In this document: positions 1 through 64,000 of the stretch, piece after piece
How positions within the stretch are numbered: position 1 is the first letter of the stretch
Layout: each line of letters starts with the position of its first letter
DNA from: an uncultured Candidatus Binatia bacterium
GTDB lineage: Bacteria; Desulfobacterota; Binatia; Bin18
Assembly: GCA_965214605.1 (NCBI GenBank)
Contig: OZ243961.1
Location: forward strand, 704,001-768,000
DNA: 64,000 bases
Reading direction: 5' to 3'
The notes under the pieces: model-generated
Database searches by the model: none
What the model was told of the DNA's origin: nothing
What the model saw: the letters and a program-made list of their open reading frames with translations, nothing else
Position numbers and translations under genes: made by a program

Positions 1-27
1 ATTGACGTGAAACAGTCTCTGCAACAT
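1..27 (-). CDS. 5' end of a gene running off the window edge (MLQRLFHVN...), possibly VOC/glyoxalase family
   Basis: ATG at 27 preceded by AAGGAGAGG RBS on the minus strand; the HVN motif resembles VOC N-termini; only 9 codons visible. Confidence 0.45.
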
Positions 28-50
28 AGCACCTCTCCTTTTACAAGCAG

Positions 51-78
51 GTAGGGGCGGTCCACAAACCGCCCCTAC
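51..78. repeat. GTAG-type REP-like palindrome (may also act as an intergenic stem-loop)
   Basis: GTAGGGGCGGT-CCACAA-ACCGCCCCTAC, a perfect 11-bp inverted repeat beginning with GTAG. Confidence 0.7.
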
Positions 79-127
79 AGCAGACGGGCAGAGCCCGCTC
101 AACAAACGAACAGCCAGCCGCTGTGGC

Positions 128-1810
128 TTAGGCCTGCCCCGAACGCAGGACCTGACCGGGCAACTCGCCGGTGTGTTGCTGGTCCTCGTACAGGACCGAG
201 CCATTCACGACAGTGTGAATCACACCCTCAGCCGGCATGACCAGTCGCCGGCCGCCGCCGGGCAGATCGGTCCGCATCTCACCCCGCTTCTTCGAACCGA
301 CCGTATTCAGATCGAAGATGGCAAAATCCGCTGCTAAGCCCTGCTCAATTTTGCCTCGGGTTGTGAGGCCATAGAAGGCCGCAGGCTCAGAGGTGATCCG
401 CCTGACGGCGTGCTCCAGGCTCATGACCTGCCGGTCGCGTACCCAGGTGCCGAGCAGATAGGTGCAGTAGCCGGCATCACACAGCATATCGACGTGGGCT
501 CCGCCGTCAGAGAGGCCGACCATTACCTGGTCATGGGTAATCAGATCAGGAATCCGGTCCTCATCAGCGTTAAACAGCTCATACGTGTATTCAAGCTGGA
601 GGTCGTCTTCGATACACAGATCCAAGAACGTATTGAGTCCGTCTTTACCGCGCTGTCTAGCGATCTCGGCCACACTCTGGCCGACGAGCGCCTGCAGCTC
701 GGGTTTGGAGGCAACATGGACAACTGCCCGTTCCCATTTACCGTTGAACACCTTGGGCGTTTCCAGCTCTTTGCGGAACTCGGCCCGGAACTTTTCATCC
801 CGATAAAACTGCATCTGCTCCTCAACTGGCCGATCAAAAGCAGGTTTCCAGCACGGCAGGTTGGCAAAAATGAACGGTTTACGCAGATCAATCTGAATGA
901 TCAGCGGCCGACACGTCACCTGCGGGATCGCCCCCCGCTTAAACAGCGGCTCGACCGCCCGCAGGGTATTCATCGCCGCTTCCGGCTTATCATCACGGTT
1001 GAGCAGCGCCAGCCAGGTCACCGGCCGGTTGCTCTCGGTCAGCAACATGTCCAGCAGGGCATAGTCAGTCTCATCGACCACCGACACGTCGTTGGTCAAC
1101 GCCAGCTCGATACTCCCTTTCCCGAGTTCGTTAAGCGCATTCGCGTAGGCTTTGAGTTCGTCCCAGTCCGCCTGCCGACACGCAATCGGCCGGCCCTTGT
1201 AACCGATGTGCTGGGCCACATTAGTCGTTGAAAAACCAAAGGCTCCAGCCGCCACGGCTTCTTTAATCAAGGCTTTGATCTGAGCCCGCTCCTCAGGAGT
1301 TGCCGCCCGTTCCATTGAATCTTCGCCCATCACCCAATGGCGGAAAGGGGTCAGCGGAGCCATGAAGCCGAGGTTGATACCGGCCCCACGTTTTTGGGCC
1401 GCGTCCATATACTCGGGAAAGGTCCTCCAGTCCCAGGTCACTCCCTTACCCAGCACCTCAAACGGAATCGCCTCAACGTTGACCAGATCCCAAGCCGCAA
1501 TCTCCTGATTCTCAGGCTTACACGGGGCTAACCCGACTCCACAGTTGCCCATCACCAGACTTGTCACGCCGTGCCAGGATGACGAGGTGATCAGGGGGTC
1601 CCAGCAGATCTGGGCGTCATAGTGGGTGTGGGGATCGACAAAGCCCGGCGCAACAATCAGGTCTGAGGCATCAAGCGTCTTCTTGGCCCCATCCGTAATC
1701 TTACCAATTGCGGCAATCTTGCCATCGGCTACCGCCACATCGGCCCGATAGCTCGGGGCCCCGGTTCCGTCGACCACGGTTCCATTTGTAATGAGTAAAT
1801 CGTACGACAT
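128..1810 (-). CDS. N-acyl-D-amino-acid deacylase family amidohydrolase
   Basis: N-terminal DLLITNGTVVDGTG, PGFVDPHTHYDAQ metal motif, GNCGVG, SDGGAH; RBS GGAGG. Confidence 0.9.
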   Translation of the reverse strand: MSYDLLITNGTVVDGTGAPSYRADVAVADGKIAAIGKITDGAKKTLDASDLIVAPGFVDPHTHYDAQICWDPLITSSSWHGVTSLVMGNCGVGLAPCKPENQEIAAWDLVNVEAIPFEVLGKGVTWDWRTFPEYMDAAQKRGAGINLGFMAPLTPFRHWVMGEDSMERAATPEERAQIKALIKEAVAAGAFGFSTTNVAQHIGYKGRPIACRQADWDELKAYANALNELGKGSIELALTNDVSVVDETDYALLDMLLTESNRPVTWLALLNRDDKPEAAMNTLRAVEPLFKRGAIPQVTCRPLIIQIDLRKPFIFANLPCWKPAFDRPVEEQMQFYRDEKFRAEFRKELETPKVFNGKWERAVVHVASKPELQALVGQSVAEIARQRGKDGLNTFLDLCIEDDLQLEYTYELFNADEDRIPDLITHDQVMVGLSDGGAHVDMLCDAGYCTYLLGTWVRDRQVMSLEHAVRRITSEPAAFYGLTTRGKIEQGLAADFAIFDLNTVGSKKRGEMRTDLPGGGRRLVMPAEGVIHTVVNGSVLYEDQQHTGELPGQVLRSGQA

Positions 1811-1829
1811 TCAGCATCCTCCTTCTTTT

Positions 1830-3119
1830 CTAAATAACGCCTTCTTTGACTAAGGCATCCTGTTCTGCCTGACTCAGGTGTAGCAACTCACCATACACAT
1901 AGTCATTGTCTTCACTATAACATGGGGCCGCCCGTTCGGTCGGGCCAGCCTGGTTGACCGTCGCGGTGTTAAAATGGAACGGCACGTCTTTGACCGGCCA
2001 GGTGCCAATCTCGCTGTGCGACAATGGAATTAACCATTCGAGATGCCTGAGCTGCGGGTCACGTTCAATCCGGTCTTGGGCGGTCTGACACACGCCCGCC
2101 GGCACTCCGGCCTGCTGCAAGTCTTCCTGCAAGACAAACGGATCTTTGTCTGTGGTCCACCTCGTCATCAGCTGATCGAGTGTATCCTGATTCACAATAC
2201 GGGCGGCCAGAGAGCTAAAACGGGGGTCTTGGGTCCACTCCGGCTGACCCATCGCTCCCACCAAAGCACGCCATTCATCTGCGCTGGTAACGGCAATGGC
2301 GATCCAGCGGTCCTCTCCGCGACAGCGGTAGGCCCCGTGCGGAGCCGCCGGGACGTTTGGCGAGCGGTTGCCGGTTCGCTGTGACGGGCGTTTGTTAATA
2401 AACGCGTCCAACAGAGCGGTTCCGGTCATATAGATACCCGGTTCGACCTGAGAGCAGTCTATGTACTGGCCCTTCCCGGTCCGCTTTTTATAGTAAATCG
2501 CACACAGCATCGTCAGTGCGCAGTAGTAGGCGCCACTCCAATCCATATACGAGTAGCCCCAGCCCGCGGGAGGATACGGGGACGGCAGCCCCGACTGTTC
2601 GGTCAGCCCGCTGACCGCTTGGGCAATGGGGCCGTAGGAGGCAAATTTCACGTAGGGACCTTTATAGCCCCAGCCCGGCTGCTGGATGTAGATAATATCC
2701 GGCTTGATCTCTCTCAGCTGCTCATAGCCGAGCCCCCATTTGCGCATCGTCTCAGCCGTAAAAGCTTCGACGACCACATCGCTAATCGCGACAATCCGTT
2801 TAAATAGCGCGCGTCCTTTAGGATGACCCATGTTCAGACTTAGGCCCTTTTTGCCCGCATTAATATCGTTAAAATAGCCACCCCGGTTGACACTCTGGAC
2901 GCTGTCTTTGCTGAGGCTACTGAGCTCCATAGCCCCAGATTCTTCCTGTTGTGTATTCTTCCTCGGAGCAAACGGAGGCATATAGCGTAAAAAATCGAGT
3001 CGATCGCGCCACTCGATACGCAAGATCTCGGCCCCGAGGCTAGCTAGCAAACGCGGACCACCGGCTCCGGCCAACAGCCAGGTCAGATCAGCCACTCGTA
3101 CGCCTTCTAAAGGTCTCAC
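1830..3119 (-). CDS. Family III CoA-transferase (CaiB/BaiF), BbsF-like subunit
   Basis: PLEGVRVADLTWLLAG, NAGKKGLSLN, SYMDWSG (catalytic Asp position), APHGAYRC; start placed at GTG 3119 behind GAGGGG. Confidence 0.88.
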   Translation of the reverse strand: MRPLEGVRVADLTWLLAGAGGPRLLASLGAEILRIEWRDRLDFLRYMPPFAPRKNTQQEESGAMELSSLSKDSVQSVNRGGYFNDINAGKKGLSLNMGHPKGRALFKRIVAISDVVVEAFTAETMRKWGLGYEQLREIKPDIIYIQQPGWGYKGPYVKFASYGPIAQAVSGLTEQSGLPSPYPPAGWGYSYMDWSGAYYCALTMLCAIYYKKRTGKGQYIDCSQVEPGIYMTGTALLDAFINKRPSQRTGNRSPNVPAAPHGAYRCRGEDRWIAIAVTSADEWRALVGAMGQPEWTQDPRFSSLAARIVNQDTLDQLMTRWTTDKDPFVLQEDLQQAGVPAGVCQTAQDRIERDPQLRHLEWLIPLSHSEIGTWPVKDVPFHFNTATVNQAGPTERAAPCYSEDNDYVYGELLHLSQAEQDALVKEGVI

Positions 3120-3138
3120 CGTCTTGTCCCCCTCGCCC

Positions 3139-4386
3139 CTAGATAATTTTTCGCTCCTTGAGCCGTGCAATCTCGTCCGCTCCCAGTCCGAGTTGACCGG
3201 CGTATACCCCATCATTATGCTCACCGATCAGTGGGGCTCGCGGTCCGGTACGCCACTCGACCTCATCCGGCAGCATAGGAGCACCAACATAGGTCACGGT
3301 CTCATCCAGCTCGGGATGGTTCACCTCACAGAAAGTTTTGCGCGTTTGCCACTGCTCGTCGTCGACATTCTCCTCGGGGGTCCGAATCGGTGACCATGGA
3401 ATACCGAGCGACTGGGCCTCACGCCAGATCTCCTCCATCCCAAACGCCGCCACGCACCCGGCCTGCACCTCGGAGAAATGCTCGGCAAACACACGGCCAC
3501 GCCGATTCGCAGGATCCTGATACGGCTCGCTCTTCAGGTCAGCGGCCTGGCCCTTCCTATCCAGAAAATCGACCAGGGTCTCGTAGCCGCCCGGAAACGG
3601 GTTGGGCAGAATGATGGAATAGCGCCCGTCCTTGGTCGGAAACTGAACGGCTGGGCCAACGGCCGGTTGGGCGTGCCGACCCGTCTGGCGATAACACGTG
3701 GTCTGAGTATAAATCCAATTTGGGACGTCGATCTCGGTACACACACTGACCGCTTGGTGGACCGCGACTTCAATCATGTCCCCGTTCCCATGTGTTTCCC
3801 GACCGATCAGAGCACCGACAATAGCAATAAAAGTCTGGTTGCCAGTGATATGGTAGGCATGCCACATCTGAGGGGCGATAGGGGGAGTGTCATAGCTGCC
3901 CTCCTCCTTGGGATCATAGCCACAACACATCATCGGCCCGCCCAACGCCAGATGCACCAGATCGTTGGCCTTATAATCGCGCCACGGACCACTGCGGCCA
4001 AAAGGGGTCACACAGGCATAGATCAGGCGAGGGTTGAGCTGCTGGAGGGCGATCCAATCCAAGCCCAGCTTTTCCAAAGTGTCGAGCGGCAGGGCGTCGA
4101 GCAGAACGTCACACTCGGCGATGAGCTTTTTGAGTAGTTCGGTCCCCTCGGGTGCATGGATATCAAGCGTGATCCCACGCTTGCCAAAGTTGTAGTGCCA
4201 GAAATACAGACTCCGGTCAGGATTTTTCTCATCATGATAGAACGGCCCTAGGGAACGGGTCGAGTTTCCATCCGGAGGCTCAATCTTCAACACATCGGCC
4301 CCGGCCCCAGCCAGCAATTTCCCGCAAAACTCGCCCTTTTCATCGGCAAGCTCCAGGACTTTCACATCAAACAGGAATCCAGGCAT
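3139..4386 (-). CDS. Family III CoA-transferase (CaiB/BaiF), BbsE-like subunit
   Basis: GEFCGKLLAGAGADVLKIEPP, YNFGKRGITLD, APLIGEHN. Confidence 0.88.
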   Translation of the reverse strand: MPGFLFDVKVLELADEKGEFCGKLLAGAGADVLKIEPPDGNSTRSLGPFYHDEKNPDRSLYFWHYNFGKRGITLDIHAPEGTELLKKLIAECDVLLDALPLDTLEKLGLDWIALQQLNPRLIYACVTPFGRSGPWRDYKANDLVHLALGGPMMCCGYDPKEEGSYDTPPIAPQMWHAYHITGNQTFIAIVGALIGRETHGNGDMIEVAVHQAVSVCTEIDVPNWIYTQTTCYRQTGRHAQPAVGPAVQFPTKDGRYSIILPNPFPGGYETLVDFLDRKGQAADLKSEPYQDPANRRGRVFAEHFSEVQAGCVAAFGMEEIWREAQSLGIPWSPIRTPEENVDDEQWQTRKTFCEVNHPELDETVTYVGAPMLPDEVEWRTGPRAPLIGEHNDGVYAGQLGLGADEIARLKERKII

Positions 4387-4441
4387 AGTACTCAGTTCCG
4401 AGGGGTGGGACAGCTGGCCCCAGACTCGTCAGTCACATGAC

Positions 4442-6106
4442 TTACATCAGCGATGTTCCTGCCGACTCACCCGCATAATTTGCAAACGGCACGGTCTGCG
4501 CTCGCGCGGTCGGCTCAGTGATGACGTTGAGGAGCGCCGGGCGGCCGTGTTCCATTTCCTTGATCGCCCGGTCTATAGCCGGACGAATATCCTGCGGATT
4601 CTCGACTAGCTCGCCGTACGCGCCCAGTCCCTGAGCAACGATATCGTAGCGCGTATGGCCGAGTTCGCGGCCGGGCACATGGATGTTGGCACGAGCCGTC
4701 CATCCACCGTTGTTACTCACCAGGACTAGGACCGGTAGTTGATGCCGCACCGCCGTATCTAACTCCATGAGATTCAATCCCAGCGAGCCGTCTCCATGCA
4801 GGACCACTACCATGCGGTCCGGAGCGGCGGCTTTCGCCCCCACCCCAAAGGGCAGCCCCACGCCCATGCAACCGTTCGGACCGGGATTGATCCGTGCCCC
4901 AGGGCTAAAGGACGGAATGGATTGCCGGGACATATTCATGATCTCATGACCATCAACGGCCAGAATCCCGTCCCGAGGAATAAAATCACGGATCTCTTTG
5001 CACAAGCGCATGGGGTGGGTCGGAGCTTGGTCAGAGTTCAGCAACGGCAACATCTTCTCCCGGTTTTCACGGTCCTTGGCACCCAGCTGTTGCACCCAGG
5101 CCGACTCACCAAACGACAGCCGTTTCTCTGTCGCCTGGGTCAACTGCTCAAAGACCGCTTTGGCATCCCCAACGATGCCTAGATCAACACTCCGTACTCG
5201 GCCGATTTCTTCATGGTTGACATCGACCTGGATAAACTTGGCGTCGGGAGAGAAACGCGGGGCCTTGCCCTGGCCGATCACAAAATTGAAGCGTGTCCCT
5301 ACCACTAGGACGACATCGGCGTTTTTAAAGGCAAAGGAGCGAGCGCCAAGCATCGACAACGGATGGTCATCCGGGACCACGCCGCGTCCCTGCGGTGTGG
5401 TGAAGAACGGAATGCCCGTGGTGTCGACAAACTGGCGCATCTGCTCACCCGCAGCAGACCAGAAGATACCGCTGCCCGTCACCAGCAACGGATTCTTGGC
5501 ACCGGCCAGCATATCCACCGCGCGTTCGATAGACGGGCCGTCGGCCGATGCAACCGACCGTTCCTGAATGGCGGGTAGCGGCCAGACCTTTTCTGGGTCA
5601 ACCTTTTGGACCAGCATATCACCCGGCATGTCTAAATAGACCGGTCCCGGCTGGCCCTGACGTGCCCGGACCATAGCCATATGGACATACTCTTTGGCCC
5701 GGCTGGCGGTATGCACCCGGGCTGCCCATTTACAGATGGGTTTAAAGATGGAGAGTTGGTCAAATTCTTGGAAATCGCCCGTGTCGTAGTAAGCCACGGC
5801 CGAAGAGCCACCCAAGCCCAGAACCGGACACGCATCAAGATAGGCATTTGAGATACCCGTCAGCAGATTGGCCGCGCCGGGTCCGCCCGCGCCCATACAG
5901 ACCCCGACCTTGCCAGTCACACGGGAGTAGGCGTGGGCCGCCATAGCGGCCGCTTGCTCGTGACGACAATCGATTAGTCGAATCCCAAGCTTTTCGGCGT
6001 GCATGGATAACAGGATATTGGGACCACCCATAATGTAGAAGATCGTATCAACTCCCTCGGCCCGGAGTCCCTCGGCCATCAGCTGGCTCCCGTCTACCTG
6101 TGCCAT
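4442..6106 (-). CDS. ThDP-dependent enzyme, oxalyl-CoA decarboxylase / 2-hydroxyacyl-CoA lyase-like
   Basis: CRHEQAAAMAA, GDFQEFDQ, GPVYLDMP, GCMGVGLP, ThDP motif GDGS...NNGGW. Confidence 0.85.
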   Translation of the reverse strand: MAQVDGSQLMAEGLRAEGVDTIFYIMGGPNILLSMHAEKLGIRLIDCRHEQAAAMAAHAYSRVTGKVGVCMGAGGPGAANLLTGISNAYLDACPVLGLGGSSAVAYYDTGDFQEFDQLSIFKPICKWAARVHTASRAKEYVHMAMVRARQGQPGPVYLDMPGDMLVQKVDPEKVWPLPAIQERSVASADGPSIERAVDMLAGAKNPLLVTGSGIFWSAAGEQMRQFVDTTGIPFFTTPQGRGVVPDDHPLSMLGARSFAFKNADVVLVVGTRFNFVIGQGKAPRFSPDAKFIQVDVNHEEIGRVRSVDLGIVGDAKAVFEQLTQATEKRLSFGESAWVQQLGAKDRENREKMLPLLNSDQAPTHPMRLCKEIRDFIPRDGILAVDGHEIMNMSRQSIPSFSPGARINPGPNGCMGVGLPFGVGAKAAAPDRMVVVLHGDGSLGLNLMELDTAVRHQLPVLVLVSNNGGWTARANIHVPGRELGHTRYDIVAQGLGAYGELVENPQDIRPAIDRAIKEMEHGRPALLNVITEPTARAQTVPFANYAGESAGTSLM

Positions 6107-6300
6107 GTGTTCCTCCTTATCGTATCCCCATCGTATCCCCAGGAATGAGGGCTCACCACGGCGAGCCCTCCCCTCCTTATTTTATCCTGGGGCTCCCCGA
6201 ACTAGCCGCGTTCTCGTGCTCCACAGCAGCTATCCAAACGAAGTGTTGATAGGTGGTGCGGCACGAACACGTACGGACATAGCTGTCTAGAGAGCGCCGT

Positions 6301-7035
6301 CTAAAGGGATACTCTCCGCAGAGCTCGGGGGAATCCGTTTGCTTCTCCGTCCAGCGTACCGACCTCATTCACTCCGGCGGTATTGCTCTTCAAAATTCCC
6401 AAAGCCAACGTTTGTAGCATCTCGAGGTAATCCTCAACTTTGGCAAAACGCTTCAAGGCCCAATGACGCACCGCCCACGACTGAGCCAGAACGAGCAAAC
6501 AGTGCGCCTTAAGATCAATGTCGCCAGCCGGAAAAGCCTTTTTCTCCACTCCATAAGCAATAATTTCCTCAAGCAGACTCTGAATACGCTCTTCTCCCTC
6601 TAGCAGGCGTCTGCGTTCGGCACTGGTCAGAGACTTCATCTCTTGGTAGCCCAAGACCACATCGCGCCGCAGCTCATCGATGAGACGCACATAGCGTTCG
6701 TAGGCGAGCAGGAATAACTGCTTGGGAGCAACCCCTTTCTCTTTGAGCCGTTCATATTCTGCTCGCTGCTCACGCAGCATGACCTCAGTCCGTTCTTGAT
6801 TGTGGGAGAACAGGAAAAACAGAATCTCTTCTTTGCTGGTGAAGTAGTTAAAAACGGAGCCAACGCTCAGGTCCGCCTTCTTGGCAATCTCTCGGACGCT
6901 GGTATTGTGGTACCCGTTACTTAAAAAGAGAGCTGCCGCCCCAGAGGCAATCCGCTCTTTGCCTTCGAGCAGGCGTTTCTCGTCTGTAACCTGGGAGGTT
7001 TGTCTTCGCTTTTTGCGTAGAACTTGACCTTTCAC
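6301..7035 (-). CDS. TetR/AcrR family transcriptional regulator
   Basis: HTH GYHNTSVREIAKKADLSVGSVFNYFTSKEEIL; C-terminal WAVRHW; RBS AAAGGA. Confidence 0.9.
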   Translation of the reverse strand: MKGQVLRKKRRQTSQVTDEKRLLEGKERIASGAAALFLSNGYHNTSVREIAKKADLSVGSVFNYFTSKEEILFFLFSHNQERTEVMLREQRAEYERLKEKGVAPKQLFLLAYERYVRLIDELRRDVVLGYQEMKSLTSAERRRLLEGEERIQSLLEEIIAYGVEKKAFPAGDIDLKAHCLLVLAQSWAVRHWALKRFAKVEDYLEMLQTLALGILKSNTAGVNEVGTLDGEANGFPRALRRVSL

Positions 7036-7164
7036 CCGCGCGTTCCTTTCCGGCTGAACTAGGCATGTGCTGAGTGAGTGTTCATTTCAAAATTTCATAC
7101 GTCAGGCAAGCGTCTTTTGTCAAGAAGACATTGAGAGGGCAAGCGCCCCTCAGCTTATTGTTTA

Positions 7165-7379
7165 GCTGCCCCCCCCCTGCACGTAGCGCGCACGCGGCGG
7201 CGGACAGCGCCGCGGCGGGCTGCCAGGCTGCCCCCCCCCTGCACGTAGCGCGCACTGGAGGTTCAATCTATTTGAAAAGAAATTCCAGCTGCCCCCCCCT
7301 GCACGTAGCGCGCACTCTGTTCAAGGGGCTTCTTCAGCAGCGGCTGAGAGAAGTGTCTGCCCTTGCACGTAGCGCGCAA
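7165..7379. CRISPR. Orphan CRISPR-like mini-array: 3 near-perfect repeats plus 1 degenerate repeat
   Basis: GCTG(C8-9)TGCACGTAGCGCGCAC at 7165-7193, 7227-7255 and 7288-7315; degenerate copy at 7357-7379; unique spacers of 33 and 32 nt; no cas genes in the window and I do not recognise the repeat family. Confidence 0.55.
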
Positions 7380-8331
7380 TCTGTTCGTGGGTGGCAAACC
7401 AGACGCCCGGCTTGTTCTTCATGTACACGATCAGTTGCTCCAGCATCTGCATCCGAGAACGATGGCCAATGACCTGGGGATGGGTGACCAGCATATACAA
7501 CGTACCCTCTTCATACGCGCCGTCAAACTCGGCGGTCCAGATCGAATACACTTCGTCTGTGGTGCGTAAGCCCACATGCTGACTGGTCCAACTGAGCTGA
7601 AAATATGGCCAGTCATCCAGAATCCACTCAACCGGTAACTCGACCAACCCTGACTCTTGTCCGTCAGACATGAGGCTGTACGGACGATCATCCGCCATCA
7701 TACTGCTGTCGTACAAAAAGCCCATTTCTTTGACGATCTTGATCGTTGCCGGGGTCAGGTCCCAGGCCGCGGACCGAAAGCCAACCGGCCTCTTCCCCAC
7801 CGTTTGAATAAAAATATCCATTGCCTTTGCATACACCTCACGCTCTTGGTCTTCGGTCAGGCTCAGCGGGCTCTCATGGATATAGGAGTGAAAGCCAATC
7901 TCGTGCTGGGGGCGATCAATGATGGTCTGCACCGCCTCAGGGTGGAGTATCATAGACGCCGCGGGGATGAAGAACGTGGCTGGAATGGCGTGCTTGTCGA
8001 GCAGTTTCATGATACGCGGCAGCCCGGCCCGTGCCCCATACTCGCCACGCGACATATACGATGGACTGTGGTTGCCCTGAAAGCCGAGCCACACCGGCTC
8101 AGTGTCAAAGTCAAACGAGAGACTAACCGCCACTTTTGCGCCCCCAGGCCATTGTTTGGGAGTCAGGTCCTTGCCACTGCGGACGGTCCTCACATGGGCT
8201 TTCATCTCTTCAGGCGTCCACTGCCAGATCGGCTTGTCCTGCCCGGCCCTGAGGGCAGAGGCCGAACAGATAACACAGCTCACCAGTACACAAACGGTCT
8301 TTATCGTGTTCGGCCACAGGTTCGGCATCAC
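7321..8331 (-). CDS. Exported polysaccharide deacetylase (CE4, PuuE/PgdA-like)
   Basis: WPGGAKVAVSLSFDFD, HEIGFHSYIHE, GFRSAAW, YDSSMMADD, HPQVIG, WFATH; signal-peptide-like N-terminus. Confidence 0.88.
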   Translation of the reverse strand: MMPNLWPNTIKTVCVLVSCVICSASALRAGQDKPIWQWTPEEMKAHVRTVRSGKDLTPKQWPGGAKVAVSLSFDFDTEPVWLGFQGNHSPSYMSRGEYGARAGLPRIMKLLDKHAIPATFFIPAASMILHPEAVQTIIDRPQHEIGFHSYIHESPLSLTEDQEREVYAKAMDIFIQTVGKRPVGFRSAAWDLTPATIKIVKEMGFLYDSSMMADDRPYSLMSDGQESGLVELPVEWILDDWPYFQLSWTSQHVGLRTTDEVYSIWTAEFDGAYEEGTLYMLVTHPQVIGHRSRMQMLEQLIVYMKNKPGVWFATHEQIARYVQGQTLLSAAAEEAP

Positions 8332-8977
8332 ATCTTCTCCTCAATACAGACAGGCTTGTTGCTCCATAGCAGATTTCAGCGGCTCTCAGGAAGGGCGTCC
8401 AATTCCATGCCCCCCTCTCCCTCTCCTTATCAATTCAAGAGAATGGTATAAGGTTCCTCGGATTGTTGCCCCACTCAAGCGGCAGACCAATTGGGGAGAC
8501 TTGGCACTATGGAAGTCACTTTGGAGGCTATCCATACTACCCGAGATCACTCTTCAGGAAGGAATCGACAGAGCAGCAGTCCAAAAACATGAAGCGCGTG
8601 GGGATTTACGAAAATCACTCTCTGCAGACGACGCCAGTAGCCTGCCTACTCAGACCCAAAAGCTGAGAACGGACTACAAAAAAATGCGGAGACTATGGCT
8701 GAGAATAACTAGACGGCTCTTGTCGAAGCTCCTGGACAGGTCACACGACTCTTGCCGCCTACCGTCTCCTACTCCACGTTCATTCCAAGCATGGCCCTAC
8801 CCCGGCCGAGAGCTCAGAGAATCTCGCTACTCTCTTGCGTCCTGTGCCCCTCCGAACACAACCCTCTCACGGGCGTGTGGAACCATCTGAGGTGGACCAC
8901 CTTGAATCCTTGGAACGAGAGGCGCCTAGGTCGGCAAGTCGTCAGCCTCATGGACCGCACTCGTACACAGAAATCCA

Positions 8978-9601
8978 TCACTGCTGAGCTGTGCCGCTTG
9001 TGTTGTCGCTGTATTCGTCAAAGATTCTGCGCGCCCGAGGACCGTGGGCGGCTTCGGCTATTTCTGCAGCGGTGAATCTCTGACCTCCGGTTGCTCTGAT
9101 ACCGGGATCCACGTCCCCAGTATCGAGCAAGAGCTTTATGTGGTCTGTGAGGTGGAGTGTCGCGGTGTGATGGAGTACGGTAAAACCCGATCGACTCTGC
9201 ATATTAAGTATTTGACGCCGTAATCCTGCAAACTGTTGATCCTTTTGCGTGAGTCTAGCTTCCAGTTCCTCGACCAGATGTAGGAAGTCTTTAAAAAGCG
9301 TGGGGTCGGCCCATCTTATGCCCGATTCGTTCATCCCCCATGTTTGCTCAAGAAAATGGCTCGATAAAGGAACCCCCTCGCTCGATAAGGTATTTGAAAA
9401 ATTCTGCTCGGACTCCATCAGGACGCGCTCCAAACAAGTGAGCAGCTGTCCCCTCTGGCCACTCTGCAACTTATGAGCGGTAAAAGTGGCAATTTCCTGA
9501 TGGGTGTTGACATCTGAGCAACTCTGCGCAGTGACTCCCGCAGGAACACTCAAAAGTCCACCCAGCAGCGCCAAGGCTGCGATGGTCTTCAGTAACCTCA
9601 T
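8978..9601 (-). CDS. Secreted hypothetical protein with a C-terminal ankyrin-like repeat
   Basis: Signal peptide MRLLKTIAALALLGGLLSVPAGVTA; GFTVLHHTA...IKLLLDTG..DP.....G..TAAEIA fits the ankyrin consensus. Confidence 0.6.
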   Translation of the reverse strand: MRLLKTIAALALLGGLLSVPAGVTAQSCSDVNTHQEIATFTAHKLQSGQRGQLLTCLERVLMESEQNFSNTLSSEGVPLSSHFLEQTWGMNESGIRWADPTLFKDFLHLVEELEARLTQKDQQFAGLRRQILNMQSRSGFTVLHHTATLHLTDHIKLLLDTGDVDPGIRATGGQRFTAAEIAEAAHGPRARRIFDEYSDNTSGTAQQ

Positions 9602-9850
9602 ATCATAATAAGGAACAAATTTCGGACTAAGGGTCAACCGGTTGCAAGCACTTACCTTTTCAAGCGCGCTAGCGGAACGGCCAAGACAAAGGCCTTAGGC
9701 GGACTAACTACAATTTTCTTTTAGGAGTAGGGATTTGAGCAGCAACTCAGCCTGCTTTACCAAAGAGAATGCGCTCCGCCGCCCAGTGAGGTCGGATTAG
9801 CGAAGCCGTAATCCGACACAACCGCAAGCGGACTCTGTACACGCTTACCG

Positions 9851-10204
9851 CTACGACCGGGCGAAAATCTGCACGATGTTGCCAGCGGGATCGGTCGCGG
9901 TGAAATACCGGCCGTGACCACCCATATCGACGATATCGTTCACCTGGACACCGTTTTGGGTCAGCTTCTCCCACATTTCTCCTAGATCATCGACCTCTAA
10001 CACTACGGTGCCCCCACCACCCGGCGGAACCGTTCCTTCGCTCGGGTCGGCGAGCGCAACGGCCACACCGTTCACATCGAACTGGGTCCATCGGTCGCCA
10101 TCCCGAAATTTGATAGCCAGCCCCAGGACGTCCTGGTAGAAGCCCACCGCCTTGTCCATATCCTTGACCACGTAATACGCGCTGGAAAATTTCTTGACTG
10201 CCAT
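9851..10204 (-). CDS. VOC/glyoxalase family protein
   Basis: VKDMDKAVGFYQDVLGL, VVLEVDDL, DPAGNIVQI; RBS GGAGG. Confidence 0.9.
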   Translation of the reverse strand: MAVKKFSSAYYVVKDMDKAVGFYQDVLGLAIKFRDGDRWTQFDVNGVAVALADPSEGTVPPGGGGTVVLEVDDLGEMWEKLTQNGVQVNDIVDMGGHGRYFTATDPAGNIVQIFARS

Positions 10205-10328
10205 ATGCGCCGCCCTCCTCTACAGTTCGATATCGTCGCTGCCCAGCTATCAATTTTTTGTCGGCAGCGCAAACCAAGACAGAGCCAGTAGCCTCCCACC
10301 CTATTTTGGATTACAATCCGCGCCGCCT

Positions 10329-11192
10329 ATGCCGGAATTGCCCGAAGTTGAAACCATCGCCCGTAAACTGCGCCGAGGCCAGGCGCTCGAACCGGGCTTC
10401 CCGCCCTACCCGACTCCGCTAGGCCGCACCATCACAGCCGTGTGGCTGGACTGGCCACGGGCCGTTCGTCCCTCCGCAGACACGCTCATCCAAACCTTGC
10501 CGGGCCATCGCCTTGACTCAATCGGACGGCGTGGCAAATACCTGATCTTTGGCCTAAGGTCTATCTCCTCTCCCTCTTCACGCTATCTGCTCATCCATCT
10601 GAAAATGAGCGGCCGCCTCCATGTCCTAGAAGCAGACTTGCCGCGCGAAAAGCACGTACACTTTGCCTGCACCCTGGATAATGGTTACGAGCTGCGCTTC
10701 AACGACACGCGCAAATTTGGTCGGGTGTATCTGGTTGATGACTTTGACGAAGTCACCGGCCATCTCGGCCCTGAGCCGCTGGAAGAGACATTCACGCTGA
10801 ACGTCTTGCGGGCGCTGCTGACAAAGAAATCCGGCGGCCTTAAAGCCTTGCTCCTCAACCAATCGTTTATCGCCGGTATCGGCAACATTTATGCCGACGA
10901 GGCCCTGTGGCGGGCAAAGATTCACCCGCTGCGCCGGGCGAACAGTCTGCAAGCCGCAGAGATCGCCGCACTGCGCCGGGCAATTCGGGCCGCGCTCAGA
11001 GACGGCCTCAAACACGGTGGAGCGGCTATTGATTGGGTCTACCCAGAGGGCAAATATCAAGACCATTTCCGGGTCTATAAACAGGCCGATAAGCCGTGTC
11101 GTCGCTGCAAAACCAAGATCGAACGGATCCTCGTCGGCCAGCGCAGTACCCACTTTTGTCCTACCTGCCAAGTTGCAATCGGCGAACATTGA
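10329..11192 (+). CDS. mutM: Formamidopyrimidine-DNA glycosylase (Fpg/MutM)
   Basis: MPELPEVET start, [29 protein letters not shown]-terminal zinc finger CRRC...CPTCQ. Confidence 0.95.
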
Positions 11193-11448
11193 ACAGTATG
11201 CTTGTCAAGAGGAGGTCGGTGCGAAAGCATCGGACAGCCTGTGGCTGACGGCGTGCACGCCGGTGCACAGACGTTGCCGCTCGCAAAGCATGTCCGGACG
11301 CTTGCACTGCGGATGGTCATTTAATGATTTCAAGCCGCTGGTGCCAGACCACAGATTGACAGTATTGATCAATTCTGCTCCTTCCTCGACAGCCCCTCTT
11401 ACCTACGCTAGATTTCCGCTGAGGAAACAAAAAAACAGGGAGGATAGC

Positions 11449-12135
11449 ATGATCGATCTCTACACCTGGCCGACGCCAAACGGCCACAAGGTTCACATTT
11501 TTCTCGAAGAAACCGGCCTGCCGTATACCGTCCACGCCATCGATATTGGCAAGGGAGATCAGTTTGCAGCCGAGTTTCTCAAAATCAGCCCGAACAACAA
11601 AATGCCGGCTATTGTTGACCAAGACGGACCGGGTGGAAAGCCGTATCCACTCTTTGAATCTGGAGCGATTCTGTTGTATCTGGCCGAGAAGACAGGTCAG
11701 TATATGCCCACAGATACGGCTGGCCGCTACGAGGTCATCCAGTGGTTAATGTTTCAGATGGGCGGCATCGGTCCAATGTTGGGCCAGGCGCACCATTTTC
11801 GCCTATACGCTCCAGAAAAAATCGACTACGCCTTTAACCGCTACACCAACGAAGCCGCCCGCCTCTACCGCGTTGTTGATAAACGCCTGAGCGATCATGA
11901 ATATCTGGCCGGCGAGTATTCGATTGCCGACATGGCGACGTTTCCATGGCTGCGCTATCACGAAAATCAGGGCCAGCGGCTTGAGGACTATCCGCATCTG
12001 AAGCGCTGGTATGATGGGCTTGAAGCTCGGCCGGCCGTACAACGCGGCTTGGCAATCCTCAAAGATGCGGCAAAACCCATGGACGAAAAGGCTAAGATGA
12101 TACTGTTCGGCAAACAGCAGTACGAGACACGCTAA
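11449..12135 (+). CDS. yfcG: Glutathione S-transferase, YfcG-like disulfide-bond oxidoreductase
   Basis: [43 protein letters not shown]; RBS GGAGG. Confidence 0.88.
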
Positions 12136-12160
12136 CAGATGGCGGGAGCCTCGGGCCTGG

Positions 12161-13513
12161 TCAATGCTCCACTATCCTAAACGGCTCTTCCGGCTCCCGG
12201 TACCGATAGGGCCGGACGCGGCGCTGGTGCCGAACGCCGTGCAAGCCGACCCGGTCGGTAAGATTTAACACAATGGACATCAGATCTTTTCCATACACCT
12301 GGCCAAGGCCTCCCTGGAAAGCCGTCCGTTCATGAAACTGCGAGACCTGATCGACCAACACATTTGGTCCGCCCGCAATGAGCAGAGGCACGGCCTCGCC
12401 CGAATGGATCAGGGGCCCACGACTCGGTGTGGCATGATCGCCCGTCACCACGACAAGGAGATCGTGACTATGTTCAATCCGCTGCACCACCGGCCTTAAG
12501 GCCGAGTCAAGCTGACCAATAATGTGCTTTTTCTCAAACGGATCTTTGCGATGGGCGGCGAGGTCCGGCCCTTTGGTATGCACATGGACAAATTCATAGC
12601 CGCGCTGAAAAAGCTCATCTACGGTCTGAAGCTTGTCTTGAAAATCCTGTAACATACTCGAATGGTGCGCCACCTTGACCGGGGTCATGCCACACACCCG
12701 AGCAATACCGGTGTACAGCGGATAGTTCTCAATACTGGCCGCTCGCAGCCCGTTCTGGTCCTGAAAAGGGGCGACCTGTGGTCTAGTTGCGGCCCATTTT
12801 GTCAACAAAAAGTTAATCCCCGCCTGGCGGTCGCGTTGGCGCTGATGGTTGAGCGGATGGGCCTGTAAACGCGTGTGCGCCCAGGCTAAGTACGCATTTA
12901 AGGCGCGTGCCGTCCGCTGGGCGTTGTCTTGGTCGGCAGCTTCTTCTAAGGGGAGGGCCTTGGCCACGGCCATACCATTCGCAAACGGATCAACATCGGA
13001 CACATACCGACTCGGGTGACCGGTCAGGCTCAAAATACCCTCACACCGTCCGCACTCTTGCAGGGAAAAGTGGATGTCGTGGCTCTCATACTCGGCAACA
13101 GCCGCACTCAGCACCCGACAGTCATGCTCGTCTTTTACCTGGTGCCGCTCCCACAGGAGAGCGTCACGGTAGACAATCCGGTCACGAACCGTTGTGGCGG
13201 CAAAGCTGGCTAGCAGGATAACCGAGTTAGCATGAACCTCGATGCCTCTGCCAATGGCCTCAAACGCGGCCCGACCCGGAAATTGCTCAAGCGGATAACC
13301 AAACAGCAGAAAGTGGGAGGTCTCGCTCTCCAAGGGGAGCCCCGGGGCAAGCGGGATGAGCTGGCCGTTCACACCGAGCTGGGCTAAGCGGTCAAGGTAC
13401 GGGGTGTGGGCGGCTTCGAGCGGTGTTTTTCCGCCCAGCGCCGCTTGGGGTCGGTCAGCAAGACCGTCGAGAACAATAAACAAGATGGGGATCTGGGCGT
13501 GAGCCTTCGGCAT
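12161..13513 (-). CDS. apgM: 2,3-bisphosphoglycerate-independent phosphoglycerate mutase, ApgM (AlkP superfamily)
   Basis: LDGLADRP, TPLEAAHTP, GRAAFEA, HTKGPD..AH, TGDHATP, HSGEAVP. Confidence 0.8.
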   Translation of the reverse strand: MPKAHAQIPILFIVLDGLADRPQAALGGKTPLEAAHTPYLDRLAQLGVNGQLIPLAPGLPLESETSHFLLFGYPLEQFPGRAAFEAIGRGIEVHANSVILLASFAATTVRDRIVYRDALLWERHQVKDEHDCRVLSAAVAEYESHDIHFSLQECGRCEGILSLTGHPSRYVSDVDPFANGMAVAKALPLEEAADQDNAQRTARALNAYLAWAHTRLQAHPLNHQRQRDRQAGINFLLTKWAATRPQVAPFQDQNGLRAASIENYPLYTGIARVCGMTPVKVAHHSSMLQDFQDKLQTVDELFQRGYEFVHVHTKGPDLAAHRKDPFEKKHIIGQLDSALRPVVQRIEHSHDLLVVVTGDHATPSRGPLIHSGEAVPLLIAGGPNVLVDQVSQFHERTAFQGGLGQVYGKDLMSIVLNLTDRVGLHGVRHQRRVRPYRYREPEEPFRIVEH

Positions 13514-13535
13514 AGTGGCAGGAGGACTATCCCCC

Positions 13536-14090
13536 CTACTTTCCTCCCTTCCGTTGTAATCTTTCCTCGGCGTGTATGGCGCGTAAGACCTCGACGACTG
13601 CGTGTGGCACACAGGCTTCCCAGCCCTGGCCGGTCCTGAGCTTGTGGCGCACTTCGCTCCCGCTCACCTGTTTTGCCGCTCCCCTGTCCAGGACTTCCAC
13701 CGTCCAACCGCCGGCTTCGAGGCGCCGGAGTTTTTCGTGGCCCCAATCTGAAAACAAGCGGACATACTGAACAGCGTCAGCTGGACAGTACGCCCACCAG
13801 CGCTCAGAATGATGAATGGGAAAGGGAACGACCGAGCAACACGCCGCCTCAACCCCGGCTTCGGCCAGAGCGGCACGGACCATCCATTGGCGCTCAAAAA
13901 AGCTGAACGGGTTGGCATCAGGCTGATGGCGCCGGGGGTCTGTGGACTCTTCGACAACTGCCGATGGATCAGGGTTGGTAATACCGACAATCAGATGCGA
14001 GCAGCGAGACAGGGCGGCCATCGCGTATTCCAAATGTCCCGTATGAAACGGCTGAAAACGGCCGTGAATCATGCCGTAGCGCGCGGTCAT
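13536..14090 (-). CDS. Nucleotidyltransferase, NadM-like NMN adenylyltransferase family
   Basis: GRFQPFHTGH (HxGH), GITNPD, NPFSFFER, SGSEVR, W...VP. Confidence 0.85.
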   Translation of the reverse strand: MTARYGMIHGRFQPFHTGHLEYAMAALSRCSHLIVGITNPDPSAVVEESTDPRRHQPDANPFSFFERQWMVRAALAEAGVEAACCSVVPFPIHHSERWWAYCPADAVQYVRLFSDWGHEKLRRLEAGGWTVEVLDRGAAKQVSGSEVRHKLRTGQGWEACVPHAVVEVLRAIHAEERLQRKGGK

Positions 14091-14107
14091 CCTTGATTCG
14101 CCTAGTG

Positions 14108-14482
14108 TCAGTATGATTGATCCGAGTTTGAGTCTTCCAAAGGAATAATCAGCGACTTGCGCGGCTGGCCATTTACTGCCCGGCTGATATGGCCCTGGCC
14201 GGCCGTATCTTCGGCCAGGAGGATTTCTCCGCTGCCCAAGATTCGCTTGGTGCCATCGCCAATCTCGATTTCCACCTCCCCCTCAAGCGTAACCACATAC
14301 TGGCGGCGTGGCGCGTTGTGCCAGCTCAAGTTGTAATCGCCCGAGTTCTCGCGGAAGATAACCCCCTTGGCTGGCATCAGGGAAGACATACTGCCGCCCG
14401 GACCGCCGTCTTTCAGTTCAACGTCAAGGTCCTCAAAATGGGACTGATTATCGGAGCCGGTGTAGATGCGAGTAACTTTCAT
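14108..14482 (-). CDS. Cupin-domain protein
   Basis: SHFED, WHNAPRRQYVVTLEG, AEDTAGQGHISR. Confidence 0.85.
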   Translation of the reverse strand: MKVTRIYTGSDNQSHFEDLDVELKDGGPGGSMSSLMPAKGVIFRENSGDYNLSWHNAPRRQYVVTLEGEVEIEIGDGTKRILGSGEILLAEDTAGQGHISRAVNGQPRKSLIIPLEDSNSDQSY

Positions 14483-14505
14483 CGTGTTTCCTTTCAGCTT
14501 CGCAC

Positions 14506-15477
14506 TTATTTTGGGGCCAGTAGATTGAGGGCCTTGCGCGTCGCCGCCAAACGCTCCTCGTTCACCGGACTAACGGCCAGCACCGGCATACCCGCCCCAG
14601 CCTCATGAAATGCGGCCAGCTGCTCACGGCACATGCTCGGCGGGCCAAACACGCACACCTGGTCGACCATCCGATCAGACACCAGGGCTGCAGCAGCTTT
14701 GCGGTCTCTCGTTTGCCAGGCCTGTTGCATGGCGTTGACCTCATCGACAAATCCGCACCGTCGCCACTGGAGCCGATAAAAGGGCAGCTGGGCAAAAAAG
14801 GCCAAATTATAGCGCGCCGCAGAACGCGCCTGCTCAACATCTTCAGCGATAAAGGTCGGAATGCTGACGATACAGTCGATCTGTTCGGAATCTTTGCCAA
14901 CTCGCTGAGCCGCCGCCTTGGCCGCCTCAAGCAGGGTCGTCAGATACGTCCGGGCGGGCAGGAAAGGCATGATGCCGTCGGCTTCTTCACCGCCAACCGC
15001 AGCACTCTCAGCCGTCACCGAGGCAACATAAACCGGGACGTGGTGTTGGGACGCGCGGGGTCGAAAAAAAGCGCCAATTGACTCTCCGTTCAGCGTTTTC
15101 TTGAGCGTCTGTACGTATGAACGCATATACGCCCGGGGCTGATCCATCTTCATTCCTAGCGATTCAATCAGCGGCCGGTGACTCACTCCCAGTCCCAGGA
15201 CCAGGCGGCCGTCCGACAGCTCGGCGATCGTCCAAGCCGTCATGGCGGCCAGAAACGGGTGGCGAAAATAGATATTGGCAATGTTGGTTCCGACCTGTAT
15301 CCGAGAGGTCGCCAGCGCAATCGCCTCGGCACAAGCGAGGGCGTCCCCGCGCCCTTCATTCACCAATATCGCGGCAAAGCCCCGGTCTTCTGCCAACTTG
15401 CCTAACTCAACAAACTCCTTTGGCGGGGCTTCGGTTGCCGTTGACAACACGACCCCCAGACGAAATTGACCGGCCAT
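14506..15477 (-). CDS. LLM class flavin/F420-dependent oxidoreductase
   Basis: ATSRIQVGTNIANIYFRHP, LSDGRLVLGLGVSH. Confidence 0.88.
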   Translation of the reverse strand: MAGQFRLGVVLSTATEAPPKEFVELGKLAEDRGFAAILVNEGRGDALACAEAIALATSRIQVGTNIANIYFRHPFLAAMTAWTIAELSDGRLVLGLGVSHRPLIESLGMKMDQPRAYMRSYVQTLKKTLNGESIGAFFRPRASQHHVPVYVASVTAESAAVGGEEADGIMPFLPARTYLTTLLEAAKAAAQRVGKDSEQIDCIVSIPTFIAEDVEQARSAARYNLAFFAQLPFYRLQWRRCGFVDEVNAMQQAWQTRDRKAAAALVSDRMVDQVCVFGPPSMCREQLAAFHEAGAGMPVLAVSPVNEERLAATRKALNLLAPK

Positions 15478-15512
15478 AGCCTCTCCTTTCCTCTCAGGCG
15501 TGCGGACTTGGC

Positions 15513-15812
15513 CTACTCGGCTCCTTCCTCCATCACGGGGGGAACATCTCTTCTGTCACCACGAACCGCTTGGGCCTCTAACTCATAGGTCAGCGCGGCT
15601 GGCAGGCCCGTATCAACAACGATAAGCTTGCCTCGCTCTCCAATATACTGATACCGACCGGGCTGTGGGCGCAGTAACCAGCTGATGAGGCACAGTACGA
15701 GGAGAGCGATCAAACCAAACATCTGCCACGTTAAAAGCCTGAGGTAGCGTTCTATTTTTCTGAGACTGAGCCCCGAGTCGCCTACGTCGGCCCGTACACT
15801 TTTGGACGCCAT
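15513..15812 (-). CDS. Small hypothetical single-TM membrane protein
   Basis: RBS AGGAGG; one hydrophobic segment followed by GRYQ; fills the gap in a co-oriented gene run. Confidence 0.6.
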   Translation of the reverse strand: MASKSVRADVGDSGLSLRKIERYLRLLTWQMFGLIALLVLCLISWLLRPQPGRYQYIGERGKLIVVDTGLPAALTYELEAQAVRGDRRDVPPVMEEGAE

Positions 15813-16024
15813 TCTTCCTCCTTAACGGAATAGACTTGTCTTTCTATAAAAGGTCTGCCAAGAATTCTCAACTCGGCCCGTCCGACAAACCCGGCTCCGG
15901 CCTACTCTGCTCCACCAACTCTCCGCATATTGTTTTTTCTCGTGTTCTGTGGTTCTGTAGCATCTCTCACCTCACGCGTCGGTTCTTTCAGCCATCAGTA
16001 AAGGCGCAGAAGGCAGGGCGAGGC

Positions 16025-16813
16025 ATGGGCATCAAGACGAGACACGGGCGGATGCATAACAATCCGAGGCAGCACGACCGTCGGGCAGCTATAAAGGCCG
16101 ACATGCGCCGCACGATCTGGCAGCTGTTGAGCGATCAGCAGGTCAGCCGTTTCCCCGGAGCCGAGAACCGTATTCCACACTTTACCGGTGCTGAGGCCGC
16201 CGCCCAGCTGCTCCAAGAGTTGACGGTGTGGCGCAAGGCGCGGGTGATCAAAATCAACGCCGATGCGCCTCAACTGCCGGTGCGCCGCGCGGCCCTGGCC
16301 GACGGCAAGATCCTGTACCTCTCCGTTCCTCGACTCAAATCCGAGAAGTGTTTTGTCGAGCTTGATCCTCAGCGGCTTGGCAGCCGTTGCCTGTTGGTCA
16401 ATAGCCTGCGCGGGGCGCTGAAATATGGGCAGCTGCTCGCCCCGCGTGAAATGCGACACATTGACGTTGTCGTCTGTGGCTCGGTCGCGGCCGGCCGTGA
16501 TGGGGCGCGTCTTGGCCTGGGAGGTGGGTTTGCCGACCTGGAGTACGCTCTGCTGCGCGAAGAAGGCTGGGTACGTGAGCTCACGCCGATCATTAGCACC
16601 ATCCATCCGCTCCAGATCATGGTGTCCAAAATCCCGATGCTGCCCCACGACGTGCCGGTTGATTTCATTGTCACGCCCAAAGACGTCATTGCCACGCGCT
16701 CTATCTACCCCCGACCGCGCGGTATTTACTGGGATTTGCTGCGGGAAACGAATGTGAACGCAATTCCAATTCTGCGCAAACGCATGCGCCAGGGAAACAC
16801 CGGGACACGTTAG
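16025..16813 (+). CDS. 5-formyltetrahydrofolate cyclo-ligase family protein
   Basis: RIPHFTGAEAAA, DAPQLPVR, VPRL, GSVA...GARLGLGGGFADLE, HDVPVDFIVTP; start could also be 16052. Confidence 0.85.
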   Translation: MGIKTRHGRMHNNPRQHDRRAAIKADMRRTIWQLLSDQQVSRFPGAENRIPHFTGAEAAAQLLQELTVWRKARVIKINADAPQLPVRRAALADGKILYLSVPRLKSEKCFVELDPQRLGSRCLLVNSLRGALKYGQLLAPREMRHIDVVVCGSVAAGRDGARLGLGGGFADLEYALLREEGWVRELTPIISTIHPLQIMVSKIPMLPHDVPVDFIVTPKDVIATRSIYPRPRGIYWDLLRETNVNAIPILRKRMRQGNTGTR

Positions 16814-16856
16814 GGCGTGGACACGCCCCGAGGCCGCCAAGCAGCCTCTCTGTCTC

Positions 16857-17606
16857 CTAGCCAAACAAGACAGGGTCTAACTCGGGGATGGCTCTGACCG
16901 TATAGTCCGGCGTCGGGATACCCTGGGGGAGGGCCACACCCGTGGCATTGACCCAGGCACTATCAAGCCCTGCCCGCTTGGCTCCCATGACATCGTCGTG
17001 CGGAGAGTCTCCCACAAACAGGGCATCCTGAGCTGCGATCTGGAGCAGCTCCAGGGTATCGCTGAAGATCTTGGGGTGGGGTTTGCGCCAGCCATGATCG
17101 TCCGAAATGACAATCTGGCGAAAGTAAGGAGCAGCTCCATCTCGGTCAACGATCAACCGAGCGGTTGGTCCATGGTCAAAATTTGAGACTAGGGCAACCG
17201 AATAGGCCGCGTGCACGCGTTGGAGAAACTGAATATGGGCGGCCGGAATTTCTGTCGCTTGAGCCAACAGCCCCATATGGGTCAGCGACAGTTCTTGGGC
17301 GAGCCGTTGGGTCGCCTCACCAACCGGATAGCCCACTCGGACTAGGGCGGACTCAAAACGCCGCATAGACGGGATCTCGCGCATGTCACGGGCTCGCCGC
17401 TCGGCAAATTCTTGATTGACCTCGGACAGAGCGGTAAAAAATTGCTCAAAAGGAGCCGCCGTCACTCTTGCCTCAACTACCGCTTGCAGCTCGCCCATCG
17501 TCGACCGAGCGGTGTGTCCTTTCCAGGCGAACAGAGGCAGACGCTCGGCCTGAAAGAGGGCAACGGTGCTAAACAGGTCAAACAGGACGGCTCGATACGG
17601 CTTCAT
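16857..17606 (-). CDS. HAD superfamily hydrolase
   Basis: Motif I FDLFST, SNFD, RKPHP, VGDSPHDDVMGA. Confidence 0.88.
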   Translation of the reverse strand: MKPYRAVLFDLFSTVALFQAERLPLFAWKGHTARSTMGELQAVVEARVTAAPFEQFFTALSEVNQEFAERRARDMREIPSMRRFESALVRVGYPVGEATQRLAQELSLTHMGLLAQATEIPAAHIQFLQRVHAAYSVALVSNFDHGPTARLIVDRDGAAPYFRQIVISDDHGWRKPHPKIFSDTLELLQIAAQDALFVGDSPHDDVMGAKRAGLDSAWVNATGVALPQGIPTPDYTVRAIPELDPVLFG

Positions 17607-17639
17607 CCATAAACTCCCGATACCAGCTCCTGAGACCGA

Positions 17640-18069
17640 TTAGTGTGGATAGTGCGGTTTGCTAGCCCCCCCACCAATGGGACGGCAACCAGAGAACCCC
17701 TCGGACTGACGATGAAAGTAGGTAATCTCTTTTTCGCCATACTGTCAGCACAGATAGATCTCTTCCTCATCCACTCGGGCCGGAAAATCGACCAGCCCCA
17801 ACGCAAGATCCCTCAACAGACAGCCGTGCTGCTCAATGTCCTGGACAGCCTGGACCATATCTTCAAAAAGCGGGGCAAGTACGGGTCGCAGACGGAGTAG
17901 TTCAGAGGGCGTCAAGTCAGGAAGTGTCTCTTCCCGGCGTTCATAATAATAGCCCGCCAATCTCCTCCCGGATCTGAATGCCGATACGCTGCATCCGCTC
18001 CAGCATAAGCTCGATGTGCGGTAACAAGATGTTTGCTTCTTCAAGACTGAACAGTCGGTCGTGTTTCAT
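17640..18069 (-). pseudogene. DUF2203-family gene disrupted by a frameshift and a nonsense codon
   Basis: MKHDRLFSLEEANILLP... shifts frame near 17945, continues ...GLVDFPA...IYLC, has TGA at 17745-17747 where the family has W, then QYGEKEITYFH...GFSGCRP to TAA at 17640. Confidence 0.7.
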
Positions 18070-18111
18070 AACAATGTTCTCAGACAGGCGGAGCATATGC
18101 TTGTATCCAGT

Positions 18112-18153
18112 CTTTCCCCCTTGTGCAAGTGGTTACTTTCCCCCTTGTGCAAG
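18112..18153. repeat. Perfect 18-bp direct repeat in the divergent promoter upstream of lon
   Basis: CTTTCCCCCTTGTGCAAG at 18112-18129 and 18136-18153. Confidence 0.8.
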
Positions 18154-18219
18154 CAGAGACCATGTACTATGGTTTTTGTTAGGGTGTAACATCCCAGCCT
18201 ATAATTTGGAGGAGGCCTC

Positions 18220-20670
18220 ATGGCAGACATTAGGGTCCGTGCTGGCGAGGACGAAGAGGCTCAAGGACATGGAGTCGTCAGCTTTGAAGAAGATCCTGGG
18301 GATATTGTTGTCCCGACCGAACTCCCAATTCTTCCCCTACGCGGGGTGGTCGTTTTTCCCTCCGCAGTTGTTCCCCTGTTGATCTCACGGGGATCCTCTC
18401 TTCAACTGGTTGAAGATTGTCGCAACAACGACAACCTCCTCGGCTTAGCCGCTCAAAAAAACCCCGAAGACGAGAATCCCGATCCCACCGCCCTGTTTTC
18501 GCGCGGCAGTGCCGGACGGATTCTGAAAATGCTCAAATACCCCGACGGCAGTGTTCGCATTCTCGTCCAGGGGCTGAAACGTATTGAAATCCGGAACTAT
18601 CTGCAACATGAGCCGTATCTGCGGGCCAGCGTGGCTCATCTACAAGACGTCGTCCAGCCGGCTTCTGAGGATCTTGACGCGCGTCAAGCGCACCTAGTCA
18701 GCCAGTTTACGAAGTTTGTGTCCCAAGTCCCCTATCTGCCGGACGAATTGCAGGGTGTGGTCATGAACATCAAAGATCCGGGCCGGGTCGCCGACCTAAT
18801 TGGCTCGAATCTCAACATCTCGGTCGAAGAAAAGCAGGATCTGCTCAACACGCTCGACGTCAAGGAGCGTCTGGAAAAACTGTCAGCTATTTTGAGTCGG
18901 GAGGGCGAGTTGGTTGAACTCGGCCATAAGATTCAGTCCCAGGTCCAGAGCGAGCTGAACAAAAACCAGAAAGAGTTTTATCTTCGTCAACAGATGCGGG
19001 CGATCCAAAAAGAACTCGGCGAGGGAGACGCCAAAAGTAACGAGATAGAGGATCTGCGCAAGAAGATCGAAGAGGCCAGTATGCCGGAGGAGGCTCGCAA
19101 AGCCGCAGATAACGAGCTCGAACGGCTGCGCATCATTCCTCCCGAGTCGGCCGAACACTCGATGGTCCGGACCTATCTCGAATGGCTGGTCGATCTGCCC
19201 TGGGCAGTGACGACAGACGACAATCTGGACATGGTCCATGCCCGCCAAGTGCTGGACGAGGATCACTACGATCTGGAAAAGATTAAGGATCGTATTCTTG
19301 AATACCTGGCTGTCCGCAAGTTACGCCAAGATCCCAAAGGACCGATCTTGTGTTTTGTCGGCCCTCCGGGCGTCGGGAAAACGTCGCTGGGGCGCTCAAT
19401 CGCCCGGGCCATGGATCGGAAGTTTGTACGTCTGTCGCTGGGAGGCGTGCGCGACGAGGCCGAAATTCGGGGCCATCGCCGGACCTATATTGGCTCCCTG
19501 CCGGGTCGGATTATTCAGTCGTTACGGACCGCCGGGTCTAACAATCCGCTGTTCATGCTCGACGAGATTGATAAGCTAGGCATGGATTTTCGAGGTGACC
19601 CGGCCTCGGCCCTGCTTGAAGTGCTCGATCCAGAACAGAATTTTTCGTTTGCCGACCACTATCTCGAGGTGGCTTTTGACCTCTCCAAGGTCATGTTCAT
19701 TACCACTGCCAACTATCTTGAGCCAGTGCCGCCAGCCCTGCGTGACCGTATGGAGGTCATTGAGTTAGCCGGCTACACGGAGGAAGAGAAGCTAGAGATC
19801 GCCAAACGCCATTTAATGCCCAAGCAGATCACCGAAAACGGCCTGACAAACGACCTCATTGAGTTTACCGACGAAGCACTCCTCAAAATCTCCAGGAGTT
19901 ACACCCACGAAGCGGGCGTGCGGAACCTGGAGCGTGAGATCGGCAGTGTGTGCCGCAAAATTGCCCGGGCGGTAACAGAGGGACAAACCGAAAAGGCGAC
20001 GCTTTCAGCTGAAAGAGTGACCGCGCTGCTCGGTCCGGAGAAATTCTTTCCCGAGGTTGCCGAACGCACTCAAGATCCAGGAGTTGCCATCGGTTTGGCC
20101 TGGACGCCCAACGGCGGCGATATCCTGTTCATCGAAGCCACCCGCATGACCGGAAAAAAAGGGCTGACCCTCACCGGCCAGCTGGGCGAGATAATGAAAG
20201 AATCGGCCCAAGCCGCCCTGTCCTACATTCGCTCCAAGGCCAACCGCCTGGGCCTGGCCCCAGACTTTTACGAAAACTGCGATCTACATATTCATGTGCC
20301 AGCCGGTGCCATTCCCAAAGACGGCCCCTCAGCGGGGATCACCATGGCCACAGCGCTAGCCTCCTTACTGACCAACAGACCGGTCAACTCCCATATCGCC
20401 ATGACCGGCGAGATCACCTTACGCGGCAAGGTAATGCCTATCGGCGGAGTCAAAGAGAAAATCCTGGCGGCTCGCAGAGCTGGGGTCAAAACGGTTATTC
20501 TGCCCAAGCGGAACGAAAAAGATCTTGAGGACGTGCCTCCCAACGTCCGTGAAGAAATGGAGTTTCGCTTTGTCGACAGTATCGATGAGGTCTTAGACTT
20601 AGCATTGTCCCAGCAGGCTGTTCCGGTTGACACGCAGGAGGCCGGCGTCCAAGCTCCAGCCCCGTCATAA
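18220..20670 (+). CDS. lon: ATP-dependent protease La (Lon)
   Basis: Lon N-domain [38 protein letters not shown] catalytic Ser; RBS GGAGG. Confidence 0.97.
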
Positions 20671-20717
20671 CCCGTTGCAGCGGAGCATTGCTCCGCCATT
20701 CTGCCGTATATCGCGTG

Positions 20718-21581
20718 ATGAAACCAGTCAAAAAAGCGGTGATCCCGGCAGCCGGGATCGGGACCCGTCTATTGCCGGTCACCAAAGTGTTGCCCAAAGA
20801 ACTGCTACTCGTTGTTGATCGGCCGGCCGTCCAGTACGTTGTTGAAGAGGCTAGCGCCGCCGGTATTACCCACCTCATCTTTGTGATTAGCCGATCCAAG
20901 CAAAACATCGGACGCTATTTTGCTCCCGCTGAACAGCAGCTCGCCGACCGAGACAAGTACGCCCTGCTCTCCGGTCTCAATGCCTTGCTCAAGCGCATCA
21001 CCGTTAGCTGTGTATACCAGGAGGAGCCACGCGGCTTGGGCCATGCTGTCTTATGCGCCCAAGAGGCCGTTGGAGACGAGCCGTGCATTGTGATTTTGCC
21101 CGACGATTTGGGCCAGGCCGATCCGCCGCTGAGCGCCCAACTGCTTCAGGTCTATGCACGAACGGGCAGAGGAGTGCTGGCCTTAGAGCAGATTCCGCGC
21201 CAAGACATTCATCGTTACGGCGTTATTGCCGGCCACCAAGAAGCGCCCCGAACCTATGCCATTTCAGATCTAGTCGAAAAGCCCGCACCCGGGACCGAAC
21301 CGTCGGATTTAGCTATTATCGGTCGCTACGTGTTGCCTCCCGAGATTTTTCCTATTCTGACTCAAGTGCAGCCCGGAGCGGGCGGAGAAGTCCAGCTGAC
21401 GGACGGTTTACGCGTGCTTCAGCAGCGCCACGGGCTGTACGGCTACGTCTTTACCGGGCGTCGGCACGACGTCGGCACGATCCCGGGCTTGCTTGAAACA
21501 ACAATCCGTTTGGCCTACCACAACCCGAGTCTGCGCGAACGGCTGCGCGAGATCATCACAGAGCTTGTGGATGAGCAGTAG
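20718..21581 (+). CDS. galU: UTP--glucose-1-phosphate uridylyltransferase
   Basis: KAVIPAAGIGTRLLP.TK.LPKE, EPRGLGHAV, LVEKP, GEVQLTD. Confidence 0.93.
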   Translation: MKPVKKAVIPAAGIGTRLLPVTKVLPKELLLVVDRPAVQYVVEEASAAGITHLIFVISRSKQNIGRYFAPAEQQLADRDKYALLSGLNALLKRITVSCVYQEEPRGLGHAVLCAQEAVGDEPCIVILPDDLGQADPPLSAQLLQVYARTGRGVLALEQIPRQDIHRYGVIAGHQEAPRTYAISDLVEKPAPGTEPSDLAIIGRYVLPPEIFPILTQVQPGAGGEVQLTDGLRVLQQRHGLYGYVFTGRRHDVGTIPGLLETTIRLAYHNPSLRERLREIITELVDEQ

Positions 21582-21603
21582 ACATCACTCGGAGGGATAC
21601 AAC

Positions 21604-22986
21604 GTGCACTATTTCTGGTCGGGGCTCGCTCTTTTGCTCCTCGCTTTATTCCTGTTCTCGCCCCCTGTTTCCGGCCAGATTCCTGATGGCGGCTGGCAGG
21701 TCAGCCAAGACCGGCTGGACAACGGCCTGACAGTCTTACTGCTTGAAGACCATCGAGCACCGGTTGTCACCCTTCAGGTGTGGTATAAGGTCGGCTCCCG
21801 CAATGAACAGCTCGGCCTCACCGGTATCTCGCACCTGCTTGAACACCTCATGTTTCGCGGTACCCCAAAATACGGTGAAGGCGAGTTTTCGCGCTTGATC
21901 AAAGAGCACGGCGGTATCCTCAACGCCTTTACCAGCACTGACCACACCGTTTATTTTGAGCGAATCAGCACCCCCCATCTGGATCTCATCCTTGAACTTG
22001 AAGCCGACCGCATGGCCAATCTGAACCTCAACCAGACCGATCTCGAGGCCGAGCGTCAGATTGTGATGGAAGAACGCCGCTTACGCACCACCGATGATCC
22101 GGCTTCCGCTCTATGGGAACAGGTCAGCGCGACCGCATACACGGCCCATCCCTACGCCTGGCCGATCATCGGCTGGCAACGTGATCTGGAGTCCATCAGC
22201 TTGGCCCAAGTCAAGCGCCATCGACAGACCTATTATACTCCCGGCAACGCCATCCTCATCATTGCCGGAGATATCAGCCGCCAGACCGTTCTGCCTAAAA
22301 TCAAAGCGACCTTTGGCACTATCCCAGCCGGACCACCAGCCCCTCCGGTCACCGCGCTTGAGCCGCCGCAGCGCGGCGAGCGGCGAGTCACATTCAAACG
22401 CCCGGCGGCCCTTCCTCTATACATTGCCGCCTATCAGGTGCCGAACATCCGCGGCCAGGACAGCCCAGCCCTCTCTGTCCTGGCCGTTATTCTGGGGAGC
22501 GGGCAGAGTGCACGCTTACAGAAAACCCTCGTTGAAGAACACGGCTTGGTCCTCAGCGCTAACGCCGGTTACAACGAAACGGCCCAAGACGCCCCCCTAT
22601 TCACCCTGTCAATGCGAATCGCTCCAGGCAAAACCTGGCAGGCAGCAGAGACGGCGCTGTTCGACCAGATCGAGCAGCTCAAAACGCAGGCGGTTACCGA
22701 CAGAGAACTCGAACGGGCCAAGAACCTGCTCGAATCGCATTTCATCTATGGACAGGACTCGTTGTTTTACCGGGCGATGCAGCTTGGACAGTACGCATCG
22801 CTGGGCGATTGGCAGCTCGTGCAACGTGTGGTGCCAAATCTGCGTGCCGTCACCTCCTCAGAGGTCCAACTGGCCACCCAAACGTATTTGCGAGAAGACA
22901 ACCGTACCGTCGGGGTGTTGATTCCCGAGGGTCAACCCATACACGAGCGACCCAGCGGCAGCCTAGGCGGCCGGATCGTCCATTAG
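21604..22986 (+). CDS. M16 family zinc metallopeptidase, catalytic subunit, with signal peptide
   Basis: HLLEH (HxxEH), NAFT, LEADRM, VMEERR; GTG start behind GGAGG. Confidence 0.9.
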   Translation: MHYFWSGLALLLLALFLFSPPVSGQIPDGGWQVSQDRLDNGLTVLLLEDHRAPVVTLQVWYKVGSRNEQLGLTGISHLLEHLMFRGTPKYGEGEFSRLIKEHGGILNAFTSTDHTVYFERISTPHLDLILELEADRMANLNLNQTDLEAERQIVMEERRLRTTDDPASALWEQVSATAYTAHPYAWPIIGWQRDLESISLAQVKRHRQTYYTPGNAILIIAGDISRQTVLPKIKATFGTIPAGPPAPPVTALEPPQRGERRVTFKRPAALPLYIAAYQVPNIRGQDSPALSVLAVILGSGQSARLQKTLVEEHGLVLSANAGYNETAQDAPLFTLSMRIAPGKTWQAAETALFDQIEQLKTQAVTDRELERAKNLLESHFIYGQDSLFYRAMQLGQYASLGDWQLVQRVVPNLRAVTSSEVQLATQTYLREDNRTVGVLIPEGQPIHERPSGSLGGRIVH

Positions 22987-22995
22987 GAGTCTGGA

Positions 22996-24396
22996 GTGAG
23001 GGAGACAAAAAAGCGTTTTTCCGCCCTGTTGGGCGGCCTGGGCATCTTGGGACTGCTGCTCGGGTCGGCCGAGGCTGCCCCAATTGCTGCCCGGACCGTT
23101 CTGGACAATGGAGCCATCCTCCTAGTCGCCGAACGTCCGGGCGTGCCGATGGTAGTGATGAACATCATGCTCAAAACCGGCTCAACCGCCGATCCGATCG
23201 GCAAAGCCGGTGTCGCCAATCTGACCGCACAGTTGGTAACGCGTGGCACCCAGCAGTATAGCGCCCAGGCGCTGGCCGAAGCGTTCGATTTTCTGGGTAC
23301 CTCGGTGTCCGTTTCGGCGGGCTACGAAACAACGACCGTGTCCGTGACCAGCCTCACGAAGAATCTTGAGCCGTCTTTAGGGCTGCTAGCCGAGGTACTA
23401 ATCCATCCGACCTTTCCGTCTGAGGAATTTGAGCGCGAGCGGACGGAGGTTCTCGGCACTATCCGCAGCCAGGAAGAAAACCCGAGCTGGGTTGCCGACA
23501 AAGCATTTCGAGAGAAACTGTACGCCGATCATCCGTTTGGACGCCTGATCGACGGCGAGCCAACGACGCTGGCTCGCCTCACACCGGCCGATATCACCAG
23601 CTTCTACCACACCTATTATCGACCGAATAACGCGATCATCGGGATTGCCGGTGACCTATCACAAGCGCAAACACAAGAACTCTTGACCCGGTCCCTAGGC
23701 GCTTGGCAGTCTGCTCCCGTCCCCCCGGTCGATTGGCCGGCTGATCCCGGTCCTGTTGCCGGCCAGGTCCTCATCGACAGACCGCTCAGTCAGGCCAATA
23801 TCATCCTTGGTCACCCTGGCGTGGCACGCCACAATCCGGATATCTACGCCATCCGGGTTATGAACCATATCCTTGGTAGGGGTGGCTTTGGCTCACGCCT
23901 GGTCGACCGTATTCGCGAGGAGCTGGGCCTGGTCTACAGCGTGACCAGCCATTTCAGCAGCCACAAACACGCTGGCCCCTTTCGGATCCTCCTGCAAACC
24001 AAAAACGCCAGCGCTCAACAGACCATTGAGGAGACGATCGGCATGATGCGGCGTTACGTCGAGGAAGGGGCGACCGCCACAGAACTCGACGCGGCCAAGG
24101 CGTATTTGGTCAACAGCTATCCGCTGGGGTTGGTCTCCAACCGACAGATTGCCGGTCTACTGCCCGCCCTCGAATTCTACGAGCTGGGCCTCGACTATCC
24201 CGATCGCTATCCGGACATTATTCAGGCTCTGAACCTGGACCAGATCAAGGCCGCAGCCAAGAAGTACCTCCACCCCGATATGCTCTTACAAGTGGTCGTG
24301 GCCAACCTGGAACAGGCTCGGCTGACCCCGACAGACACTAAGCCTCCGGCGGAAGCTGCCGTCGAGCCGGCCCGGTCCCACGAACACCAATCCTAG
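22996..24396 (+). CDS. M16 family peptidase, non-catalytic subunit
   Basis: No HxxEH (GVANLT instead), ILGRGGFGSRL..RIREELGLVY; signal peptide. Confidence 0.88.
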   Translation: MRETKKRFSALLGGLGILGLLLGSAEAAPIAARTVLDNGAILLVAERPGVPMVVMNIMLKTGSTADPIGKAGVANLTAQLVTRGTQQYSAQALAEAFDFLGTSVSVSAGYETTTVSVTSLTKNLEPSLGLLAEVLIHPTFPSEEFERERTEVLGTIRSQEENPSWVADKAFREKLYADHPFGRLIDGEPTTLARLTPADITSFYHTYYRPNNAIIGIAGDLSQAQTQELLTRSLGAWQSAPVPPVDWPADPGPVAGQVLIDRPLSQANIILGHPGVARHNPDIYAIRVMNHILGRGGFGSRLVDRIREELGLVYSVTSHFSSHKHAGPFRILLQTKNASAQQTIEETIGMMRRYVEEGATATELDAAKAYLVNSYPLGLVSNRQIAGLLPALEFYELGLDYPDRYPDIIQALNLDQIKAAAKKYLHPDMLLQVVVANLEQARLTPTDTKPPAEAAVEPARSHEHQS

Positions 24397-24419
24397 CCGT
24401 CCCCGGCCGTACTCCGACT

Positions 24420-25412
24420 ATGTTGCCAATTGGGAAACTACCAGTTGAGCTGCTCAAGACCTGCCTCGGCCACCGAGGCGTGGCAGACCCGCGGGTTGTC
24501 ATCGGCCCCCGCTTTGGCGAGGACTGTGCAGTTATTGATATCGGCGAACAGTATCTGCTGGTCAAAACCGATCCGGTCACCTTTACTGCCAAACATATCG
24601 GCTGGTACGCTGTTCATATCAACGCCAACGATATTGCCACCATGGGAGGCCGGCCACAGTGGTTTCAGGCCTGTCTGCTGTTTCCCCCGGACACCAGCCG
24701 GGAGACAGTTCAAGACGTGTTTCGCCAAATAGACGAAACCTGCCGGAGCCTTGGGGTGACTGTCAGCGGTGGTCACACCGAAGTGACCCAGGCGGTCAGT
24801 CAACCGGTTGTGGTCGGCACCATGTACGGAGTGGTTGACAAGGCCGGACTGATCACCTCAGCCGGAGCCCGACCGGACGACCTCATCGTCATGACCAAGA
24901 CGGCCGGCCTGGAAGGGACGAGCATTTTGATTGCGGAAAAAGCTGCAGAACTCCGCGCCCAGCTTGGAACGGCGCGCTGGCAGGAAGCCTTCCGCCTGGC
25001 TCAGACGCTTGGTATTTCTATTATCACCGAAGCCGCTCTGGCCGCCCAGCATAGGGCCAGCGCCATGCACGATCCGACCGAAGGTGGCATAACCATGGCG
25101 CTGTACGAGTTGGCCTCGGCTTCGGACCACGGCCTGCGGATTGAGCTTGACGCGATTCCGGTTTTGCCGCTGACGCGGGACATTTGTGACTCCTTTCAGA
25201 TCAATCCACTGGGCCTCCTGAGTTCCGGGACCCTCCTGTTGACGATTTCGCCCCGGCGTTGGCCGGCACTCCGGGCCAGTCTTGAGGCCGAGGGCATAGC
25301 CGCCCAGGTGATCGGCTCGGTACAGGCTGCTCCTGGCATAGTCGCATTTGCCAAGGGAAAGCCGACGAACTTCGTCTGCAGTGAAACCGATGAGTTGGCG
25401 AAGGTGCTCTAA
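24420..25412 (+). CDS. AIR synthase-related protein (HypE/ThiL/PurM-like superfamily)
   Basis: GKLP, GEDCAV, KTDPVT, NANDIA, SGGHTE, MHDPTEGG. Confidence 0.85.
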   Translation: MLPIGKLPVELLKTCLGHRGVADPRVVIGPRFGEDCAVIDIGEQYLLVKTDPVTFTAKHIGWYAVHINANDIATMGGRPQWFQACLLFPPDTSRETVQDVFRQIDETCRSLGVTVSGGHTEVTQAVSQPVVVGTMYGVVDKAGLITSAGARPDDLIVMTKTAGLEGTSILIAEKAAELRAQLGTARWQEAFRLAQTLGISIITEAALAAQHRASAMHDPTEGGITMALYELASASDHGLRIELDAIPVLPLTRDICDSFQINPLGLLSSGTLLLTISPRRWPALRASLEAEGIAAQVIGSVQAAPGIVAFAKGKPTNFVCSETDELAKVL

Positions 25413-25739
25413 AAAGGCGGAGCAAATGCTGCCATCCGTAGGCGACACGATCAAGCTTTCGACCTTGGCCATCGTAGTATGGAAGCTAGTGGAATAACAA
25501 TTTTCGGAGTCCACGTTATTGTCATCCGGGCTCACGGTTTCGGGCTATAGTCGGGTATCTTGAACATATTTGATCTTCATGAGCCATATCACCGATCGAA
25601 AAAGGATAATCGCATCGGAGTGCCGAAATGGGAAGATTCGGTCGCTTGCTTTTTCTCACTACCTGGTGACGGCTTACGATCAGGGCTTATAGTGTTTACA
25701 CCTTGCTGAGGCTCGTACTGGGCCGCTGGAGTCATACGC

Positions 25740-27245
25740 GTGGAACATTTCGATATTTTGATTGTGGGGGCCGGGCTGTCCGGGATTGCTGCCGGCTATC
25801 ATCTGCAGACGAGTTGTCCGGGCCGGACCTACGCCATTCTTGAGCGGCGCGACACAATCGGGGGCACCTGGGATCTCTTCCGCTATCCAGGCATTCGCTC
25901 GGACTCGGACATGTACACGCTGGGCTACTCGTTCCGCCCCTGGAACGATCCACAGGCCATTGCCGACGGACCGGCGATCTTGCGCTATGTGAATGAGACG
26001 GCCGCGGAATACGGCATCACGAGCAAGATTCGCTTTGGCCACCACGTCAAGCGGGCATCGTGGTCAACGGCCGAGGCATCCTGGACTGTAGAGACGGAGC
26101 GGACCGACACAGGCAAACCCTGCCGTTTCACCTGCAACTTCCTCTTCATGTGCAGTGGCTACTATAACTACGACCAAGGCTATACACCGGAGTTTAGCGG
26201 AACCGACAAATTCCGAGGGCAAATCGTCCATCCGCAGCAATGGACTGAAGACGTCGCATACGCGAACAAACGCGTAGTGGTGATTGGCAGCGGCGCGACC
26301 GCCGTGACTCTGGTGCCCGAAATGGCCAAGACAGCGGCACACGTCACCATGCTCCAACGTTCGCCGACCTACATTATCGCCATACCGTCAGAGGAGCATC
26401 TGGCGAACCTCCTCCGGCGTTTTCTGCCCAACAGCCTCGTTTACAGCCTAATCCGCTGGAGGAACGTGCTCCTGGTAACCTGCTTCTTCTGGTTCTGTCG
26501 GCGTTACCCAAAGCGGGCCAAGACGTTCATTCTCAATCGCGTCCGAGCTGCGCTCGGCCCTGACTACGACGTTGAACAGCATTTCAGACCGCACTACAAC
26601 CCCTGGCAGCAGCGCTTGTGTCTGGCACCGGACAACGATTTCTTTGAGGCACTCAAGACCGGACAGGCTTCGGTTGTCACCGACCACATCGAGAGCTTCA
26701 CTGAGCTGGGTATTCGGCTGCGCTCAGGCGAAGAGATTGAGGCCGATCTCATCGTGACAGCGACAGGCCTCAATCTTCAGCTGCTCGGCGGTCTTGACGT
26801 GACGGTCGATGGTGAGCGGATCGATTTCTCAAAGACCCTGACCTACAAAGGCATGCTGTTCGGCAATGTCCCGAATATGGCTCTCGCGAGCGGCTACACA
26901 AACGCGTCCTGGACCCTGAAATGCGACCTCACCTGCAAGTACGTTTGTCGTCTCCTTAACCACATGTGGGCGAAAGGCTACGACCAGTGCTGTCCGCGTC
27001 CCTACGACCCGGATATTGAGCTGGAGCCTCTGCTGGATTTCACTTCGAGCTATATCCAGCGCTCGATTGACGCCTTTCCCAAGCAGGCCCAAGCAAGGCC
27101 CTGGAGAGCATATCAGAACTACATACTCGATATCTGGTCAGTGGCCTACGGTTCGCTTGAAGACGATGTGCTGGAGTTCACCCGGCGACCGGCAGTACCA
27201 CACCAGGTTTCCGCCACGGATATGCCGGCGCAGGTAGCCGACTGA
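25740..27245 (+). CDS. FAD-containing Baeyer-Villiger-type monooxygenase, EthA-like
   Basis: GAGLSG, GGTWDLFRYPGIRSDSD, FRGQIVHPQQW (FxGxxxHxxxW), GSGATA, GYTNASWTLK. Confidence 0.9.
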   Translation: MEHFDILIVGAGLSGIAAGYHLQTSCPGRTYAILERRDTIGGTWDLFRYPGIRSDSDMYTLGYSFRPWNDPQAIADGPAILRYVNETAAEYGITSKIRFGHHVKRASWSTAEASWTVETERTDTGKPCRFTCNFLFMCSGYYNYDQGYTPEFSGTDKFRGQIVHPQQWTEDVAYANKRVVVIGSGATAVTLVPEMAKTAAHVTMLQRSPTYIIAIPSEEHLANLLRRFLPNSLVYSLIRWRNVLLVTCFFWFCRRYPKRAKTFILNRVRAALGPDYDVEQHFRPHYNPWQQRLCLAPDNDFFEALKTGQASVVTDHIESFTELGIRLRSGEEIEADLIVTATGLNLQLLGGLDVTVDGERIDFSKTLTYKGMLFGNVPNMALASGYTNASWTLKCDLTCKYVCRLLNHMWAKGYDQCCPRPYDPDIELEPLLDFTSSYIQRSIDAFPKQAQARPWRAYQNYILDIWSVAYGSLEDDVLEFTRRPAVPHQVSATDMPAQVAD

Positions 27246-27813
27246 GACATCCATTCTCCATAGGCAGACCCCACACGCTGTGTCGCCCTGTGAACGCTTG
27301 GGCATAAGCCAGGGATGTCGGCTTGGGGGCCACTCATTTTCGAGGCCCTTAATTGTAGCCAACTCAAGAATCGTCCGGCCTTCCTCTTGGCTGAGACTCC
27401 GTTTCTCGACCAGTTCCCCAATGCCCAAAGCACTTGTCGTTTTCACCCAGCACTTTTCAGCGGAGACATTCCTATTTGAAGATGTGACTCGGAAATACGT
27501 CTTTGTCATCATCCTATATCATGCGACACAGAAGCATTTGCCCACTTCTGTCGGTCTGAGTTCATGTCTGCCCTCCTTGAATCCAAGCAGCCTTTAATGA
27601 ACCGTTCTTGCCGACGCTGGTAAATCCCCATTCAAGTTTTCACCGGCCCACTATTTGAACTTATCCCATATCTGCGCACGTCGCCGAATCCGGAATGCTG
27701 AGATGATAGGCAAGGATTAATCCAAAGAATACCACTACACTGCCCAGATCGGTACCAATAGAGGGCTGGAACTTCGTAATATGACCCTCTTTCGGCTATT
27801 CGTCCTTGCTCTT

Positions 27814-28875
27814 CTACTCGGTCAGAGACTGCCTTATACCCAACAGATCCCCCATTCTTTGCTCGTCCAGAAGAAACTGGAGACATACGGGAACGGGGGC
27901 ATCTCCGTTTTGGAAGAGCTGAACGCGAGCTCCAATCTCGTTCCCCAACACCGCGTTGTTAAAGACGATTACGCCATTGAGACGAGTTAGGGCATCACAA
28001 AACGTTCCGGTATTTTTTATGTTCCCTTCCTGGTCTAGGCCGAACAACATTTGGGGTACATCGCCCCATGAAAGCTCGCTACTGGCCGCATTCACCGCTA
28101 CCAGGAACGGCCTTCCTCGAAAGTTGGCACCTCCCCAATGCTTTGCTTTCCTGCAAAGGGAAGCAGCAAGATGGCGCTTCCCGTCCATCGCACCACCGCG
28201 TTCTAGTCCCCATACACGGCCTCTTGATGACGTCGGAGGACCAAGTTGGATCTCTAACGTCCAGTCACCCTCGTTGATTTCAATAGAAGGACATCCTGCA
28301 AAGCCATATAGATAGTATGCTTTCTCAATGTCGGCAACAGAATGGTCTTTCAGCAGCTTTTGTATGGGTTTGACGACTCGGTTAGCGGCCAACGTCTTTT
28401 GCAGTTTTTGCAGTGTCCCTCTTTTGCGGGAGAGATAGATATTGACTGGTGGATCCAGGAACTCTCTTTTCACCTTCTCTACAACGTCCTCCTCGTTCGA
28501 ATTGGGGTCGAGGTAACTTTTTCCCAGTCCACTCACAGTAGCCTCGATGTAGAATGCCTCATCGGCATCTTTAGCGAGAAAGTCAATCTTGTTGTCTCTG
28601 CATACGAAGTCTGGCTCGATTTCGACCAAGCACCCAATTCTTCGCAGAATGATGTAAACCTGCAGCTCGAAGAGAGCTCCCTGAAAGTTGTCATCTTTTT
28701 TCAGCCGACTTTTAATTCCATGCTGTTTGCTACACGGCAATTCTCTGAACCACTACTCGATCCATTGCCGCCTTATCAAGTCAGCTGGACGGTTCGACCA
28801 TTGCAGGCGGTCAAAGATGGTTTTCCCATGTTCGCTCTTTCCGCCTATTTGTTTAACATCTTCAAAAAGAGTCAT
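27814..28875 (-). pseudogene. Hypothetical PD-(D/E)xK nuclease-like gene interrupted by one in-frame TAG
   Basis: MTLFED...WIE, TAG at 28753-28755, then WFRELP...ALFEL...IDFLA...FYIEAT in the same frame. Confidence 0.6.
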
Positions 28876-29166
28876 ATGTTCGCGTCCCCTTCTCTCATGT
28901 CTCTCACATAGCGTAGCGCTCCGACATATTCTCGCTCCAGACAAATAAACCTGTTCTCATCCGAGTCAGATCAAAAGTTCGCTTCTCATCTATGACGGCA
29001 GACGGGTGATTCCCGCAGTTCCCACTTCTGGTCTGGAAGCGGCGTCAAGGTCGTGCCCGGACGAGCGCTGGCATGCGATCAAGGAGTGCTTCTAAAGCAC
29101 GCCTCTGCCGGCGCAAAACTTTCCCCTTCTCCGGGCGGCGTACGGCTGTTCGCAGCGCAGCCCCTC

Positions 29167-30230
29167 CTAATCCGTGGCGGCAAGCGCAGGCTGCTGGATC
29201 TCGAGTTGGGCATATATCCTCCCTAGGTGCGGTATGATCTTGGTGGCGAACATTTCTATGTTCTTCAGCGTCTTGTCGTGCGGCATGTTGCCAAAGTACA
29301 ACAGAACCGGTCTCACTCCAAAGCCGAGCGTTTCCGTCGCATGCTCCAAGCGCTGACACATGGTGTCCACCTACCCGCAATGTAGAAGCCCCAAGTGATA
29401 CGGCCGCGGGAGATGCTCGGCCCTTCCTTGGCCTTGGCGTTCGTGTCGGCCACATACACCGGATAGACATGGCCAAGCCGGTAGAGCGAGGACGTGTCAC
29501 CGAACTTTTCGGGACGCTCGCGAGAACATGTCGAAATACCTCTTGATCAGCTTTTCCGGCAGATACACGGCTAGATAGGTATGCTTCCGGTCCGGGTTGG
29601 GGGTGTACATCACTCAATCGTCCCAGAACAGCCACAATTCGGAATCCAGATCTTTAATAGCTGTTGCAGCGGTCAGGGTCAGACGGGAGCATAATGGACT
29701 TTAAAGCGCTTGCCCTACCAGGAGAAGGGTCCGGGGTCGGTCCAGGTCCTGAGAATCAGGTCATGGGCCTCACGAAAACGGTTCATCAAACAGCCGGGGT
29801 TAATGCCCATTGAGAAGTACTCGTGGCCGATACCGCGCCCGAAACCGCAAATGACTCGTCCGCCGGTGACTACGTCTAGCATAGCTGCTTCCTCAGCTAC
29901 CCGCAGCGGAGGCGCGAGGGGAGGCCATCGCCGACAATCGCAATGCTGAGCCGCGAGGTGCGTCGCGCCAGCATGCTTCTATAATGTTGGGAGCCGACAT
30001 CGTACCATAGGCGTTCTGGTGGTGCTCGTTGACGCACGGGCCGTGAAAGCCCAGCGTTTCGGCGCACTCCAGCTCGTCCAGATACCGGTTGGACAAATAC
30101 TGGCCCTCCGCCGGGTTATAACGGTCGTTGGATAGCGTGACTCAGGCCAACGGATACCTCTGTCTGGCAGGGCGACAAAGTCTTGGGGAGGAGAGGGTTA
30201 CGGCATGGGATGAAATGCGTAGAACTCCAG
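29167..30230 (-). pseudogene. Degraded LLM-class oxidoreductase
   Basis: Fragments in several frames: EFYAFHPMP*, YLDELECAETLGF...NEHHQNAYGTM, GNMPHDKTLKNIEMFATKIIPHL; multiple stops and frameshifts; boundaries approximate. Confidence 0.7.
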
Positions 30231-30233
30231 GAC

Positions 30234-31580
30234 TCACTCCTCGCTGACCCTCGGCTCATTACCAGCCACAAGGCTTGTTTCAAACACAATCCGCCCTTCT
30301 CGCTCCTGAGCCGCAATACGGGCCTCCAGATCCGCCCCGAGCTGGATCTTCCGCTGCTGTGGAAACTTGTCCCGTTCTAGCGGCGGGCGGAGATAAAACT
30401 CGTCCGGTGAATTGAGCGCCATCATGCCCTTGGGCGGCTCCAAGAACCACTCGCGGCGCATAAAGCCGGGACTGAAGAAAACCTGCCTGTCCTCGTCTGA
30501 CCATTGACGGTTGAGAATACCATGGATAGAGGCTTGGAGCAGATCAATCGGAATGTCCCACCACAGGTCGAACAGCACAGCATAGCCGTGATCGCCGAGC
30601 TGAGGATTGGCCTGTACGCCGGTCCGGGCATTGATAAAAGCCAGCGTCCCCTCCCGATCGTACTCTTCGATACGCAATGGAAAAAAAGACTGCTGATCAA
30701 CCCAATAGATCAGCTTGCTCATATAGTAATTGGCGTGCCAGTCTTTTTTGGGAATAGACTCCAGAACATAACAAGGGACCCCGCCATCTTCGGTGTACAG
30801 CGGATAATCTGGCCCCATGAGTTTAACATCCGCAGCGTGGACATCAATGTAGTTGCCTTCGGTATCGGTCAGCACCGCGGTTTGTCTGGTCACCGGAAAC
30901 CGCACGGTTTCATACAGCGTATCGACGCCTAAAATCTGCCACTCAAATTCCCAGGCATCCCGACCAATCAGGTCGTCAAAGGTCGCAGCCCCGTTGGGCA
31001 AGCGGTCTTCACGCCGGGGCGCAGGTTGACGTCGAATGCGACGCATCGAAGGCGAGTAGGCAAACAGCTCGACCTTGGTGGGAAAGGTCTGGTCGGTCCG
31101 GTAGCCGATAAACAACGTCTGGGTGCCGTAGCGCTCGGCCGGAGAAACGGCTTGTGACAGCCAGCGGAAGATTTCTTCGCCCGGTTCGGTGTTATACAGA
31201 TGCTCGACAAAACCGCCCGCGGGCAAGTATAAAATAGGAATAATCGACACTCGCTGGTCCATAAAGCCAGAGCCGGTAAGTGTTGTGGCGATATCAATCA
31301 GCGTGCTGTTCCAGTACGGAGAGTGCGGGTACTCCATGGACCGGATGCCCATCTCCTCTGCGCTATAAGGCGCTTCAAACGGAAATTTTTCAGCTGGCAG
31401 ATAGGGTACCTGGGCGTCGCGAGGGGTCGTGGTGCGCAGGTCGATCCTGGCCTTTTCTTGAGCCGACAGCTCCTCCACAGTCCGCCAGGTCCGAGGTGGC
31501 GTATCTTGGGCCAGCACCCAGGCTGGACACACTGCAAGGCTGAGGAGGGTTAACCCCCAGACACGGTCTACCCAGATCAC
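30234..31580 (-). CDS. DUF1329-like exported protein (paralog 2)
   Basis: Signal peptide; YSPSMRRIRRQP...RED...TFDD..GR; YWVD...FFPLRIEEYD; clearly similar to the adjacent paralog. Confidence 0.7.
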   Translation of the reverse strand: MIWVDRVWGLTLLSLAVCPAWVLAQDTPPRTWRTVEELSAQEKARIDLRTTTPRDAQVPYLPAEKFPFEAPYSAEEMGIRSMEYPHSPYWNSTLIDIATTLTGSGFMDQRVSIIPILYLPAGGFVEHLYNTEPGEEIFRWLSQAVSPAERYGTQTLFIGYRTDQTFPTKVELFAYSPSMRRIRRQPAPRREDRLPNGAATFDDLIGRDAWEFEWQILGVDTLYETVRFPVTRQTAVLTDTEGNYIDVHAADVKLMGPDYPLYTEDGGVPCYVLESIPKKDWHANYYMSKLIYWVDQQSFFPLRIEEYDREGTLAFINARTGVQANPQLGDHGYAVLFDLWWDIPIDLLQASIHGILNRQWSDEDRQVFFSPGFMRREWFLEPPKGMMALNSPDEFYLRPPLERDKFPQQRKIQLGADLEARIAAQEREGRIVFETSLVAGNEPRVSEE

Positions 31581-32917
31581 GGCACCTTAATCCCCGTCAC
31601 ACCAAGCGGAGTCTCAAAGACGAGATGTCCGGCCGCCTCCTGGGCCCGGATGCGGGCGGCTACCTCGGGCGCCAGCATGATTGTCCGGTCTTGCGGGAAT
31701 TTTTCCAGGTAGAGCCGGGGGCGTAGATAAAACTCGACCGGTGTATTCACCAGGGTCTGGGTTTTCAAGGGATGCATGAGCCAGCCCCGTCTCATGAAAT
31801 CTGGACTAAACGCGACCTCTTTATCCTTGGCCGACCATTCTTTCACCAGGTGGGCATCGTGGATGCTATAGCTCATTAGATCAAGTGACACATCGTAGTA
31901 CAGTGTCATCAGCGCGGCGTAGCCTTTGTCCTCCAGCTCCGGATTATCCTGCCTGGCGATCCGGACCTCAACAACCTGAAGCTGTCCATCGGCATTGTAC
32001 TGCTCAATGCGCAGCGGATAGAAATAGTGGCGGTCAAGCCAGTAAATGAGCTTGCTAGTCGGATAATTGGGCAGCCACTCCTCCCGGGTCGTGGATTCGA
32101 CCACATAACACTCTACACCACCGTCGGGCCGGTAGAAGGGATAGGTGTCCCACATCATTTTGAGCTGATCAGTCGCGATCTCAAAAAACGTCCCGTCCGG
32201 ATTGGCCAGGGTGAGGGTCGGACGGGTGACGGGAAAACGGACCGTCTCATACAAGACATCCCTCCCTAGTACACGCCAGCGAAACTCCCATGCATCGCGC
32301 CCAATGATATCGTCAAACGACTGCACATTGTTGGGAAACCGCTCACCCCGGCGGGGCTGGGGGATACGCCGCACCCGACGAAGTGCCGGTGCATAGGCAA
32401 AATAGTCCATCTTGGTCGAATTTTCTTTATCGGTCCGATGCATAATCCACAGATCTTGGCCGCCCAGCAGTTCGGCTGGAGCGGTGTAATAAAACACCAT
32501 CCGAAAAAAATCTTGGCCCGGCGGCGTTTGGAGATGACCGATAAGACCGGCCTCATCCGGCATGTAAAAATTGAGTCCGACCGTGACGCCTTGGTTGAGA
32601 TATCCGCCGCTGGTCATCGACCCAAACGCGTCGGCCATGACGTGTGACCAACGCGATACGTGGGTGAACTCCATGGAACGATAGCCTAGCTCTTCGGCCG
32701 TATACGGCGCTGCAAACGGATAGGGCTCGGCCGGAATATAAGGGACGGCCGAACTACGTGGGGTGTCGGTCCGAAAATCCAGCCCTATTTTTTCTTCGGC
32801 AGACAGCTCGGCGACAGTCTTCCAGGATTTTGGCTCGGCACCGTTATCCTGGGCACAGAGCCCGGCTGGTAAGAGCAAAACGGCGAGCAGGCAGGCGTGG
32901 GCGACAATACTGTTCAT
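31577..32917 (-). CDS. DUF1329-like exported protein (paralog 1)
   Basis: Signal peptide; YAPALRRVRRIP, SFDDIIGRDAWEF, YWLD..YFYPLRIEQY; 4-nt overlap with the next gene. Confidence 0.7.
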   Translation of the reverse strand: MNSIVAHACLLAVLLLPAGLCAQDNGAEPKSWKTVAELSAEEKIGLDFRTDTPRSSAVPYIPAEPYPFAAPYTAEELGYRSMEFTHVSRWSHVMADAFGSMTSGGYLNQGVTVGLNFYMPDEAGLIGHLQTPPGQDFFRMVFYYTAPAELLGGQDLWIMHRTDKENSTKMDYFAYAPALRRVRRIPQPRRGERFPNNVQSFDDIIGRDAWEFRWRVLGRDVLYETVRFPVTRPTLTLANPDGTFFEIATDQLKMMWDTYPFYRPDGGVECYVVESTTREEWLPNYPTSKLIYWLDRHYFYPLRIEQYNADGQLQVVEVRIARQDNPELEDKGYAALMTLYYDVSLDLMSYSIHDAHLVKEWSAKDKEVAFSPDFMRRGWLMHPLKTQTLVNTPVEFYLRPRLYLEKFPQDRTIMLAPEVAARIRAQEAAGHLVFETPLGVTGIKVP

Positions 32918-32920
32918 CGA

Positions 32921-34660
32921 CTAAAACTCGTAGCTCAACTCCCAGCCAATATTGTCATACTTACCGTACAGGGCGTAGAGGTCAGTACCAGCGCCGCTGC
33001 TAAAGGCCGTATAGGTCATCCGACCGGTGATAAATTGGGAAAAATTGTAGCTGGCCACTAGCCTGGTTTTGATACCCTGCCACTTGCGATTGGGCCCGCT
33101 GAGCCATGGGATTGCCGTAAAACTGATGTTTAAGCGGTCGCGCGTAAACCGAAAGGGCCGCCCGACAAACACCACCGGCAAGACGTTCCACTCATCCCCA
33201 ACCCCACCTCCAAATCCACCGCCTAGGGTTTCACGCCAATCGAAGGTGTACAGGAGCGAGGGCTGGAAGATAAACGAGGTATTGCCGGGGAGGGCAAATT
33301 CTAGCGCAACGGCGGCCCGTAGCGTATCCCGAGACACATGTCCGCCAGACTTAAAGCGCTCGCCTGCGCCAGCCTGGCGACGGGCAGACACCATGCGCCG
33401 CACGTCTTCGGCATCGTGTTGTCTGGTGTCAATGACAAAATCGGGCGACGGCAGATCGTCCACAGCCGCAAAGCGGCCGAAGTCCTGAAACTCGACGGCC
33501 TTGGTCCACAAACCCTCGACACGGAGCACCATGGGCAGCTCCCCTACCAGAGGCACGTTGGCGAAAGATGTGGCATAGTCGGCCGTCAGTCCAAGATGGT
33601 GCAGGCGGGTATGACGCGGCTGCAGAATCAGATGCACATCGCCGTTCTGGTCAATCGCCCGGTCAATAATGAAATTCTGGGCTGACTTGTTCCACGCGTA
33701 GTAGTAGACCAGTCCCCAGGTGAGAGGCTCCATGGAAACGTCTAAACGGACGCCGAACTCATGGTCGCCCCAGTCCCCGGACGACGGACGCCGCCGTTTG
33801 AGGATGTAATTGCCGGCAAAGTCCTTGCGACCGAGCAGGAGATCCTCATCGCTGGTCAGCATGCTCTCGGCATCGTCGGGCAAAAACGGGGCTGCCCAGG
33901 GCGAGCCATAGGGCGCGTTGCGGTCGTGCTCAAAATGCGGAATCCAGAGAAAGTTGAGCGAATTGGCGCTAAAGAAATACGTCGTATTCAGCATAAAGAC
34001 CGGCAGACGCCGAAACTCATACTCGGCCGCCTCGACCTGGGCACCCTCACGGTTATCGATGGCGTTGATCGTATCAATGTAGCGCCCGTCCATTTTTCCC
34101 CAAGCAATCTGTTGCTTGCCGATCACGAGGTCTAGATTATGGGTGCGATAGCTGACGTACAGCTCGCGCACAACCCGATCAAGATTATGGTAGGCCCGTA
34201 AGGTCTCACTCACTCGGTCGCCGTACAGGCCTGACGAGTCTTGCCAGTTGTACACTCCATCATACAGAAAATGGCTGATATTGGTGACTTCAATATTAGG
34301 CGAGAACTGATAGTGGGTCTCTAATTCCAGCAGGTTCTGGAGCTGGAGGAAGCGGAAATCTCTGCTGCGGTTATGGATCATCTGGTTGCTGGTCAACAAG
34401 ACATCTGACCACTGCCGATAAAAGCCTTTAAAGGTGAGAGCCGGAATGCGGCGTTCAACCGGCTGACGGACGTAACGGCCAGCCGGGTCAAAGGTCGCCA
34501 AAAAGCGGTCAAAGCGCGACCACGTATTACTCATCCAGCCAATCGGCTTGTTGAGCGGTCCATCCCAGAGTGCATAGCTCGGCGAGGTCCACAGCGTGAG
34601 GACAAGGCATCCGAACAAGTAGACTCGTCTAAAACGTTGCGGTTGTCGCATTCCTTTCAT
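32921..34660 (-). CDS. DUF1302-like outer-membrane beta-barrel protein
   Basis: Signal peptide, RELYV, IGKQQIAWG..DG..IDTIN, C-terminal ELSYEF (terminal Phe). Confidence 0.72.
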   Translation of the reverse strand: MKGMRQPQRFRRVYLFGCLVLTLWTSPSYALWDGPLNKPIGWMSNTWSRFDRFLATFDPAGRYVRQPVERRIPALTFKGFYRQWSDVLLTSNQMIHNRSRDFRFLQLQNLLELETHYQFSPNIEVTNISHFLYDGVYNWQDSSGLYGDRVSETLRAYHNLDRVVRELYVSYRTHNLDLVIGKQQIAWGKMDGRYIDTINAIDNREGAQVEAAEYEFRRLPVFMLNTTYFFSANSLNFLWIPHFEHDRNAPYGSPWAAPFLPDDAESMLTSDEDLLLGRKDFAGNYILKRRRPSSGDWGDHEFGVRLDVSMEPLTWGLVYYYAWNKSAQNFIIDRAIDQNGDVHLILQPRHTRLHHLGLTADYATSFANVPLVGELPMVLRVEGLWTKAVEFQDFGRFAAVDDLPSPDFVIDTRQHDAEDVRRMVSARRQAGAGERFKSGGHVSRDTLRAAVALEFALPGNTSFIFQPSLLYTFDWRETLGGGFGGGVGDEWNVLPVVFVGRPFRFTRDRLNISFTAIPWLSGPNRKWQGIKTRLVASYNFSQFITGRMTYTAFSSGAGTDLYALYGKYDNIGWELSYEF

Positions 34661-34696
34661 TATCCTTTCTCTTCGCTGACGGTATTGCTGCCCAAC

Positions 34697-35929
34697 TTAT
34701 TCTCCCGCGCTTTGCTGTACCAGAATACCAGTGTCTGACAGTTCGGCGATCCGGTCTGCCCTGTACCCCAAGTAGCGCTCCAGAACGGCGGCATTATGCT
34801 GTCCCAGATCGGGGGCAGGCACGACCTGCGGGAGCGGATGACCGGAAAACCGAAACGGAAAGCCGGGAATCATAAACTCGCCCAGCAGCGGGTCAGACAC
34901 AGAGCGCACGGCCTGGCGATCGACCAAGTGTGGATGCTCGACCAGCTCAGGCACCGTCAGCACAGGGGCGGCTGGTACACGTTCGCGGTCCAAGGCGTCC
35001 AGCGCCGCTTGGCGGTCGGGCAGGGACAGCAACCAACGCTCAATCTCGGGAATCAGAACCTCACGGTTTTTACGCCGCGCGCGGACATTCCGAAAGCGTG
35101 GGTCGTCCGACAAATCGGGCCGTTCCATGGCCTTGGTCAGTCCCTGCCACTGATGCTCCAGGGCAGCGATGATCATAATATAGCCCTGCGGAGCTTTAAA
35201 CACACCGCACGGAGTCAGCCCATTGTGATGCGATCCACCCCGGGTCGGAATAAACCTGCCCTGGGTTCCGGTATAAGTTTCGAGGCTGAAATCGTGGGTG
35301 TGCATATACGAGTCGAGGAGCGATACGTCGATGTACTGGCCCTCGCCGGTGCGTTCACGGTTCAGCAGACAGCACGCAATCGCGGCTAAGGCGTGAACCC
35401 CGGTACTGACATCGCCCATTGCCACCATAGGAATGACCGGCGGCTGATCAGGTTCGCCCATCACCTCAGTCACGCCGGCATACGCTTGGGCAATATAGTC
35501 AAAGCCTGGGACATGAGACAATGGACCGGTTTGACCTAAGGCTGAAATCGAACACATCACTAGTGCGGGGTTGAGGTCCTTCAAGACCTCGTAGCCCAGC
35601 CCCAAACGCTTGATTACCCCTGGGCTGTAATTCTCGACCACCACGTCAACATACGGGACCAGGGAGCGGACCAGCTCACGCCCAGTTTCGACTTTGAGAT
35701 TCACACATAGGCTCTGTTTGCCCAGATTATGCTGCATAAAATAGCCGCTGCGGCCTTTTTTCCAGACCGGGTTCTGGCGGGCCGGGTCTCCGGCTGGGGC
35801 TTGTTCGACCTTAATGACCTCGGCGCCCATCTCGGCCATCAGTCGCGTCGTCGTTGGTCCGGCGACAATCTGGGTAAAATCCAGCACCTTATAGCCTGAC
35901 AGCATTCCGCGCGTGTTTTCTGCGGCCAT
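34697..35929 (-). CDS. Family III CoA-transferase (CaiB/BaiF)
   Basis: LSGYKVLDFTQIVAGP, HNLGKQS, ENYSPG, MGDVSTG, PDLGQHN; RBS AGGAGG. Confidence 0.92.
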   Translation of the reverse strand: MAAENTRGMLSGYKVLDFTQIVAGPTTTRLMAEMGAEVIKVEQAPAGDPARQNPVWKKGRSGYFMQHNLGKQSLCVNLKVETGRELVRSLVPYVDVVVENYSPGVIKRLGLGYEVLKDLNPALVMCSISALGQTGPLSHVPGFDYIAQAYAGVTEVMGEPDQPPVIPMVAMGDVSTGVHALAAIACCLLNRERTGEGQYIDVSLLDSYMHTHDFSLETYTGTQGRFIPTRGGSHHNGLTPCGVFKAPQGYIMIIAALEHQWQGLTKAMERPDLSDDPRFRNVRARRKNREVLIPEIERWLLSLPDRQAALDALDRERVPAAPVLTVPELVEHPHLVDRQAVRSVSDPLLGEFMIPGFPFRFSGHPLPQVVPAPDLGQHNAAVLERYLGYRADRIAELSDTGILVQQSAGE

Positions 35930-36126
35930 ATGCTTTCCTCCTGACACAAGAATCTGGAACAGCAGCCTCTTTTCGACTGAGGGCCTGTTCAGGCGTTGGG
36001 GACCGAGCGGGATCATACTTTGGAACACTGAAACATGCAAGCAGACAGACAGCCACGCTCGGGCGGGTACACCCACCCTGTATCCGGCGCTATCGGACGA
36101 GAAGCCCTAACCTCTTTTTCTCTATG

Positions 36127-37416
36127 CTAGGGAGTTGGCGTATGCTGGCGTATCCACTGCGCTAGGGGCGAGAACACCTGTTGGGCCGCGGCCGTGCCCA
36201 GCAACACGTCGAGGTGGCCCCAATCCTGGAGGAGACGGTACTGGACGTCACGGCTCGCCGTTGCTCGGGCGGTATACTCAACCCGCCTGGCCCAGCCAAT
36301 GCCGGCTTTGTCCATATTGCTGCTGGCAAAGGCGATGATCGGAACGTTCAGTGTGGTCAGCGCGCTGGCATAGTCGAACTTGGCATCGGCCAAATGACGC
36401 TGGAGCTCGAAACCGCCGTGATTCTGTACCCGCGGCCAGTAGCGGTCCTGGTGTAAGAATATCCGGGCCAAAATCAGAATATCGGCGTAGCCGCCCTTGG
36501 CGTTTGACAGTCCTCCCTGCTGGCCATAGGTGGGAGAAACGAAGAGAAAGTGTTTTAGCATCTCGGCCCGATTCTCAAACAGGTGCACCGGCATGAAATC
36601 GGGACCGTCGGGCTCGGCCAGCGTATCCTGGAGCATCTTGATCCAGCGACGATACGGGACATAGCGTCGCTCCAGATCGTCGGCAAACCAGGTGGGAGTC
36701 TTTTGTCGTTGCCGATAAATCGCTCGTGTGTTGGGCGGCTCAAGGGCGTAGCCATCCAGTAAGGCCAGGCCAAGCACATCCTGGCGGCTATAGCGAGCCG
36801 CCATAAAGACTGCAAACGTCGCCCCTCGACTGTAGCCGCCAACGAAAATTTTTTGCACCCCGCTCATCTGACGGACAAAATCCGCAGCCACCGCGGCGTC
36901 CTCAATAAAGACCTGAGCGGTCCAGCCCTGCATAAAGCTGGAATCGAAGATCTGCTCACGGGTGATAAAATGTGTTCGGTAGTCGAGGGTCCAGGTTTCG
37001 ATCCCGCGCTGGGCCAGATACAGCCGCAGATCATAGCGTTCATCGGCCACAACAATATCGCCGTGGTGATGCGAGCCGGGCAGAAAGAAAAACACCGGCC
37101 GGACAGCGTGCGACGGCGTGTCTCCGCGCCGAATGCGGTGAACGGCGATATAGTCGTGCTGGCCGTGCGGAGGACGGCTACGCGTCCACACAGTCTCGCG
37201 GAGCGCAGGATGACCGCTAATCGTCCGCTCAGAGACACTCTGATTCCAGTCCGACCCTGCTCCATCCGGAGCGAGGGCAGACGCCGCCCGCTGCGCAGGG
37301 ATCGGAGCGGGCGGCGGATCGGCATACAGCTTGGGGTTGGAGAACGGCTTCTTCTCCGTCTGACTGCACGCGCTGACAAGCAGCAGGCAGGCAACGATGA
37401 GAGCAGCATTCAGCAT
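36127..37416 (-). CDS. Alpha/beta-hydrolase lipoprotein
   Basis: Lipobox LVSAC; FFLPG, TLDYRTH, GYSRG nucleophile elbow, GHLDVL. Confidence 0.8.
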   Translation of the reverse strand: MLNAALIVACLLLVSACSQTEKKPFSNPKLYADPPPAPIPAQRAASALAPDGAGSDWNQSVSERTISGHPALRETVWTRSRPPHGQHDYIAVHRIRRGDTPSHAVRPVFFFLPGSHHHGDIVVADERYDLRLYLAQRGIETWTLDYRTHFITREQIFDSSFMQGWTAQVFIEDAAVAADFVRQMSGVQKIFVGGYSRGATFAVFMAARYSRQDVLGLALLDGYALEPPNTRAIYRQRQKTPTWFADDLERRYVPYRRWIKMLQDTLAEPDGPDFMPVHLFENRAEMLKHFLFVSPTYGQQGGLSNAKGGYADILILARIFLHQDRYWPRVQNHGGFELQRHLADAKFDYASALTTLNVPIIAFASSNMDKAGIGWARRVEYTARATASRDVQYRLLQDWGHLDVLLGTAAAQQVFSPLAQWIRQHTPTP

Positions 37417-37419
37417 TGT

Positions 37420-38640
37420 CTAGATCAACACCTGTCCGTCGCGGAGCCGCCGAATCTCCGCTTCCGGCATGCTCAGCAACTCGCGCAATACCTCGTCCGT
37501 ATGCTGACCACGCTGTGGAGCCGCAGCTCGGACCTCACACGGCGTCCCTGACATCTGCCACGGAATACCGGCATGGATACGCCCGTCAAACTCGGGATGT
37601 TTTTTCTGCACCAGGTAGCCACGCGCTTCGAGATGCCGGTCGGTGGCGAGATCTTTGTTGCTCATCGATGGAAAAGCCGCCACTCCGGCTCTTTGTAAGA
37701 CCTCGGTCACCTCCCACCGGTCGCGCTGAACAGTCCAGGCTGTGAGGATCTCCTCCAGCGCGTCTTCGTTGGCTTTACGGGCGGTGACATTGGCAAAACG
37801 CTTATCGGTCGCCAACTCAGGCCGAGCGATGGCTTGACACAAGGCCCGCCATTCAGCGTCCGAGCCACACACGATCGTTACCCATTTGTCGGCGTCGCCC
37901 TGGCATTTAAAACAGCCGTGGGGCGCCATCCAGGGATCGTGATTACCGTCCCGCTCGGCTTGGGTGTTATTCATGGCGTAGTCCATCAGCCCTTCAGGCA
38001 TCAAGACCAGCAGCGCTTCCCACAGTGCCAGATCGACGTGCACGCCTCTACCGGTCCGCTGCCTATAGGCTAAGGCGGCCAGAGCCGCAAACGATCCAAA
38101 GATACCCGCGTTGGGATCACCATAGGAAATCCCGACTTCAGCCGGCCCCTTGTCCCGATAGCCGGACAGCGACGAAATCCCGGCCAGGGGCACCGAGGCT
38201 GGTCCGTAGCCCATATACGTACGCTCAGGTCCCGTCTGTCCATAGCCACAGATGGAAATCATAATGATATCGGGCTTCACCTGGCTGAGCGTTTCATAGC
38301 CAAAGCCCATGCGCTCGATGGCTCCGGCCGAAAAGTTCTGGACAACGATATCGGATTGCGTCGCCAGCTTTTTCACAATCTCGGCCGCCTCGGGTCGCGT
38401 CAGATCAAGCTGTATGCTCTTCTTGCCCTGATTGTACTGGTTAAAATAGCCCGCCCGGTTGGGACCCGGCTCGGCATCGACAAACGGCGGAATCAGACGC
38501 GTCACACATGGCCGTTTCTCACTCTCAATACGAATAACCTCCGCCCCCATATGGGCCATTTGCAGCGTACAATACGGGCCGGCCCAGGCCCAGGTAAAGT
38601 CCAGAACGCGAATACCATCCAAGGGTCGTGGGGATGCCAT
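37420..38640 (-). CDS. Family III CoA-transferase, BbsF-like subunit
   Basis: PLDGIRVLDFTWAWAGP, NQGKKS, SYGDPNAG, APHGCFKC. Confidence 0.92.
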   Translation of the reverse strand: MASPRPLDGIRVLDFTWAWAGPYCTLQMAHMGAEVIRIESEKRPCVTRLIPPFVDAEPGPNRAGYFNQYNQGKKSIQLDLTRPEAAEIVKKLATQSDIVVQNFSAGAIERMGFGYETLSQVKPDIIMISICGYGQTGPERTYMGYGPASVPLAGISSLSGYRDKGPAEVGISYGDPNAGIFGSFAALAALAYRQRTGRGVHVDLALWEALLVLMPEGLMDYAMNNTQAERDGNHDPWMAPHGCFKCQGDADKWVTIVCGSDAEWRALCQAIARPELATDKRFANVTARKANEDALEEILTAWTVQRDRWEVTEVLQRAGVAAFPSMSNKDLATDRHLEARGYLVQKKHPEFDGRIHAGIPWQMSGTPCEVRAAAPQRGQHTDEVLRELLSMPEAEIRRLRDGQVLI

Positions 38641-38650
38641 AGGATACCTC

Positions 38651-39859
38651 TTAAATGACGCCTTGCTGCTTCAGCTCTGCCACTTCCGCCTGTGACAGTC
38701 CCAGCTTACCGCAGTAGACCTGTTCATTATGCTCGCCCAGCAGCGGGGCCGGTCGAGGCGTCTCGCCCCCACCTTCGGAGACCTTAAATGGGGCACCGGG
38801 GTAGTCAAGCGTGCCAGCGACCTGGTGGCTGACCATGGTGAAGAACTCGCGGGCTTTCAGGTGCTCGGAAGCAAACAGGTCGGCCATGGTATTCACCGGA
38901 GCCATACAGATACGGCGATCTTGGCCGGCCTTGTAGAGGTCGGCCACCTTCCAATTGGCCGCCCACTCTTGGAGCAGGGGAAAGAGCGCGTCGTAGTTCA
39001 AGCCGCGTTGGACCCGGTCCTCGAAAATTTCCAGCGAGGCCCACTCGGGATCGCCCATCAGCTCAACAAAGCGCTGCCACTGATCTTCCTCCACGTTAAT
39101 CACAAACAGCTTGCCGTCTTGGCAGTCAAGCATACACCACGGAAAAATCGCTCGCCGTCCCAGGCGCGAGGTCTCATTTCCGGCATAGGTGTAATGCATA
39201 AAATTCATTTCCAGAATAGCGGCGATACACTCTTGAATCGACACATCAACATGCTGGCCCTGACCGCTCAGCAGCCGGTGATAATATGCGCCCAAGGTCG
39301 CTACTGCCGCGTGCACCCCGCCCTGGAAATCGGCTTGGTGGCCGAAGGCTTTGAGCGGTGGCAGGTCATCGTGGTCAGAGGCGCCGGGACTGATAAACGC
39401 CCAGCCACCGGCGTTGCTCGCCGTGAGGTCGTAAGCGCGATAGTCGCGGTGGGGCCCGGTACAGCCAAAATATGAAATTGTTGTCATGATGAGGCCGGGA
39501 TTGGTCCGCCCTAGCTTGTCAAAGTCGAGGCCTAAGCCAACCATCTCAGACGGCTGATAGTTGTGGATGAGCAGGTCGGCCTGGCTGCACAGACCCTGCA
39601 ACACCGCCCGGCCCTTTGCCAAGCGAAGATCTAGCGTGACCCCAAGCTTGTTGGTGTTCAAATATAGAAACAACCCGCTCTTTTCCGGGTGCGGGGTATC
39701 GCCGGGGAAGGGTCCGCACTGGCGGGCGCTATCGCCCCCGGGCTCTTCGATTTTGACCACCTCGGCTCCCAAATCGGCCAACAACTTGCCGAGATAGGGA
39801 GCCGAGACAAGATTGCCACATTCAACGACTTTGAGACCCGTCAGGAGTTGTTCTGCCAT
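38651..39859 (-). CDS. Family III CoA-transferase, BbsE-like subunit
   Basis: SAPYLGKLLADLGAEVVKIE, SGLFLYLNTNK, PAPLLGEHN. Confidence 0.92.
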   Translation of the reverse strand: MAEQLLTGLKVVECGNLVSAPYLGKLLADLGAEVVKIEEPGGDSARQCGPFPGDTPHPEKSGLFLYLNTNKLGVTLDLRLAKGRAVLQGLCSQADLLIHNYQPSEMVGLGLDFDKLGRTNPGLIMTTISYFGCTGPHRDYRAYDLTASNAGGWAFISPGASDHDDLPPLKAFGHQADFQGGVHAAVATLGAYYHRLLSGQGQHVDVSIQECIAAILEMNFMHYTYAGNETSRLGRRAIFPWCMLDCQDGKLFVINVEEDQWQRFVELMGDPEWASLEIFEDRVQRGLNYDALFPLLQEWAANWKVADLYKAGQDRRICMAPVNTMADLFASEHLKAREFFTMVSHQVAGTLDYPGAPFKVSEGGGETPRPAPLLGEHNEQVYCGKLGLSQAEVAELKQQGVI

Positions 39860-39880
39860 GGCTTGTCTCCATTAATCTCC

Positions 39881-41098
39881 CTAAATGACGCCTCGCTCGC
39901 TCAAGCGGACTAGCTCCTCGGCCTTCAGTCCGAGTAGATTCTGATACACCTCTTGATTGTGCTCCCCTAAAGCCGGCCCGACAGAACGCGCCGCCCCTGG
40001 CGTTCCGCTCAGCTTGGGCACAACGCCCTGCATGCGGATCGCACCGAGGAGCCGGTCGTGCAGACTGAGCACCATATCCCGCTCTTGGAAATGCGGATCA
40101 ATCGCAATATCGGCAATACTATTGACCGGCCCGGTTGGGATAATAGCGGCTTCAAGGCGTGGTAACAGGTCGGACAGCTCGTGTTCGGCCGTCCATCCGG
40201 CTACAATCGCGTCAATAGCGTCCCGGTTCTCGCCGCGCACCACAGCCGCTGCAAAACGCGGATCATCCAGCAGCTCTTCACGCCCCATAACTCGACACAG
40301 GCGGTCGAATAATTTATCGGAGTGGGCGGCAATAATAATCCATTTACCGTCCCGACACGGATACAGATTTGACGGAGCAAAACCGGGCAGGCTCGTGCCG
40401 GTCCGCGTCCGAATATGACCGGTTTTATCATACTCAGTCAGCGCCCCTTCCATCACCGCGAACACCGCCTCGTACAGGGCCGTATCAATGACCTGTCCAC
40501 GTCCACCATTCACATCCCGGTGATACAGCGCCAGCATAATGCCCAAGGCCGAGAACATACCGGCCAAGGAATCACCAATACTCACCCCAACTCGACTGGG
40601 CGGCCGATCCGGGAAGCCCACGCTGTAGCGCAGCCCACCAAACGCTTCTGCCACCGCGGCAAAGCCGGGCTTGTTTCGATTCGGTCCGGTTTGACCGTAG
40701 CCCGACACCCGGGCAAACACTAAACCAGGATTCCGCTCCCGCAGCACCTCATAGCCGAGCCCCCAGCCCTCAAACGTGCCGGGACGAAAGTTCTCCAGCA
40801 ACACATCGGCCTGAACAGCAAGCTTGCGCAGAATTTCTTGTCCTTCAGGCAGGCGCAGGTTGAGAGTAATACACTTCTTATTCCGGGCGATGTTTGGCCA
40901 CCATAAACTATGACCATCGACGAGCACCTGCCCAGTCGCACGCATGGGATCGCCCTGATTCGGCGGCTCAACCTTGATCACCTCTGCGCCAAAATCGGCC
41001 AGCAGCCTGGCACAAAACGGGGCAGCCAAAAGGACTCCACACTCAATGACGCGGATACCACTGAGGGGGCCGAAACTCGGGGTCGAATCAGCACTCAT
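39881..41098 (-). CDS. Family III CoA-transferase (formyl-CoA transferase-like)
   Basis: GPLSGIRVIE, ARNKKCITLN, ENFRPG, SGYGQTGP, SIGDSLAG. Confidence 0.92.
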   Translation of the reverse strand: MSADSTPSFGPLSGIRVIECGVLLAAPFCARLLADFGAEVIKVEPPNQGDPMRATGQVLVDGHSLWWPNIARNKKCITLNLRLPEGQEILRKLAVQADVLLENFRPGTFEGWGLGYEVLRERNPGLVFARVSGYGQTGPNRNKPGFAAVAEAFGGLRYSVGFPDRPPSRVGVSIGDSLAGMFSALGIMLALYHRDVNGGRGQVIDTALYEAVFAVMEGALTEYDKTGHIRTRTGTSLPGFAPSNLYPCRDGKWIIIAAHSDKLFDRLCRVMGREELLDDPRFAAAVVRGENRDAIDAIVAGWTAEHELSDLLPRLEAAIIPTGPVNSIADIAIDPHFQERDMVLSLHDRLLGAIRMQGVVPKLSGTPGAARSVGPALGEHNQEVYQNLLGLKAEELVRLSERGVI

Positions 41099-41150
41099 CG
41101 GTTTTTATAGACAGCAACAAAGGCGAGTGAGCCTTTGCCGGAACATAGGC

Positions 41151-42248
41151 TCAAAACTTTGAGGGGTCAAGGCGGCACTCTCCCTCCTCTCTGACCGCCC
41201 CCCCGTACTTGCGGCACAAACCGCGAAACTGGTGATAGGTGAGCCCCAGCCTCTCAGCCGCCTTACGCTGATTGTATTTGGCCTGCCTGAGCGCCTTTCG
41301 GAGCAGACTGAGCTCCAGCTCTCGAACGGCCTCAGTAAAGGGCTTGGTCTCGACACTGGGCGGCACACGCTGCGCCCCCTTGGCCACGGATGGCCCGTCA
41401 TGTGGTTCGGCCCGAAAAGGCGACCGAAAGGGATCAACAATAATATCGCTCTCAGTCACCCGGCTGTCATCGGACCGGTACACCGCCCGTTCAACCACAT
41501 TTTTGAGCTCACGAATATTACCCGGCCAGTGGTAGGCTTCGAGCGCGGCAATCGCTGCGGGGCTGAAATCGGGGACCTCGTGTCGGCCGAGTTCTAGGGC
41601 CATACGGCCGGCAAAGTGCTGGGCCAGCAGCATAATATCCGGCTGGCGCTCGCGCAGGGGGGGCACAAACAGGACCTCGAAGGACAGACGATCAAGTAAA
41701 TCGGGTTTAAAGCGACCGTCTTTGGCCAGCCCAGCCAACTCAGCGTTGGTTGCTCCGATAATCCGCACGTCGGCCTGAATCGGCTGTGAGCCCCCCACCC
41801 GTTCAAAGCTGCCGTATTCAACCACGCGTAAAATCTTCTCCTGCACCTCAAGCGGGATTTGTCCGATTTCATCCAAAAACAGGGTCCCGCCGTCCGCGAC
41901 TTCGAAACGCCCGGCCCGCCGCTCAACGGCTCCGGTAAACGCGCCGTGCTCATGACCGAAGAGTTCGGATTCGATCAAGGTCGGAGACAAAGCCGCACAG
42001 TTAAGGGCCAGCAGCGGCGCCTGCCAACGCGGCGACAGGTAGTGGAGACGCGAAACGGCCAACTCCTTTCCTGAGCCCCGTTCGCCGATTAACAGCACCG
42101 GCCGATTGACCCGAGCGGCCCGTGACAGCCGTTCCTGAAATTCCAGGAAAATTTCCGACTGACCAAGGGCCTCGGTCCGGCCGACGTGCGGCACTTCATC
42201 GGTATGTTGAGGACCTCGCTTGTCTTGAATAAGGGTGCGTCTTTTCAT
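41151..42248 (-). CDS. pspF: Phage shock protein operon sigma54 activator PspF
   Basis: [33 protein letters not shown]-terminal [11 protein letters not shown]; divergent from pspA; exact start uncertain. Confidence 0.92.
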
Positions 42249-42325
42249 GGTGTTCAAAGCTATTATAGAGTAGTTTTGACGAAAAAATAGTAAAAAAACC
42301 AAGTTCATATTTTTCAAAATTTATC

Positions 42326-42338
42326 TAAGTCATTGATA
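42326..42338 (-). promoter_or_regulatory. Putative IHF-binding site in the pspF-pspA intergenic region
   Basis: Minus strand TATCAATGACTTA matches WATCAANNNNTTR; located between pspF and the sigma54 promoter. Confidence 0.6.
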
Positions 42339-42365
42339 TTCATCATTTTTTCAATTTCGGACAGT

Positions 42366-42383
42366 TTGGCACCCTCCATGCTT
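42366..42383 (+). promoter_or_regulatory. Sigma54 (-24/-12) promoter of pspA
   Basis: TTGGCACCCTCCATGCTT with GG-N10-GC spacing, about 45 nt upstream of pspA and adjacent to pspF. Confidence 0.75.
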
Positions 42384-42426
42384 ATACATGGCAACTCCAA
42401 CACCATAAGCAAAAGGAGGGGAGGAC

Positions 42427-43086
42427 ATGGGAGTTTTTAGCCGACTTGGCGATATCATTAGTTCCAACATCAACGCCATGCTAGACCGGGCCGAAGATCC
42501 GGAAAAAATGGTCCGGCTGATGATTCAAGAGATGGAGGATACCCTGGTCGAAATCAAGGCCTCGTGCGCGGGAGCGATGGCCGCTCAAAAGCGCATCCAG
42601 CGCGATTTACAACACGTTCACAACCGGATCACCGGCTGGGAGGACAAGGCGCAGCTCGCTGTCAGCAAGGACCGAGAGGATCTGGCCCGCGAGGCCCTGA
42701 TGGAAAAGCGGCGCTATCGCGAGCGGGCCAAAGCACTTGAAGAAGAGCTGCGCCACAGCGAAACCCTTATCAAGCAGTATCAGTCTGACATTGCGCAGCT
42801 CGACGATAAGCTCAGCACTGCCCGAGAGAAGCAGCGGATTCTCGTCCAACGCCACATCCGAGCTCAAAAGCAAAAGCGCGCTCATACCGACCTCCAACGC
42901 TTTGAGAACAACGCGGCGATGCTCCGCTTCGAGCAGTTTGAGAACCGTGTTGAGCGACTGGAAGCCGAAGCCGAGCTAGTCAACACCCGTCGTCAACCCA
43001 GCCTCGAAGAAGAGTTTGACCGGCTCGAAGGCGATGAGGAGATTGAGAAAGAGCTGGCTGCCCTCAAGGCCGCAGCACCCAACTAG
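42427..43086 (+). CDS. pspA: Phage shock protein A
   Basis: MGVFSRLGDIISSNINAMLDRAEDPEKMVRLMIQEMEDTLVE; coiled coil; strong RBS. Confidence 0.95.
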   Translation: MGVFSRLGDIISSNINAMLDRAEDPEKMVRLMIQEMEDTLVEIKASCAGAMAAQKRIQRDLQHVHNRITGWEDKAQLAVSKDREDLAREALMEKRRYRERAKALEEELRHSETLIKQYQSDIAQLDDKLSTAREKQRILVQRHIRAQKQKRAHTDLQRFENNAAMLRFEQFENRVERLEAEAELVNTRRQPSLEEEFDRLEGDEEIEKELAALKAAAPN

Positions 43087-43097
43087 GAGGAGGTTGG

Positions 43098-43520
43098 ATG
43101 GACGCACTATACGCCTTTTCACCAACCGGCTGGAGCTATTTTATTGGAAGCTCTCTGTTAATAGGTGCTCTTGTTTTGTGCGCGGCGAAGGGGACGGCTA
43201 GGCAGAGAAAGTGGGACAACGGATATTTGTATGCTATTCTTCTCATGAATCTAAGCACGCTGCTGATATATCAGTTGGAGCCCTTCTTTTTTCTGCACTG
43301 GCCAGCCCTCGTCACGCTTCTTGCCATCCCCATCGGGTATTGGACGATCTCCGCCAACCGGCCTTGGCTGCTGGCGTATCCGATGTGTGTGGCTGTTAGC
43401 TCTTACACGTTCTGGAGGGATGGCGTAGTGGTGCTCATCGCTTTTGCTGTCAGAACAAGGAGTGTGGGTGAGATACTGACGACCAAACCACAGCTGCTCA
43501 AGGCGGGGGGGACGACATGA
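43098..43520 (+). CDS. Hypothetical multi-TM membrane protein inside the psp operon
   Basis: RBS AGGAGGAGG, about 4 hydrophobic segments, stop overlaps the pspB start (ATGA). Confidence 0.65.
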   Translation: MDALYAFSPTGWSYFIGSSLLIGALVLCAAKGTARQRKWDNGYLYAILLMNLSTLLIYQLEPFFFLHWPALVTLLAIPIGYWTISANRPWLLAYPMCVAVSSYTFWRDGVVVLIAFAVRTRSVGEILTTKPQLLKAGGTT

Positions 43521-43777
43521 ACACGGGGACCTTAGTGATTCTCCTCATCTTTGGCACCGGGTTTGTGGCGGTCGCCGGGGGGCTTGCCCTTGCGGCTCTC
43601 AAGATCCTCAAAGGCCGTCCCAACCGCTCCCGCCAGCTCGATAGTGACGAAACCAAACTTATGCAAGAGCTCTATCAGGGTCTCTCACGCCTGGAAGAAC
43701 GCGTGGAGGCTCTGGAGACGTTGGTGCTTGATCAGGACAGACCGGACACCCGCAAGCAACATTCCTTCACCCTCTAG
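43517..43777 (+). CDS. pspB: Phage shock protein B-like
   Basis: N-terminal TM helix, then ETKLMQELYQGLSRLEERVEALETL. Confidence 0.8.
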   Translation: MNTGTLVILLIFGTGFVAVAGGLALAALKILKGRPNRSRQLDSDETKLMQELYQGLSRLEERVEALETLVLDQDRPDTRKQHSFTL

Positions 43778-43804
43778 AAACGCTGGTGCTTGATCAAGAC
43801 AGAC
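43710..43804 (+). repeat. 33-bp imperfect direct repeat of the pspB 3' region (period 62)
   Basis: CTCTGGAGACGTTGGTGCTTGATCAGGACAGAC (43710-43742) vs CTCTAGAAACGCTGGTGCTTGATCAAGACAGAC (43772-43804), 4 mismatches. Confidence 0.8.
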
Positions 43805-43821
43805 TAGAAAGGAGTCCGGCT

Positions 43822-44208
43822 ATGACGTCTACCCGCTATCAGTCTCAGACCCATCTGTATCGCTCCCGGGACGGGATGATCTTGGGCGTATGTAAAGGCA
43901 TCGCCCACTATTTTGACTTCAGCGTGTTCTGGGTTCGGTGTGTGACGCTTGTCATGTTTCTGTTTTCCGGCTTTTGGCCACTAGGTGGAATCTACCTGCT
44001 TGCCGCCCTGCTGATGAAGCCCGCGCCGGTCATTCCGCTGGAAACCAGCGAAGAGCAGGAGTTCTACCACTCCTATGCCAGCTCACAGGGCCTGGCGCTG
44101 CAACGCCTGAAGCGCTGCTTTGACAAACTCGACCACCGTATCCAACGCCTCGAACACCAGGTCACGACTCGGGAGAGTGACTGGGAGCGCCGCTTTTACG
44201 CTTCCTAG
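43822..44208 (+). CDS. pspC: Phage shock protein C
   Basis: LYRSRDGMILGVCKGIAHYF, IYLLAALLMKP, RIQRLEHQVT; RBS AAGGAG. Confidence 0.9.
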   Translation: MTSTRYQSQTHLYRSRDGMILGVCKGIAHYFDFSVFWVRCVTLVMFLFSGFWPLGGIYLLAALLMKPAPVIPLETSEEQEFYHSYASSQGLALQRLKRCFDKLDHRIQRLEHQVTTRESDWERRFYAS

Positions 44209-45241
44209 CTCACTCGGCTGCGGGGTTCGTGGCGGTTCCCTCAGCCAGACGCCAAGTCTTTGAACAGAAAAGGCGCCAGACCACCATCACGGCTGCGTCA
44301 AGGCCGGCCCTTAAAAAGGGGGCCATGAGCAAAGTGGACGACGCACCCGGAGCAATATGGGGGGCACGAGCCTGGGGGCGGACGCAAATAGAGGAGGTCC
44401 TGGGGATATCCCTGCGAGGACAATCCACGAGAGTCTGGGGGCGGCCCGTACGTCTGTCCGCGGTAAAATGGACAGCAGAACATCACCGTGTGAGTGAGAG
44501 AGACCCGCAGCCGGACTATGACTCCTGGCCGTTCGCCGCGTCCATGATATTCGTCCCGCCGCCGAGTACCGTATTCCGAGTTACGACCGCCCTGGCTTTG
44601 CTTTGGCCGCTCCGAGCACCGCTGTCGCCGGACTGCATGGCAGAGGCCGAAAGGGCACCTGGTTGAGCCGAATCGTCACGTCACCCACAGGCCCAGGGTG
44701 AGCGCAGCCAGTAGGCTTGGCCAGCACAGTCCAACACTAACAGGGCGGGAGTCCCGCGGCCAAGACATTGCTCCTCCGCCCACGGTGGTACGCTGTACCC
44801 GTGTCTTAAGCACCGTCACAGCCTGTTCCAAACCAGACGCCCAATGCATCGCTGGTAGCCTCTGCTCGTTGAGTAGGGACCGCAGAGAAGTTCAAGGTTC
44901 TGTCCCAACCCCACCGGACATTGTCCCCTCGGGAAAATACCCGGTGTCTAGAGCACAGAGGTAAAGTGTTGACGCAGGGCCTCGGCCAAAGACTTTCTCT
45001 GAGTCCGGCTGAGGAGGCAGCAGTCTGCCCGTGGTCGTATTAAATGAGTTTCGGCACGGCTGACCGCCGGCGGTTGAGCAGTCGGAACGGGCAAAGAGCT
45101 GCCGCACGCTCAGAGGCGGTGTCCTGAAAAGGCGGAGGATCGGGGATCTCTTCCCGTAAGCGCGGTCATCCAGGGGCTCGCACCACCATGAGCCCGACGA
45201 GAAGTGGCTTACCAAAACCTATCGCCATAAATACTCGGCCC

Positions 45242-46213
45242 CTAACCACCAAAATAACTCTTGGGATTCTCCACGGTCATGGTCCGAATCATGCCCTCGC
45301 CCACACCGGCTTTGCTGAGCTGGGGCAGAATATTTTTCATGATATGGGAGTAGCTCCAGTTGGGACAGGCTTCCATGAACTTTCCCCAGTCCTCACTCAC
45401 TCGACCCAGCCAGCAGCCGACGTGGTCGTGGGAGAGCATAATGCGATCAAAGCCGACCGCCAGCAGACCGATCAGCGAGGCCAGGCGCATCTTATCCGAG
45501 GCGATCGTTTCGATGCCAAAGCGATCAAAACCGATCCAGGCACCCCGCTCAAGGATATCGAAGTAGTAGCGCATGTCACCGACACCACAGGCATGGCCGA
45601 TCAGCACGCTGTTAAAATCTACCCCCTCCTCTTCAAACACGTCGAGCGTCTGACGCCCCAGCGGCCCGAGTTCGTCGTTGTGGCACAGGATCGGAACGCC
45701 GGTTGCTTTGTGCGCCCGGGCGGCGGCCCGCAAACAGGTTTCCTCGCATGGGGCGATGTCGGTCGCGGTCTCAGTCATACCCGGAATCCCTCCGGTTGCC
45801 GTCTTAATGATACCCGGCTTGATCCCGGTTTCATTCATGCCTTCGGCCAGCTCACGTTCATAGACCTCGGCGATAGCGTCGGCATCCAGGCTACGAAAAT
45901 GGGGTGGAATACCCAGGGCTTCGTTGTACAGGCCGGTTGCCATGATGATTTGCACGCCCGACTTTTCCGCAGCCTCAAGGGCGAACTCCGGGTCCCGCCC
46001 AAGCTCCATGGGACAGGGATCAACAATTGAGGTCACCCCCAGATCTTTGATCTCCTTGAGCTTATCGACGATGCTGGCCATTTCGCCTGGGCGGTCAAAG
46101 CTGGCATTGTCAAACTCCCAGCCGGGAAATCCGGCCGTGAGATGTTCGTGGATCAGAGTGAAGCCCAAGTCCTCGGGCGTACATGTACCGGTTACGGTGT
46201 GAATGGTCGGCAT
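45242..46213 (-). CDS. Phosphotriesterase-related (PHP/PTE) amidohydrolase
   Basis: LGFTLIHEH, LGRDP, MATGLY, IIKTAT, IGH, FDRFG, LSHD. Confidence 0.9.
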   Translation of the reverse strand: MPTIHTVTGTCTPEDLGFTLIHEHLTAGFPGWEFDNASFDRPGEMASIVDKLKEIKDLGVTSIVDPCPMELGRDPEFALEAAEKSGVQIIMATGLYNEALGIPPHFRSLDADAIAEVYERELAEGMNETGIKPGIIKTATGGIPGMTETATDIAPCEETCLRAAARAHKATGVPILCHNDELGPLGRQTLDVFEEEGVDFNSVLIGHACGVGDMRYYFDILERGAWIGFDRFGIETIASDKMRLASLIGLLAVGFDRIMLSHDHVGCWLGRVSEDWGKFMEACPNWSYSHIMKNILPQLSKAGVGEGMIRTMTVENPKSYFGG

Positions 46214-46232
46214 ACATGGCTCCCTTCCTCAA

Positions 46233-46622
46233 TTAGAGATACTGCAAGAAATACAGATTATTGCCGTCAGGGTCTTTGAACCCCACAATCCGGGCTCCCC
46301 AGTCCTGATCTTCGGGTCTGCCCAGGAAGGTGATCCCCTTGGCCTGGCACTCGGTGTACGACCGGTTCACGTCTTCAACTAGGAAGCTGATATGATCCAG
46401 GCCGGGCGGATTATGGGCCAGACTGACTTGTCGCTGGACGGCTTGGGGAGCGGTCTGTTTGGTCTGAAACAGAAATAAGACAGCCGCCTCCGAGGTCATT
46501 GTACAGCCCTTCACCCCGGCCTCGTACTCATCGCCTTTGTGAAAACCCAACTTTTCGTAAAAGGCGACCGAACGCGCCAGATCAGTCACTGCCACTCCAA
46601 CGTTATCAATGCCTTTGAGCAT
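46233..46622 (-). CDS. VOC/glyoxalase family protein
   Basis: VTDLARSVAFYEKLGF, GLDHISFLV, FKDPDGN. Confidence 0.9.
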   Translation of the reverse strand: MLKGIDNVGVAVTDLARSVAFYEKLGFHKGDEYEAGVKGCTMTSEAAVLFLFQTKQTAPQAVQRQVSLAHNPPGLDHISFLVEDVNRSYTECQAKGITFLGRPEDQDWGARIVGFKDPDGNNLYFLQYL

Positions 46623-46642
46623 ACGCTTTCCTCCTTATGGAG

Positions 46643-47713
46643 TTACTGCAAGGACATGGAGTTTGTTTGCTCCCTCAGCTCTTTCCACACCGTGCCGATA
46701 ATCCGTACGGCGTCGTGGATCTGTTGCGCGGTCAGACCATAGTGAGTCACCGCCCGCAAACGTCCCTGGCCCAGGTCTCCGATCCTGACTCCGGCGTCGG
46801 CCAACCGGGCAACGAACACGCCCTCGTCAAGGGTGTTGTCCGCGATCCAAAAAATTACCAGATTGGTCTGGACGGTTTCCAGATCAACCTGTAGGTCGGG
46901 TAATTCGGCCAGCCCTTGGGCTAAAATCCGGGCGTTGGTGTGATCTTCTTCGAGTCGGTCAACCATTTCGGTCAGGGCCACAATGCCGGCCGCGGCAATA
47001 ATGCCGGCCTGGCGCATTCCGCCGCCGAGCATTTTACGGTAGCGCCGAGCCTGGGCGATAAATTCGGCGCTGCCACACACCAGCGACCCAACCGGGGCGG
47101 CTAAGCCCTTGGACAAACAGAACTGCACAGAGTCAGGCTGACGGACCAGTTCTTTGACCGCACAGCCATGGGCCACCGCCGCATTAAAAATCCGTGAGCC
47201 ATCTAGATGAATCGGCAGGCTGAGGCGATCGGCCAACGCTCGGACCGACTCCAGATAGGGCACTGACAAGACCGTGCCACCACATCGATTGTGGGTATTT
47301 TCCAGACACACCACCCCGGCCGGAGCAGCATGAATATCGCTGGCGGCCGGACGAATCGCCCGCTCCAGATCACCAACGGCCAGCTCGCCAAACCGTCCGG
47401 TTGGCACCGGGTGCAGCACGCATCCGCCCAAAGCCGATACCCCACCCGCCTCATAGTGGTAGATGTGCGCCTGATCGCCCACAATCACCTCTGCGCCGCG
47501 CCGACAGTGGCTCAGTACAGAGACGAGATTACCCATCGTCCCGCTGGCCACCAGCAGCGCGGCCTCTTTGCCCAGCAATTCGGCTGCGAAGGCTTCAAGG
47601 CGGTTGACGCTGGGGTCTTCAGACATGACGTCGTCGCCCAATTCGGCCTGAGCGATGGCCTGACGCATGGCCGGGCTGGGCAGGGTGACAGTGTCGCTGC
47701 GCAGATCGATCAT
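46643..47713 (-). CDS. ltaE: Low-specificity L-threonine aldolase
   Basis: MIDLRSDTVT, SGTMGN, CLENTHN, HLDGSRIFNA, CLSKGL (PLP Lys), GGGMRQAG. Confidence 0.93.
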   Translation of the reverse strand: MIDLRSDTVTLPSPAMRQAIAQAELGDDVMSEDPSVNRLEAFAAELLGKEAALLVASGTMGNLVSVLSHCRRGAEVIVGDQAHIYHYEAGGVSALGGCVLHPVPTGRFGELAVGDLERAIRPAASDIHAAPAGVVCLENTHNRCGGTVLSVPYLESVRALADRLSLPIHLDGSRIFNAAVAHGCAVKELVRQPDSVQFCLSKGLAAPVGSLVCGSAEFIAQARRYRKMLGGGMRQAGIIAAAGIVALTEMVDRLEEDHTNARILAQGLAELPDLQVDLETVQTNLVIFWIADNTLDEGVFVARLADAGVRIGDLGQGRLRAVTHYGLTAQQIHDAVRIIGTVWKELREQTNSMSLQ

Positions 47714-47717
47714 ACCC

Positions 47718-48134
47718 CTACCTCCGTCCACGCACTTTCTCGATCTGGCGTCGCTCGCGCTTGGTCGGTCGGCCCGTGCGGTGGGGCCGGAACTGGGGCG
47801 GTACGAAGACGCTCCGCTCCTCCCGAGGCGGGGGAGGCGGGGAGTGATCTTCGTACAACAGACGTGCCTCAGAAGCCGGGCCACGACGCTCGGCTAGGGC
47901 GATGACCGTGAACTCTTTGCGACCCGCCGGATGGGTGACGCTTACCGCGTCGGTAACCCGGACTAGCTTGTGCGGTTTGGCGTTATGTCCGTTGACCTTG
48001 ACCTTACCCCCACCGCAGGCTTCGGCGGCCAGCGAGCGACTTTTGTATAAGCGGGTGGCCCACAGCCAGCGATCGATGCGAACGGCGGGGACGGCTTGGG
48101 TCGCCTGGACCGGAGCGGCCGAACGGTTGGCCAT
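47718..48134 (-). CDS. hslR: RNA-binding S4 domain protein, Hsp15-like
   Basis: VRIDRWLWATRLYKSRSLA, RRGPASEA..LYE, GRPTKRERR. Confidence 0.9.
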   Translation of the reverse strand: MANRSAAPVQATQAVPAVRIDRWLWATRLYKSRSLAAEACGGGKVKVNGHNAKPHKLVRVTDAVSVTHPAGRKEFTVIALAERRGPASEARLLYEDHSPPPPPREERSVFVPPQFRPHRTGRPTKRERRQIEKVRGRR

Positions 48135-48138
48135 TGGC

Positions 48139-49119
48139 TCAGCTCCCAAAGGCGTTGAGCACGGCCTTGATGCCGGCGTCATAATCGCCGTCTATCGCCG
48201 TCGGATAGAGCACCACATAGGACGCTCCGCTTTTCTCAAATTCTTCGACCTTGTCCCGACAGGCCTGGGGCGAGCCAAGCGCGGCAACCTGGGTTGCCAT
48301 GGCGTCAGAAACGGCGGCCGCGGCCGCGAGCGGATCGTTCTTTTCCCATGCAGCGGCGATAGCGGCGGCTTCGGTCTCGTAGCCCTGACGAGCGAACAGA
48401 CGATTATAGTACGGCATCCGGCCATAGAACGACAAGGTCTGTTTGACCGAGCGCAGGGCAACCGCTTGGTCGTCGCACACACAGCAGTGCATAATCAGCG
48501 CGATCCGCACCTCCGCGGCAGACCGGCCGGCCTTCTTGGCACCCTGAGCGATACCGTCAACAACCTCGCGCAAGCCGTGCGGCGCATAATTGAGAGGCAG
48601 GCTGCCATCGGCCAACTCTCCTGTCACTCCGATGCTGCGGGGCGAAATACCGGCCACATAAATCGGAATCTTACCGGCGGGGCGTGGGGCGGCAATCCCC
48701 CGCGCGGCCATGGCTGCCAAGGCTTCGTCCTCACCCCGAAAAATCTTGGACAGGCTTGAGATATACTCACGCAGCGCAGTCAGAGGTTTGTCCATGCTAA
48801 TGCCAAAAGCCGCGTTGACCGGTACATGGCTGGTGCCCAAACCGAGCAGCATGCGGCCGGGGGCCAGCTGATCGATGGTCATCACGTGCAAAGCCGTCAG
48901 TAAGGGATGACGGAGGTAGAGATTGGTAATGCCGGTGCCAACCTGAATCTTTGTAGTCTGGCTGACAAAATGCTGGGCTAGGGCTAGCGAATCGGTCATC
49001 GACTCGGTGACTAGGAAATTGCGCAAACCGATCGTTTCGGCTTGTTTGGCGTAGTCGGTCAGCTTGTCGATATTACCAGGCGCCATATTGCTCATGAGCA
49101 AAAGTCCGGGGGTCTGCAT
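48139..49119 (-). CDS. LLM class flavin/F420-dependent oxidoreductase
   Basis: QVGTGITNLYLRHP, APGRMLLGLGTSH, GELADG; RBS GGAGGAG. Confidence 0.88.
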   Translation of the reverse strand: MQTPGLLLMSNMAPGNIDKLTDYAKQAETIGLRNFLVTESMTDSLALAQHFVSQTTKIQVGTGITNLYLRHPLLTALHVMTIDQLAPGRMLLGLGTSHVPVNAAFGISMDKPLTALREYISSLSKIFRGEDEALAAMAARGIAAPRPAGKIPIYVAGISPRSIGVTGELADGSLPLNYAPHGLREVVDGIAQGAKKAGRSAAEVRIALIMHCCVCDDQAVALRSVKQTLSFYGRMPYYNRLFARQGYETEAAAIAAAWEKNDPLAAAAAVSDAMATQVAALGSPQACRDKVEEFEKSGASYVVLYPTAIDGDYDAGIKAVLNAFGS

Positions 49120-49261
49120 AGGCTCCTCCTTTGCTGCTGATTTCAAATCATAAGCCCAACGGAACTGCAACACGGGCTCGGGGCAACAAAAAAATTGTTG
49201 CCGTTCTCATCCCAGCATGGTAGCGTCGCTCCTCAGTCTTGACACCGAGCGGGGGGACGCT

Positions 49262-50428
49262 ATGGATGCGAAAGCCGGAGCCCGAGAACGCTTTGAGAGT
49301 GTGCGTGCTGATCTCATTGAGCTCAGCCGCCGGATTCACGCCAACCCGGAGTTGGGGTACGAGGAAGAAAAAGCCGCGGCTTGGCTATCGGAGACCCTGG
49401 CCGACGCGGGTTTTCAGGTTGAGAGGGGCATTTGTGATATGCCGACCGCATTTGTCGCTCGGGCGGGCAGCGGACCGCTGCATATTGGGATCTGTGCCGA
49501 GTACGACTGTCTGCCCGAGATCGGCCATGCCTGCGGACATAATATCATTGCCGCCATGGGCGTTGGGGCGGGGATTGCCGCAGCCAAGATTGCCGATGAG
49601 GTCGGACTCACGGTGAGTGTGATCGGGACGCCGGCCGAAGAGGTGTGCGACGGCGGTGGGAAGATCCTGCTCTTAGAGCGTGGCGGCTTTAGCGGGCTAC
49701 ACGCGGCCATGATGGTGCATCCGGCTCCCATGGACATTGTGGAGTTTCCGATTATTGCTGCCTCCATGTTTGACGTGTGTTACACCGGCAAAGAAGCCCA
49801 CGCCTCGGCTTTTCCCGAACGCGGCATCAACGCCGCCGACGCGCTGACCGTTGCCCAAACAGCAATCGGTCTGCTGCGCCAGCACATTCGTTCCAGCGAC
49901 CGTATTCACGGCATTATTACCAAAGGTGGGGACGCGCCGAACGTCATTCCGGCCCGTACCACAGCCCGTTATATCGTGCGGGCCAAGACGATTGAAGACC
50001 TCGCCGAGATCAAGGAGAAAGTCCGGCGCTGTTTTGAAGCCGGTGCTCTGGCAACCGGCTCCGGCCTAGAGATCGTTGGCGGTGAGAAACCGTACGCCGA
50101 AATGCACCACGACCCAGATATCGCCGCCGCCTACCAGCGCAATGCCGAAGCCCTTGGCCGCAGCTTCCCGGATTTGGGACCCAACCTGGAAAAATCAGCC
50201 GGCTCAACCGACATGGGCAATGTTTCGCTGGCTCTACCGTCTATTCACCCGGCCATTGGCATTGACTCGTTACCGGCTGTCAACCATCAGCCCGAATTTG
50301 CCGCCCACTGCATTAGCCCGGCCGCCGAGAAAGCGCTAATTGACGGCTCGCTTGCTATGGCATGGACCGCGGTCGATCTGGCTACGGAGAGCAAAGTTCG
50401 GCAGCGCTTGTTGAGCAAAAGAATCTAG
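49262..50428 (+). CDS. M20 family metallo-amidohydrolase (ACY1L2-like)
   Basis: IHANPELGYEE, AEYD, HACGHN, GTPAEE, GSTDMGNVS, NHQPEF. Confidence 0.92.
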   Translation: MDAKAGARERFESVRADLIELSRRIHANPELGYEEEKAAAWLSETLADAGFQVERGICDMPTAFVARAGSGPLHIGICAEYDCLPEIGHACGHNIIAAMGVGAGIAAAKIADEVGLTVSVIGTPAEEVCDGGGKILLLERGGFSGLHAAMMVHPAPMDIVEFPIIAASMFDVCYTGKEAHASAFPERGINAADALTVAQTAIGLLRQHIRSSDRIHGIITKGGDAPNVIPARTTARYIVRAKTIEDLAEIKEKVRRCFEAGALATGSGLEIVGGEKPYAEMHHDPDIAAAYQRNAEALGRSFPDLGPNLEKSAGSTDMGNVSLALPSIHPAIGIDSLPAVNHQPEFAAHCISPAAEKALIDGSLAMAWTAVDLATESKVRQRLLSKRI

Positions 50429-50446
50429 GCGGAGGGCGCCCGGTCG

Positions 50447-51157
50447 TCAGCGAAACAGTCCGGCCTTGGGCCAAAACCGACCATAGATATTTTCGTATAT
50501 CTCTCCATTTAAAAAGATGTCGGTAAAGGGGCTGGCGTCGGGGGCCATGAGATACAGCAAACACACTGCCCCGACCATCGCGGCCGAGACACCGAGATTG
50601 TTGTACTCAATGACTTTGAGCGCCGTGCCAAACGAACGCTTGAGCCGCGTGCTCATAAAATCCACGCTAAAGATCTCGTCTAGGAGCAGATGGATCGTAT
50701 AGCCGCAGCACACGAAGGTGCCAAGGATCCACGCAAAAAGCGGGCTACAGGCAAAGACTACATAGCTCAGGTTGGTCATCAACAACCCAAAAAACAGTCC
50801 GGCCGCCAGCGAATGAAAAATCCCACGATGGACGGTGAAGCTGGTAAAGACGAGCCAAACCGGGTAACGGATAAAGGCATAGACAAGCAGCCACAACAAC
50901 CACAGTTCAAGAGTGGAGTACTGCTCAACATGGGCGAAGACAACGAGGAAGGCAGCCACAAAACCCAAGACAGTGAAGAGAATTTTAATCGGACTGGAAT
51001 GATCTGAGTCAATATCGGGCAGAATCCCGCCCAGGGTTCCGACCACCGACAGAGTAATTACCTCGCCCGGACTGGCCACTTCAGCCCCTAGGCAAACCGT
51101 GGCCAACAGCCCACTACCAACAGCAGCCACCGTCACGTGGGTCCGAAAATTCGCCAT
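50447..51157 (-). CDS. Metal-dependent membrane hydrolase (YdjM-like)
   Basis: MANFRTH, LPDIDSD, HRGIFHS, HLLLD; several TM segments. Confidence 0.88.
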   Translation of the reverse strand: MANFRTHVTVAAVGSGLLATVCLGAEVASPGEVITLSVVGTLGGILPDIDSDHSSPIKILFTVLGFVAAFLVVFAHVEQYSTLELWLLWLLVYAFIRYPVWLVFTSFTVHRGIFHSLAAGLFFGLLMTNLSYVVFACSPLFAWILGTFVCCGYTIHLLLDEIFSVDFMSTRLKRSFGTALKVIEYNNLGVSAAMVGAVCLLYLMAPDASPFTDIFLNGEIYENIYGRFWPKAGLFR

Positions 51158-51159
51158 TT

Positions 51160-51699
51160 TTACTTTTTTCTCAATCCTACCAGCAGGCCAAGAGCGGCCA
51201 CACCAGCGGTCGGGATATTCTCAACGATAAACTCACGGAAACTGCCGGCGTGTGGCTGCATCCAGGCCATCAACGCATTGTAATATCCCTCTATGCCGAG
51301 CCAATTCACATCAATAAGATCGACATACTGCAGACCAAACAGGATCAGCAACAGACCACCGGCAAACAGTGCGACAATCTTCAGAAAGGAAGCCAAGGCG
51401 TAGCCGATACTAAACCCGGCCACGAAGCTGAAACCGAGCTGCATTATTGGCCCGCCCCACTCGTGGAGGTAGTCCCCGAGAGGTGAATCGAGATCGTCAC
51501 GCAGTGCGGGCTCGGCTATCTCGGCCGCTCCAAGCGCGGCCTGATTCGAAAGATCGTCTGCCAGTTCAGCCAGACCGTGTCCGCCAAGAGCCGAAAATCC
51601 AAGAACAAGGACAAGGCCAAAGAGCACTCTAGTGGCTCTCGCTGCATGACAGTGTGGTGGATCTTGTAACGGACGACTCTCGTTGTGCCCTGCGCTCAT
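51160..51699 (-). CDS. FUN14-domain membrane protein
   Basis: LGFSFVAGFSIGYA...KI....GG...LFGLQY...IDVNW; start assumed at ATG 51699 behind GAGG. Confidence 0.7.
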   Translation of the reverse strand: MSAGHNESRPLQDPPHCHAARATRVLFGLVLVLGFSALGGHGLAELADDLSNQAALGAAEIAEPALRDDLDSPLGDYLHEWGGPIMQLGFSFVAGFSIGYALASFLKIVALFAGGLLLILFGLQYVDLIDVNWLGIEGYYNALMAWMQPHAGSFREFIVENIPTAGVAALGLLVGLRKK

Positions 51700-52089
51700 C
51701 CTCAACCCCTCCGGCTGTCCGCTTATACCTTGCCAGAATACCGACCTTTGGAGACAATAGCCAGTAGGGAGCCCGCCCCCGGAGGGAGGTGCTTGCCCCG
51801 AGGTGGCAAGCGCCGCCTCACGCGGCAAACCGGCCCATCCCGGCAAACGACCGTCGGACTTGGTCTCTGCGGGAGTCAGCATGGAGAGTTCCTGCAGCCC
51901 CAGAGCTCTCTACGCCCAGCCGATATATTCTTTGTTCAAATTAGGACAAAAGCACGGTATTCGGCCGGGGCGGCAGTATCGAGATTGAATCGCTTGACAC
52001 AGTGTCGGGGGGCTGCCATGTTCGGCCCATAGAATGGTACATAACGACGCCTAGCAAGGACCAACCAGCCCGTACACAAAGGAGTTGCC

Positions 52090-53109
52090 ATGCCCCTGCC
52101 TGCCAGCAGCAGCTTCCAACTGACCCCAGACATGTCCATCTGTCGTATCCTCAACGGGATGTGGCAGGTATCTGGGGCGCACGGCAGTATCGACCCCAAG
52201 GCTGCTCTTGAGAGTATGCTTGACCATCATGCGACGGGCTTTCACACCTGGGATCTGGCCGACCATTACGGACCAGCCGAAGATTTTATGGGCGAGTTTC
52301 GGCGTCAGCTTATTGCCAAGCAGGGTGAGGCAGCGTGGTCACACGTCCAGGCCTTTACCAAATGGGTGCCTCGGCCCGGCCGCATGACACGCCAGATTGT
52401 CGAAAACAATATCGCTCGCTCGCTCCGTCGCATGGACGTCGACAGGCTGGATCTCCTGCAGTTTCACTGGTGGGAGTATGCCGATGAGCGTTATCTGGAC
52501 GCGCTCGAGCAGCTGGTCGACCTGCGTGACGAGGGAAAAATTCGCCATCTGGCTCTGACCAATTTTGATACGGCCCATCTCAAAACAATTACCGACGCCG
52601 GTATCCGGGTGGTCTCTAACCAGGTTCAGTTCTCGCTGATCGATCAACGTCCAGAAATTAAGATGACGCCGTTCTGCCAAGAAAACAACATCAGCCTCCT
52701 TACCTATGGTACGGTCTGCGGCGGCTTATTGTCCGAGAAATACCTTGATCACCCCGAGCCAAGCCGCAGACTTCTCAACACGGCGAGTTTACAGAAGTAT
52801 AAGAACATAATTGACGCCTGGGGTGGCTGGCGCCTGTTTCAGGAACTCCTCGCAGTACTCAAACCGATTGCTGAGAAACACGGGGCGAGCATTGCCAATG
52901 TCGCTACGCGCTATATTCTCGACCGCCCAGCCGTTGCCGGCGTCATTGTAGGGATCCGGCTGGGGGTATCAGACCATCGTCAGGATAACGCCCGGGTGTT
53001 TGATCTCAGTCTGGATGAGGCGGATACCAGCCGGATTCAAGCCGTCCTGGCAAAGTCACGTGATCTATACCACCTGATCGGAGACTGTGGGGATGAGTAC
53101 CGGCACTAA
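52090..53109 (+). CDS. Aldo/keto reductase
   Basis: NGMWQVSG, DLADHYG, LDLLQFHWW, LTNFD, SNQVQFS, GDCGDEYR; RBS AAGGAG. Confidence 0.92.
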   Translation: MPLPASSSFQLTPDMSICRILNGMWQVSGAHGSIDPKAALESMLDHHATGFHTWDLADHYGPAEDFMGEFRRQLIAKQGEAAWSHVQAFTKWVPRPGRMTRQIVENNIARSLRRMDVDRLDLLQFHWWEYADERYLDALEQLVDLRDEGKIRHLALTNFDTAHLKTITDAGIRVVSNQVQFSLIDQRPEIKMTPFCQENNISLLTYGTVCGGLLSEKYLDHPEPSRRLLNTASLQKYKNIIDAWGGWRLFQELLAVLKPIAEKHGASIANVATRYILDRPAVAGVIVGIRLGVSDHRQDNARVFDLSLDEADTSRIQAVLAKSRDLYHLIGDCGDEYRH

Positions 53110-53200
53110 GAGCGGCGGCGGTCTAATCTCAGAGTCTGGGTTCAGCGAACACCTCTAATGCCCGCCAAGCCCCCATTATCTTCTGTTTCTCCTTGAGACC

Positions 53201-56200
53201 TCACCATGTAAGGCGTGGCTTGTCGAGACGCTGCAGTACATCGAGTTTGGTAATGGGGTGTTGTCGAAGGCGTTTCAAAATCCAGGCGTGCTCATAGAGC
53301 TGAACTCCGTGGACTTTTGCGGCCCCTGCTCCCGGTTTGCCAATCTTCCTCGCATTGGTAAAGACGGCAAGTGTGGCAAAATCCTTGGCGAGATGATTGG
53401 CGTAGAATTTCCGAGACGCGTAAATCTCGCGGACAGAGGAGTCGTCCTGTAAAACCTCATGCTTTGTGTATTTGCACTGGGCAAGCTGATTTCCATGGGG
53501 AGAGATCAGCACGATATCGCACCCCTTATCATTGCCCGTAGGAGTAAGATGCACCTCTCCGTCAAACTCTCGGTAAAGAAGTTCCGCCACGAGCGCTTCA
53601 AACTGCTCCCACCCAAGCAGGTCCAGCTCCTTTTCTGAGAGAGGAGGAGCCGGCTGGACTGTTGACTGTCCAAAGACGTCGGTCTGCTGAAACGATTCAT
53701 GGGTCACAATTTCCGGCGCCACTATCGCGTCTTTGAGGTCGACCTTCTTTGTCAGAAGCCGATGAAGATGCAGGTCAAAGGAATCGTGCTCGGGATGGTG
53801 CAAAACCGGAATAAAAACACTCACATCTCTGTCCTGACCGATGCGATAAACCCGGTCGGTGGCCTGCTCCTCTTTGGCGGGATTCCAGTGGCGCTCGAGA
53901 TGAATAACGTTATTGGCTCCCGTAATTGTGAGACCTACCCCGGCTGCCACCGGCGAGATGATCAGTATTCCAAAGCCGTCACACGACTCAAATTGCTCAA
54001 TCAAGCCCCGGCGCGTCAACACGGACTGTCGTTTACCAACCGCCTTCGTATCGCCGTTGAGCACCTCCACGGGTATGGCGTAAATTTTCCCGAGCACATG
54101 CCTCAGGAAGACCTGAAGCCGCCTGTTGATGACAAAAATCAGGACTTTCTCTCGGCGCTCTCTAATTTTGTCCAACACGTTTAATACAACCGACAACTTC
54201 CCGGACTTCCCAGCTTCGGTCCGACACTCTTGAATCGTGGCCGGCGATGGCAGCTCTCCTCCCCCCAGGAGATCTGGATGTAGAGACACATCGCGCAGGC
54301 GCTGCAATCCCCTCAAGAGGTGCTCTAGTCCCGTCCCCTCAGCTATTCCCTGACGGGTGGCCTCGACGACCGTATTGTAGGTAGTGAGCTGTAGACCGGA
54401 CATGGTCCGGGCCAGATGAGGGGAATATTCCTGATTTTTGGTAGTGTCTCCGACACCAACGTACACCCTTTTTTTAGGTAATCCTTCCAAGTAGCCTTCT
54501 TTAGTCCGTCTGAGCATGAGCGCCCCAACGCGTGTCCGGAGCTGTTGACCAACCTCTTGTCGGATCTGCGGCAGAGCTTTACCGGCTCTCAACAACGGGC
54601 GTACGTATGTCTTCCGAAAATCCTGATAACTATCGAGCAAGCCGGGAACAGCCGTGTCGAAAATACACCAGAAATCTCTGAGTTGGTTCTCAACCGGCGT
54701 CCCCGTTACCATGAGTTTGAACTGTGCCTTTATGCCCTTGGCTGCTCGCGTCTGCATGGCGTTGGGATTTTTGATGTTTTGAGCTTCATCAAAAATGACA
54801 AATGACCAATCCACCTGGCACAGTGAGAACTGGTAGTTGGTCAGGGTGCTGTAATTGGTGATGACCAATCGCCTCGGGCTATCTAGGCGGTCGAGTCCGA
54901 ACTCTTCACCCACTTTTAGAGAGAGCAGTGCCCGTTGATTCGTCTCACCGTTCTCAAGAACAGCGTCATCCTCCCGCTCTCGGGCTTCGACGCCGCGACC
55001 TGGGAGGCGATAACGCTTAAGGTCGGCACCACCGTGCAGCGTAACCATATTGACAAAGGGCGAGGCGGCAAAGGTCTGCTCGACCTCTGCTTTCCAGTTA
55101 TCGAGAAGAGACAACGGGGCGACCACTAAAACAGGCTTTTGCACGACCCCGCGTACGGCGCACAGGCGGTAGTACTCCCCAAGGGCGACCAAAGCCGTAA
55201 AGGTCTTGCCCAGTCCCATGTCGTCGGCCAATAGACTCCCGAACAGGGATTCTTCATCAGAATGTTCAAGCGCCTGCTGTGAGAGGCCGACCAACCATCG
55301 GATCCCTCTCTGTTGATAGGGAAATGGCGACCGCTTGTAATCCTCCCACGCGAGTTCGCCCTGATAAAGATGTTTGTCAATCGTTGAGTCTATGTAGCGG
55401 GATTTTATATCAAGACGCTCGTCATTGGGGTGAACGTCGACAACGATCTTTGCCCGACTGCTCTCATCTTCTTCAGCCTCGGCCTGGCTCGGTTTTTTCG
55501 GAGAAACCTCGATGGCGCCCTGAGCCCGAAGTTCTCGTTCGAGTCCGTCGAGAGTACGCTCAACTACGTCCCGATTGGCAATCGAGATCGTCTGTTCCTT
55601 GAACGAAATCTCGTTGCCCCCGGCCTGAACGGCATCTTGCAGTCGTTCCCGAAATTCGGCAAGATCCGTCAAATCCTGGATCGCGCTGCCAAGACTCTCC
55701 ACCCCCAGAGGAGATCCAGACGTCTCAGCGCTTCCTCGATCCAACCAATCAATCCCCGATGCTTCCGTCTCACCGAAGTAGGCGTGTCTGAACTCTGCGG
55801 CGCCGCGCACTCGCGCGGAATAGCCGACATCCAGATCAACGAGGGTGACATCAAGGAACGCCGTTGGGGAGGCGAGGAATTGTTTGATATATTTCGCTGG
55901 TATGGAGCGGTTTTTAATAATTTCCTGAGTCGCCTTCAGGCGTTTCTCGTCGAGCAGGATAATTGTATCGCCAACCCGCAGGCTCTGGACCGTATCGTTA
56001 TCCGGGGCTATCTGACCTAGACGATTGGCAACCTGCTCGGCTGAAACGAGCCCCTCAAAATTCGGAGTGAGTTCAAGATCACCGTTTGCAAGCCGCTCAA
56101 GCGAAACCGACACTCGCTGCGGTTCTACCGTCTTGAGGTCGGTAAACTGACGCAAGTCGATGTCACAGCCGGCTTCAGCGGCTTTCTGGACATGCTGGAC

Positions 56201-56734
56201 GGCGAGCAGATTGCGGTATTCAGACCGCGCCCCATCCACCAGCGCCTGATGGTCGGCAACTGCCTTCAAAGCCAACCATTGGTCTGGGGATGGAAGATAG
56301 TGCTCGGTTTCGCTGAGGCGCAGAAAAGGACCTTCGAGGCGGTATGAAGCCGCCGTATCCCCGCTCGCCGTCCGCAGGCGCAGGCGGAGCCTAAAAGAGG
56401 GCTGGAAGCTGCTCCCCTGCGTCCTGAGTTCCAAGCTGCCAGGCCAGCTGTCGGGGAGTCCAAACAGCAAACGTAGGTCCGATTCCAGGTTGACCACGGT
56501 TTCGGGTTCCAACGCAAAGCCATTCGCAAACCGCTCGGCAAGTCCCTGCTCTTCGAGCACTTTAAAATGGGCATATTGCGTCAGTGATAGCTCACCACCC
56601 TTTCCGGACTCGCAATCGGCAAAGGCCTTCTGTGGCAGATAAAAGCTGACATCTTCTTTTTCTGCCCTGTACGAGAAACCCTCATCCTGGGAGTTTCTCT
56701 GCCACAGTGCCGCTATTCGTTCTCTGACGGACAT
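53201..56734 (-). CDS. zorD: Zorya type I ZorD: SNF2-family helicase with a C-terminal Mrr-like nuclease
   Basis: LADDMGLGKT, DEAQNIKN, TGTPVEN, RHWNPAKEEQATDRVYRIGQ; Mrr-like FEALVAEL...DKGCD...QCK; last gene of the zorABC operon. Confidence 0.9.
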   Translation of the reverse strand: MSVRERIAALWQRNSQDEGFSYRAEKEDVSFYLPQKAFADCESGKGGELSLTQYAHFKVLEEQGLAERFANGFALEPETVVNLESDLRLLFGLPDSWPGSLELRTQGSSFQPSFRLRLRLRTASGDTAASYRLEGPFLRLSETEHYLPSPDQWLALKAVADHQALVDGARSEYRNLLAVQHVQKAAEAGCDIDLRQFTDLKTVEPQRVSVSLERLANGDLELTPNFEGLVSAEQVANRLGQIAPDNDTVQSLRVGDTIILLDEKRLKATQEIIKNRSIPAKYIKQFLASPTAFLDVTLVDLDVGYSARVRGAAEFRHAYFGETEASGIDWLDRGSAETSGSPLGVESLGSAIQDLTDLAEFRERLQDAVQAGGNEISFKEQTISIANRDVVERTLDGLERELRAQGAIEVSPKKPSQAEAEEDESSRAKIVVDVHPNDERLDIKSRYIDSTIDKHLYQGELAWEDYKRSPFPYQQRGIRWLVGLSQQALEHSDEESLFGSLLADDMGLGKTFTALVALGEYYRLCAVRGVVQKPVLVVAPLSLLDNWKAEVEQTFAASPFVNMVTLHGGADLKRYRLPGRGVEAREREDDAVLENGETNQRALLSLKVGEEFGLDRLDSPRRLVITNYSTLTNYQFSLCQVDWSFVIFDEAQNIKNPNAMQTRAAKGIKAQFKLMVTGTPVENQLRDFWCIFDTAVPGLLDSYQDFRKTYVRPLLRAGKALPQIRQEVGQQLRTRVGALMLRRTKEGYLEGLPKKRVYVGVGDTTKNQEYSPHLARTMSGLQLTTYNTVVEATRQGIAEGTGLEHLLRGLQRLRDVSLHPDLLGGGELPSPATIQECRTEAGKSGKLSVVLNVLDKIRERREKVLIFVINRRLQVFLRHVLGKIYAIPVEVLNGDTKAVGKRQSVLTRRGLIEQFESCDGFGILIISPVAAGVGLTITGANNVIHLERHWNPAKEEQATDRVYRIGQDRDVSVFIPVLHHPEHDSFDLHLHRLLTKKVDLKDAIVAPEIVTHESFQQTDVFGQSTVQPAPPLSEKELDLLGWEQFEALVAELLYREFDGEVHLTPTGNDKGCDIVLISPHGNQLAQCKYTKHEVLQDDSSVREIYASRKFYANHLAKDFATLAVFTNARKIGKPGAGAAKVHGVQLYEHAWILKRLRQHPITKLDVLQRLDKPRLTW

Positions 56735-56785
56735 GTTCGGCTTGCTCCGGCATTATCCGCGCAGGCCCTCTGTGCAGAGCTCAGC

Positions 56786-58282
56786 TTAGACGACACCGTG
56801 TCGGCGTCTGTATTCCCGGTAGTCCTTAGAGCTCAACACGTCCGAGGGATCAATAGACGTTCCTAATTCCTGCAATGTCTTTATAGCCTTATACTGCCAC
56901 CTAGCAGGCTGATGCGTGATCTCGACAACCCCGGTGTGTCCAAATTGAGACACATAATCTTCATACAGTCCTTTTCCTAAGTCGCGGTGGGGAATATTAT
57001 CGCGTTCATAATTCTCAATAGGATTACCCCGAGGAAGTCGTCCGTATATCCGCAAGGAGAAACTGTGCGTTCCCTCAACAACATACTTTCCGTCGATGTT
57101 GAGATAGATGACCGAGAGAGAGGAGTGCCGCACTCGAGAATAAGCAGGGATATCCTTGTTCCGATAATGACGCCGGACGTAATCTTGAGCCCGCCTGCCG
57201 AGAAACAGCCGCGCGTCTTTGACTAGCCGCTTCTCAAAAACTCCTTTGAGAAAGCGCTTACGCGATGGAAACATCCGTTTCAGATCAGGATCGGAACTCT
57301 GCTCCACATGGTCTTCAAGGACTTTGAGAAACAGCTCGATATCCATTCCCGAGAGCCACTGACGGACCTGCTTGACATATTTATCGCCTAGTATGGCCCA
57401 CCAGTGTCTGTAATTGACCGCCCCCTTACTCACCCGCGGATCGCCGGCAATGGATAAGATCACCCGGAGCCAGTTCTCCGGCATATCCTGGCGGCGGGCA
57501 GCCCGATCAACCATGACTTGAACCACCTTGTGCCCCAGCAACCAGTCGCTTTCATAGGCGCTTTCATAGATGTCTTTCCGCACCAGTTCACGTAGAACCT
57601 CGTGGTCTTGGCCAACCTGGAGTTCTTTCAGAGGAGCCAAATAGTAGATGTTCTTACACTTGGTGAAGAAGCGGCCGCCGCTTTCCATAGGAAGTCCAAG
57701 ACGAGACGCAATTGTTTCCAAGGGAAGGGCGTCCTTCCGGGCCTGCTCAACAACCCATGCCGGGCCATCGATGGAAAAGAGAGTCTCGGCGTGTTGGGCA
57801 AAGAGAGCGAGCGTTTGTGAGAACTTTCTGTCGGCGTTCAGCCGAAACTGTTCTCGGAGAAATTCGGCAAATGACCAAGTATCCCCAAGCTCATCAAAAC
57901 GGGCAAAAAAGAGCTGGGTGCAGGCAAACAGCACAAGCGGCGAGTATCTTTGACGTAACGCCCTCAAATGCTTAAGTGTGGCAGGGTCGATCGGGTTGCG
58001 CTTAACGCACTCTTCACACTCCTGCCATAATTCCACCAGCGGACGGACATCTTTGGGTGTCCGCACGACGTTTTGGATGCGCCGCCTCCGGTGCAACAAG
58101 CCGTGAATATGTTTCTTACGCTTCCTAAAGGCCTCGGAGTTGGTCCCGGCCGTGTGGGCAAGCCGTTCAAGTTTGCCGGACAGGGCTTGATAGTGTACCA
58201 CGTCCGCCCTACCGGTCTGCTTGGGCAGAGTAAAGTCCAGTCTGGCGAGGCTCAATCGGGGGAGCTTAATTGTCAAAGACAT
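56786..58282 (-). CDS. zorC: Zorya type I ZorC (EH-signature protein)
   Basis: IAGDPR...WW, DIELFL, RMFPSRKRFL, VVEGTHSF (ExxH); start overlaps the zorB end. Confidence 0.85.
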   Translation of the reverse strand: MSLTIKLPRLSLARLDFTLPKQTGRADVVHYQALSGKLERLAHTAGTNSEAFRKRKKHIHGLLHRRRRIQNVVRTPKDVRPLVELWQECEECVKRNPIDPATLKHLRALRQRYSPLVLFACTQLFFARFDELGDTWSFAEFLREQFRLNADRKFSQTLALFAQHAETLFSIDGPAWVVEQARKDALPLETIASRLGLPMESGGRFFTKCKNIYYLAPLKELQVGQDHEVLRELVRKDIYESAYESDWLLGHKVVQVMVDRAARRQDMPENWLRVILSIAGDPRVSKGAVNYRHWWAILGDKYVKQVRQWLSGMDIELFLKVLEDHVEQSSDPDLKRMFPSRKRFLKGVFEKRLVKDARLFLGRRAQDYVRRHYRNKDIPAYSRVRHSSLSVIYLNIDGKYVVEGTHSFSLRIYGRLPRGNPIENYERDNIPHRDLGKGLYEDYVSQFGHTGVVEITHQPARWQYKAIKTLQELGTSIDPSDVLSSKDYREYRRRHGVV

Positions 58283-59012
58283 CCAATATCCCTTGGTATT
58301 CTTCAATGACGGGTTGTCTCACCGTAAAGCGCAGGTCGATACGCCGATTTTTGCGCCGCTTTTCATCCGTGTCGTCAGGTTCTTGCAGGCGGCGCGTCGC
58401 AGCATAGCCGCTGACCGAGAAAAGAGGCTTCCCTTGGAAATTCAGGAGAGTGGCAAGACCGTTGGAAGCTGCGCGTTCCTCGGTCCAGAAACGCCACACC
58501 TGTATCGCCCGGTTTGCGGATAATCCCCAGTTCCCGAGTTCAAGGGTCCGAGCAGGTCTGCTGTCGGTATGGCCCTCCACAAAAATCGTATCAAGAAATT
58601 TGTGGCGGCCATCCTTGAGTCTCCGCCGTAGAGCGCTGTTAAGCGTGTTGCCAATCGTATACACCGCGTCCTGTCTATCCGGGGGAATCTGATAGCTGCG
58701 AGTCTCAAAAAAGAGGTATTCATCAGGAATCCGCAGTACGGTCTTGTTATCGCTCACCTCAACCAGTATGCCATGCTCCTCCAGCTGCTTCTTGATCTCG
58801 TCAAGGAGGTCGGCGCGGTTCTTATTCGCCTCACTCAATTCTTGAATCGCCTGCTCAACGTCAAGCCGTCTTTTCTGAAGCTGAATAATAAACACCACCG
58901 ACGCCAAAATGAAAATCACCAACAGACCGGCCATGATATCGGAAAACGAAATCCAATAAGGATTCTCTTCGTCAACGTGCCGCCTGACATCGCTGGAGAC
59001 GCGCTGAAACAT
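58266..59012 (-). CDS. zorB: Zorya ZorB (MotB/OmpA-like)
   Basis: PYWISFSDIMAGLL (TM Asp), EGHTD, NWGLSANRA, NRRIDLRF. Confidence 0.92.
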   Translation of the reverse strand: MFQRVSSDVRRHVDEENPYWISFSDIMAGLLVIFILASVVFIIQLQKRRLDVEQAIQELSEANKNRADLLDEIKKQLEEHGILVEVSDNKTVLRIPDEYLFFETRSYQIPPDRQDAVYTIGNTLNSALRRRLKDGRHKFLDTIFVEGHTDSRPARTLELGNWGLSANRAIQVWRFWTEERAASNGLATLLNFQGKPLFSVSGYAATRRLQEPDDTDEKRRKNRRIDLRFTVRQPVIEEYQGILDVFDN

Positions 59013-59017
59013 AGACC

Positions 59018-62000
59018 TTATCTCCTTCTCTCAATCTTGCCGTCCATCTCTTCGACAGTGCTGGCAAGAGAGACAACTGCCGCCTGCATAGCGTTTGTAT
59101 AATTCTGGGTTTGCTTGGTCCACTCGTTCAGACGGTCTTGGGTCTGTGTCTGCACTTGGCTCGCGTAGTCCCTCAGAAGCTGAGCGACCTGCTTTTGCAA
59201 CTGGTCAACATGCTCCTCGAGAGCCGCAAACAACTGCTGCTGATGCTGAGTGAGCTGAGTCGTCTGCCGGCGCGAGGCGTCTGCCGCTTCCGCGATTCTA
59301 TCAGCCGCGCTGGAGAGCATGTCCTTAAGACCGGTAATGACGCCAATCACCTGATTGATATTGCGACCCGTCGTCTCATTCTCCCTGGCAAGCCGCCGGG
59401 TTTGCTCCAACACTTGACCTAGGGCCCGGCCGAGCTGATCAACCCCCGACTGAAGCCGTTCAGACAGAGTTCGTAGTCCGCCGGAAGCGTTGTTCAGCAA
59501 CTCGCCGCCCGTCCGTATTGCCGAGGCAGATGTTTGAAGTCCTTCTGTAACCGCTGCGATCTGCTCATACAATCTCTGACTCTGTTCAAGAACCGTTTGC
59601 GAGGCCTGAATATGGCCATCAAACGAGGCGGCCCAGGCAGTCTCTCTGGCGTCCATACGCTGGTTCAGCGCCTCTAGAGCATCCATAAAGTGCGTCATTG
59701 AGCCGCCCCACTGACTAATGGCCGTCTTCACCTCCGCCGTTGTCGCCTCCATCATCTTCCGCTGTTGTTCGCCTTGACCTCTCAGGCCGTCGCCGAATTG
59801 TCCGACTGCTGTTTCCATCGTACTTGAATACTGTTCGGCCTGCTTAGTCCATTCACGCAGATGGGTTTGGGTCTGGGTCTGCGCCTGATCCACGTAATCC
59901 GCCACAAGCTGAGCGGCCTGCTGTTGCGACTGCTCAACATAGCGCGAGAAGGCGTCCTGCGAGGCCTGAATATGGCTGTCAAACGAGGCGGCCCGGGCAG
60001 TCTCTCTGGTGTCCATACGCTGGTTCAGCGCCTCTAGAGCATCCATAAAGTGCGTCATTGAGCCGCCCCACTGACTAATGGCCGTCTTCACCTCCGCCGT
60101 TGTCGCCTCCATCATCTTCCGCTGCTGTTCGCCTTGACCTCTCAGGCCATCGCCGAATTGTCCGACCGCTGTTTCCATCGTACTTGAATACTGTTCGGCC
60201 TGCTTAGTCCACTCACGCAGATGGGTTTGGGTCTGGGTCTGCGCCTGATCCACGTAATCCGCCACAAGCTGAGCGGCCTGCTGTTGCGACTGCTCAACAT
60301 GGCGCGTGAGGGTGTCCTGCGAGGCCTGAATATGGCCATCAAACGAGGCGGCCCGGGCAGTCTCTCTGGTGTCCATACGCTGGTTCAGCGCCTCTAGAGC
60401 ATCCATAAAGTGCGTCATTGAGCCGCCCCACTGACTAATGGCCGTCTTCACCTCCGCCGTTGTCGCCTCCATCATCTTCCGCTGCTGTTCGCCTTGACCT
60501 CTCAGGCCATCGCCGAATTGTCCGACCGCTGTTTCCATCGTACTTGAATACTGTTCGGCCTGCTTAGTCCACTCACGCAGATGGGTTTGGGTCTGGGTCT
60601 GCGCCTGATCCACGTAATCCGCCACAAGCTGAGCGGCCTGCTGTTGCGACTGCTCAACATGGCGCGTGAGGGTGTCCTGCGAGGCCTGAATATGGCTGTC
60701 AAACGAGGCGGCCCAGGCAGTCTCTCTGGCGTCCATACGCTGGTTCAGCGCCTCTAGAGCATCCATAAAGTGCGTCATTGAGCCGCCCCACTGACTAATG
60801 GCCGTCTTCACCTCCGCCGTTGTCGCCTCCATCATCTTCCGCTGTTGTTCGCCTTGACCTCTCAGGCCGTCGCCGAATTGTCCGACTGCTGTTTCCATCG
60901 TACTTGAATACTGTTCGGCCTGCTTAGTCCACTCACGCAGATGGGCTTGGGTCTGGGTCTGCGCCTGATCCACGTAATCCGCCACAAGCTGAGCGGCCTG
61001 TTGTTGCAACTGCTCAACATGGCGCGTGAGGGTGTCCTGCGAGGCCTGAATATGGCTGTCAAACGAGGCGGCCCGAGCGTTCTCTCTGGTGTCCATACGC
61101 TGGTTCAGCGCCTCTAGAGCGTCCATAAAGTGCGTCATTGAACCGCCCCACTGACTAATGGCCGTCTTCACCTCCGCCGTTGTCGCCTCCATCATCTCCC
61201 GCTGCTGTTCGCCTTGACCTCTCAGGCCGTCGCTGAATTGATGGACGAGATTCTCAAGAGCCTCGGCGCCGCCACGTGCCTGACGCGACGCGAGATCGCC
61301 CGCAGCCTGAGCAAGGGATTCCAGAGCGGGCTGCATGCCCTGCTGAATACCTTCGAAAACAGCGGATTGGACGTTCTGTGTCACCTGGTTGATTGTTTCC
61401 TGCATTTTATTGCCGATGCGTTCGGAAAGGCCGTCCAGAGCAATGGCGGCTTGACGAGTTTCCTCATGAACATGGACCAGCGTTTGTTCCGGACTGAGAC
61501 GCGGAAAGAGTGCGTCTATCTTATTCTGTAAGGTCGTAATCTTGTATCTGACGCGCTGTTCGACGGCTTTTTCGATCAGGTTGAAAACAAAGCTCAGGGC
61601 TACTCCCCAGACCGAGGTCTTAAAAGCGATAGAGGCCCCATCTATCAAACGGGTGATACTGGCCACATCCTCAGGATTGACGTTGGACAAACCCAGGAAC
61701 AGACCGGTGAAAGTCCCGACAACACCAATAGCGGTCAGGAATGCGGGAACAGCAGCGAGAAGGCGATTTTCCGTGATACCTCGCCCCAAAGTGTGCGCAT
61801 TAAAGAAATGGGCGGCATCATAGGTATTCTGGATTCGCTCTTCACCTTTGGACACAACGAAGGTCTCGTCAAACTCCTCCCAGAGCTCACCCAGTCGCTT
61901 GTTGCGCTGCTGCCGGGCCTGCTGCTTCAGATCCTGACGTTTGTCCATCAGACTATCCGGTTTAAGCCCTCGGAGAAGTTTGCGGAAGAACGCTGTCGAC

Positions 62001-62188
62001 CTCCAAGAGCGACCCCAAGCCCAGAACACCCAGAGCAGAAAGCAGCCAAAGAGCAACCATAAGACGTAGATAAAAAGAGAACTTATCCCTTCCGAGGTCA
62101 CATCGCCGCTGAGCAAGCCGCTGAGCAAGGCGAACGGTTCAATTTTTGGTAGGAGATCATAAAAGTCAAAAGTGATTTTATCCTCCAT
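59018..62188 (-). CDS. zorA: Zorya ZorA (MotA-like channel with a very long helical tail)
   Basis: NTYDAAHFFN, VPAFLTAIGVVGTFTGL, GASIAFKTSVWGV, then about 830 aa of Q/E/A-rich helical tail; RBS GGAGG. Confidence 0.92.
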   Translation of the reverse strand: MEDKITFDFYDLLPKIEPFALLSGLLSGDVTSEGISSLFIYVLWLLFGCFLLWVFWAWGRSWRSTAFFRKLLRGLKPDSLMDKRQDLKQQARQQRNKRLGELWEEFDETFVVSKGEERIQNTYDAAHFFNAHTLGRGITENRLLAAVPAFLTAIGVVGTFTGLFLGLSNVNPEDVASITRLIDGASIAFKTSVWGVALSFVFNLIEKAVEQRVRYKITTLQNKIDALFPRLSPEQTLVHVHEETRQAAIALDGLSERIGNKMQETINQVTQNVQSAVFEGIQQGMQPALESLAQAAGDLASRQARGGAEALENLVHQFSDGLRGQGEQQREMMEATTAEVKTAISQWGGSMTHFMDALEALNQRMDTRENARAASFDSHIQASQDTLTRHVEQLQQQAAQLVADYVDQAQTQTQAHLREWTKQAEQYSSTMETAVGQFGDGLRGQGEQQRKMMEATTAEVKTAISQWGGSMTHFMDALEALNQRMDARETAWAASFDSHIQASQDTLTRHVEQSQQQAAQLVADYVDQAQTQTQTHLREWTKQAEQYSSTMETAVGQFGDGLRGQGEQQRKMMEATTAEVKTAISQWGGSMTHFMDALEALNQRMDTRETARAASFDGHIQASQDTLTRHVEQSQQQAAQLVADYVDQAQTQTQTHLREWTKQAEQYSSTMETAVGQFGDGLRGQGEQQRKMMEATTAEVKTAISQWGGSMTHFMDALEALNQRMDTRETARAASFDSHIQASQDAFSRYVEQSQQQAAQLVADYVDQAQTQTQTHLREWTKQAEQYSSTMETAVGQFGDGLRGQGEQQRKMMEATTAEVKTAISQWGGSMTHFMDALEALNQRMDARETAWAASFDGHIQASQTVLEQSQRLYEQIAAVTEGLQTSASAIRTGGELLNNASGGLRTLSERLQSGVDQLGRALGQVLEQTRRLARENETTGRNINQVIGVITGLKDMLSSAADRIAEAADASRRQTTQLTQHQQQLFAALEEHVDQLQKQVAQLLRDYASQVQTQTQDRLNEWTKQTQNYTNAMQAAVVSLASTVEEMDGKIERRR
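59598..61240 (-). repeat. 360-bp (120-aa) in-frame tandem repeat, about 4.6 copies, within zorA
   Basis: Near-identical blocks recur at 59641, 60001, 60361, 60721 and 61081; protein unit QFGDGLRGQGEQQRKMMEATT...EWTKQAEQYSSTMETAVG. Confidence 0.97.
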
Positions 62189-62257
62189 TGATGTGTAATC
62201 CTTCTGCTCCCGGAACTTCTCGTCTCTCTCAGACTTGCTCGACCCCGGGTCTCTCCC

Positions 62258-63082
62258 TTAGATCGTCGCCAACGGAACGGCCACTCCGGGTATGTCCACT
62301 CGGGTGTGGAAAATTGTCCCCTTACGGTCCGGATCTTCGGTATTGTCGGCGGTCACAATGTACAGGTCACGCCGGTCTTGACCGCCAAAACACAAACTCG
62401 TGACGGCCTTGGCCGGCACCTCAACAACGTGATCGGCCGTTCCGTCAGGCGCAAAGCAGGTCGCACAGCCTCCTCCATACACCGCCACCCACACACGGCC
62501 GGACTCGTCAACTGCTAAGCCGTCGGGGACCTCGTCGAGCGTGGCAAAGACGCGCCGATTGGTCGCTGTTCCGTCCGCGGTGATCTCATGTGCGATGACT
62601 TGTTTCACCGCGCTGTCGGCGTGGTAGAGCAGTTTTCCGTCCCCAGACGTGCCAATGCCGTTCGTAATACCGATATTCCCATACATCTCGGTCGCCTGCC
62701 CCTCGGCTTCAATCCGCCACAACTCCCCCGGTACCTGGCTTGCAAGCTTGAATGGGTCTGACCGCAACGCCCCGGCGTAGATCCGGCCAGCGCTATCGGT
62801 GAAAATATCGTTAAAGCCGGGAATATCATCGCGCTGAAACAAAATACGGCTCGTTCCGTTCTTGACGTGACAGATGTTCTTACCGGAGACGACCACCCCG
62901 CCGTCGGCGTGCAGCGCAATCCCCCCGACGCCCCGCCGTTTTGGCACGACTGTTACAATCTCCCCATTTGGCGAACGACGATACACCCCGCCATTTGTGA
63001 CATCACTAAAAAACAGATTTCCAGCCGCGTCGACCCGTGGTCCCTCAATCAGTCCATAGCCTGAGGCAAGTGTTTCCAGCAT
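62258..63082 (-). CDS. SMP-30/gluconolactonase/LRE family protein
   Basis: LIEGPR, FNDIFTD..GR, TNGIG, PDGLAVD..G.VWVA, TSLCFGG. Confidence 0.92.
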   Translation of the reverse strand: MLETLASGYGLIEGPRVDAAGNLFFSDVTNGGVYRRSPNGEIVTVVPKRRGVGGIALHADGGVVVSGKNICHVKNGTSRILFQRDDIPGFNDIFTDSAGRIYAGALRSDPFKLASQVPGELWRIEAEGQATEMYGNIGITNGIGTSGDGKLLYHADSAVKQVIAHEITADGTATNRRVFATLDEVPDGLAVDESGRVWVAVYGGGCATCFAPDGTADHVVEVPAKAVTSLCFGGQDRRDLYIVTADNTEDPDRKGTIFHTRVDIPGVAVPLATI

Positions 63083-63243
63083 GTGTTCCTCCCTGTATGA
63101 CAGTCTGGAAAGGGCCGCTGCGCCCTTCCCTGCTCAGCTTATAGCGCGCGGACTTCCGGTTGCCAAACCAGGGGTAAGTAGACTATAGAAGGGAAGAGAT
63201 TAACCAAAACCGTACGCCGTAGCGTACAAAGGAGGTAGTTCCG

Positions 63244-63645
63244 ATGAGCGCAGAAGAGAACAAAAAACTGGTACTGGGCTTCTTCGAAGATATGTCGGCC
63301 GGCAATGCCGAGGCGTTCCTAGGAGCGATGGCGGACAACGCGACGTGGTGGGTCGCCGGGGATCCCAAGAACTTTCCCCTGGCCGGTACAAAGACAAAAG
63401 CCGAATTTACCCAACTGCTCCAAGGTATGGGAGCCGCTATGCCCAAGGGCTTAAAAATCACGCCCAAGGGTGTAACCGCGGAAGGTAACCGGGTCGCGGT
63501 CGAAGCCGAATCCTATGGAGAGCACGCCAATGGCAAAATCTACAACAACCTGTACCACTTCCTGGTTGAATGCGGAGACGGCAAGATCACAGCCGTCCGC
63601 GAATACCTTGATACCATGCACGCACAGGACGTGCTGGTGGGCTAG
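63244..63645 (+). CDS. NTF2/SnoaL-like protein
   Basis: EENKKLV, AEGNRVAVEAES, YNNLYHF, VREYLDT; RBS AAGGAGG. Confidence 0.9.
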   Translation: MSAEENKKLVLGFFEDMSAGNAEAFLGAMADNATWWVAGDPKNFPLAGTKTKAEFTQLLQGMGAAMPKGLKITPKGVTAEGNRVAVEAESYGEHANGKIYNNLYHFLVECGDGKITAVREYLDTMHAQDVLVG

Positions 63646-63688
63646 ACGACGGCTCAGGCGGCTCTGAGCCCATGGCCCCGACACTATG

Positions 63689-63713
63689 GGGCACGGGAGA
63701 CCGTGCCCGTTTT
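63689..63713 (+). terminator. Putative intrinsic terminator between convergent genes (REP-like stem)
   Basis: GGGCACGG-GAGA-CCGTGCCC followed by GTTTT. Confidence 0.6.
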
Positions 63714-63726
63714 ATGCTCTATCATA

Positions 63727-64000
63727 TCAGACCGGCCAGAACATCTTTTTGGCCTGAGCTTTGAGTTCCGGCTGAAAATCCGGATGGGCAATCTCAATGA
63801 GTGCCTCGGCGCGTTGACGCTGAGTCCTGCCCTGGAGATTCACTATTCCAAACTCGGTGACCACATAATCGGCATACTGGCGGGGTGTCGTCAGCGTGCT
63901 GCCCGGCTCAAGCATAGGCACAATCCGGGACAGCCGACCCCTTTTGGCCGTCGAGGGCAGAACCATAATTGAGCGTCCGCCCGGCGAGTACATCGCTCCC
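63727..64000 (-). CDS. 3' end of an acetyl-CoA hydrolase / 4-hydroxybutyrate CoA-transferase (truncated by the window)
   Basis: SPGGRSI..LPST, SRIVP, TTPR..ADYVVTEFGI..L.G....QRAEALI.IAHPDF. Confidence 0.88.
   Translation of the reverse strand, partial: GAMYSPGGRSIMVLPSTAKRGRLSRIVPMLEPGSTLTTPRQYADYVVTEFGIVNLQGRTQRQRAEALIEIAHPDFQPELKAQAKKMFWPV

Follow-up and report, generated by a model that had tools for sequence, protein, structure and literature searches.

A CRISPR-like array at the 3′ end of a deacetylase gene in a Binatia genome: probable ectopic integration by the resident type I-E machinery

A polysaccharide deacetylase gene in an uncultured Candidatus Binatia bacterium carries at its 3′ end a small CRISPR-like array whose repeat is the end of the gene itself. 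Judging from sequence comparison, we put at roughly 85% the probability that the two outer of its three units were made ectopically by the Cas1e-Cas2e integrase of the resident type I-E system, whereas the innermost unit is irregular and may have another history. An initial annotation of this DNA, made from the letters alone, had proposed a natural neo-CRISPR; for the inserts S1 and S2 that reading is supported by unit geometry, by an empty site in relatives, by a complete type I-E operon and by sister loci in the same genome, but it fits S3 poorly, the inner unit having a period of 64 nt. The window referred to below is the whole stretch analysed, 64,000 nt of contig OZ243961.1, and the coordinates in Table 1 are positions in it unless they carry the prefix C1.

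Anatomy of the array and the displaced gene end

Four copies of the 3′ end of the gene, the last of them diverged, alternate with inserts of 33, 32 and about 35–36 nt that are mutually unrelated (Table 1), and the 16-nt core of the repeat occurs four times in the window against an expectation of 0.03. Three repeats of 28–29 nt with a degenerate fourth copy in the last codons, a GC-rich 33-nt and a GC-poor 32-nt spacer, and a decay that runs from identical outer copies to a diverged inner one had all been described before, and all were recovered here. The polarity is visible both in the C run, which has nine Cs in copies 1 and 2 and eight in copy 3, and in a strain in which position 7163 is joined directly to 7287 (see below). 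On the plus strand, which is the orientation of the repeat's best match to the type I-E repeat, the leader side falls to the left, where growth occurred. The C8 and C9 calls are homopolymer lengths, and both lengths are present at copy 3 in sequencing run X4, where a variant with one extra C has a depth of 27 and the pieces without it depths of 46–65; the C9 of copy 1 is confirmed by contig pieces from runs X1 and X4, and copy 2 is bridged by X4 record 5, which spans 7164–7299 with zero differences.

Table 1. Coordinates of the array, its surroundings and the resident type I-E array.
Feature	Position	Strand	Description
TetR-family regulator gene	6301..7035	-	Syntenic neighbour defining the empty site
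Left flank (pseudo-leader)	7100..7164	+	Intergenic, between the TetR gene and the deacetylase gene
Terminator-like hairpin	7132..7152	-	7 pairs, 4 of them G-C; T-rich tail
Old last codons and stop remnant	7155..7164	-	…AAA CAA TAA in the C8 frame
Copy 1	7165..7193	+	29 nt, C9; outermost, leader-proximal pseudo-repeat
S1	7194..7226	+	33-nt insert, GC 0.88
Copy 2	7227..7255	+	29 nt, C9; identical to copy 1
S2	7256..7287	+	32-nt insert, GC 0.31
Copy 3	7288..7315	+	28 nt, C8
S3	7316..7351	+	Irregular inner insert, about 36 nt
Copy 4	7352..7379	+	Gene-proximal, diverged; 21/28 identical to copy 3; encodes IARYVQGQT
Polysaccharide deacetylase gene	7321..8331	-	Open reading frame; PF01522, E 1.8e-14
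Resident type I-E array	C1:2301764-2307667		97 repeats of 28 nt; 94 of 96 spacers 33 nt, one 32 nt

The gene now stops inside the third insert, as had been recognised from the letters: its stop, a TGA on the complement of 7321–7323, lies in S3, which thereby encodes the deacetylase tail LLSAAAEEAP. Copy 1 and the left flank together align with the single copy found in relatives and are the original 3′ end of the gene. When this outer copy is read with nine Cs, it gives GGGS followed directly by TAA, which had been taken for the original ending; with eight Cs it gives ARYVQGGAAKQ and a TAA on the complement of 7155–7157. The first reading does exist in the present sequence, but the second fits the relatives better, and because it is collinear, stop position included, with relatives ending in IARYVQEQAAEQ before the stop, the C8 frame is by alignment the likelier original gene end. 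The remnant of the old end is collinear with the ending EQAAEQ of relatives and with tails found family-wide. Further to the left, the terminator-like hairpin, now some 170 nt past the present stop, is probably the gene's original terminator.

The repeat belongs to this place alone. A search of the whole 4.37-Mb genome with the 29-mer (up to five mismatches) and a 17-nt core (up to two) returned only this locus, save one 17-mer, and since the core is absent elsewhere the repeat is not a dispersed REP family, a possibility that had been raised at the outset. The lone off-locus 17-mer, at C1:538928, has two mismatches and is unrelated. Two 15-nt cores spaced 25–50 nt apart were found nowhere in public genome and metagenome contigs, a search from which records close to the genome itself were possibly excluded.

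The empty site and variation between strains

An empty site in close relatives had been predicted, and five relatives of the same genus do carry a single copy without an insert. In the alignment to that one copy, the flank is matched to 7192 in two of them and to about 7130 in three, and the gene, including copy 4, from 7357 on. The repeat is a conserved gene end, coding for IARYVQ in 68 relatives, and no second copy was found among the 68 3′ ends examined.

Variable spacer number, likewise anticipated, is seen in record 16 of run X6, whose contig joins 7163 to 7287 and so skips 123 nt that correspond exactly to two units, namely copy 1, S1, copy 2 and S2, while S3 and copy 4 are kept (records 16 and 17). 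Because a few other bases also differ, the allele belongs to another strain; instead of preserving the ancestral state, it could have arisen by a deletion between repeats. The X6 strain also has S3, which the species-level relatives of the same genus lack, and on this distribution S3 is older than S1 and S2. Protein-based searches for strain-level relatives gave 76 metagenome loci (best identity 81%) and 80 genome loci (best 86%), among which none was close enough to offer further alleles.

A resident type I-E system and its sister loci

About 1.6 Mb away in the same genome lies a complete type I-E cas operon, with open frames for cas3, cse1, cse2, cas7, cas5, cas6e, cas1e and cas2e beside the array listed in Table 1. 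All genes of the operon exceed their NCBIfam cut-offs save for the full-length Cas3 model, with Cas1e scoring 291.9 bits (cut-off 215.6) and Cas2e 82.4 bits (cut-off 33.15). The operon answers a suggestion of the initial annotation, that a type I-E system and its repeat be sought elsewhere in the genome, and its remark that the window holds no cas gene agrees with the absence of any cas1 or cas2 match from the 64 kb, several cas loci being located elsewhere. The geometry of the outer units, a 28/29-nt repeat with a 33/32-nt insert, is that of the resident type I-E array, the last two repeats of which are diverged. The other arrays have repeats of 36–38 nt, and the genome also contains a type II Cas1, associated with 36-nt repeats at a 66-nt period, and modules resembling type I-D.

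The deacetylase locus does not stand alone. A genome-wide scan for duplications at fixed offsets yielded seven loci at an offset of 61, one at 60 and the deacetylase locus at 62, against a mean of 0.625 loci and a maximum of 5 for 88 other offsets. Each of the eight sister loci has its own private duplicated block of 27–31 nt and an insert of 30–33 nt, and five of the eight inserts duplicate sequence from elsewhere in the genome, exactly or with a single mismatch. Direct comparison with the protospacer context resolves four of these five self-derived units as 28+33, and the fifth (at 1399850) is 28+33 as measured. Relatives show empty sites for three of the eight, and the loci at 125255, 500125, 1399850, 2694922 and 3921607 lie in DNA to which nothing in the five searched relatives could be aligned. 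At one sister site, a genome of a second species that also has Cas1e (G007) carries a different insert, which is an independent second integration; both genomes filled at this hot spot have Cas1e, and three of the four empty ones lack it. Another open frame appears to be interrupted by ectopic integration.

Taken together, the nine duplicated blocks share on average 13.1 of 28 positions with the type I-E repeat, more than random 28-mers do (null 9.5 ± 2.0); none of 50,000 resamples reached the observed mean. The scan gave secondary excesses at offsets 73 and 77, the loci at 73 having duplications of 37–42 nt and self-derived inserts of 33–36 nt. The periods of the I-D-like array include both 73 and 77, and 77 also falls within the 76–84 range of the array with 37-nt repeats, but no ectopic locus sits at the commonest array periods, 74 and 75.

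Likeness to the type I-E repeat: working array or scar

The likeness to the type I-E repeat reaches significance when the nine loci are taken together, but for the deacetylase site alone it is modest. In exact register, copy 3 agrees with the resident repeat at 13 of 28 positions (P 0.016, one strand), and seven of its first nine positions match (P 0.0015); an A stands at −1, as it does in the resident leader. The resemblance to a type I-E leader-repeat junction noted in the initial annotation is modest, consisting of that A and those seven bases. On either strand, shuffled versions of the locus repeat fold as well as the repeat itself (z −0.20 and +0.18), and it has no type I-E palindrome; for the resident repeat the same analysis predicts a stem of six pairs with a 4-nt loop. 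No sigma-70-like promoter was found in 6950–7450. The Rfam CRISPR-DR models did not match in 6900–7600, a blank that carries no weight since the genuine type I-E repeat goes unmatched as well. With neither a repeat hairpin nor a promoter-like site, the locus is probably a non-functional integration scar or a proto-array rather than a working CRISPR, and Cas6e processing and interference there are unlikely.

The irregular inner unit

The innermost unit had been presumed to share the clean 28+33 geometry, and it does not: its period is 64 nt and its insert about 36 nt. Moreover, the similarity between copies 3 and 4 extends to the right of the 28-mer for seven bases, or for 10 of 12 (TCTGTTC..GGG), such that the first seven bases of S3 (10 of its first 12) are those of the gene sequence that follows copy 4, a coincidence with a position-specific chance probability of about 3.5e-5 by our own arithmetic.

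Two accounts of this unit can be considered. The odds seem to us about even that it arose by a different process and that the outer copy became a type I-E substrate only later; candidates for that process are a template switch, a duplication of some 38–40 nt with 24–26 nt of filler, or another adaptation module with longer repeats. When both flanks are counted, copies 3 and 4 are similar over about 38 nt at about 82%, and the genome does possess the type II Cas1 and the I-D-like modules, as well as the loci at offset 73 with their longer duplications and self-derived inserts. The period of 64 nt, however, is exactly that of no resident array; local alignment of S3 with both flanks, S1 and S2 gave nothing significant, whereas similarity to its neighbours is what would betray a template switch or a tandem duplication; and the boundaries of the duplication cannot be fixed.

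It is possible, if rather doubtful, that all three units, S3 included, are type I-E ectopic integrations and that the inner one has merely aged, through a gain of 3 nt, substitutions and a C tract created after the first event. S3 does predate S1 and S2, terminal repeats of real arrays do decay (the resident one has two diverged repeats at its end and a single 32-nt spacer), and copy 4 agrees with the relatives where copies 1–3 have the C run. Yet seven differences in 28 nt is a high count for an event more recent than the divergence from relatives that retain about 86% gene identity, a plain 28-nt duplication leaves unexplained why S3 begins with the bases found after copy 4, and the sister events whose boundaries can be checked against a protospacer resolve to 28+33.

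Origin of the inserts

None of S1, S2 and S3 has a second copy in its own genome. The recommended search of phage, plasmid and self sequences yielded no source for S1 or S2. For S2, no credible match was found in phages, plasmids, its own genome or 400 other genomes of the same class, the best hits to phages and plasmids being at chance level (E 0.08 and 0.7). S1 matches hundreds of GC-rich replicons at 81–86%, which is generic and uninformative, and a match of S3 to an Enterococcus phage portal gene (27/29, E 1e-3) was judged to be chance. The search of the class covered 401 genomes, its own included, of which three are unpublished and are the subject of no claim here; among the hits listed from outside its own genome, S1 accounted for nearly all, through short partial matches, while copy 3 and S3 drew a few short hits and S2 none.

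Some contigs from the sequencing runs resemble parts of the locus. Contigs in X1, X4 and X5 are similar to 7195–7231 (5 mismatches in 37) in a sequence that is absent from the assembly and is probably GC-rich DNA of a generic kind. Another similarity, to 7313–7346 (4 mismatches in 34, or 30/34), occurs in X1 and X4 contigs, again in a sequence absent from the assembly, and is a possible lead.

A model for the locus and its competitors

We envision that the last 28 bases of the gene, together with the intergenic DNA to their left, would be used as a pseudo leader-repeat junction, at which a prespacer some 33 nt long would be joined to staggered nicks 28 nt apart; repair of the gaps would then duplicate the 28-mer. 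In such a scheme the junction is remade beside the left flank at each insertion, so the site can be hit again and the array grows leftward. As for the order of events, an older, irregular duplication-insertion would first have brought in S3 and replaced the last residues of the protein; S2 would have been inserted next; the C tract of the outermost copy would then have slipped from C8 to C9; and S1, presumably the newest insert, would have come last. That Cas1e-Cas2e was the agent is likewise suggested by the comparisons above.

Several observations weigh against the integrase. No protospacer was found for S1, S2 or S3; no common flanking motif or PAM emerges across the seven protospacer contexts in the genome; the inner unit misfits the 28+33 scheme; and the 28-mer resembles the type I-E repeat only modestly overall and lacks its palindrome. 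One might imagine a fragment-capture or repair process without Cas proteins, for which the agreement with the type I-E array would be coincidental. That no PAM is visible and that the target is only partly like the repeat would suit such a process, but it would have to account for the sharp excess at 61, the very period of the resident type I-E array, for the enrichment of type I-E repeat likeness among the targets, and for the distribution of Cas1e at the twice-filled hot spot; we consider it very improbable, and the fragment-capture system that the initial annotation had kept in reserve is not needed. That the locus is a horizontally acquired orphan array, a dispersed repeat abutting the gene or a poly-C assembly artefact is scarcely credible. 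Homopolymer length does vary in one run, and the assembly is probably built from metagenomic data. Against these readings, the array is made of the conserved 3′ end of the gene, the site is empty in relatives, the repeat was detected neither at another place in the genome nor as an array in two public collections, and contigs of two further runs cover the junctions (an X1 contig spans 6900–7700 without differences, and X4 and X5 pieces cover the junctions too). Ectopic integration by Cas1e-Cas2e accordingly remains our preferred reading of the outer units.

Broader implications

We lean, by a small measure, towards a wider proposition, namely that insertion by CRISPR adaptation modules all over the chromosome is a natural process still under way in this lineage. 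If so, at least two integrases, the type I-E one and a module that makes 37–40-nt duplications, have left about a dozen single-unit scars, many of which hold spacers from the cell's own DNA; one pseudo-repeat has been hit independently in two species; and the deacetylase end is a re-used, strain-variable, living proto-array, a de novo birth of CRISPR. Ectopic integration would then be a mutational force that rewrites gene ends and apparently interrupts at least one gene.

The origin of new CRISPR arrays is an open question, and natural evidence for off-target integration has been only circumstantial according to papers that cite the experimental work. The present genome offers a natural, internally controlled set: a type I-E system, nine ectopic sites of its exact geometry, self-protospacers and empty sites, as well as a hot spot hit twice in evolution and a multi-unit site that differs between strains. 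With such a set it can be tested what features of its sequence allow a non-CRISPR site to capture an integrase, how frequently the host genome is damaged by adaptation (in the present case one C-terminus has been replaced) and whether a pseudo-array is able to mature into a functional one. A scan for duplications at the genome's own repeat-plus-spacer period is a way to detect such scars.

Comparison with known systems

The locus shares with a canonical type I-E array the 28-nt repeat, the 33-nt spacers and polar growth beside one flank. It departs from one in that its repeat is coding, is devoid of a palindrome or hairpin and matches the resident repeat at only 13 of 28 positions, and in that neither a cas gene nor a promoter-like site is adjacent.

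Ectopic acquisition inside arrays is known for type II-A (McGinn and Marraffini, as described in bioRxiv 10.1101/2022.05.19.492656), where, as here, an integrase acts at a site other than the first repeat; by that description, however, the II-A events stay within a true array and use true repeats, which the deacetylase site does not. Orphan arrays, like the deacetylase locus, lie far from cas genes (PMC13142298), and off-target acquisition is one of three origins proposed for isolated arrays (Shmakov et al., CRISPR J 2020, as cited in PMC13142298). For the deacetylase locus, an in-place origin is shown by the empty site of its relatives and by the identity of the repeat with the gene end.

The nearest precedent is the neo-CRISPR formed by off-target integration with the E. 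coli type I-E Cas1-Cas2 (Nivala, Shipman and Church, Nat Microbiol 2018), reported as laboratory events under over-produced Cas1-Cas2; a preprint that cites this work calls its evidence for two other species only circumstantial. Common to that account and to ours are an ectopic insert of spacer size, a target duplication of repeat length and the new repeat-spacer-repeat unit that results, and a type I-E adaptation module is present in both. The present case differs from the reported one in being natural, in an uncultured lineage and with at least nine events in one genome, and in its re-used site of two or three units, which varies between strains and has remodelled the 3′ end of a gene.

Repeated gene end next to a TetR-family gene

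The initial annotation had described three repeats separated by unrelated inserts and a fourth, degenerate copy within the end of a polysaccharide deacetylase gene, and this arrangement is borne out: the 16-nt core of the repeat has four occurrences in the window, where shuffles predict 0.03, and copies 1 to 4 (outermost on the left to gene-proximal on the right) enclose the inserts S1, S2 and S3. The deacetylase frame, whose C-terminal sequence is ...HEQIARYVQGQTLLSAAAEEAP*, now stops within the third insert, as had also been proposed. Neither the repeat nor the inserts have a second copy outside the locus in the 4.37-Mb genome, which rules out a REP-like family as the identity of the repeat. 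The neighbouring TetR-family gene contains a 28-nt direct repeat of its own (6583-6610 and 6949-6976, 82% identical, 366 nt apart), which encodes a repeated peptide (...RLLEGEERI... and ...RLLEGKERI...).

Features of the deacetylase-end locus and related loci on contig C1 of the genome under study (G000); L105-L111 are extracted stretches of C1
Feature	Position	Strand	Description
Copy 1 (outermost)	7165-7193	+	29 nt: GCTG, C9, then TGCACGTAGCGCGCAC
S1	7194-7226		33 nt, GC 0.88
Copy 2	7227-7255	+	29 nt, C9; identical to copy 1
S2	7256-7287		32 nt, GC 0.31
Copy 3	7288-7315	+	28 nt; copy 1 sequence but C8
S3	7316-7351		about 36 nt
Copy 4	ending 7379	+	diverged copy
Polysaccharide deacetylase ORF	7321-8331	-	PF01522, E 1.8e-14
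TetR-family gene	6301-7035		deacetylase neighbour
Sister locus	L105:601-689		C1:91695-91783
Sister locus	L106:601-690
Sister locus	L107:601-692
Sister locus	L108:601-689
Two sister loci	L109:604-690, 3473-3562
Sister locus	L110:608-697
Sister locus	L111:604-695
Second-class loci, offset 73	C1:1880825, 1967741, 2103852, 3068857, 3085507
Second-class loci, offset 77	C1:1803272, 2197072, 2206321, 1692730

Original gene end and empty sites

The TetR–deacetylase gene pair is also present in same-genus genomes, and there the predicted empty site is found. In G006 and G007, the TetR-side flank (to window position 7192) and the gene (from 7357) align to one single copy; in G003, G004 and G005, the flank alignment reaches about 7130 and the gene again aligns from 7357. 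None of the 68 relatives with a readable deacetylase 3′ end (57 metagenome and 11 genome loci) shows the gene end a second time within 500 nt. Their proteins terminate in IARYVQEQAAEQ* or somewhat longer tails, with five to eight residues usual after YVQ. Read with C8, the outermost copy and the left flank give ARYVQGGAAKQ*, with the stop (TAA on the complement of 7155-7157) in the same position as in relatives and a terminator-like hairpin downstream (minus strand, 7152-7132). The position of this stop and the hairpin that follows it argue that the outermost copy is the gene’s original end, as first suggested, in the C8 frame; the GGGS* ending first read there depends on the extra C and is the less likely one. 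The repeat copies themselves were made in place.

Resident CRISPR-Cas systems

Eight Cas1-family and seven Cas2-family matches and several arrays are present in the genome; all of these matches lie outside the window, in which, as had been noted, no such match was found. A type I-E array (C1:2301764-2307667) contains 97 repeats of 28 nt, with spacers of 33 nt in 94 of 96 cases and of 32 nt in one, and is adjoined by open frames for Cas3, Cse1, Cse2, Cas7, Cas5, Cas6e, Cas1e and Cas2e that exceed NCBIfam cut-offs, save for the full-length Cas3 model. A search for type I-E cas1/cas2 elsewhere in the genome, which the initial annotation had advised, thus succeeds. The other arrays have 36-38-nt repeats and go with Cas1 proteins classified as I-D-like, generic and type II, so that among the resident modules only I-E fits the 28/29 + 33/32 geometry of the outer units (copy 1-S1 and copy 2-S2).

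Aligned without shift on the plus strand, copy 3 and the I-E repeat share 13 of 28 positions (one-strand P for a random 28-mer, 0.016) and 7 of the first 9 (P 0.0015), and the base preceding the repeat is A both at the resident leader junction and at the junction with the left flank, the pseudo-leader. The plus-strand match places the leader side on the left, consistent with the probable direction of growth.

The I-E array has further peculiarities. Spacers 51 and 94 match the organism’s own chromosome at 33/33 (C1:3170433-3170465 and 3218149-3218181), spacer 32 has a 26/27 match to C1:1689177-1689203, inside another CRISPR array of the genome, and spacers 63 and 74 are identical. A mini-array of five repeats (C1:2534815-2535083) carries the I-E repeat in two variants and is preceded by TAGTCCTCGGAGAGGGCCGTCGG..., which also follows the last repeat of the main array; given this shared flank, the two may be parts of one array split by rearrangement. 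About 91 kb upstream of the window, a weak Cas1-like frame (C1:611758-612813; 55.5 bits to the generic cas1 model, cut-off 71.7) lies beside a short repeat cluster with a 77-nt period that begins at C1:612872, and together they may be a degenerate or unusual CRISPR locus.

Sister loci across the genome

A scan of contig C1, with known arrays masked, looked for 28-nt windows in which 26 or more positions are matched at a fixed downstream distance, the duplicated run being required to be at least 15 nt shorter than that distance. Seven loci were found at distance 61, one at 60 and the deacetylase locus at 62, against a background of mean 0.625 and maximum 5 at the 88 other distances between 40 and 130. 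At every one of the eight sister loci, a block of 27-31 nt peculiar to that locus is duplicated and an unrelated sequence of 30-33 nt is inserted. For five of the eight, the insert is copied, exactly or with one mismatch, from another place in the same genome, one source being the leader of the I-E array; four of these five units resolve, when compared with the source, to a 28-nt duplication and a 33-nt insert, and the fifth (1399850) is 28 + 33 as measured. When the register was kept within the duplicated block, the nine targets shared on average 13.1 of 28 positions with the I-E repeat, versus 9.5 ± 2.0 at random places; in 50,000 resamples of nine, that mean was never reached.

Relatives provide empty sites here as well. 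Compared with same-genus genomes, the insertions at C1:4089123 and C1:2692053 are clean (61 and 60 nt, respectively); at C1:91695 relatives have one copy, and two alignment gaps, of 24 and 32 nt, make them 56 nt shorter. At 2692053, G007 has the same target duplicated with a different insert while G003-G006 are empty, which makes it a recurrent hot spot, hit independently in G000 and G007. Cas1e is present in G000, G001, G005 and G007 and was not found in G002, G003, G004 or G006.

The 61-nt unit at C1:91695-91783 sits within a region that is a single 570-codon open frame in G006, the G000 counterpart of which consists of shorter frames ending just after the unit; ectopic integration may have interrupted a gene there. 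A second class of loci has duplications of 24-42 nt and inserts of 31-50 nt, with offsets (73 and 77) that are among the periods of the genome’s long-repeat arrays but not their commonest. Three of nine inserts examined, all at offset 73, have 100% matches elsewhere in the assembly, the small contigs C4 and C5 among them, so that another adaptation module, too, may integrate ectopically.

Outer units as probable products of an integrase

Duplication of a 28-nt target, together with insertion of 33 nt copied from distant DNA at sites similar to the I-E repeat, is the behaviour of a Cas1-Cas2 integrase, and we know of no other process with this signature. We therefore consider it very probable (roughly 0.85) that the two outer units are a natural neo-CRISPR. 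The proposal had covered the whole locus; it is supported for both outer units. The inner unit (copy 3, S3 and copy 4), whose 64-nt period does not fit the geometry, may have another origin.

Strain variation

Independent sequencing runs contain matching contigs. In X1, which may be the source of the assembly, one contig spans 6900-7700 with 0 differences, and in X4, from another sample of the same organism, one piece covers 7164-7299 with 0 differences; copies 1 and 2 are C9 in both. At the C run of copy 3 (7292-7299), X4 has C8 pieces at depth 46-65 plus C9 at depth 27, and this homopolymer is thus either slippage-prone or error-prone. X5, which belongs to another study, extends from the left flank through copy 1 into the first part of S1.

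A 143-nt contig of X6, a run from a third study, passes directly from 7163 to 7287 and so omits 123 nt, with 3 and 4 other base differences on its two sides, and a second contig covers 7316-7401 with one difference. The related strain thus reads left flank, one copy (C8), S3, copy 4 and gene, and is without exactly copy 1, S1, copy 2 and S2. This allele is either the state preceding the gain of S2 and S1 or a deletion between repeats; under both readings the locus varies by whole units, and the variable unit number that had been predicted is therefore seen. The species-level relatives have no S3, the C run is C9 in copies 1 and 2 and mostly C8 in copy 3, and these facts, together with the X6 allele, are most simply read as gain in the order S3, S2, S1, with growth at the left flank.

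The irregular inner unit

Copies 3 and 4 are identical at 21 of 28 positions. The seven bases that follow copy 3 (TCTGTTC) repeat those after copy 4, an agreement whose position-specific chance we calculate at about 3.5e-5 and which becomes 10 of 12 with ..GGG; left of the core, copy 4 agrees with relatives where copies 1-3 carry the C run. Since the agreement thus runs beyond the 28-mer, one possibility is a first duplication of about 38-40 nt and a filler of 24-26 nt; another is that 28 nt were duplicated in a different register and that the insert was 36 nt long. In local alignments there was no sign that S3 was copied from neighbouring sequence. Candidate origins for the inner unit are an ancient I-E insertion that has since decayed, the action of a different adaptation module and a repair process. 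The C run, and with it the likeness to the start of the I-E repeat, would have been gained by the outer copy after this event.

Effect on the gene

On neither strand does the pseudo-repeat fold better than its shuffles, while the resident I-E repeat is predicted by the same analysis to form a 6-pair stem with a 4-nt loop, and no promoter-like site was found in 6950-7450. Most likely, on these predictions, the locus does not work as an array but is a scar that integration can use again. What it is known to affect is the gene: the deacetylase has an insert-encoded tail in place of its last residues, and, judging from the position of the old terminator-like hairpin, the mRNA would have to extend about 170 nt further to reach it.

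Insert sources and comparison with known systems

The advised comparison of the inserts with phage, plasmid and self sequences gave no source for S1, S2 or S3 in the organism’s own genome, 50,697 phage records, 72,556 plasmid records or 400 other same-class genomes. S1 resembles generic GC-rich DNA, and a contig in X1 and X4, absent from the assembly, matches 7313-7346 at 30 of 34 positions. No shared PAM was found across the seven available protospacer contexts.

Off-target acquisition is one proposed origin of isolated arrays (Shmakov et al. 2020, as cited elsewhere), and a paper citing Nivala et al. 2018 calls the evidence for species beyond E. coli circumstantial. The limited collection of literature searched yielded no natural multi-unit cases with empty sites. 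The sister events across the genome make the finding considerably more informative than the deacetylase locus alone. This locus is a natural example of something known from laboratory work: the ectopic integration that spawned new arrays in E. coli, which citing papers credit to Nivala et al. 2018, occurred with over-produced Cas1-Cas2, whereas the deacetylase-end locus arose in nature.

Follow-up and report, generated by a model that had tools for sequence, protein, structure and literature searches.

In the E. coli Zorya system, EcZorA has 729 residues and carries a tail, defined as residues 223-729, that is about 70 nm long (Hu et al., 2024, PMC11946911; PDB 8qyd). ZorD recruitment depends on this tail and so does defence, which is abolished by each of the four tail truncations; Hu et al. 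infer from this that tail length is functionally important (PMC11946911). These values agree with the initial annotation of the DNA described here, which had cited an E. coli ZorA of about 730 residues whose tail is needed for defence. Given that every truncation abolished defence, natural changes in length need not be neutral. The same paper gives a distribution of ZorA tail lengths (Extended Data Fig. 6b), and according to the structural paper PMC11890865 the components of any one Zorya family vary little in size.

The window (the whole 64-kb stretch of DNA that was analysed) contains a zorA gene with a tandem array in its tail. The reading that we favour, with a probability of about 0.78, is that it belongs to a genuine type I Zorya operon, and that its tail has been lengthened, in register, by three extra 120-residue modules through recombination. 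The genes of the operon are as follows.

59018..62188, minus strand: zorA, 1056 residues, a motor subunit of MotA/ExbB type whose C-terminal tail is long (open reading frame)
61523..62188, minus strand: N-terminal membrane and motor part of ZorA, residues 1 to about 222 (MotA_ExbB at 140-220; boundary estimated)
58266..59012, minus strand: zorB, 248 residues (PADLOC ZorB1, E 1.9e-92; Pfam OmpA)
56786..58306, minus strand: zorC, 506 residues, TTG start (PADLOC ZorC1, E 1.1e-137; Pfam EH_Signature, E 7.7e-68)
53201..56734, minus strand: zorD, 1177 residues (PADLOC ZorD1, E 0; Pfam SNF2-rel_dom, Helicase_C and Mrr_cat)

ZorA matches the PADLOC ZorA1 profile (PDLC00601) at E 7e-203, and Pfam places MotA_ExbB at residues 140-220. 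The start of the tail is estimated to lie between residues of about 207 and 236, and the hydrophobic 3.636-residue signal described below climbs from about residue 226. In ZorB, Asp25 stands directly before the TM helix (as judged by inspection rather than by alignment), and the residue named in the published work is D26 (PMC11946911) or D24 (PMC11890865). The EH_Signature match in ZorC spans profile positions 3-421 of 423, and an ATG is present 8 codons inside its TTG start. ZorD has the motifs GLGKT at 507 and DEAQ at 649. All four proteins are full length against the PADLOC profiles, and the genes run in the order zorA-zorB-zorC-zorD on a single strand, with gaps or overlaps of 5, -41 and 51 nt. 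[quoted passage not shown] At the level of predicted genes, the locus is therefore confirmed as an intact type I zorABCD operon with zorA first. Since PADLOC and Pfam name all four genes, the identity proposed for ZorA in the initial annotation holds.

A megablast search with the operon found no match among E. coli genomes and plasmids, which thus offer no annotated near relative, and an Rfam scan of the whole 64-kb window found no family. Of nine window proteins used as tblastn queries, the six that flank the operon (SGL, SnoaL, aldo-keto reductase, FUN14, YdjM and M20) have no match in the related loci L001-L004, and the operon therefore occupies a different locus here.

The tail of the window ZorA contains the following features.

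59598..61240, minus strand: mid-tail tandem array of 360-bp units, 4.6 copies, covering residues about 317-864 (TRF, blastn, protein units)
61187..61237, minus strand: Gly-rich mid-tail motif, first copy (F318..G321..G326..Q329 R..MME334)
60872..61231, minus strand: unit 1, residues 320-439, which diverges most (13-15 nt different from units 2-4)
60512..60871, minus strand: unit 2, residues 440-559
60152..60511, minus strand: unit 3, residues 560-679
59792..60151, minus strand: unit 4, residues 680-799
59598..59791, minus strand: unit 5, residues 800 to about 864, a partial unit of 194 nt that comprises segment A alone
59018..59593, minus strand: distal tail and tip, outside the repeats, residues 866-1056 and the stop codon (aligns to 8vvn_C 503-695)
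59075..59221, minus strand: tip motif, residues 990-1038, to which segment B of every unit is paralogous

Tandem Repeats Finder (TRF) describes the array as having a period of 360, 4.6 copies, 97% matches and 0% indels (score 3083), and apart from this array it returns only rows of 25 bp and 33 bp in the 64-kb window. The protein units begin at residues 320, 440, 560, 680 and 800. The count of about 4.6 units of 360 bp at 59598-61240, in a ZorA of 1056 residues, had been made in the initial annotation, and both TRF and the open reading frame reproduce it. When unit 3 was used as a blastn query against the window, five copies only were found, the full ones (360 nt) at identities of 100, 98.3, 97.8 and 96.4% and the partial one (194 nt) at 97.9%. 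Full units differ from one another at 6-15 of 360 nt, and the longest identical run in the array at an offset of 360 is 358 nt. Unit 1 retains residues that are found in the relatives (E331, plus an L and an A in segment B), and unit 4 has four clustered non-synonymous changes (DTLTRH to DAFSRY). Unit 5 is the counterpart of the A' copy found in all relatives. The distal tail and tip are 71-78% identical to those of the relatives (135-149 of 191 residues).

The variants that distinguish the units are distributed as a mosaic. On the protein units, ARETAW occurs in units 2 and 5 and TRETAR in units 3 and 4, with TRENAR in unit 1; DGH occurs in units 3 and 5 and DSH in units 1, 2 and 4. This matches exactly the distribution that had been noted before. 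At the DNA level, the variants at nt 26, 141 and 156 are common to units 2 and 5, the adjacent pair 173/174 to units 3 and 5, nt 2 to units 3 and 4, and nt 344 to units 1 and 4. For each of the pairs of partitions {3,4}/{3,5}, {2,5}/{3,5} and {1,4}/{3,4}, all four combinations are present, and these four-gamete conflicts imply that the mosaic is real. Between units dS is 0.04-0.11 and dN/dS is 0.16-0.46, with no stop or frameshift in any unit, from which it follows that the units have been translated under constraint for some time. The flanks of zorA give dN/dS values of 0.10-0.21, with the 0.6-copy loci L003 and L004 among those compared, and of 0.18-0.20 for this gene against its relatives. 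The operons of L002 (1.6 copies) and of L003 and L004 (0.6 copies) are intact, as is that of the window.

Near-identical 360-bp repeats are a classic cause of error in copy number, and the array is carried by one record only, so that the true gene might have fewer or more units than the assembly gives. However, each unit (the four full ones and the partial one) has its own combination of variants, unlike a duplicated consensus. The array is located on a contig of 4,312,128 bp, and relatives on contigs of about 4.6-6.0 Mb carry 0.6, 1.6 or 2.6 copies of the same module. An array of 1.6 kb is moreover short relative to long reads. A miscounted assembly is thus a very unlikely explanation.

Comparison of the relatives shows that the architecture common to the clade is A-B-A'. 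Segment A has 66 residues and opens with the conserved Gly-rich mid-tail motif of the family, which repeats every 360 nt and is therefore present in five copies in this ZorA. Among 47 distant ZorAs, the residues in and beside this motif are conserved in 42-47 (L311 in 47, F318 in 46, G321 in 43, G326 in 45, Q329 in 47 and M333 in 42). Segment B has 54 residues and is a paralogue of the tail-tip motif, with 27 of 49 positions identical and a score of 147, as compared to 35 +/- 6 (maximum 63) in 500 shuffles. It retains seven of the 12 strongly conserved tip positions, with T1027 and R1019 among the five that are lost.

This composition suggests another way to read the expansion, in which the units multiply the Gly-rich and tip motifs so as to provide more docking or output sites for ZorC and ZorD per pentamer (five sets per chain), the change in length being incidental. 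The conserved motif that opens each unit and the tip-like character of segment B both point in this direction, as does the finding that deletion of the tail tip in E. coli reduces ZorD co-localisation from 27-39% to 0% (PMC11946911 source data). Against it, segment B lacks five of the 12 conserved tip positions, and in the published text on ZorA that was consulted no site at which ZorC or ZorD binds has been mapped on the tail. We regard this reading as unlikely, and return to it below with the repeats of other ZorAs.

The favoured reading, a lengthening by recombination, draws much of its support from the close relatives. The clade was sampled with 15 full-length proteins, mostly from Candidatus Binatia genomes and including the window ZorA (P0001). 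Six have 0.6 copies and 572-573 residues (P0121, P0122, P0123, P0125, P0126 and P0127), seven have 1.6 copies and 692-694 residues (P0003-P0008 and L002), one has 2.6 copies and 812 residues (P0002), and the window ZorA, with 4.6 copies and 1056 residues, is the only full-length member above 2.6. With the unit as query, all 17 proteins found at E<=1e-10 fall in the Binatia ZorA clade, and again only P0001 has more than 2.6 copies. It is worth adding that the first homologue search was limited to 580-1848 residues, which left the 572-residue forms outside its range; candidate searches filtered by length can miss such forms.

On a tree of 16 tips, built from the flanks only with the repeats removed, copy number changes at least seven times. 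Sister pairs of unlike copy number are P0005 (1.6) with P0126 (0.6), supported at 100/100; P0002 (2.6) with P0125 (0.6), at 100/98; and P0008 (1.6) with P0121 (0.6), at 98/96. The flanks of sister pairs that differ in copy number are 97-99% identical (492 of 506 positions for P0002 and P0125), and P0124 (at least 1.6 copies) is identical to P0122 (0.6) at 312 of 315 N-terminal residues. The 0.6 forms P0123 and P0126 are on contigs of less than 5 kb, for which collapse in assembly is conceivable; three other 0.6 forms are on contigs of 4.6-6.0 Mb. The window ZorA itself is placed on an unresolved basal fork, with a long terminal branch (0.21). As judged from these sequences, the clade has a baseline of 1.6 copies, diverged from each other (A-B-A'), and not of one, and thus the window zorA would have gained three units.

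The clade also offers some support for seeing the expansion as an accident of recombination, recent and either neutral or mildly harmful, that has no functional meaning and arose in a system no longer used. More than 2.6 copies are found in only one of the 15 full-length members, the terminal branch of that member is long, and the frameshifted zorB of the relative L001 shows that decay does happen in this clade; in addition, the E. coli truncations show that the tail is sensitive to change (PMC11946911). Nevertheless, the four genes of the window are full length against their profiles, the units have reached a dS of 0.04-0.11 free of stops and frameshifts at the dN/dS given above, and the flanks of this zorA have a dN/dS of 0.18-0.20 against the relatives. 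We therefore consider an accident in a disused system quite improbable.

The junctions of the short forms provide clues as to how lengthening and shortening would occur. In the 0.6 forms, the 5' end of the single A resembles the first A and its 3' end resembles A', with switch points that depend on the lineage. In the window, all five A copies show a converted pattern that is also that of the first A in P0128 and P0124; this comparison used 16 consensus-difference sites, the strict set of sites diagnostic for A and A' having only two. These hybrid deletion junctions suggest that recombination among A copies, by unequal crossover or gene conversion, removes or multiplies the module, deletion giving the 572-residue forms and multiplication the 812-residue form and, here, the form of 1056 residues. 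In the lineage of the window, A and A' would have been homogenised first. Sequences one unit apart were thereby made identical over stretches as long as 358 nt, which would make further gain or loss easy. The initial annotation had proposed that tail length varies by recombination, and the relatives with 0.6, 1.6, 2.6 and 4.6 copies, the sister pairs and the hybrid junctions are all in accord with it.

The unit is also matched to the periodicity of the tail. It has 33 turns of a 3.636-residue hydrophobic period, and the resulting seam is unbroken across the array. Within one unit, harmonic 33 has a power of 83, as compared to at most 12.4 for the others listed, a value reached in none of 2000 shuffles; over the array there is a single dominant hydrophobic period, 3.64. 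The phase of the seam stays within 23-92 degrees over residues of about 300-820. Residues in the core arc are hydrophobic in 24 of 33 cases, as against 17 of 87 elsewhere, and the only prolines in the tail are at residues 229, 233 and 287. The tail is therefore predicted to be helical with a continuous hydrophobic seam; that it forms a straight helical pentamer is likewise a prediction, made from this periodicity and from homology to the solved ZorAs. Because the unit is exactly 120 codons and 33 turns, each change in number would preserve the reading frame, the coiled-coil seam, the motor-proximal base and the tip, which may be why such changes are tolerated.

By homology to EcZorA, each unit would add about 15-18 nm to the pentameric tail, which would reach about 100-125 nm here. 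The initial annotation had given 18 nm per unit and a tail of 120 nm, values that stand as an upper bound, as they assume an ideal straight helix. Deletion forms of EcZorA measured by electron microscopy are shorter by 1.22-1.24 A for each residue removed, and the overall value is about 1.38 A per residue (PMC11946911); with this calibration the unit comes to about 15-17 nm and the tail to about 100-115 nm. Each unit has eight glycines, including those of the Gly-rich motif, and the AF2 model of EcZorA has an irregularity at residues 312-322 (Hu et al., PMC11946911); the tail is therefore possibly jointed and shorter than a rod, and the conserved Gly-rich motif of each unit may be a kink. By the same homology, the lengthened tail would still relay the motor signal to ZorC and ZorD.

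A survey of ZorA homologues for internal tandem repeats, which had been suggested as a check, shows that such repeats are not confined to this clade. Other mid-tail tandem repeats were found in 13 of 146 rows of the first ZorA set (12 distinct proteins) and in 15 of 137 further ZorA representatives that form an independent set. In the independent set there are 11 distinct periods, and their mean deviation from integer numbers of 120/33-residue turns is 0.064, as compared to 0.251 expected, a result reached in none of 200,000 simulations; for the six periods that were neither seen previously nor multiples, P=0.0016. The exceptions are a period of 148 residues in the first set (40.7 turns) and periods of 185 and 214 in the independent set, which are off by 0.125-0.15. 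A heptad (3.5) register was tried and rejected, the mean deviation being 0.229 as against 0.08 at a period of 3.64. Most of these repeats begin at residues of about 342-470, past the Gly-rich motif, and have unrelated periods (29-214 residues). The pattern across the family is therefore one of changing length and not of multiplied motifs, which argues further against the multiplication of docking sites as the reason for the expansion. Among the papers listed by a literature search on Zorya and ZorA, none was about ZorA repeats by title or abstract, and the available text of PMC11946911 (the paper, as distinct from the EcZorA sequence) mentions neither repeats, duplication nor heptads in ZorA.

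These observations allow a broader suggestion, which we put forward tentatively and would not yet back at even odds: that ZorA tail length is an evolvable, quantised trait, with mid-tail modules gained and lost across the family as whole 3.636-residue turns. Within the clade, intact operons that are otherwise near-identical already have tails of about 340 to about 840 residues, a range of about 2.4-fold. If the suggestion is correct, defence tolerates, or is tuned by, changes in length that stay in register, and the loss of defence in the E. coli middle deletion may reflect a broken register or lost motifs and not length; that deletion removes 234 residues, which would be 64.35 turns if the same period applies. 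The number of modules would then set the reach of the motor signal into the cytoplasm, or the number of effectors that it reaches. The clade supplies a natural graded series of 572, 692, 812 and 1056 residues, with base, tip and partner proteins constant, and a simple rule for the length changes that survive, namely whole numbers of 3.636-residue turns. Such native constructs make the question of tail length directly testable, and are a guide to clean length mutants in E. coli. They also illustrate that a component of a defence system can change size quickly through homologous recombination.

Compared to EcZorA, the window ZorA is alike in belonging to a type I system, in gene order, in having a MotA-like subunit of a 5:2 motor and in its long helical C-terminal tail, and the hydrophobic period of the window ZorA, about 3.64, is in keeping with the supercoil modelled for EcZorA, which is right-handed and nearly straight. 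It is unlike EcZorA in being distant in sequence (E 6e-8) and in having 1056 residues with 4.6 near-identical modules, as against 729. The closest solved relative is 8vvn_C (696 residues, 'MotA/TolQ/ExbB proton channel domain-containing protein'; E 4.5e-74), which aligns to the motor and proximal tail including the Gly-rich motif (residues 31-454) and to the distal tail and tip (860-1052). Its length is that of the 1.6-copy class, and the alignment omits ZorA residues 455-859, which are the extra units.

Length that changes in steps through in-frame tandem repeats is familiar from the YscP ruler of type III secretion, phage tape-measure proteins, streptococcal M proteins and the heptad classes of chemoreceptors. 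These are unrelated families with other functions, whereas the step in the window ZorA follows a predicted period of 3.636 residues, not a heptad, in what would be the tail of a homopentameric rotor; we make no claim that it acts as a ruler. The nearest comparison is with the Binatia clade itself, which shares the A and B modules, the operon and flanks that are 69-80% identical overall, with ZorB 85-90%, ZorC 67-73% and ZorD 73-76% identical. The relatives differ in having 0.6, 1.6 or 2.6 copies instead of 4.6 and in their genomic neighbourhood, and in most of those with 1.6 copies A and A' are diverged (137-160 of 198 nt identical), whereas in the window all copies are homogenised. The 4.6-copy ZorA is a variant within the already known Zorya system.

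The window holds a single large tandem array, located by Tandem Repeats Finder at 59598-61240 with a period of 360, 4.6 copies, 97% matches and no indels; the remaining Tandem Repeats Finder rows in the 64 kb are only 25 and 33 bp long. The array lies within the zorA ORF, whose operon is made up as follows.

Genes of the Zorya operon
59018-62188, minus strand: zorA (ZorA1), 1056 aa; PADLOC ZorA1, E 7e-203; Pfam MotA_ExbB
Downstream of zorA, same strand: ZorB, 248 aa; PADLOC; Pfam OmpA; Asp25 just before the membrane helix
Downstream of zorA, same strand: ZorC, 506 aa; PADLOC; Pfam EH_Signature
Downstream of zorA, same strand: ZorD, 1177 aa; PADLOC; Pfam SNF2, Helicase_C and Mrr_cat; GLGKT and DEAQ motifs

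Since the four ORFs are named by PADLOC and Pfam, with Asp25 in ZorB and GLGKT and DEAQ in ZorD, this is an intact type I zorABCD operon. It is flanked by an aldo-keto reductase gene and a gluconolactonase-family gene. No flank gene of the window operon was found in the four Candidatus Binatia loci that carry related operons (L001-L004), so the window's genome carries the operon elsewhere on the chromosome. All four of these loci have the same neighbours upstream of the operon (a 158-aa ORF and a 150-aa ORF; loci ~7950-8920); in L001 these two match DUF1285_N (weakly) and SpoU methylase, and L003 has a GST-like gene after zorD. Elsewhere in the window, 37420-41098 (minus strand) carries three neighbouring paralogous family III CoA-transferase genes (405, 402 and 406 aa) beside an alpha/beta hydrolase, and 41151-44208 carries a phage-shock-like cluster.

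Phage-shock-like cluster
41151-42317, minus strand: sigma-54 activator
42427-43086, plus strand: PspA/IM30
43786-44208, plus strand: PspC-domain protein

In the protein the units start at residues 320, 440, 560, 680 and 800. Any two of the four full units differ at 6-15 of 360 nt; the fifth copy is cut off after 194 nt. The initial annotation had described 4.6 near-identical 360-bp repeats in a 1056-aa ZorA, which Tandem Repeats Finder and the ORF bear out, and its list of shuffled variants matches the protein units exactly. At the DNA level, three variant sites are common to units 2 and 5, and 17 nt beyond these lies a doublet of adjacent sites shared by units 3 and 5; units 3 and 4 have one site in common, and units 1 and 4 another. 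All four combinations are seen at several site pairs, a pattern that would need recombination, conversion or repeated identical mutation; the last seems unlikely because the shared variants include a doublet and a triplet. Unit 1 is the outlier, with 13-15 differences, and retains residues present in relatives. Between units, dN/dS is 0.16-0.46 and, with these small counts, gives no apparent sign of decay. Unit 4 alone (59792-60151) has four non-synonymous changes within 13 nt at codons 67-71 (DTLTRH to DAFSRY), which may reflect either a short tract converted from another sequence or a mutation cluster.

A first homology search gave only eight close relatives (six of 692-694 aa, one of 812 aa and one truncated, of 598 aa), all others having at most 40% identity; proteins below 580 aa were outside its range. 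A second search, with a 692-aa relative (P0003) as query, brought in six more proteins, of 572-573 aa, together with several fragments. A scan of genome contigs gave 10 loci, four of them Candidatus Binatia MAG chromosomes with zorA of 692, 692, 572 and 573 aa. In the alignment the length differences are whole 120-residue blocks, each module consisting of a 66-aa segment A and a 54-aa segment B. A occurs once in the 572-aa forms, the 692-aa forms read A-B-A' (A' being the last A copy), the 812-aa form is A-B-A-B-A', and the window ZorA has four A-B followed by A. When a unit was used as query against longer proteins, 17 of 17 matches at E<=1e-10 were members of this clade.

Full-length proteins by number of 120-aa modules (fragments P0009, P0124, P0128, P0129 and P0141 excluded, as also from the tree)
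0.6 copies: 6 proteins
1.6 copies: 7 proteins
2.6 copies: 1 protein
4.6 copies: 1 protein (the window ZorA; one assembly only)

Three of the six short forms are on contigs of 4.6-6.0 Mb and two on contigs of less than 5 kb, where assembly collapse is conceivable. Intact operons are found with 0.6 copies (L003, L004) and with 1.6 copies (L002), and the zorA flanks have dN/dS of 0.10-0.21 in every pair. In L001 (OY763426.1, 12085-12830) the zorB of a 1.6-copy relative is frameshift-split, with tblastn pieces at 12085-12309 and 12303-12827 and a stop reached after ~85 codons, reflecting either an operon in decay or an assembly indel error. Two of the fragments, P0128 (449 aa) and P0124 (545 aa), are 1.6-copy forms, and the first 60 residues of P0128 look frameshifted relative to its relatives.

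An IQ-TREE tree was made from the non-repeat flanks only, with 16 rows (15 clade members and the outgroup P0130, of 576 aa with a single A). Copy number changes at least seven times on this tree, which recombination between alleles may have blurred. Strongly supported sisters are unlike in copy number (P0005/P0126, P0002/P0125 and P0008/P0121), and P0004 adjoins P0002/P0125, giving three states in one tight group. The flanks of the 812-aa protein and a 572-aa protein are identical at 492/506 positions, and P0124, with at least 1.6 copies, matches the 572-aa P0122 at 312/315 in the N-terminal part. In the short forms, the lone A is like the first A in its 5' part and like A' in its 3' part, and the switch point varies between lineages, as expected if independent deletions had arisen by recombination between A and A'. 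Copy number is labile in this clade, and the proposal that tail length varies by recombination is supported by the copy-number series, the sister pairs and the hybrid single-A forms.

DNA identity between A and A' is only 69-81% in most 1.6-copy relatives, with identical runs of 10-18 nt. In the window gene all five A copies have A'-type residues in their middle part, as does the first A of P0128 and P0124. Gene conversion would first have homogenised A and A', and unequal crossover would then have expanded the array. Compared with the divergence from relatives, the expansion or its homogenisation is recent, because dS within the array is 0.04-0.11, against 0.62-0.99 to the nearest loci. The longest identical run at a one-unit offset is now 358 nt, and since direct repeats generally recombine, further gain and loss of units should be frequent.

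A opens with a 15-residue motif that is better conserved than any other in the mid-tail of this ZorA subfamily: of 47 distant ZorAs, all 47 have L311 and Q329, 46 have F318, 45 have G326 and 43 have G321. B (for example 60512-60673) is identical to the tail-tip motif (59075-59221) at 27/49 residues, with a score of 147 against 35 +/- 6 in shuffles, and retains 7/12 strongly conserved tip positions; it is an old paralogue of that motif. The A-B module looks like a "mini-tail", two conserved tail motifs minus the intervening stretch, and because of these motifs the array is not a featureless spacer. This content would suit a role for the extra units as docking sites for ZorC/ZorD, with length incidental, since the array multiplies conserved tail motifs; against this, the repeats of other ZorAs are mostly beyond the Gly-rich motif with which A begins.

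In one unit's hydrophobicity spectrum only harmonic 33 (3.636 residues per turn) is strong; its power of 83 was reached in 0/2000 shuffles, and the other listed harmonics have at most 12.4. The whole array peaks at 3.64. Hydrophobic residues make up 24/33 of the core arc and 17/87 elsewhere. The seam phase stays at 23-92 degrees over residues ~300 to ~820, with amplitude kept throughout, and because it is continuous across the unit junctions, gain or loss of a unit is predicted to keep the seam in phase.

The suggested survey of ZorA homologues did reveal internal tandem repeats. An offset scan (threshold, 45% identity over the best 40 residues; at most 35% for shuffled tails in 120 trials) of a first set of 146 ZorAs found others in 13 rows, representing 12 distinct proteins (L010 is P0058), with periods of 29, 40, 51, 69 and 148. 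When 1.84 billion representatives were searched with a profile, 787 matched at E<=1e-30; in the best 150 of these the window ZorA is the longest, at 1056 aa, followed by 918, 875, 845, 845 and 835. Of these 150, 137 were outside the first set, and repeats were present in 15 of the 137, with periods of 51 (four proteins), 62, 69, 73, 80, 87, 98, 102 (two), 153, 185 and 214. With 120/33 chosen in advance as the turn length, the mean deviation of the 11 distinct periods from whole turns is 0.064, against 0.251 expected (0 of 200,000 simulations); P is 0.0016 for the six that are absent from the first set and are not multiples of its periods. Only turn lengths near 3.62-3.64 residues produce this fit, and a heptad period does not. 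Exceptions are 148, at 40.7 turns, and 185 and 214, with larger deviations. The periods reflect either selection for in-register duplications or misalignment between older in-register sub-repeats; on both readings, the tail is extended in register.

The main text of Hu et al. (2024; PMC11946911) reports a 70-nm tail, each truncation of which abolished defence, and surveys tail lengths, but does not mention a repeat, duplication, heptad, hendecad or periodicity on ZorA; the accessible text of a 2026 review (PMC13434031) retells the same model, with repeats unmentioned. No papers on ZorA tail repeats were found in the literature, subscription papers, bioRxiv supplements and Nature supplement PDFs aside. 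The Zorya system and the ZorA tail are known, and modular, recombination-driven, quantised variation of the tail appears to be undescribed so far.

With the tail start estimated between residues ~207 and 236, the tail of the window ZorA has ~820-850 residues. The earlier figure of 18 nm per unit holds for an ideal helix (1.5 Å per residue, ~125 nm in all). For E. coli ZorA, mean tail lengths from EM are 702 Å for wild type, 412 Å for a 234-residue deletion and 343 Å for a 295-residue deletion (PMC11946911 source data), or 1.22-1.24 Å per deleted residue and 1.38 Å per residue overall; on this scale a unit would add only about 15-17 nm and the window tail would be about 100-115 nm. At 1.22-1.5 Å per residue, 0.6-copy forms would have tails of about 41-55 nm and 1.6-copy forms about 56-73 nm, the latter matching the length of E. 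coli type I ZorA. That protein was modelled as a nearly straight right-handed bundle (Hu et al., 2024), which the period of ~3.64 in the array fits.

Follow-up and report, generated by a model that had tools for sequence, protein, structure and literature searches.

In the Zorya anti-phage system of Escherichia coli NCTC 9026, ZorA and ZorB form a 5:2 motor (PDB 8QYD) with a pentameric right-handed coiled-coil tail of approximately 70 nm, and the ZorA tail is required for defence and for the co-localisation of ZorD (PMC11946911). According to the available part of that report, every truncation of the tail abolished defence, including a deletion in the middle that keeps the tip, and no repeat array is described for the E. 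coli ZorA. How the tail passes a signal to ZorC and ZorD is an open step in the Zorya model, which the same source approaches only through engineered truncations, all of which failed. For the ZorA of Shewanella sp. ANA-3, tail residues 236-696 are not resolved in the deposited structure (PDB 8VVN), so that no structure of the tip is available from the published account (PMC11890865). In the literature that we searched, supplements aside, neither internal repeats of ZorA nor variation in cassette copy number is described.

The window, that is, the whole stretch of 64,000 nucleotides analysed here, comes from an uncultured Candidatus Binatia bacterium and encodes a zorABCD system of the same type as that of Shewanella sp. 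ANA-3. A first-pass annotation of this DNA had observed that each full repeat in the ZorA tail carries a copy of the C-terminal motif of the protein, and had proposed that these copies could serve as multiple docking sites along the rod. The main point of the present analysis, which is absent from that annotation, is the variability of the repeat copy number among close relatives. Judged from the sequences, the repeated cassette looks like a tail-length module; as extra docking sites, its tip copies are candidates and not proven.

Results

A zorABCD operon with an unusually built ZorA

The four open reading frames zorA, zorB, zorC and zorD follow each other head to tail on the (-) strand at positions 53201-62188. 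The zorA frame (59018-62188, stop included) is intact, in frame and free of N, and encodes 1056 amino acids (aa) with a MotA/ExbB-type motor head and a very long alpha-helical tail. The product matches PADLOC ZorA1 PDLC00601 (E 7.1e-203) and passes the NCBIfam model NF033915, antiphage_ZorA_2, with 477 bits at a cut-off of 100; aa 140-220 correspond to the Pfam MotA_ExbB channel domain PF01618 (27.7 bits, cut-off 22.9). On the E. coli-type equivalog NF041794 it reaches 41.4 bits and stays below the cut-off of 750, which places the E. coli NCTC 9026 ZorA in another subfamily. The remaining genes, on the same strand, are intact as well: zorB (58266-59012) encodes a 248-aa OmpA/MotB-like protein (PADLOC ZorB1, E 1.9e-92; Pfam OmpA), zorC (56786-58306) an EH-signature protein (PADLOC ZorC1, E 1.1e-137; Pfam EH_Signature, E 7.7e-68), and zorD (53201-56734) a protein of 1177 aa (PADLOC ZorD1, 1224 bits) with the Pfam domains SNF2-rel_dom (SNF2-related helicase), Helicase_C and Mrr_cat (Mrr-type nuclease). 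Counted from a TTG start, the zorC product has 506 aa, and 498 aa in the protein collection. These profile matches identify the window zorA product as a type I Zorya motor subunit of the ZorA_2 subfamily, with predicted anti-phage activity.

Architecture of the tail

TRF detected a 360-bp period at 59598-61240 with 4.6 copies, 97% matches and no indels. Combined with a column-by-column DNA comparison of the units with both boundaries, this places the tandem array at 59597-61240 on the (-) strand (aa 317-864) and gives 4.57 units of 360 bp, or 120 aa, each. The (-) strand array comprises cassette 1 (60881-61240, aa 317-436), cassette 2 (60521-60880, aa 437-556), cassette 3 (60161-60520, aa 557-676), cassette 4 (59801-60160, aa 677-796) and a partial fifth unit (59597-59800, aa 797-864). 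Each cassette joins two segments, X and Y, located in cassette 1 at aa 318-384 and aa 385-436, respectively. The 67-aa X is a conserved tail-base segment that holds the family-conserved residues F318, G321, G326, Q329 and F354 together with a Gly-rich predicted helix break, whereas the 52-aa Y duplicates, in diverged form, the first three-quarters of the tip module and stops short of its last 17 residues. The first internal tip-like copy, Y1, lies at 60881-61036 and the others at 60521-60676, 60161-60316 and 59801-59956, all on the (-) strand. The partial fifth unit contains X only and continues into the unique distal segment Z (59228-59596, -, aa 865-987), which is single-copy in every clade member. 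The true tip module follows, with its copied part at 59072-59227 (-, aa 988-1039), including the invariant W1023 and M1034, and the final 17 residues at 59021-59071 (-, aa 1040-1056), which include the conserved V1045 and K1051 and occur in no internal copy. Aligned copy by copy at the DNA level, the units of the array show a mosaic of about 20 variable positions, of which about 8 are synonymous. The X copies of the window are at least 91% alike, and X1 and X2 are 67-78% identical in most relatives with one cassette.

The internal copies derive from the tip

The ungapped alignment on which the annotation was based is reproduced exactly: aa 993-1038 (59075-59212) and aa 390-435 (60884-61021) are identical at 27 of 46 positions. 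Matching 46-mers begin also at aa 510, 630 and 750, which makes four internal copies and a terminal one. By comparison, when the tip 46-mer is aligned without gaps to the non-repeat tail, at most 9/46 positions agree, and in a chance control with 2000 composition-preserving shuffles of the tail the best match averaged 10.5 and never exceeded 14 of 46. We also built a profile exclusively on distant ZorA homologues, 111 in number, using the last 70 aa of each (the distant-tip profile). It matches the true C-terminus (aa 989-1055, E 1.6e-26) as well as aa 385-436, 505-556, 625-676 and 748-796 (E 2.3e-15 to 3.5e-12). The claims of five tip motifs in the protein and of a chimeric repeat unit, composed of the tail-base segment X and the tip copy Y, thus hold. 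The internal copies align to profile positions 2-53 of 70 and accordingly lack the last 17 residues (54-70). Within their range, those of the window retain 8 of the 12 positions most conserved in the tip, including the invariant W and M and both Y (tyrosine) residues, which is compatible with a kept function. In cassette 1, W420 and M431 are the counterparts of W1023 and M1034.

The similarity that had been noticed at the DNA level is likewise visible, with 108 identical nucleotides of 156 (69%) in the 52-codon stretches and exact runs of no more than 10 nt. The dS between Y and the tip is 0.86 in the window and 1.29 in L002, a relative with one cassette, and by this measure the DNA similarity between tip and internal copy is old. 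The internal copies and the tip of the window have Y405, Y427 and 'QTQTQ' in common, unlike the copies of the relatives, and gene conversion was considered for this reason; with so short an exact run and so high a dS, recent conversion from the tip to the internal copies of the window is unsupported.

Tip motifs are widespread and internal copies are rare

The distant-tip profile finds the tip motif at the C-termini of 119 of the 120 homologues of the ZorA_2 subfamily, and significant internal matches are found in 0/111 distant tails, so that the motif is both conserved at its terminal position and distinct from generic coiled-coil similarity. Among 1.84 billion representative proteins, the tip profile yielded 171 matches, nearly all at the extreme C-terminus. 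Past approximately residue 355, no other part of the tail is as conserved as the tip.

Internal matches are present in only 9 of the 120 homologues, all belonging to the close clade P0001-P0009, with four copies in the window protein, two in one relative and one in the relatives of 692/694 aa. Five matched stretches were found in P0001 alone among the 150 matches listed from the library of 1.84 billion proteins. Re-scanning of all 261 stored proteins added only the chimeric fragment P0179 and short partial duplications adjoining the tip in P0184 and P0203. Matches with multiple stretches outside the clade were weak (E > 0.01) or proved to be split alignments on the re-scan, and the repeat proteins P0154 and P0189, the latter with 10 stretches, are unrelated. 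The clade members with a known genome locus are Candidatus Binatia MAGs.

Origin and turnover of the cassette

The clade forms a copy-number series: no cassette (n=0) in proteins of 572/573 aa (P0346-P0351, L001, L003), one in those of 692/694 aa, two in a protein of 812 aa and four in the 1056-aa protein of the window. Six cassette-free members of 572/573 aa lack any internal tip copy. The clade ZorAs with one cassette or none (P0003-P0008, P0346-P0351; L001-L003) share their X, Z, tip and end segments, as well as the operon, with the window. Over 505 non-repeat columns, clade proteins are up to 80% identical to the window ZorA (highest for P0004). Synteny of the window with L001-L003 is confined to the operon and does not extend into the flanks.

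In a phylogenetic tree, the 15 internal copies group without exception into a single clade (support 92/92), within which the four copies of the window cluster (99/96), as do the two of P0002 (96/88). This topology shows, at the level of sequence, a single origin of the cassette in the common ancestor of the small clade, and a recent, lineage-specific amplification that produced the four copies of the window. The dS between the internal copies of the window is 0.06, and that between head orthologues is 0.54 (dN 0.084). The divergence had been read as a sign of an older rearrangement preceding the recent amplification, and this order of events is upheld by the Y-tip dS of 0.86-1.29 against 0.06 among the internal copies and by the existence of one-cassette relatives.

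A tree built on the non-repeat columns, with 3 outgroups added to the 17 clade proteins, requires at least eight changes between the copy numbers 0, 1, 2 and 4. Five of the six n=0 forms adjoin a form with at least one cassette; together with the hybrid X segments described below, this led us to reject the cassette-free form as ancestral. The n=0 protein P0348 and the n=1 protein P0345 are identical at 310 of 313 head residues, and at the 12 sites that separate X1 from X2 of P0345, the single X of P0348 reads 111222222222. The corresponding pattern of P0347 relative to P0009 and P0005 is 21111111?2222222222222, and the X of P0350 relative to P0008 is all 2. Such X1/X2 hybrids in cassette-free forms are a mark of recombination, and the differing crossover points imply that the deletions were independent. 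These patterns show, as far as sequences can, that the copy number changed repeatedly via homologous recombination between X copies. With in-frame, near-identical 360-bp units that differ in number among close relatives, the clade ZorA resembles coiled-coil proteins with a variable number of tandem repeats (VNTR), a likeness that is a functional analogy only. Among six n=1 orthologues, the mean identity of Y is 0.82, compared with 0.79-0.85 for X1, X2, Z and the head and 0.87 for the tip.

Helical register of the tail

The hydrophobic periodicity is 3.64 residues (= 120/33) in the array and 3.65 in a single unit, and a strong periodicity of 3.64 extends across aa 226-1056. Duplications in ZorA tails were sought with 60-aa pieces; whole-protein self-BLAST gave the main diagonal only. 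At 3.625 residues per turn, the 20 duplication offsets, from families de-duplicated by eye, fall into a common phase (R 0.87), a value reached by none of 5000 random sets, and in-phase internal duplications occur in 55 of the 211 stored subfamily proteins. This phase-locking at about 3.63 residues per turn provides independent sequence evidence that argues for one continuous, slightly right-handed tail bundle. In an AF2 monomer model of low confidence (pLDDT 40-70), the tail is helical at aa 328-1055 save for short breaks. The conserved tip positions, from L1004 to V1045, form an i+3/i+4 stripe on one helix face that includes the hydrophobic seam. Such an arrangement suits packing within the bundle no less well than docking through an outward-facing surface.

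With approximately 3.63 residues per turn, the 120 residues of a cassette would correspond to 33 turns of the hydrophobic seam, so that gain or loss of a cassette would keep the five helices in register and its main effect would be a change in rod length of about 17-18 nm. The rod would thus measure roughly 115-125 nm in the window; for one-cassette proteins the corresponding estimate is about 65-70 nm, and in the absence of a cassette it falls to about 50 nm.

Discussion

Taken together, the data probably reflect a copy-number-variable, in-register cassette that acts as a tail-length module and carries the tip copies as passengers. The cassette may be described as a "mini-tail", comprising the tail base X and an old copy Y of the tip, the tandem amplification of which would have lengthened the cytoplasmic coiled-coil tail. 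Most likely, the tip copies within the array accompany this module as structural passengers and are not required as docking sites for effectors. In E. coli all tail truncations abolish defence, so a change in length is not obviously tolerated, and the n=0 and n=4 systems may not all work.

That the tip contacts ZorC, ZorD or DNA and that each internal copy adds a docking station to a multivalent tail, as originally proposed, appears improbable. The proposal gains from the conservation of the tip beyond about residue 355, from the W, M and both tyrosines kept among the 8 of 12 top positions, and from the scores of the window copies on the tip profile (39-49 bits), which lie above those of most copies of the relatives (40-46 bits). 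According to the available part of the E. coli report, ZorD co-localisation disappeared after a large C-terminal ("tail-tip") deletion, and no complementation was obtained with heterologous zorC and zorD, which suggests direct contacts (PMC11946911). However, the portions of the Zorya papers at hand report no direct binding between tip and effector, the final 17 residues, among them V1045 and K1051, are missing from the internal copies, six clade members dispense with internal copies altogether, the single conserved stripe would point inward in a five-helix bundle, and Y evolves as ordinary tail sequence. Somewhat less doubtful, though still unlikely, is the broader view of ZorA tails as modular, fast-evolving rods, in which the cassette number would set both the reach and the count of effector-recruiting or hinge stations, and the window protein would be a multivalent signalling rod of about 120 nm selected for stronger or broader defence. 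In such a modular rod, the cassette combines the Gly-rich motif of the tail base with the stripe of the tip, and would be gained and lost on population time scales.

Adaptive tuning is a possible alternative, to which we assign a minor but appreciable probability: the cassette number would be a fast-switching selected trait, comparable to a contingency locus, setting tail reach or the number of Gly-rich hinges as an adjustment to cell geometry or as an escape from phage counter-measures. It is in keeping with the eight or more changes in 17 close proteins, some between alleles as near-identical as P0348 and P0345, with the independent amplifications in the window and in P0002, with the 55 of 211 subfamily proteins with in-phase duplications, and with the essential tail integrity in E. 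coli described in the consulted part of the report (PMC11946911). Neutral recombination between similar X copies, however, predicts frequent change equally well, and no anti-Zorya factor targeting the tail was found in the literature searched. The notion that the array or the copy-number differences are assembly errors at repeats, or belong to a gene drifting in a non-functional operon, is very hard to credit, although all sequences are metagenome-derived (MAG or metagenome), several relatives sit on contigs of 3-5 kb, for which misassembly of repeats may have occurred, the crossovers fall in stretches where X1 equals X2 and are also open to assembler mis-joins, and zorB is split in L002, so that some operons may be decaying. 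Against it stand the intact window zorA frame, the mosaic of about 20 differences among its copies with their synonymous share, the intact zorB, zorC and zorD, the contigs of 4.3-6.0 Mb that carry the window and, among its relatives, the n=2 form and three n=0 forms, and the conservation of clade ZorA across orthologues (head dN 0.084 vs dS 0.54).

If the cassette is a tail-length module, nature provides in this clade an in-register length series: otherwise similar proteins that carry 0, 1, 2 or 4 cassettes and would span about 50 to 120 nm. With the pair of tip and tip-like sequences that the clade supplies as well, both the effect of length and the role of the tip as a docking site become testable.

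Among solved structures, the closest relative of the window protein is the ZorA of Shewanella sp. ANA-3 (E 4.5e-74), to which the head, the X region and the C-terminal 190 residues including the tip align; the window tip alone matches its last 63 residues (E 3.5e-6). The Shewanella protein has 696 aa and a single tip, with no second significant stretch found, compared with the five tip motifs of the window ZorA. The E. coli NCTC 9026 ZorA was not found by the tip-motif search at E <= 10; the window periodicity of 3.63-3.64 residues per turn fits a slightly right-handed coil, as published for its tail. Length variation by repeats has precedents in other proteins. Streptococcal M proteins are size-variable coiled-coil surface proteins, the tandem-repeat number of which changes by recombination. 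In phage tape-measure proteins, in-frame tandem repeats set the length of an extended helical protein, as stated in the available text of PMC13585406. Unlike these, the window ZorA is predicted to be a cytoplasmic signalling rod of a defence motor and not a virion ruler or a surface antigen, and its repeat unit, in contrast to the repeats of tape-measure and M proteins, contains a copy of the protein's own terminus.

Architecture of the ZorA tail and its operon

A complete type I Zorya operon occupies positions 53201–62188 of the window on the minus strand and encodes ZorA (59018–62188; 1056 aa; PADLOC ZorA1, E 7e-203; Pfam MotA_ExbB), ZorB (58266–59012; ZorB1, E 2e-92; OmpA), ZorC (56786–58306; ZorC1, E 1e-137; EH_Signature) and ZorD (53201–56734; ZorD1, E 0; SNF2-rel_dom, Helicase_C and Mrr_cat). 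The longest zorC ORF begins with TTG and shares its first 41 nt with the end of zorB (58266–58306); a 498-aa form in the protein collection starts 8 codons further in. According to NCBIfam, ZorA belongs to the antiphage_ZorA_2 subfamily (477 bits, cut-off 100) and lies outside the E. coli-type ZorA1 equivalog (41 bits, cut-off 750). The operon is flanked by ordinary metabolic genes: one flank encodes aldo/keto reductase, FUN14, YdjM, M20 peptidase, luciferase-like monooxygenase, beta-eliminating lyase and phosphotriesterase, the opposite flank SMP-30/gluconolactonase and SnoaL. Between positions 53190–62161 and the related loci L001–L003 of Candidatus Binatia MAGs, the zorABCD operon alone is shared; the similarity ends at the operon ends and the flanks differ. 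Because of these differing flanks and the slightly lower GC content of the operon (0.53–0.585, compared with 0.55–0.63 upstream), the genomic evidence suggests that zorABCD moves as a unit.

TRF detects 4.6 copies of a 360-bp repeat at 59598–61240 (97% matches, 0 indels), and a column-by-column alignment of the units places the array at aa 317–864. Each full unit, or cassette, consists of a tail-base segment X (67 aa, beginning F[S/G]DGLRGQGEQQR), an internal copy Y of the C-terminal tip module (52 aa, DTLTRHVEQ...METAVG) and a single linking Q. The fifth unit is X alone and is followed by the unique segment Z (aa 865–987), directly after which come the true tip (aa 988–1039) and 17 final residues. 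The X copies are at least 91% identical to one another, and the copies form a mosaic of shared variants, some common to units 2 and 5 and others to units 3 and 5, as would be expected from repeated unequal exchange.

The tip motif and its internal copies

The first-pass annotation aligned a 46-residue segment of the tip (aa 993–1038) to the first repeat (aa 390–435), and 27/46 residues are indeed identical, gap-free. This similarity is far beyond chance, since the best match of the segment in the non-repeat tail has 9/46 identities and the best matches in 2000 tail shuffles average 10.5, with a maximum of 14. It is also visible in the DNA, as had been noted (108/156 identical, longest exact run 10 nt). 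A tip profile was built from 111 distant homologues (28–40% identical overall), using the 70 C-terminal residues of each and excluding the close clade P0001–P0009. It matches the C-terminus in 119 of the 120 stored homologues, the sole exception being a truncated sequence (P0009), which bears out the conservation of the motif at the ZorA C-termini of this subfamily. Among these 120 proteins, significant internal matches are confined to the close clade. The window's ZorA (P0001) carries the motif five times, exactly as originally counted, with one C-terminal and four internal matches (E 2.3e-15 to 3.5e-12); the 812-aa relative has two internal matches and each 692/694-aa protein one. The internal matches span profile positions 2–53 up to 2–57 of 70, and thus the end of the module is missing from the internal copies.

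Queried with the tip alone, phmmer retrieved 171 proteins at E ≤ 0.001 from 1.84 billion representatives; among the best 150 of these, almost all matches are at the very C-terminus and only the window's ZorA has five matched stretches. Other proteins with several matched stretches, considered as carriers of internal tip copies, proved on re-scanning of 261 stored proteins to have weak or split alignments. The exceptions are P0179, a chimeric 179-aa ORF in which an unrelated N-terminus is fused to the tip motif, and P0184 and P0203, with short partial duplications adjoining the tip.

Because the only match of the tip among solved structures is the C-terminus of Shewanella ANA-3 ZorA (8VVN, E 3.5e-6), with no match to E. 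coli ZorA at E ≤ 10, tip conservation, as judged by sequence, holds for the subfamily of the window's ZorA only. There is no structure of the tip, since the tail of 8VVN is not resolved (PMC11890865) and only 56 tail residues are resolved in E. coli ZorA (PMC11946911).

Origin, amplification and loss of the cassette

Among the relatives compared, all of which are metagenome-derived, cassette number ranges from four in the window's 1056-aa ZorA through two in the 812-aa protein and one in the 692/694-aa proteins (head-X1-Y-X2-Z-tip-end) to none in the 572/573-aa forms (head-X-Z-tip-end), which have no internal tip match. The latter comprise L001 and L003, each on a complete chromosome of a Candidatus Binatia MAG, together with the six protein clusters P0346–P0351. 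L002, a one-cassette relative that is likewise a Candidatus Binatia MAG chromosome, has zorB in two overlapping ORFs (9974–10342 and 10339–10830) owing to a frameshift or a sequencing error, because of which this operon may be inactive.

The internal Y copies, 15 in all, are monophyletic (support 92/92), and the four copies of the window (99/96) and the pair from the 812-aa protein (96/88) each cluster together; the cassette thus had a single origin, followed by two independent amplifications. An older duplication-deletion preceding the recent amplification had been proposed, and the dS values, although from small samples, agree: Y and tip differ by 0.86 in the window and 1.29 in L002, versus 0.06 for two internal Y copies of the window, and one-cassette relatives exist. 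In equally small samples, dS is 0.54 for the orthologous heads of the window and L002 and 0.18 for X1 and X5 of the window.

A tree of 505 non-repeat columns from 17 clade proteins and 3 outgroups requires at least 8 copy-number changes. Five of the six cassette-free clusters are sister to cassette-bearing forms, namely P0348 to P0345 (100/99), P0349 to P0002 (99/97), P0350 to P0008 (98/93), P0347 to P0009 (100/98) and P0351 to P0006/P0007 (94/93); the tree does not resolve the placement of P0346. A 13-row tree built earlier gives the same picture. P0348 and the one-cassette P0345 share 310/313 head residues, and at the 12 sites differing between X1 and X2 of P0345 the only X of P0348 reads 111222222222, a pattern attributable to a single crossover. 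The corresponding pattern of P0347 against P0009 and P0005 is 21111111?2222222222222, and that of P0350 against P0008 is all 2. The hybrid X segments in cassette-free forms establish deletion as the direction of change, and P0348, P0347 and P0350 are independent deletions through X1/X2 recombination.

Conserved content and helical register

An alignment of 72 sequences gives conservation of ≥90% at these tail positions: G306, A310 and L311 before X; F318, G321, G326, Q329 and F354 in X; N937 in Z; L1004, L1005, Y1008, V1012, Q1015, T1016, R1019, W1023, T1027, Y1030, M1034 and A1037 in the tip; and V1045 and K1051 in the end. Nearly all of them are copied in the cassette, and the window's Y copies retain 8/12 of the tip positions, including the invariant W and M. 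In six one-cassette orthologues, Y (0.82) is conserved like X1 (0.82), X2 (0.79), Z (0.84) and the head (0.85), and slightly less than the tip (0.87). Of the tip residues, 24 are conserved at ≥70%, and these cluster on a single face of the helix, with R 0.54 at 3.63 residues per turn against 0.47 for the 99.9th percentile of random sets. The best-conserved ones form an i+3/i+4 stripe, probably an inward-facing seam.

The Gly-rich start of X, conserved in the subfamily (F318, G321, G326, Q329), lies at 61202–61237 (aa 318–329) and recurs at aa 438–449, 558–569, 678–689 and 798–809. Because a low-confidence AF2 monomer model (mean pLDDT 63.6, tail 40–70) breaks the helix at all X starts (aa 303–327, 441–448, 560–567, 682–687 and 802–807), these starts may be five hinge-like points of the amplified tail; the same model has one further break, in Z. 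Hu et al. describe an AF2 irregularity at E. coli ZorA residues 312–322 (PMC11946911).

Internal tandem duplications are common in the tails of the subfamily (55/211 stored proteins of ≥480 aa, two of the 55, P0154 and P0189, being unrelated repeat proteins), with unit offsets that include 29, 40, 51, 69, 80, 98, 109, 120, 153, 185 and 214 aa. The hydrophobic periodicity of the array is 3.64 residues, or 120/33 (3.65 in a single unit), and a set of 20 duplication offsets, one per family with families told apart by eye, shows phase-locking at 3.625 residues per turn (R 0.87, matched by 0/5000 random offset sets); 120 residues therefore correspond to 33 turns of the seam. With this register the bundle would tolerate gain or loss of a cassette, and each new Y-to-X joint repeats a joint already present in the one-cassette ancestor. 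An ideal helix rises by 0.15 nm per residue. The E. coli ZorA tail measures 70 nm for 507 residues, or 0.138 nm per residue (PMC11946911). Between these values, each cassette would add 17–18 nm, giving tails of about 114–124 nm in the window (~824 residues from ~aa 233), about 64–70 nm with one cassette and about 47–52 nm with none.

Function of the cassette and comparison with known ZorA proteins

The first-pass annotation further suggested that the internal tip copies would present multiple docking sites along the rod if the tip caps the bundle or contacts ZorC, ZorD or DNA. In E. coli, defence was lost with every ZorA tail truncation tested, and ZorD co-localisation with a large C-terminal ('tail-tip') deletion (PMC11946911); direct binding of an effector by the tip was not found in the sections covered of PMC11946911, PMC11890865 and the 2026 review PMC13434031. 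On balance, the points weigh against putative docking by internal copies as a requirement. We read the cassette as a length module that is maintained and varied by recombination, with the internal tip copies as passengers.

None of the papers searched describes internal repeats of ZorA or variation in its cassette copy number; in the sections covered, Hu et al. analysed tail-length distributions only (PMC11946911). The E. coli ZorA tail has been modelled as a slightly right-handed pentameric coil with a pitch of 328 Å (PMC11946911), with which the periodicity of the window's array is compatible.
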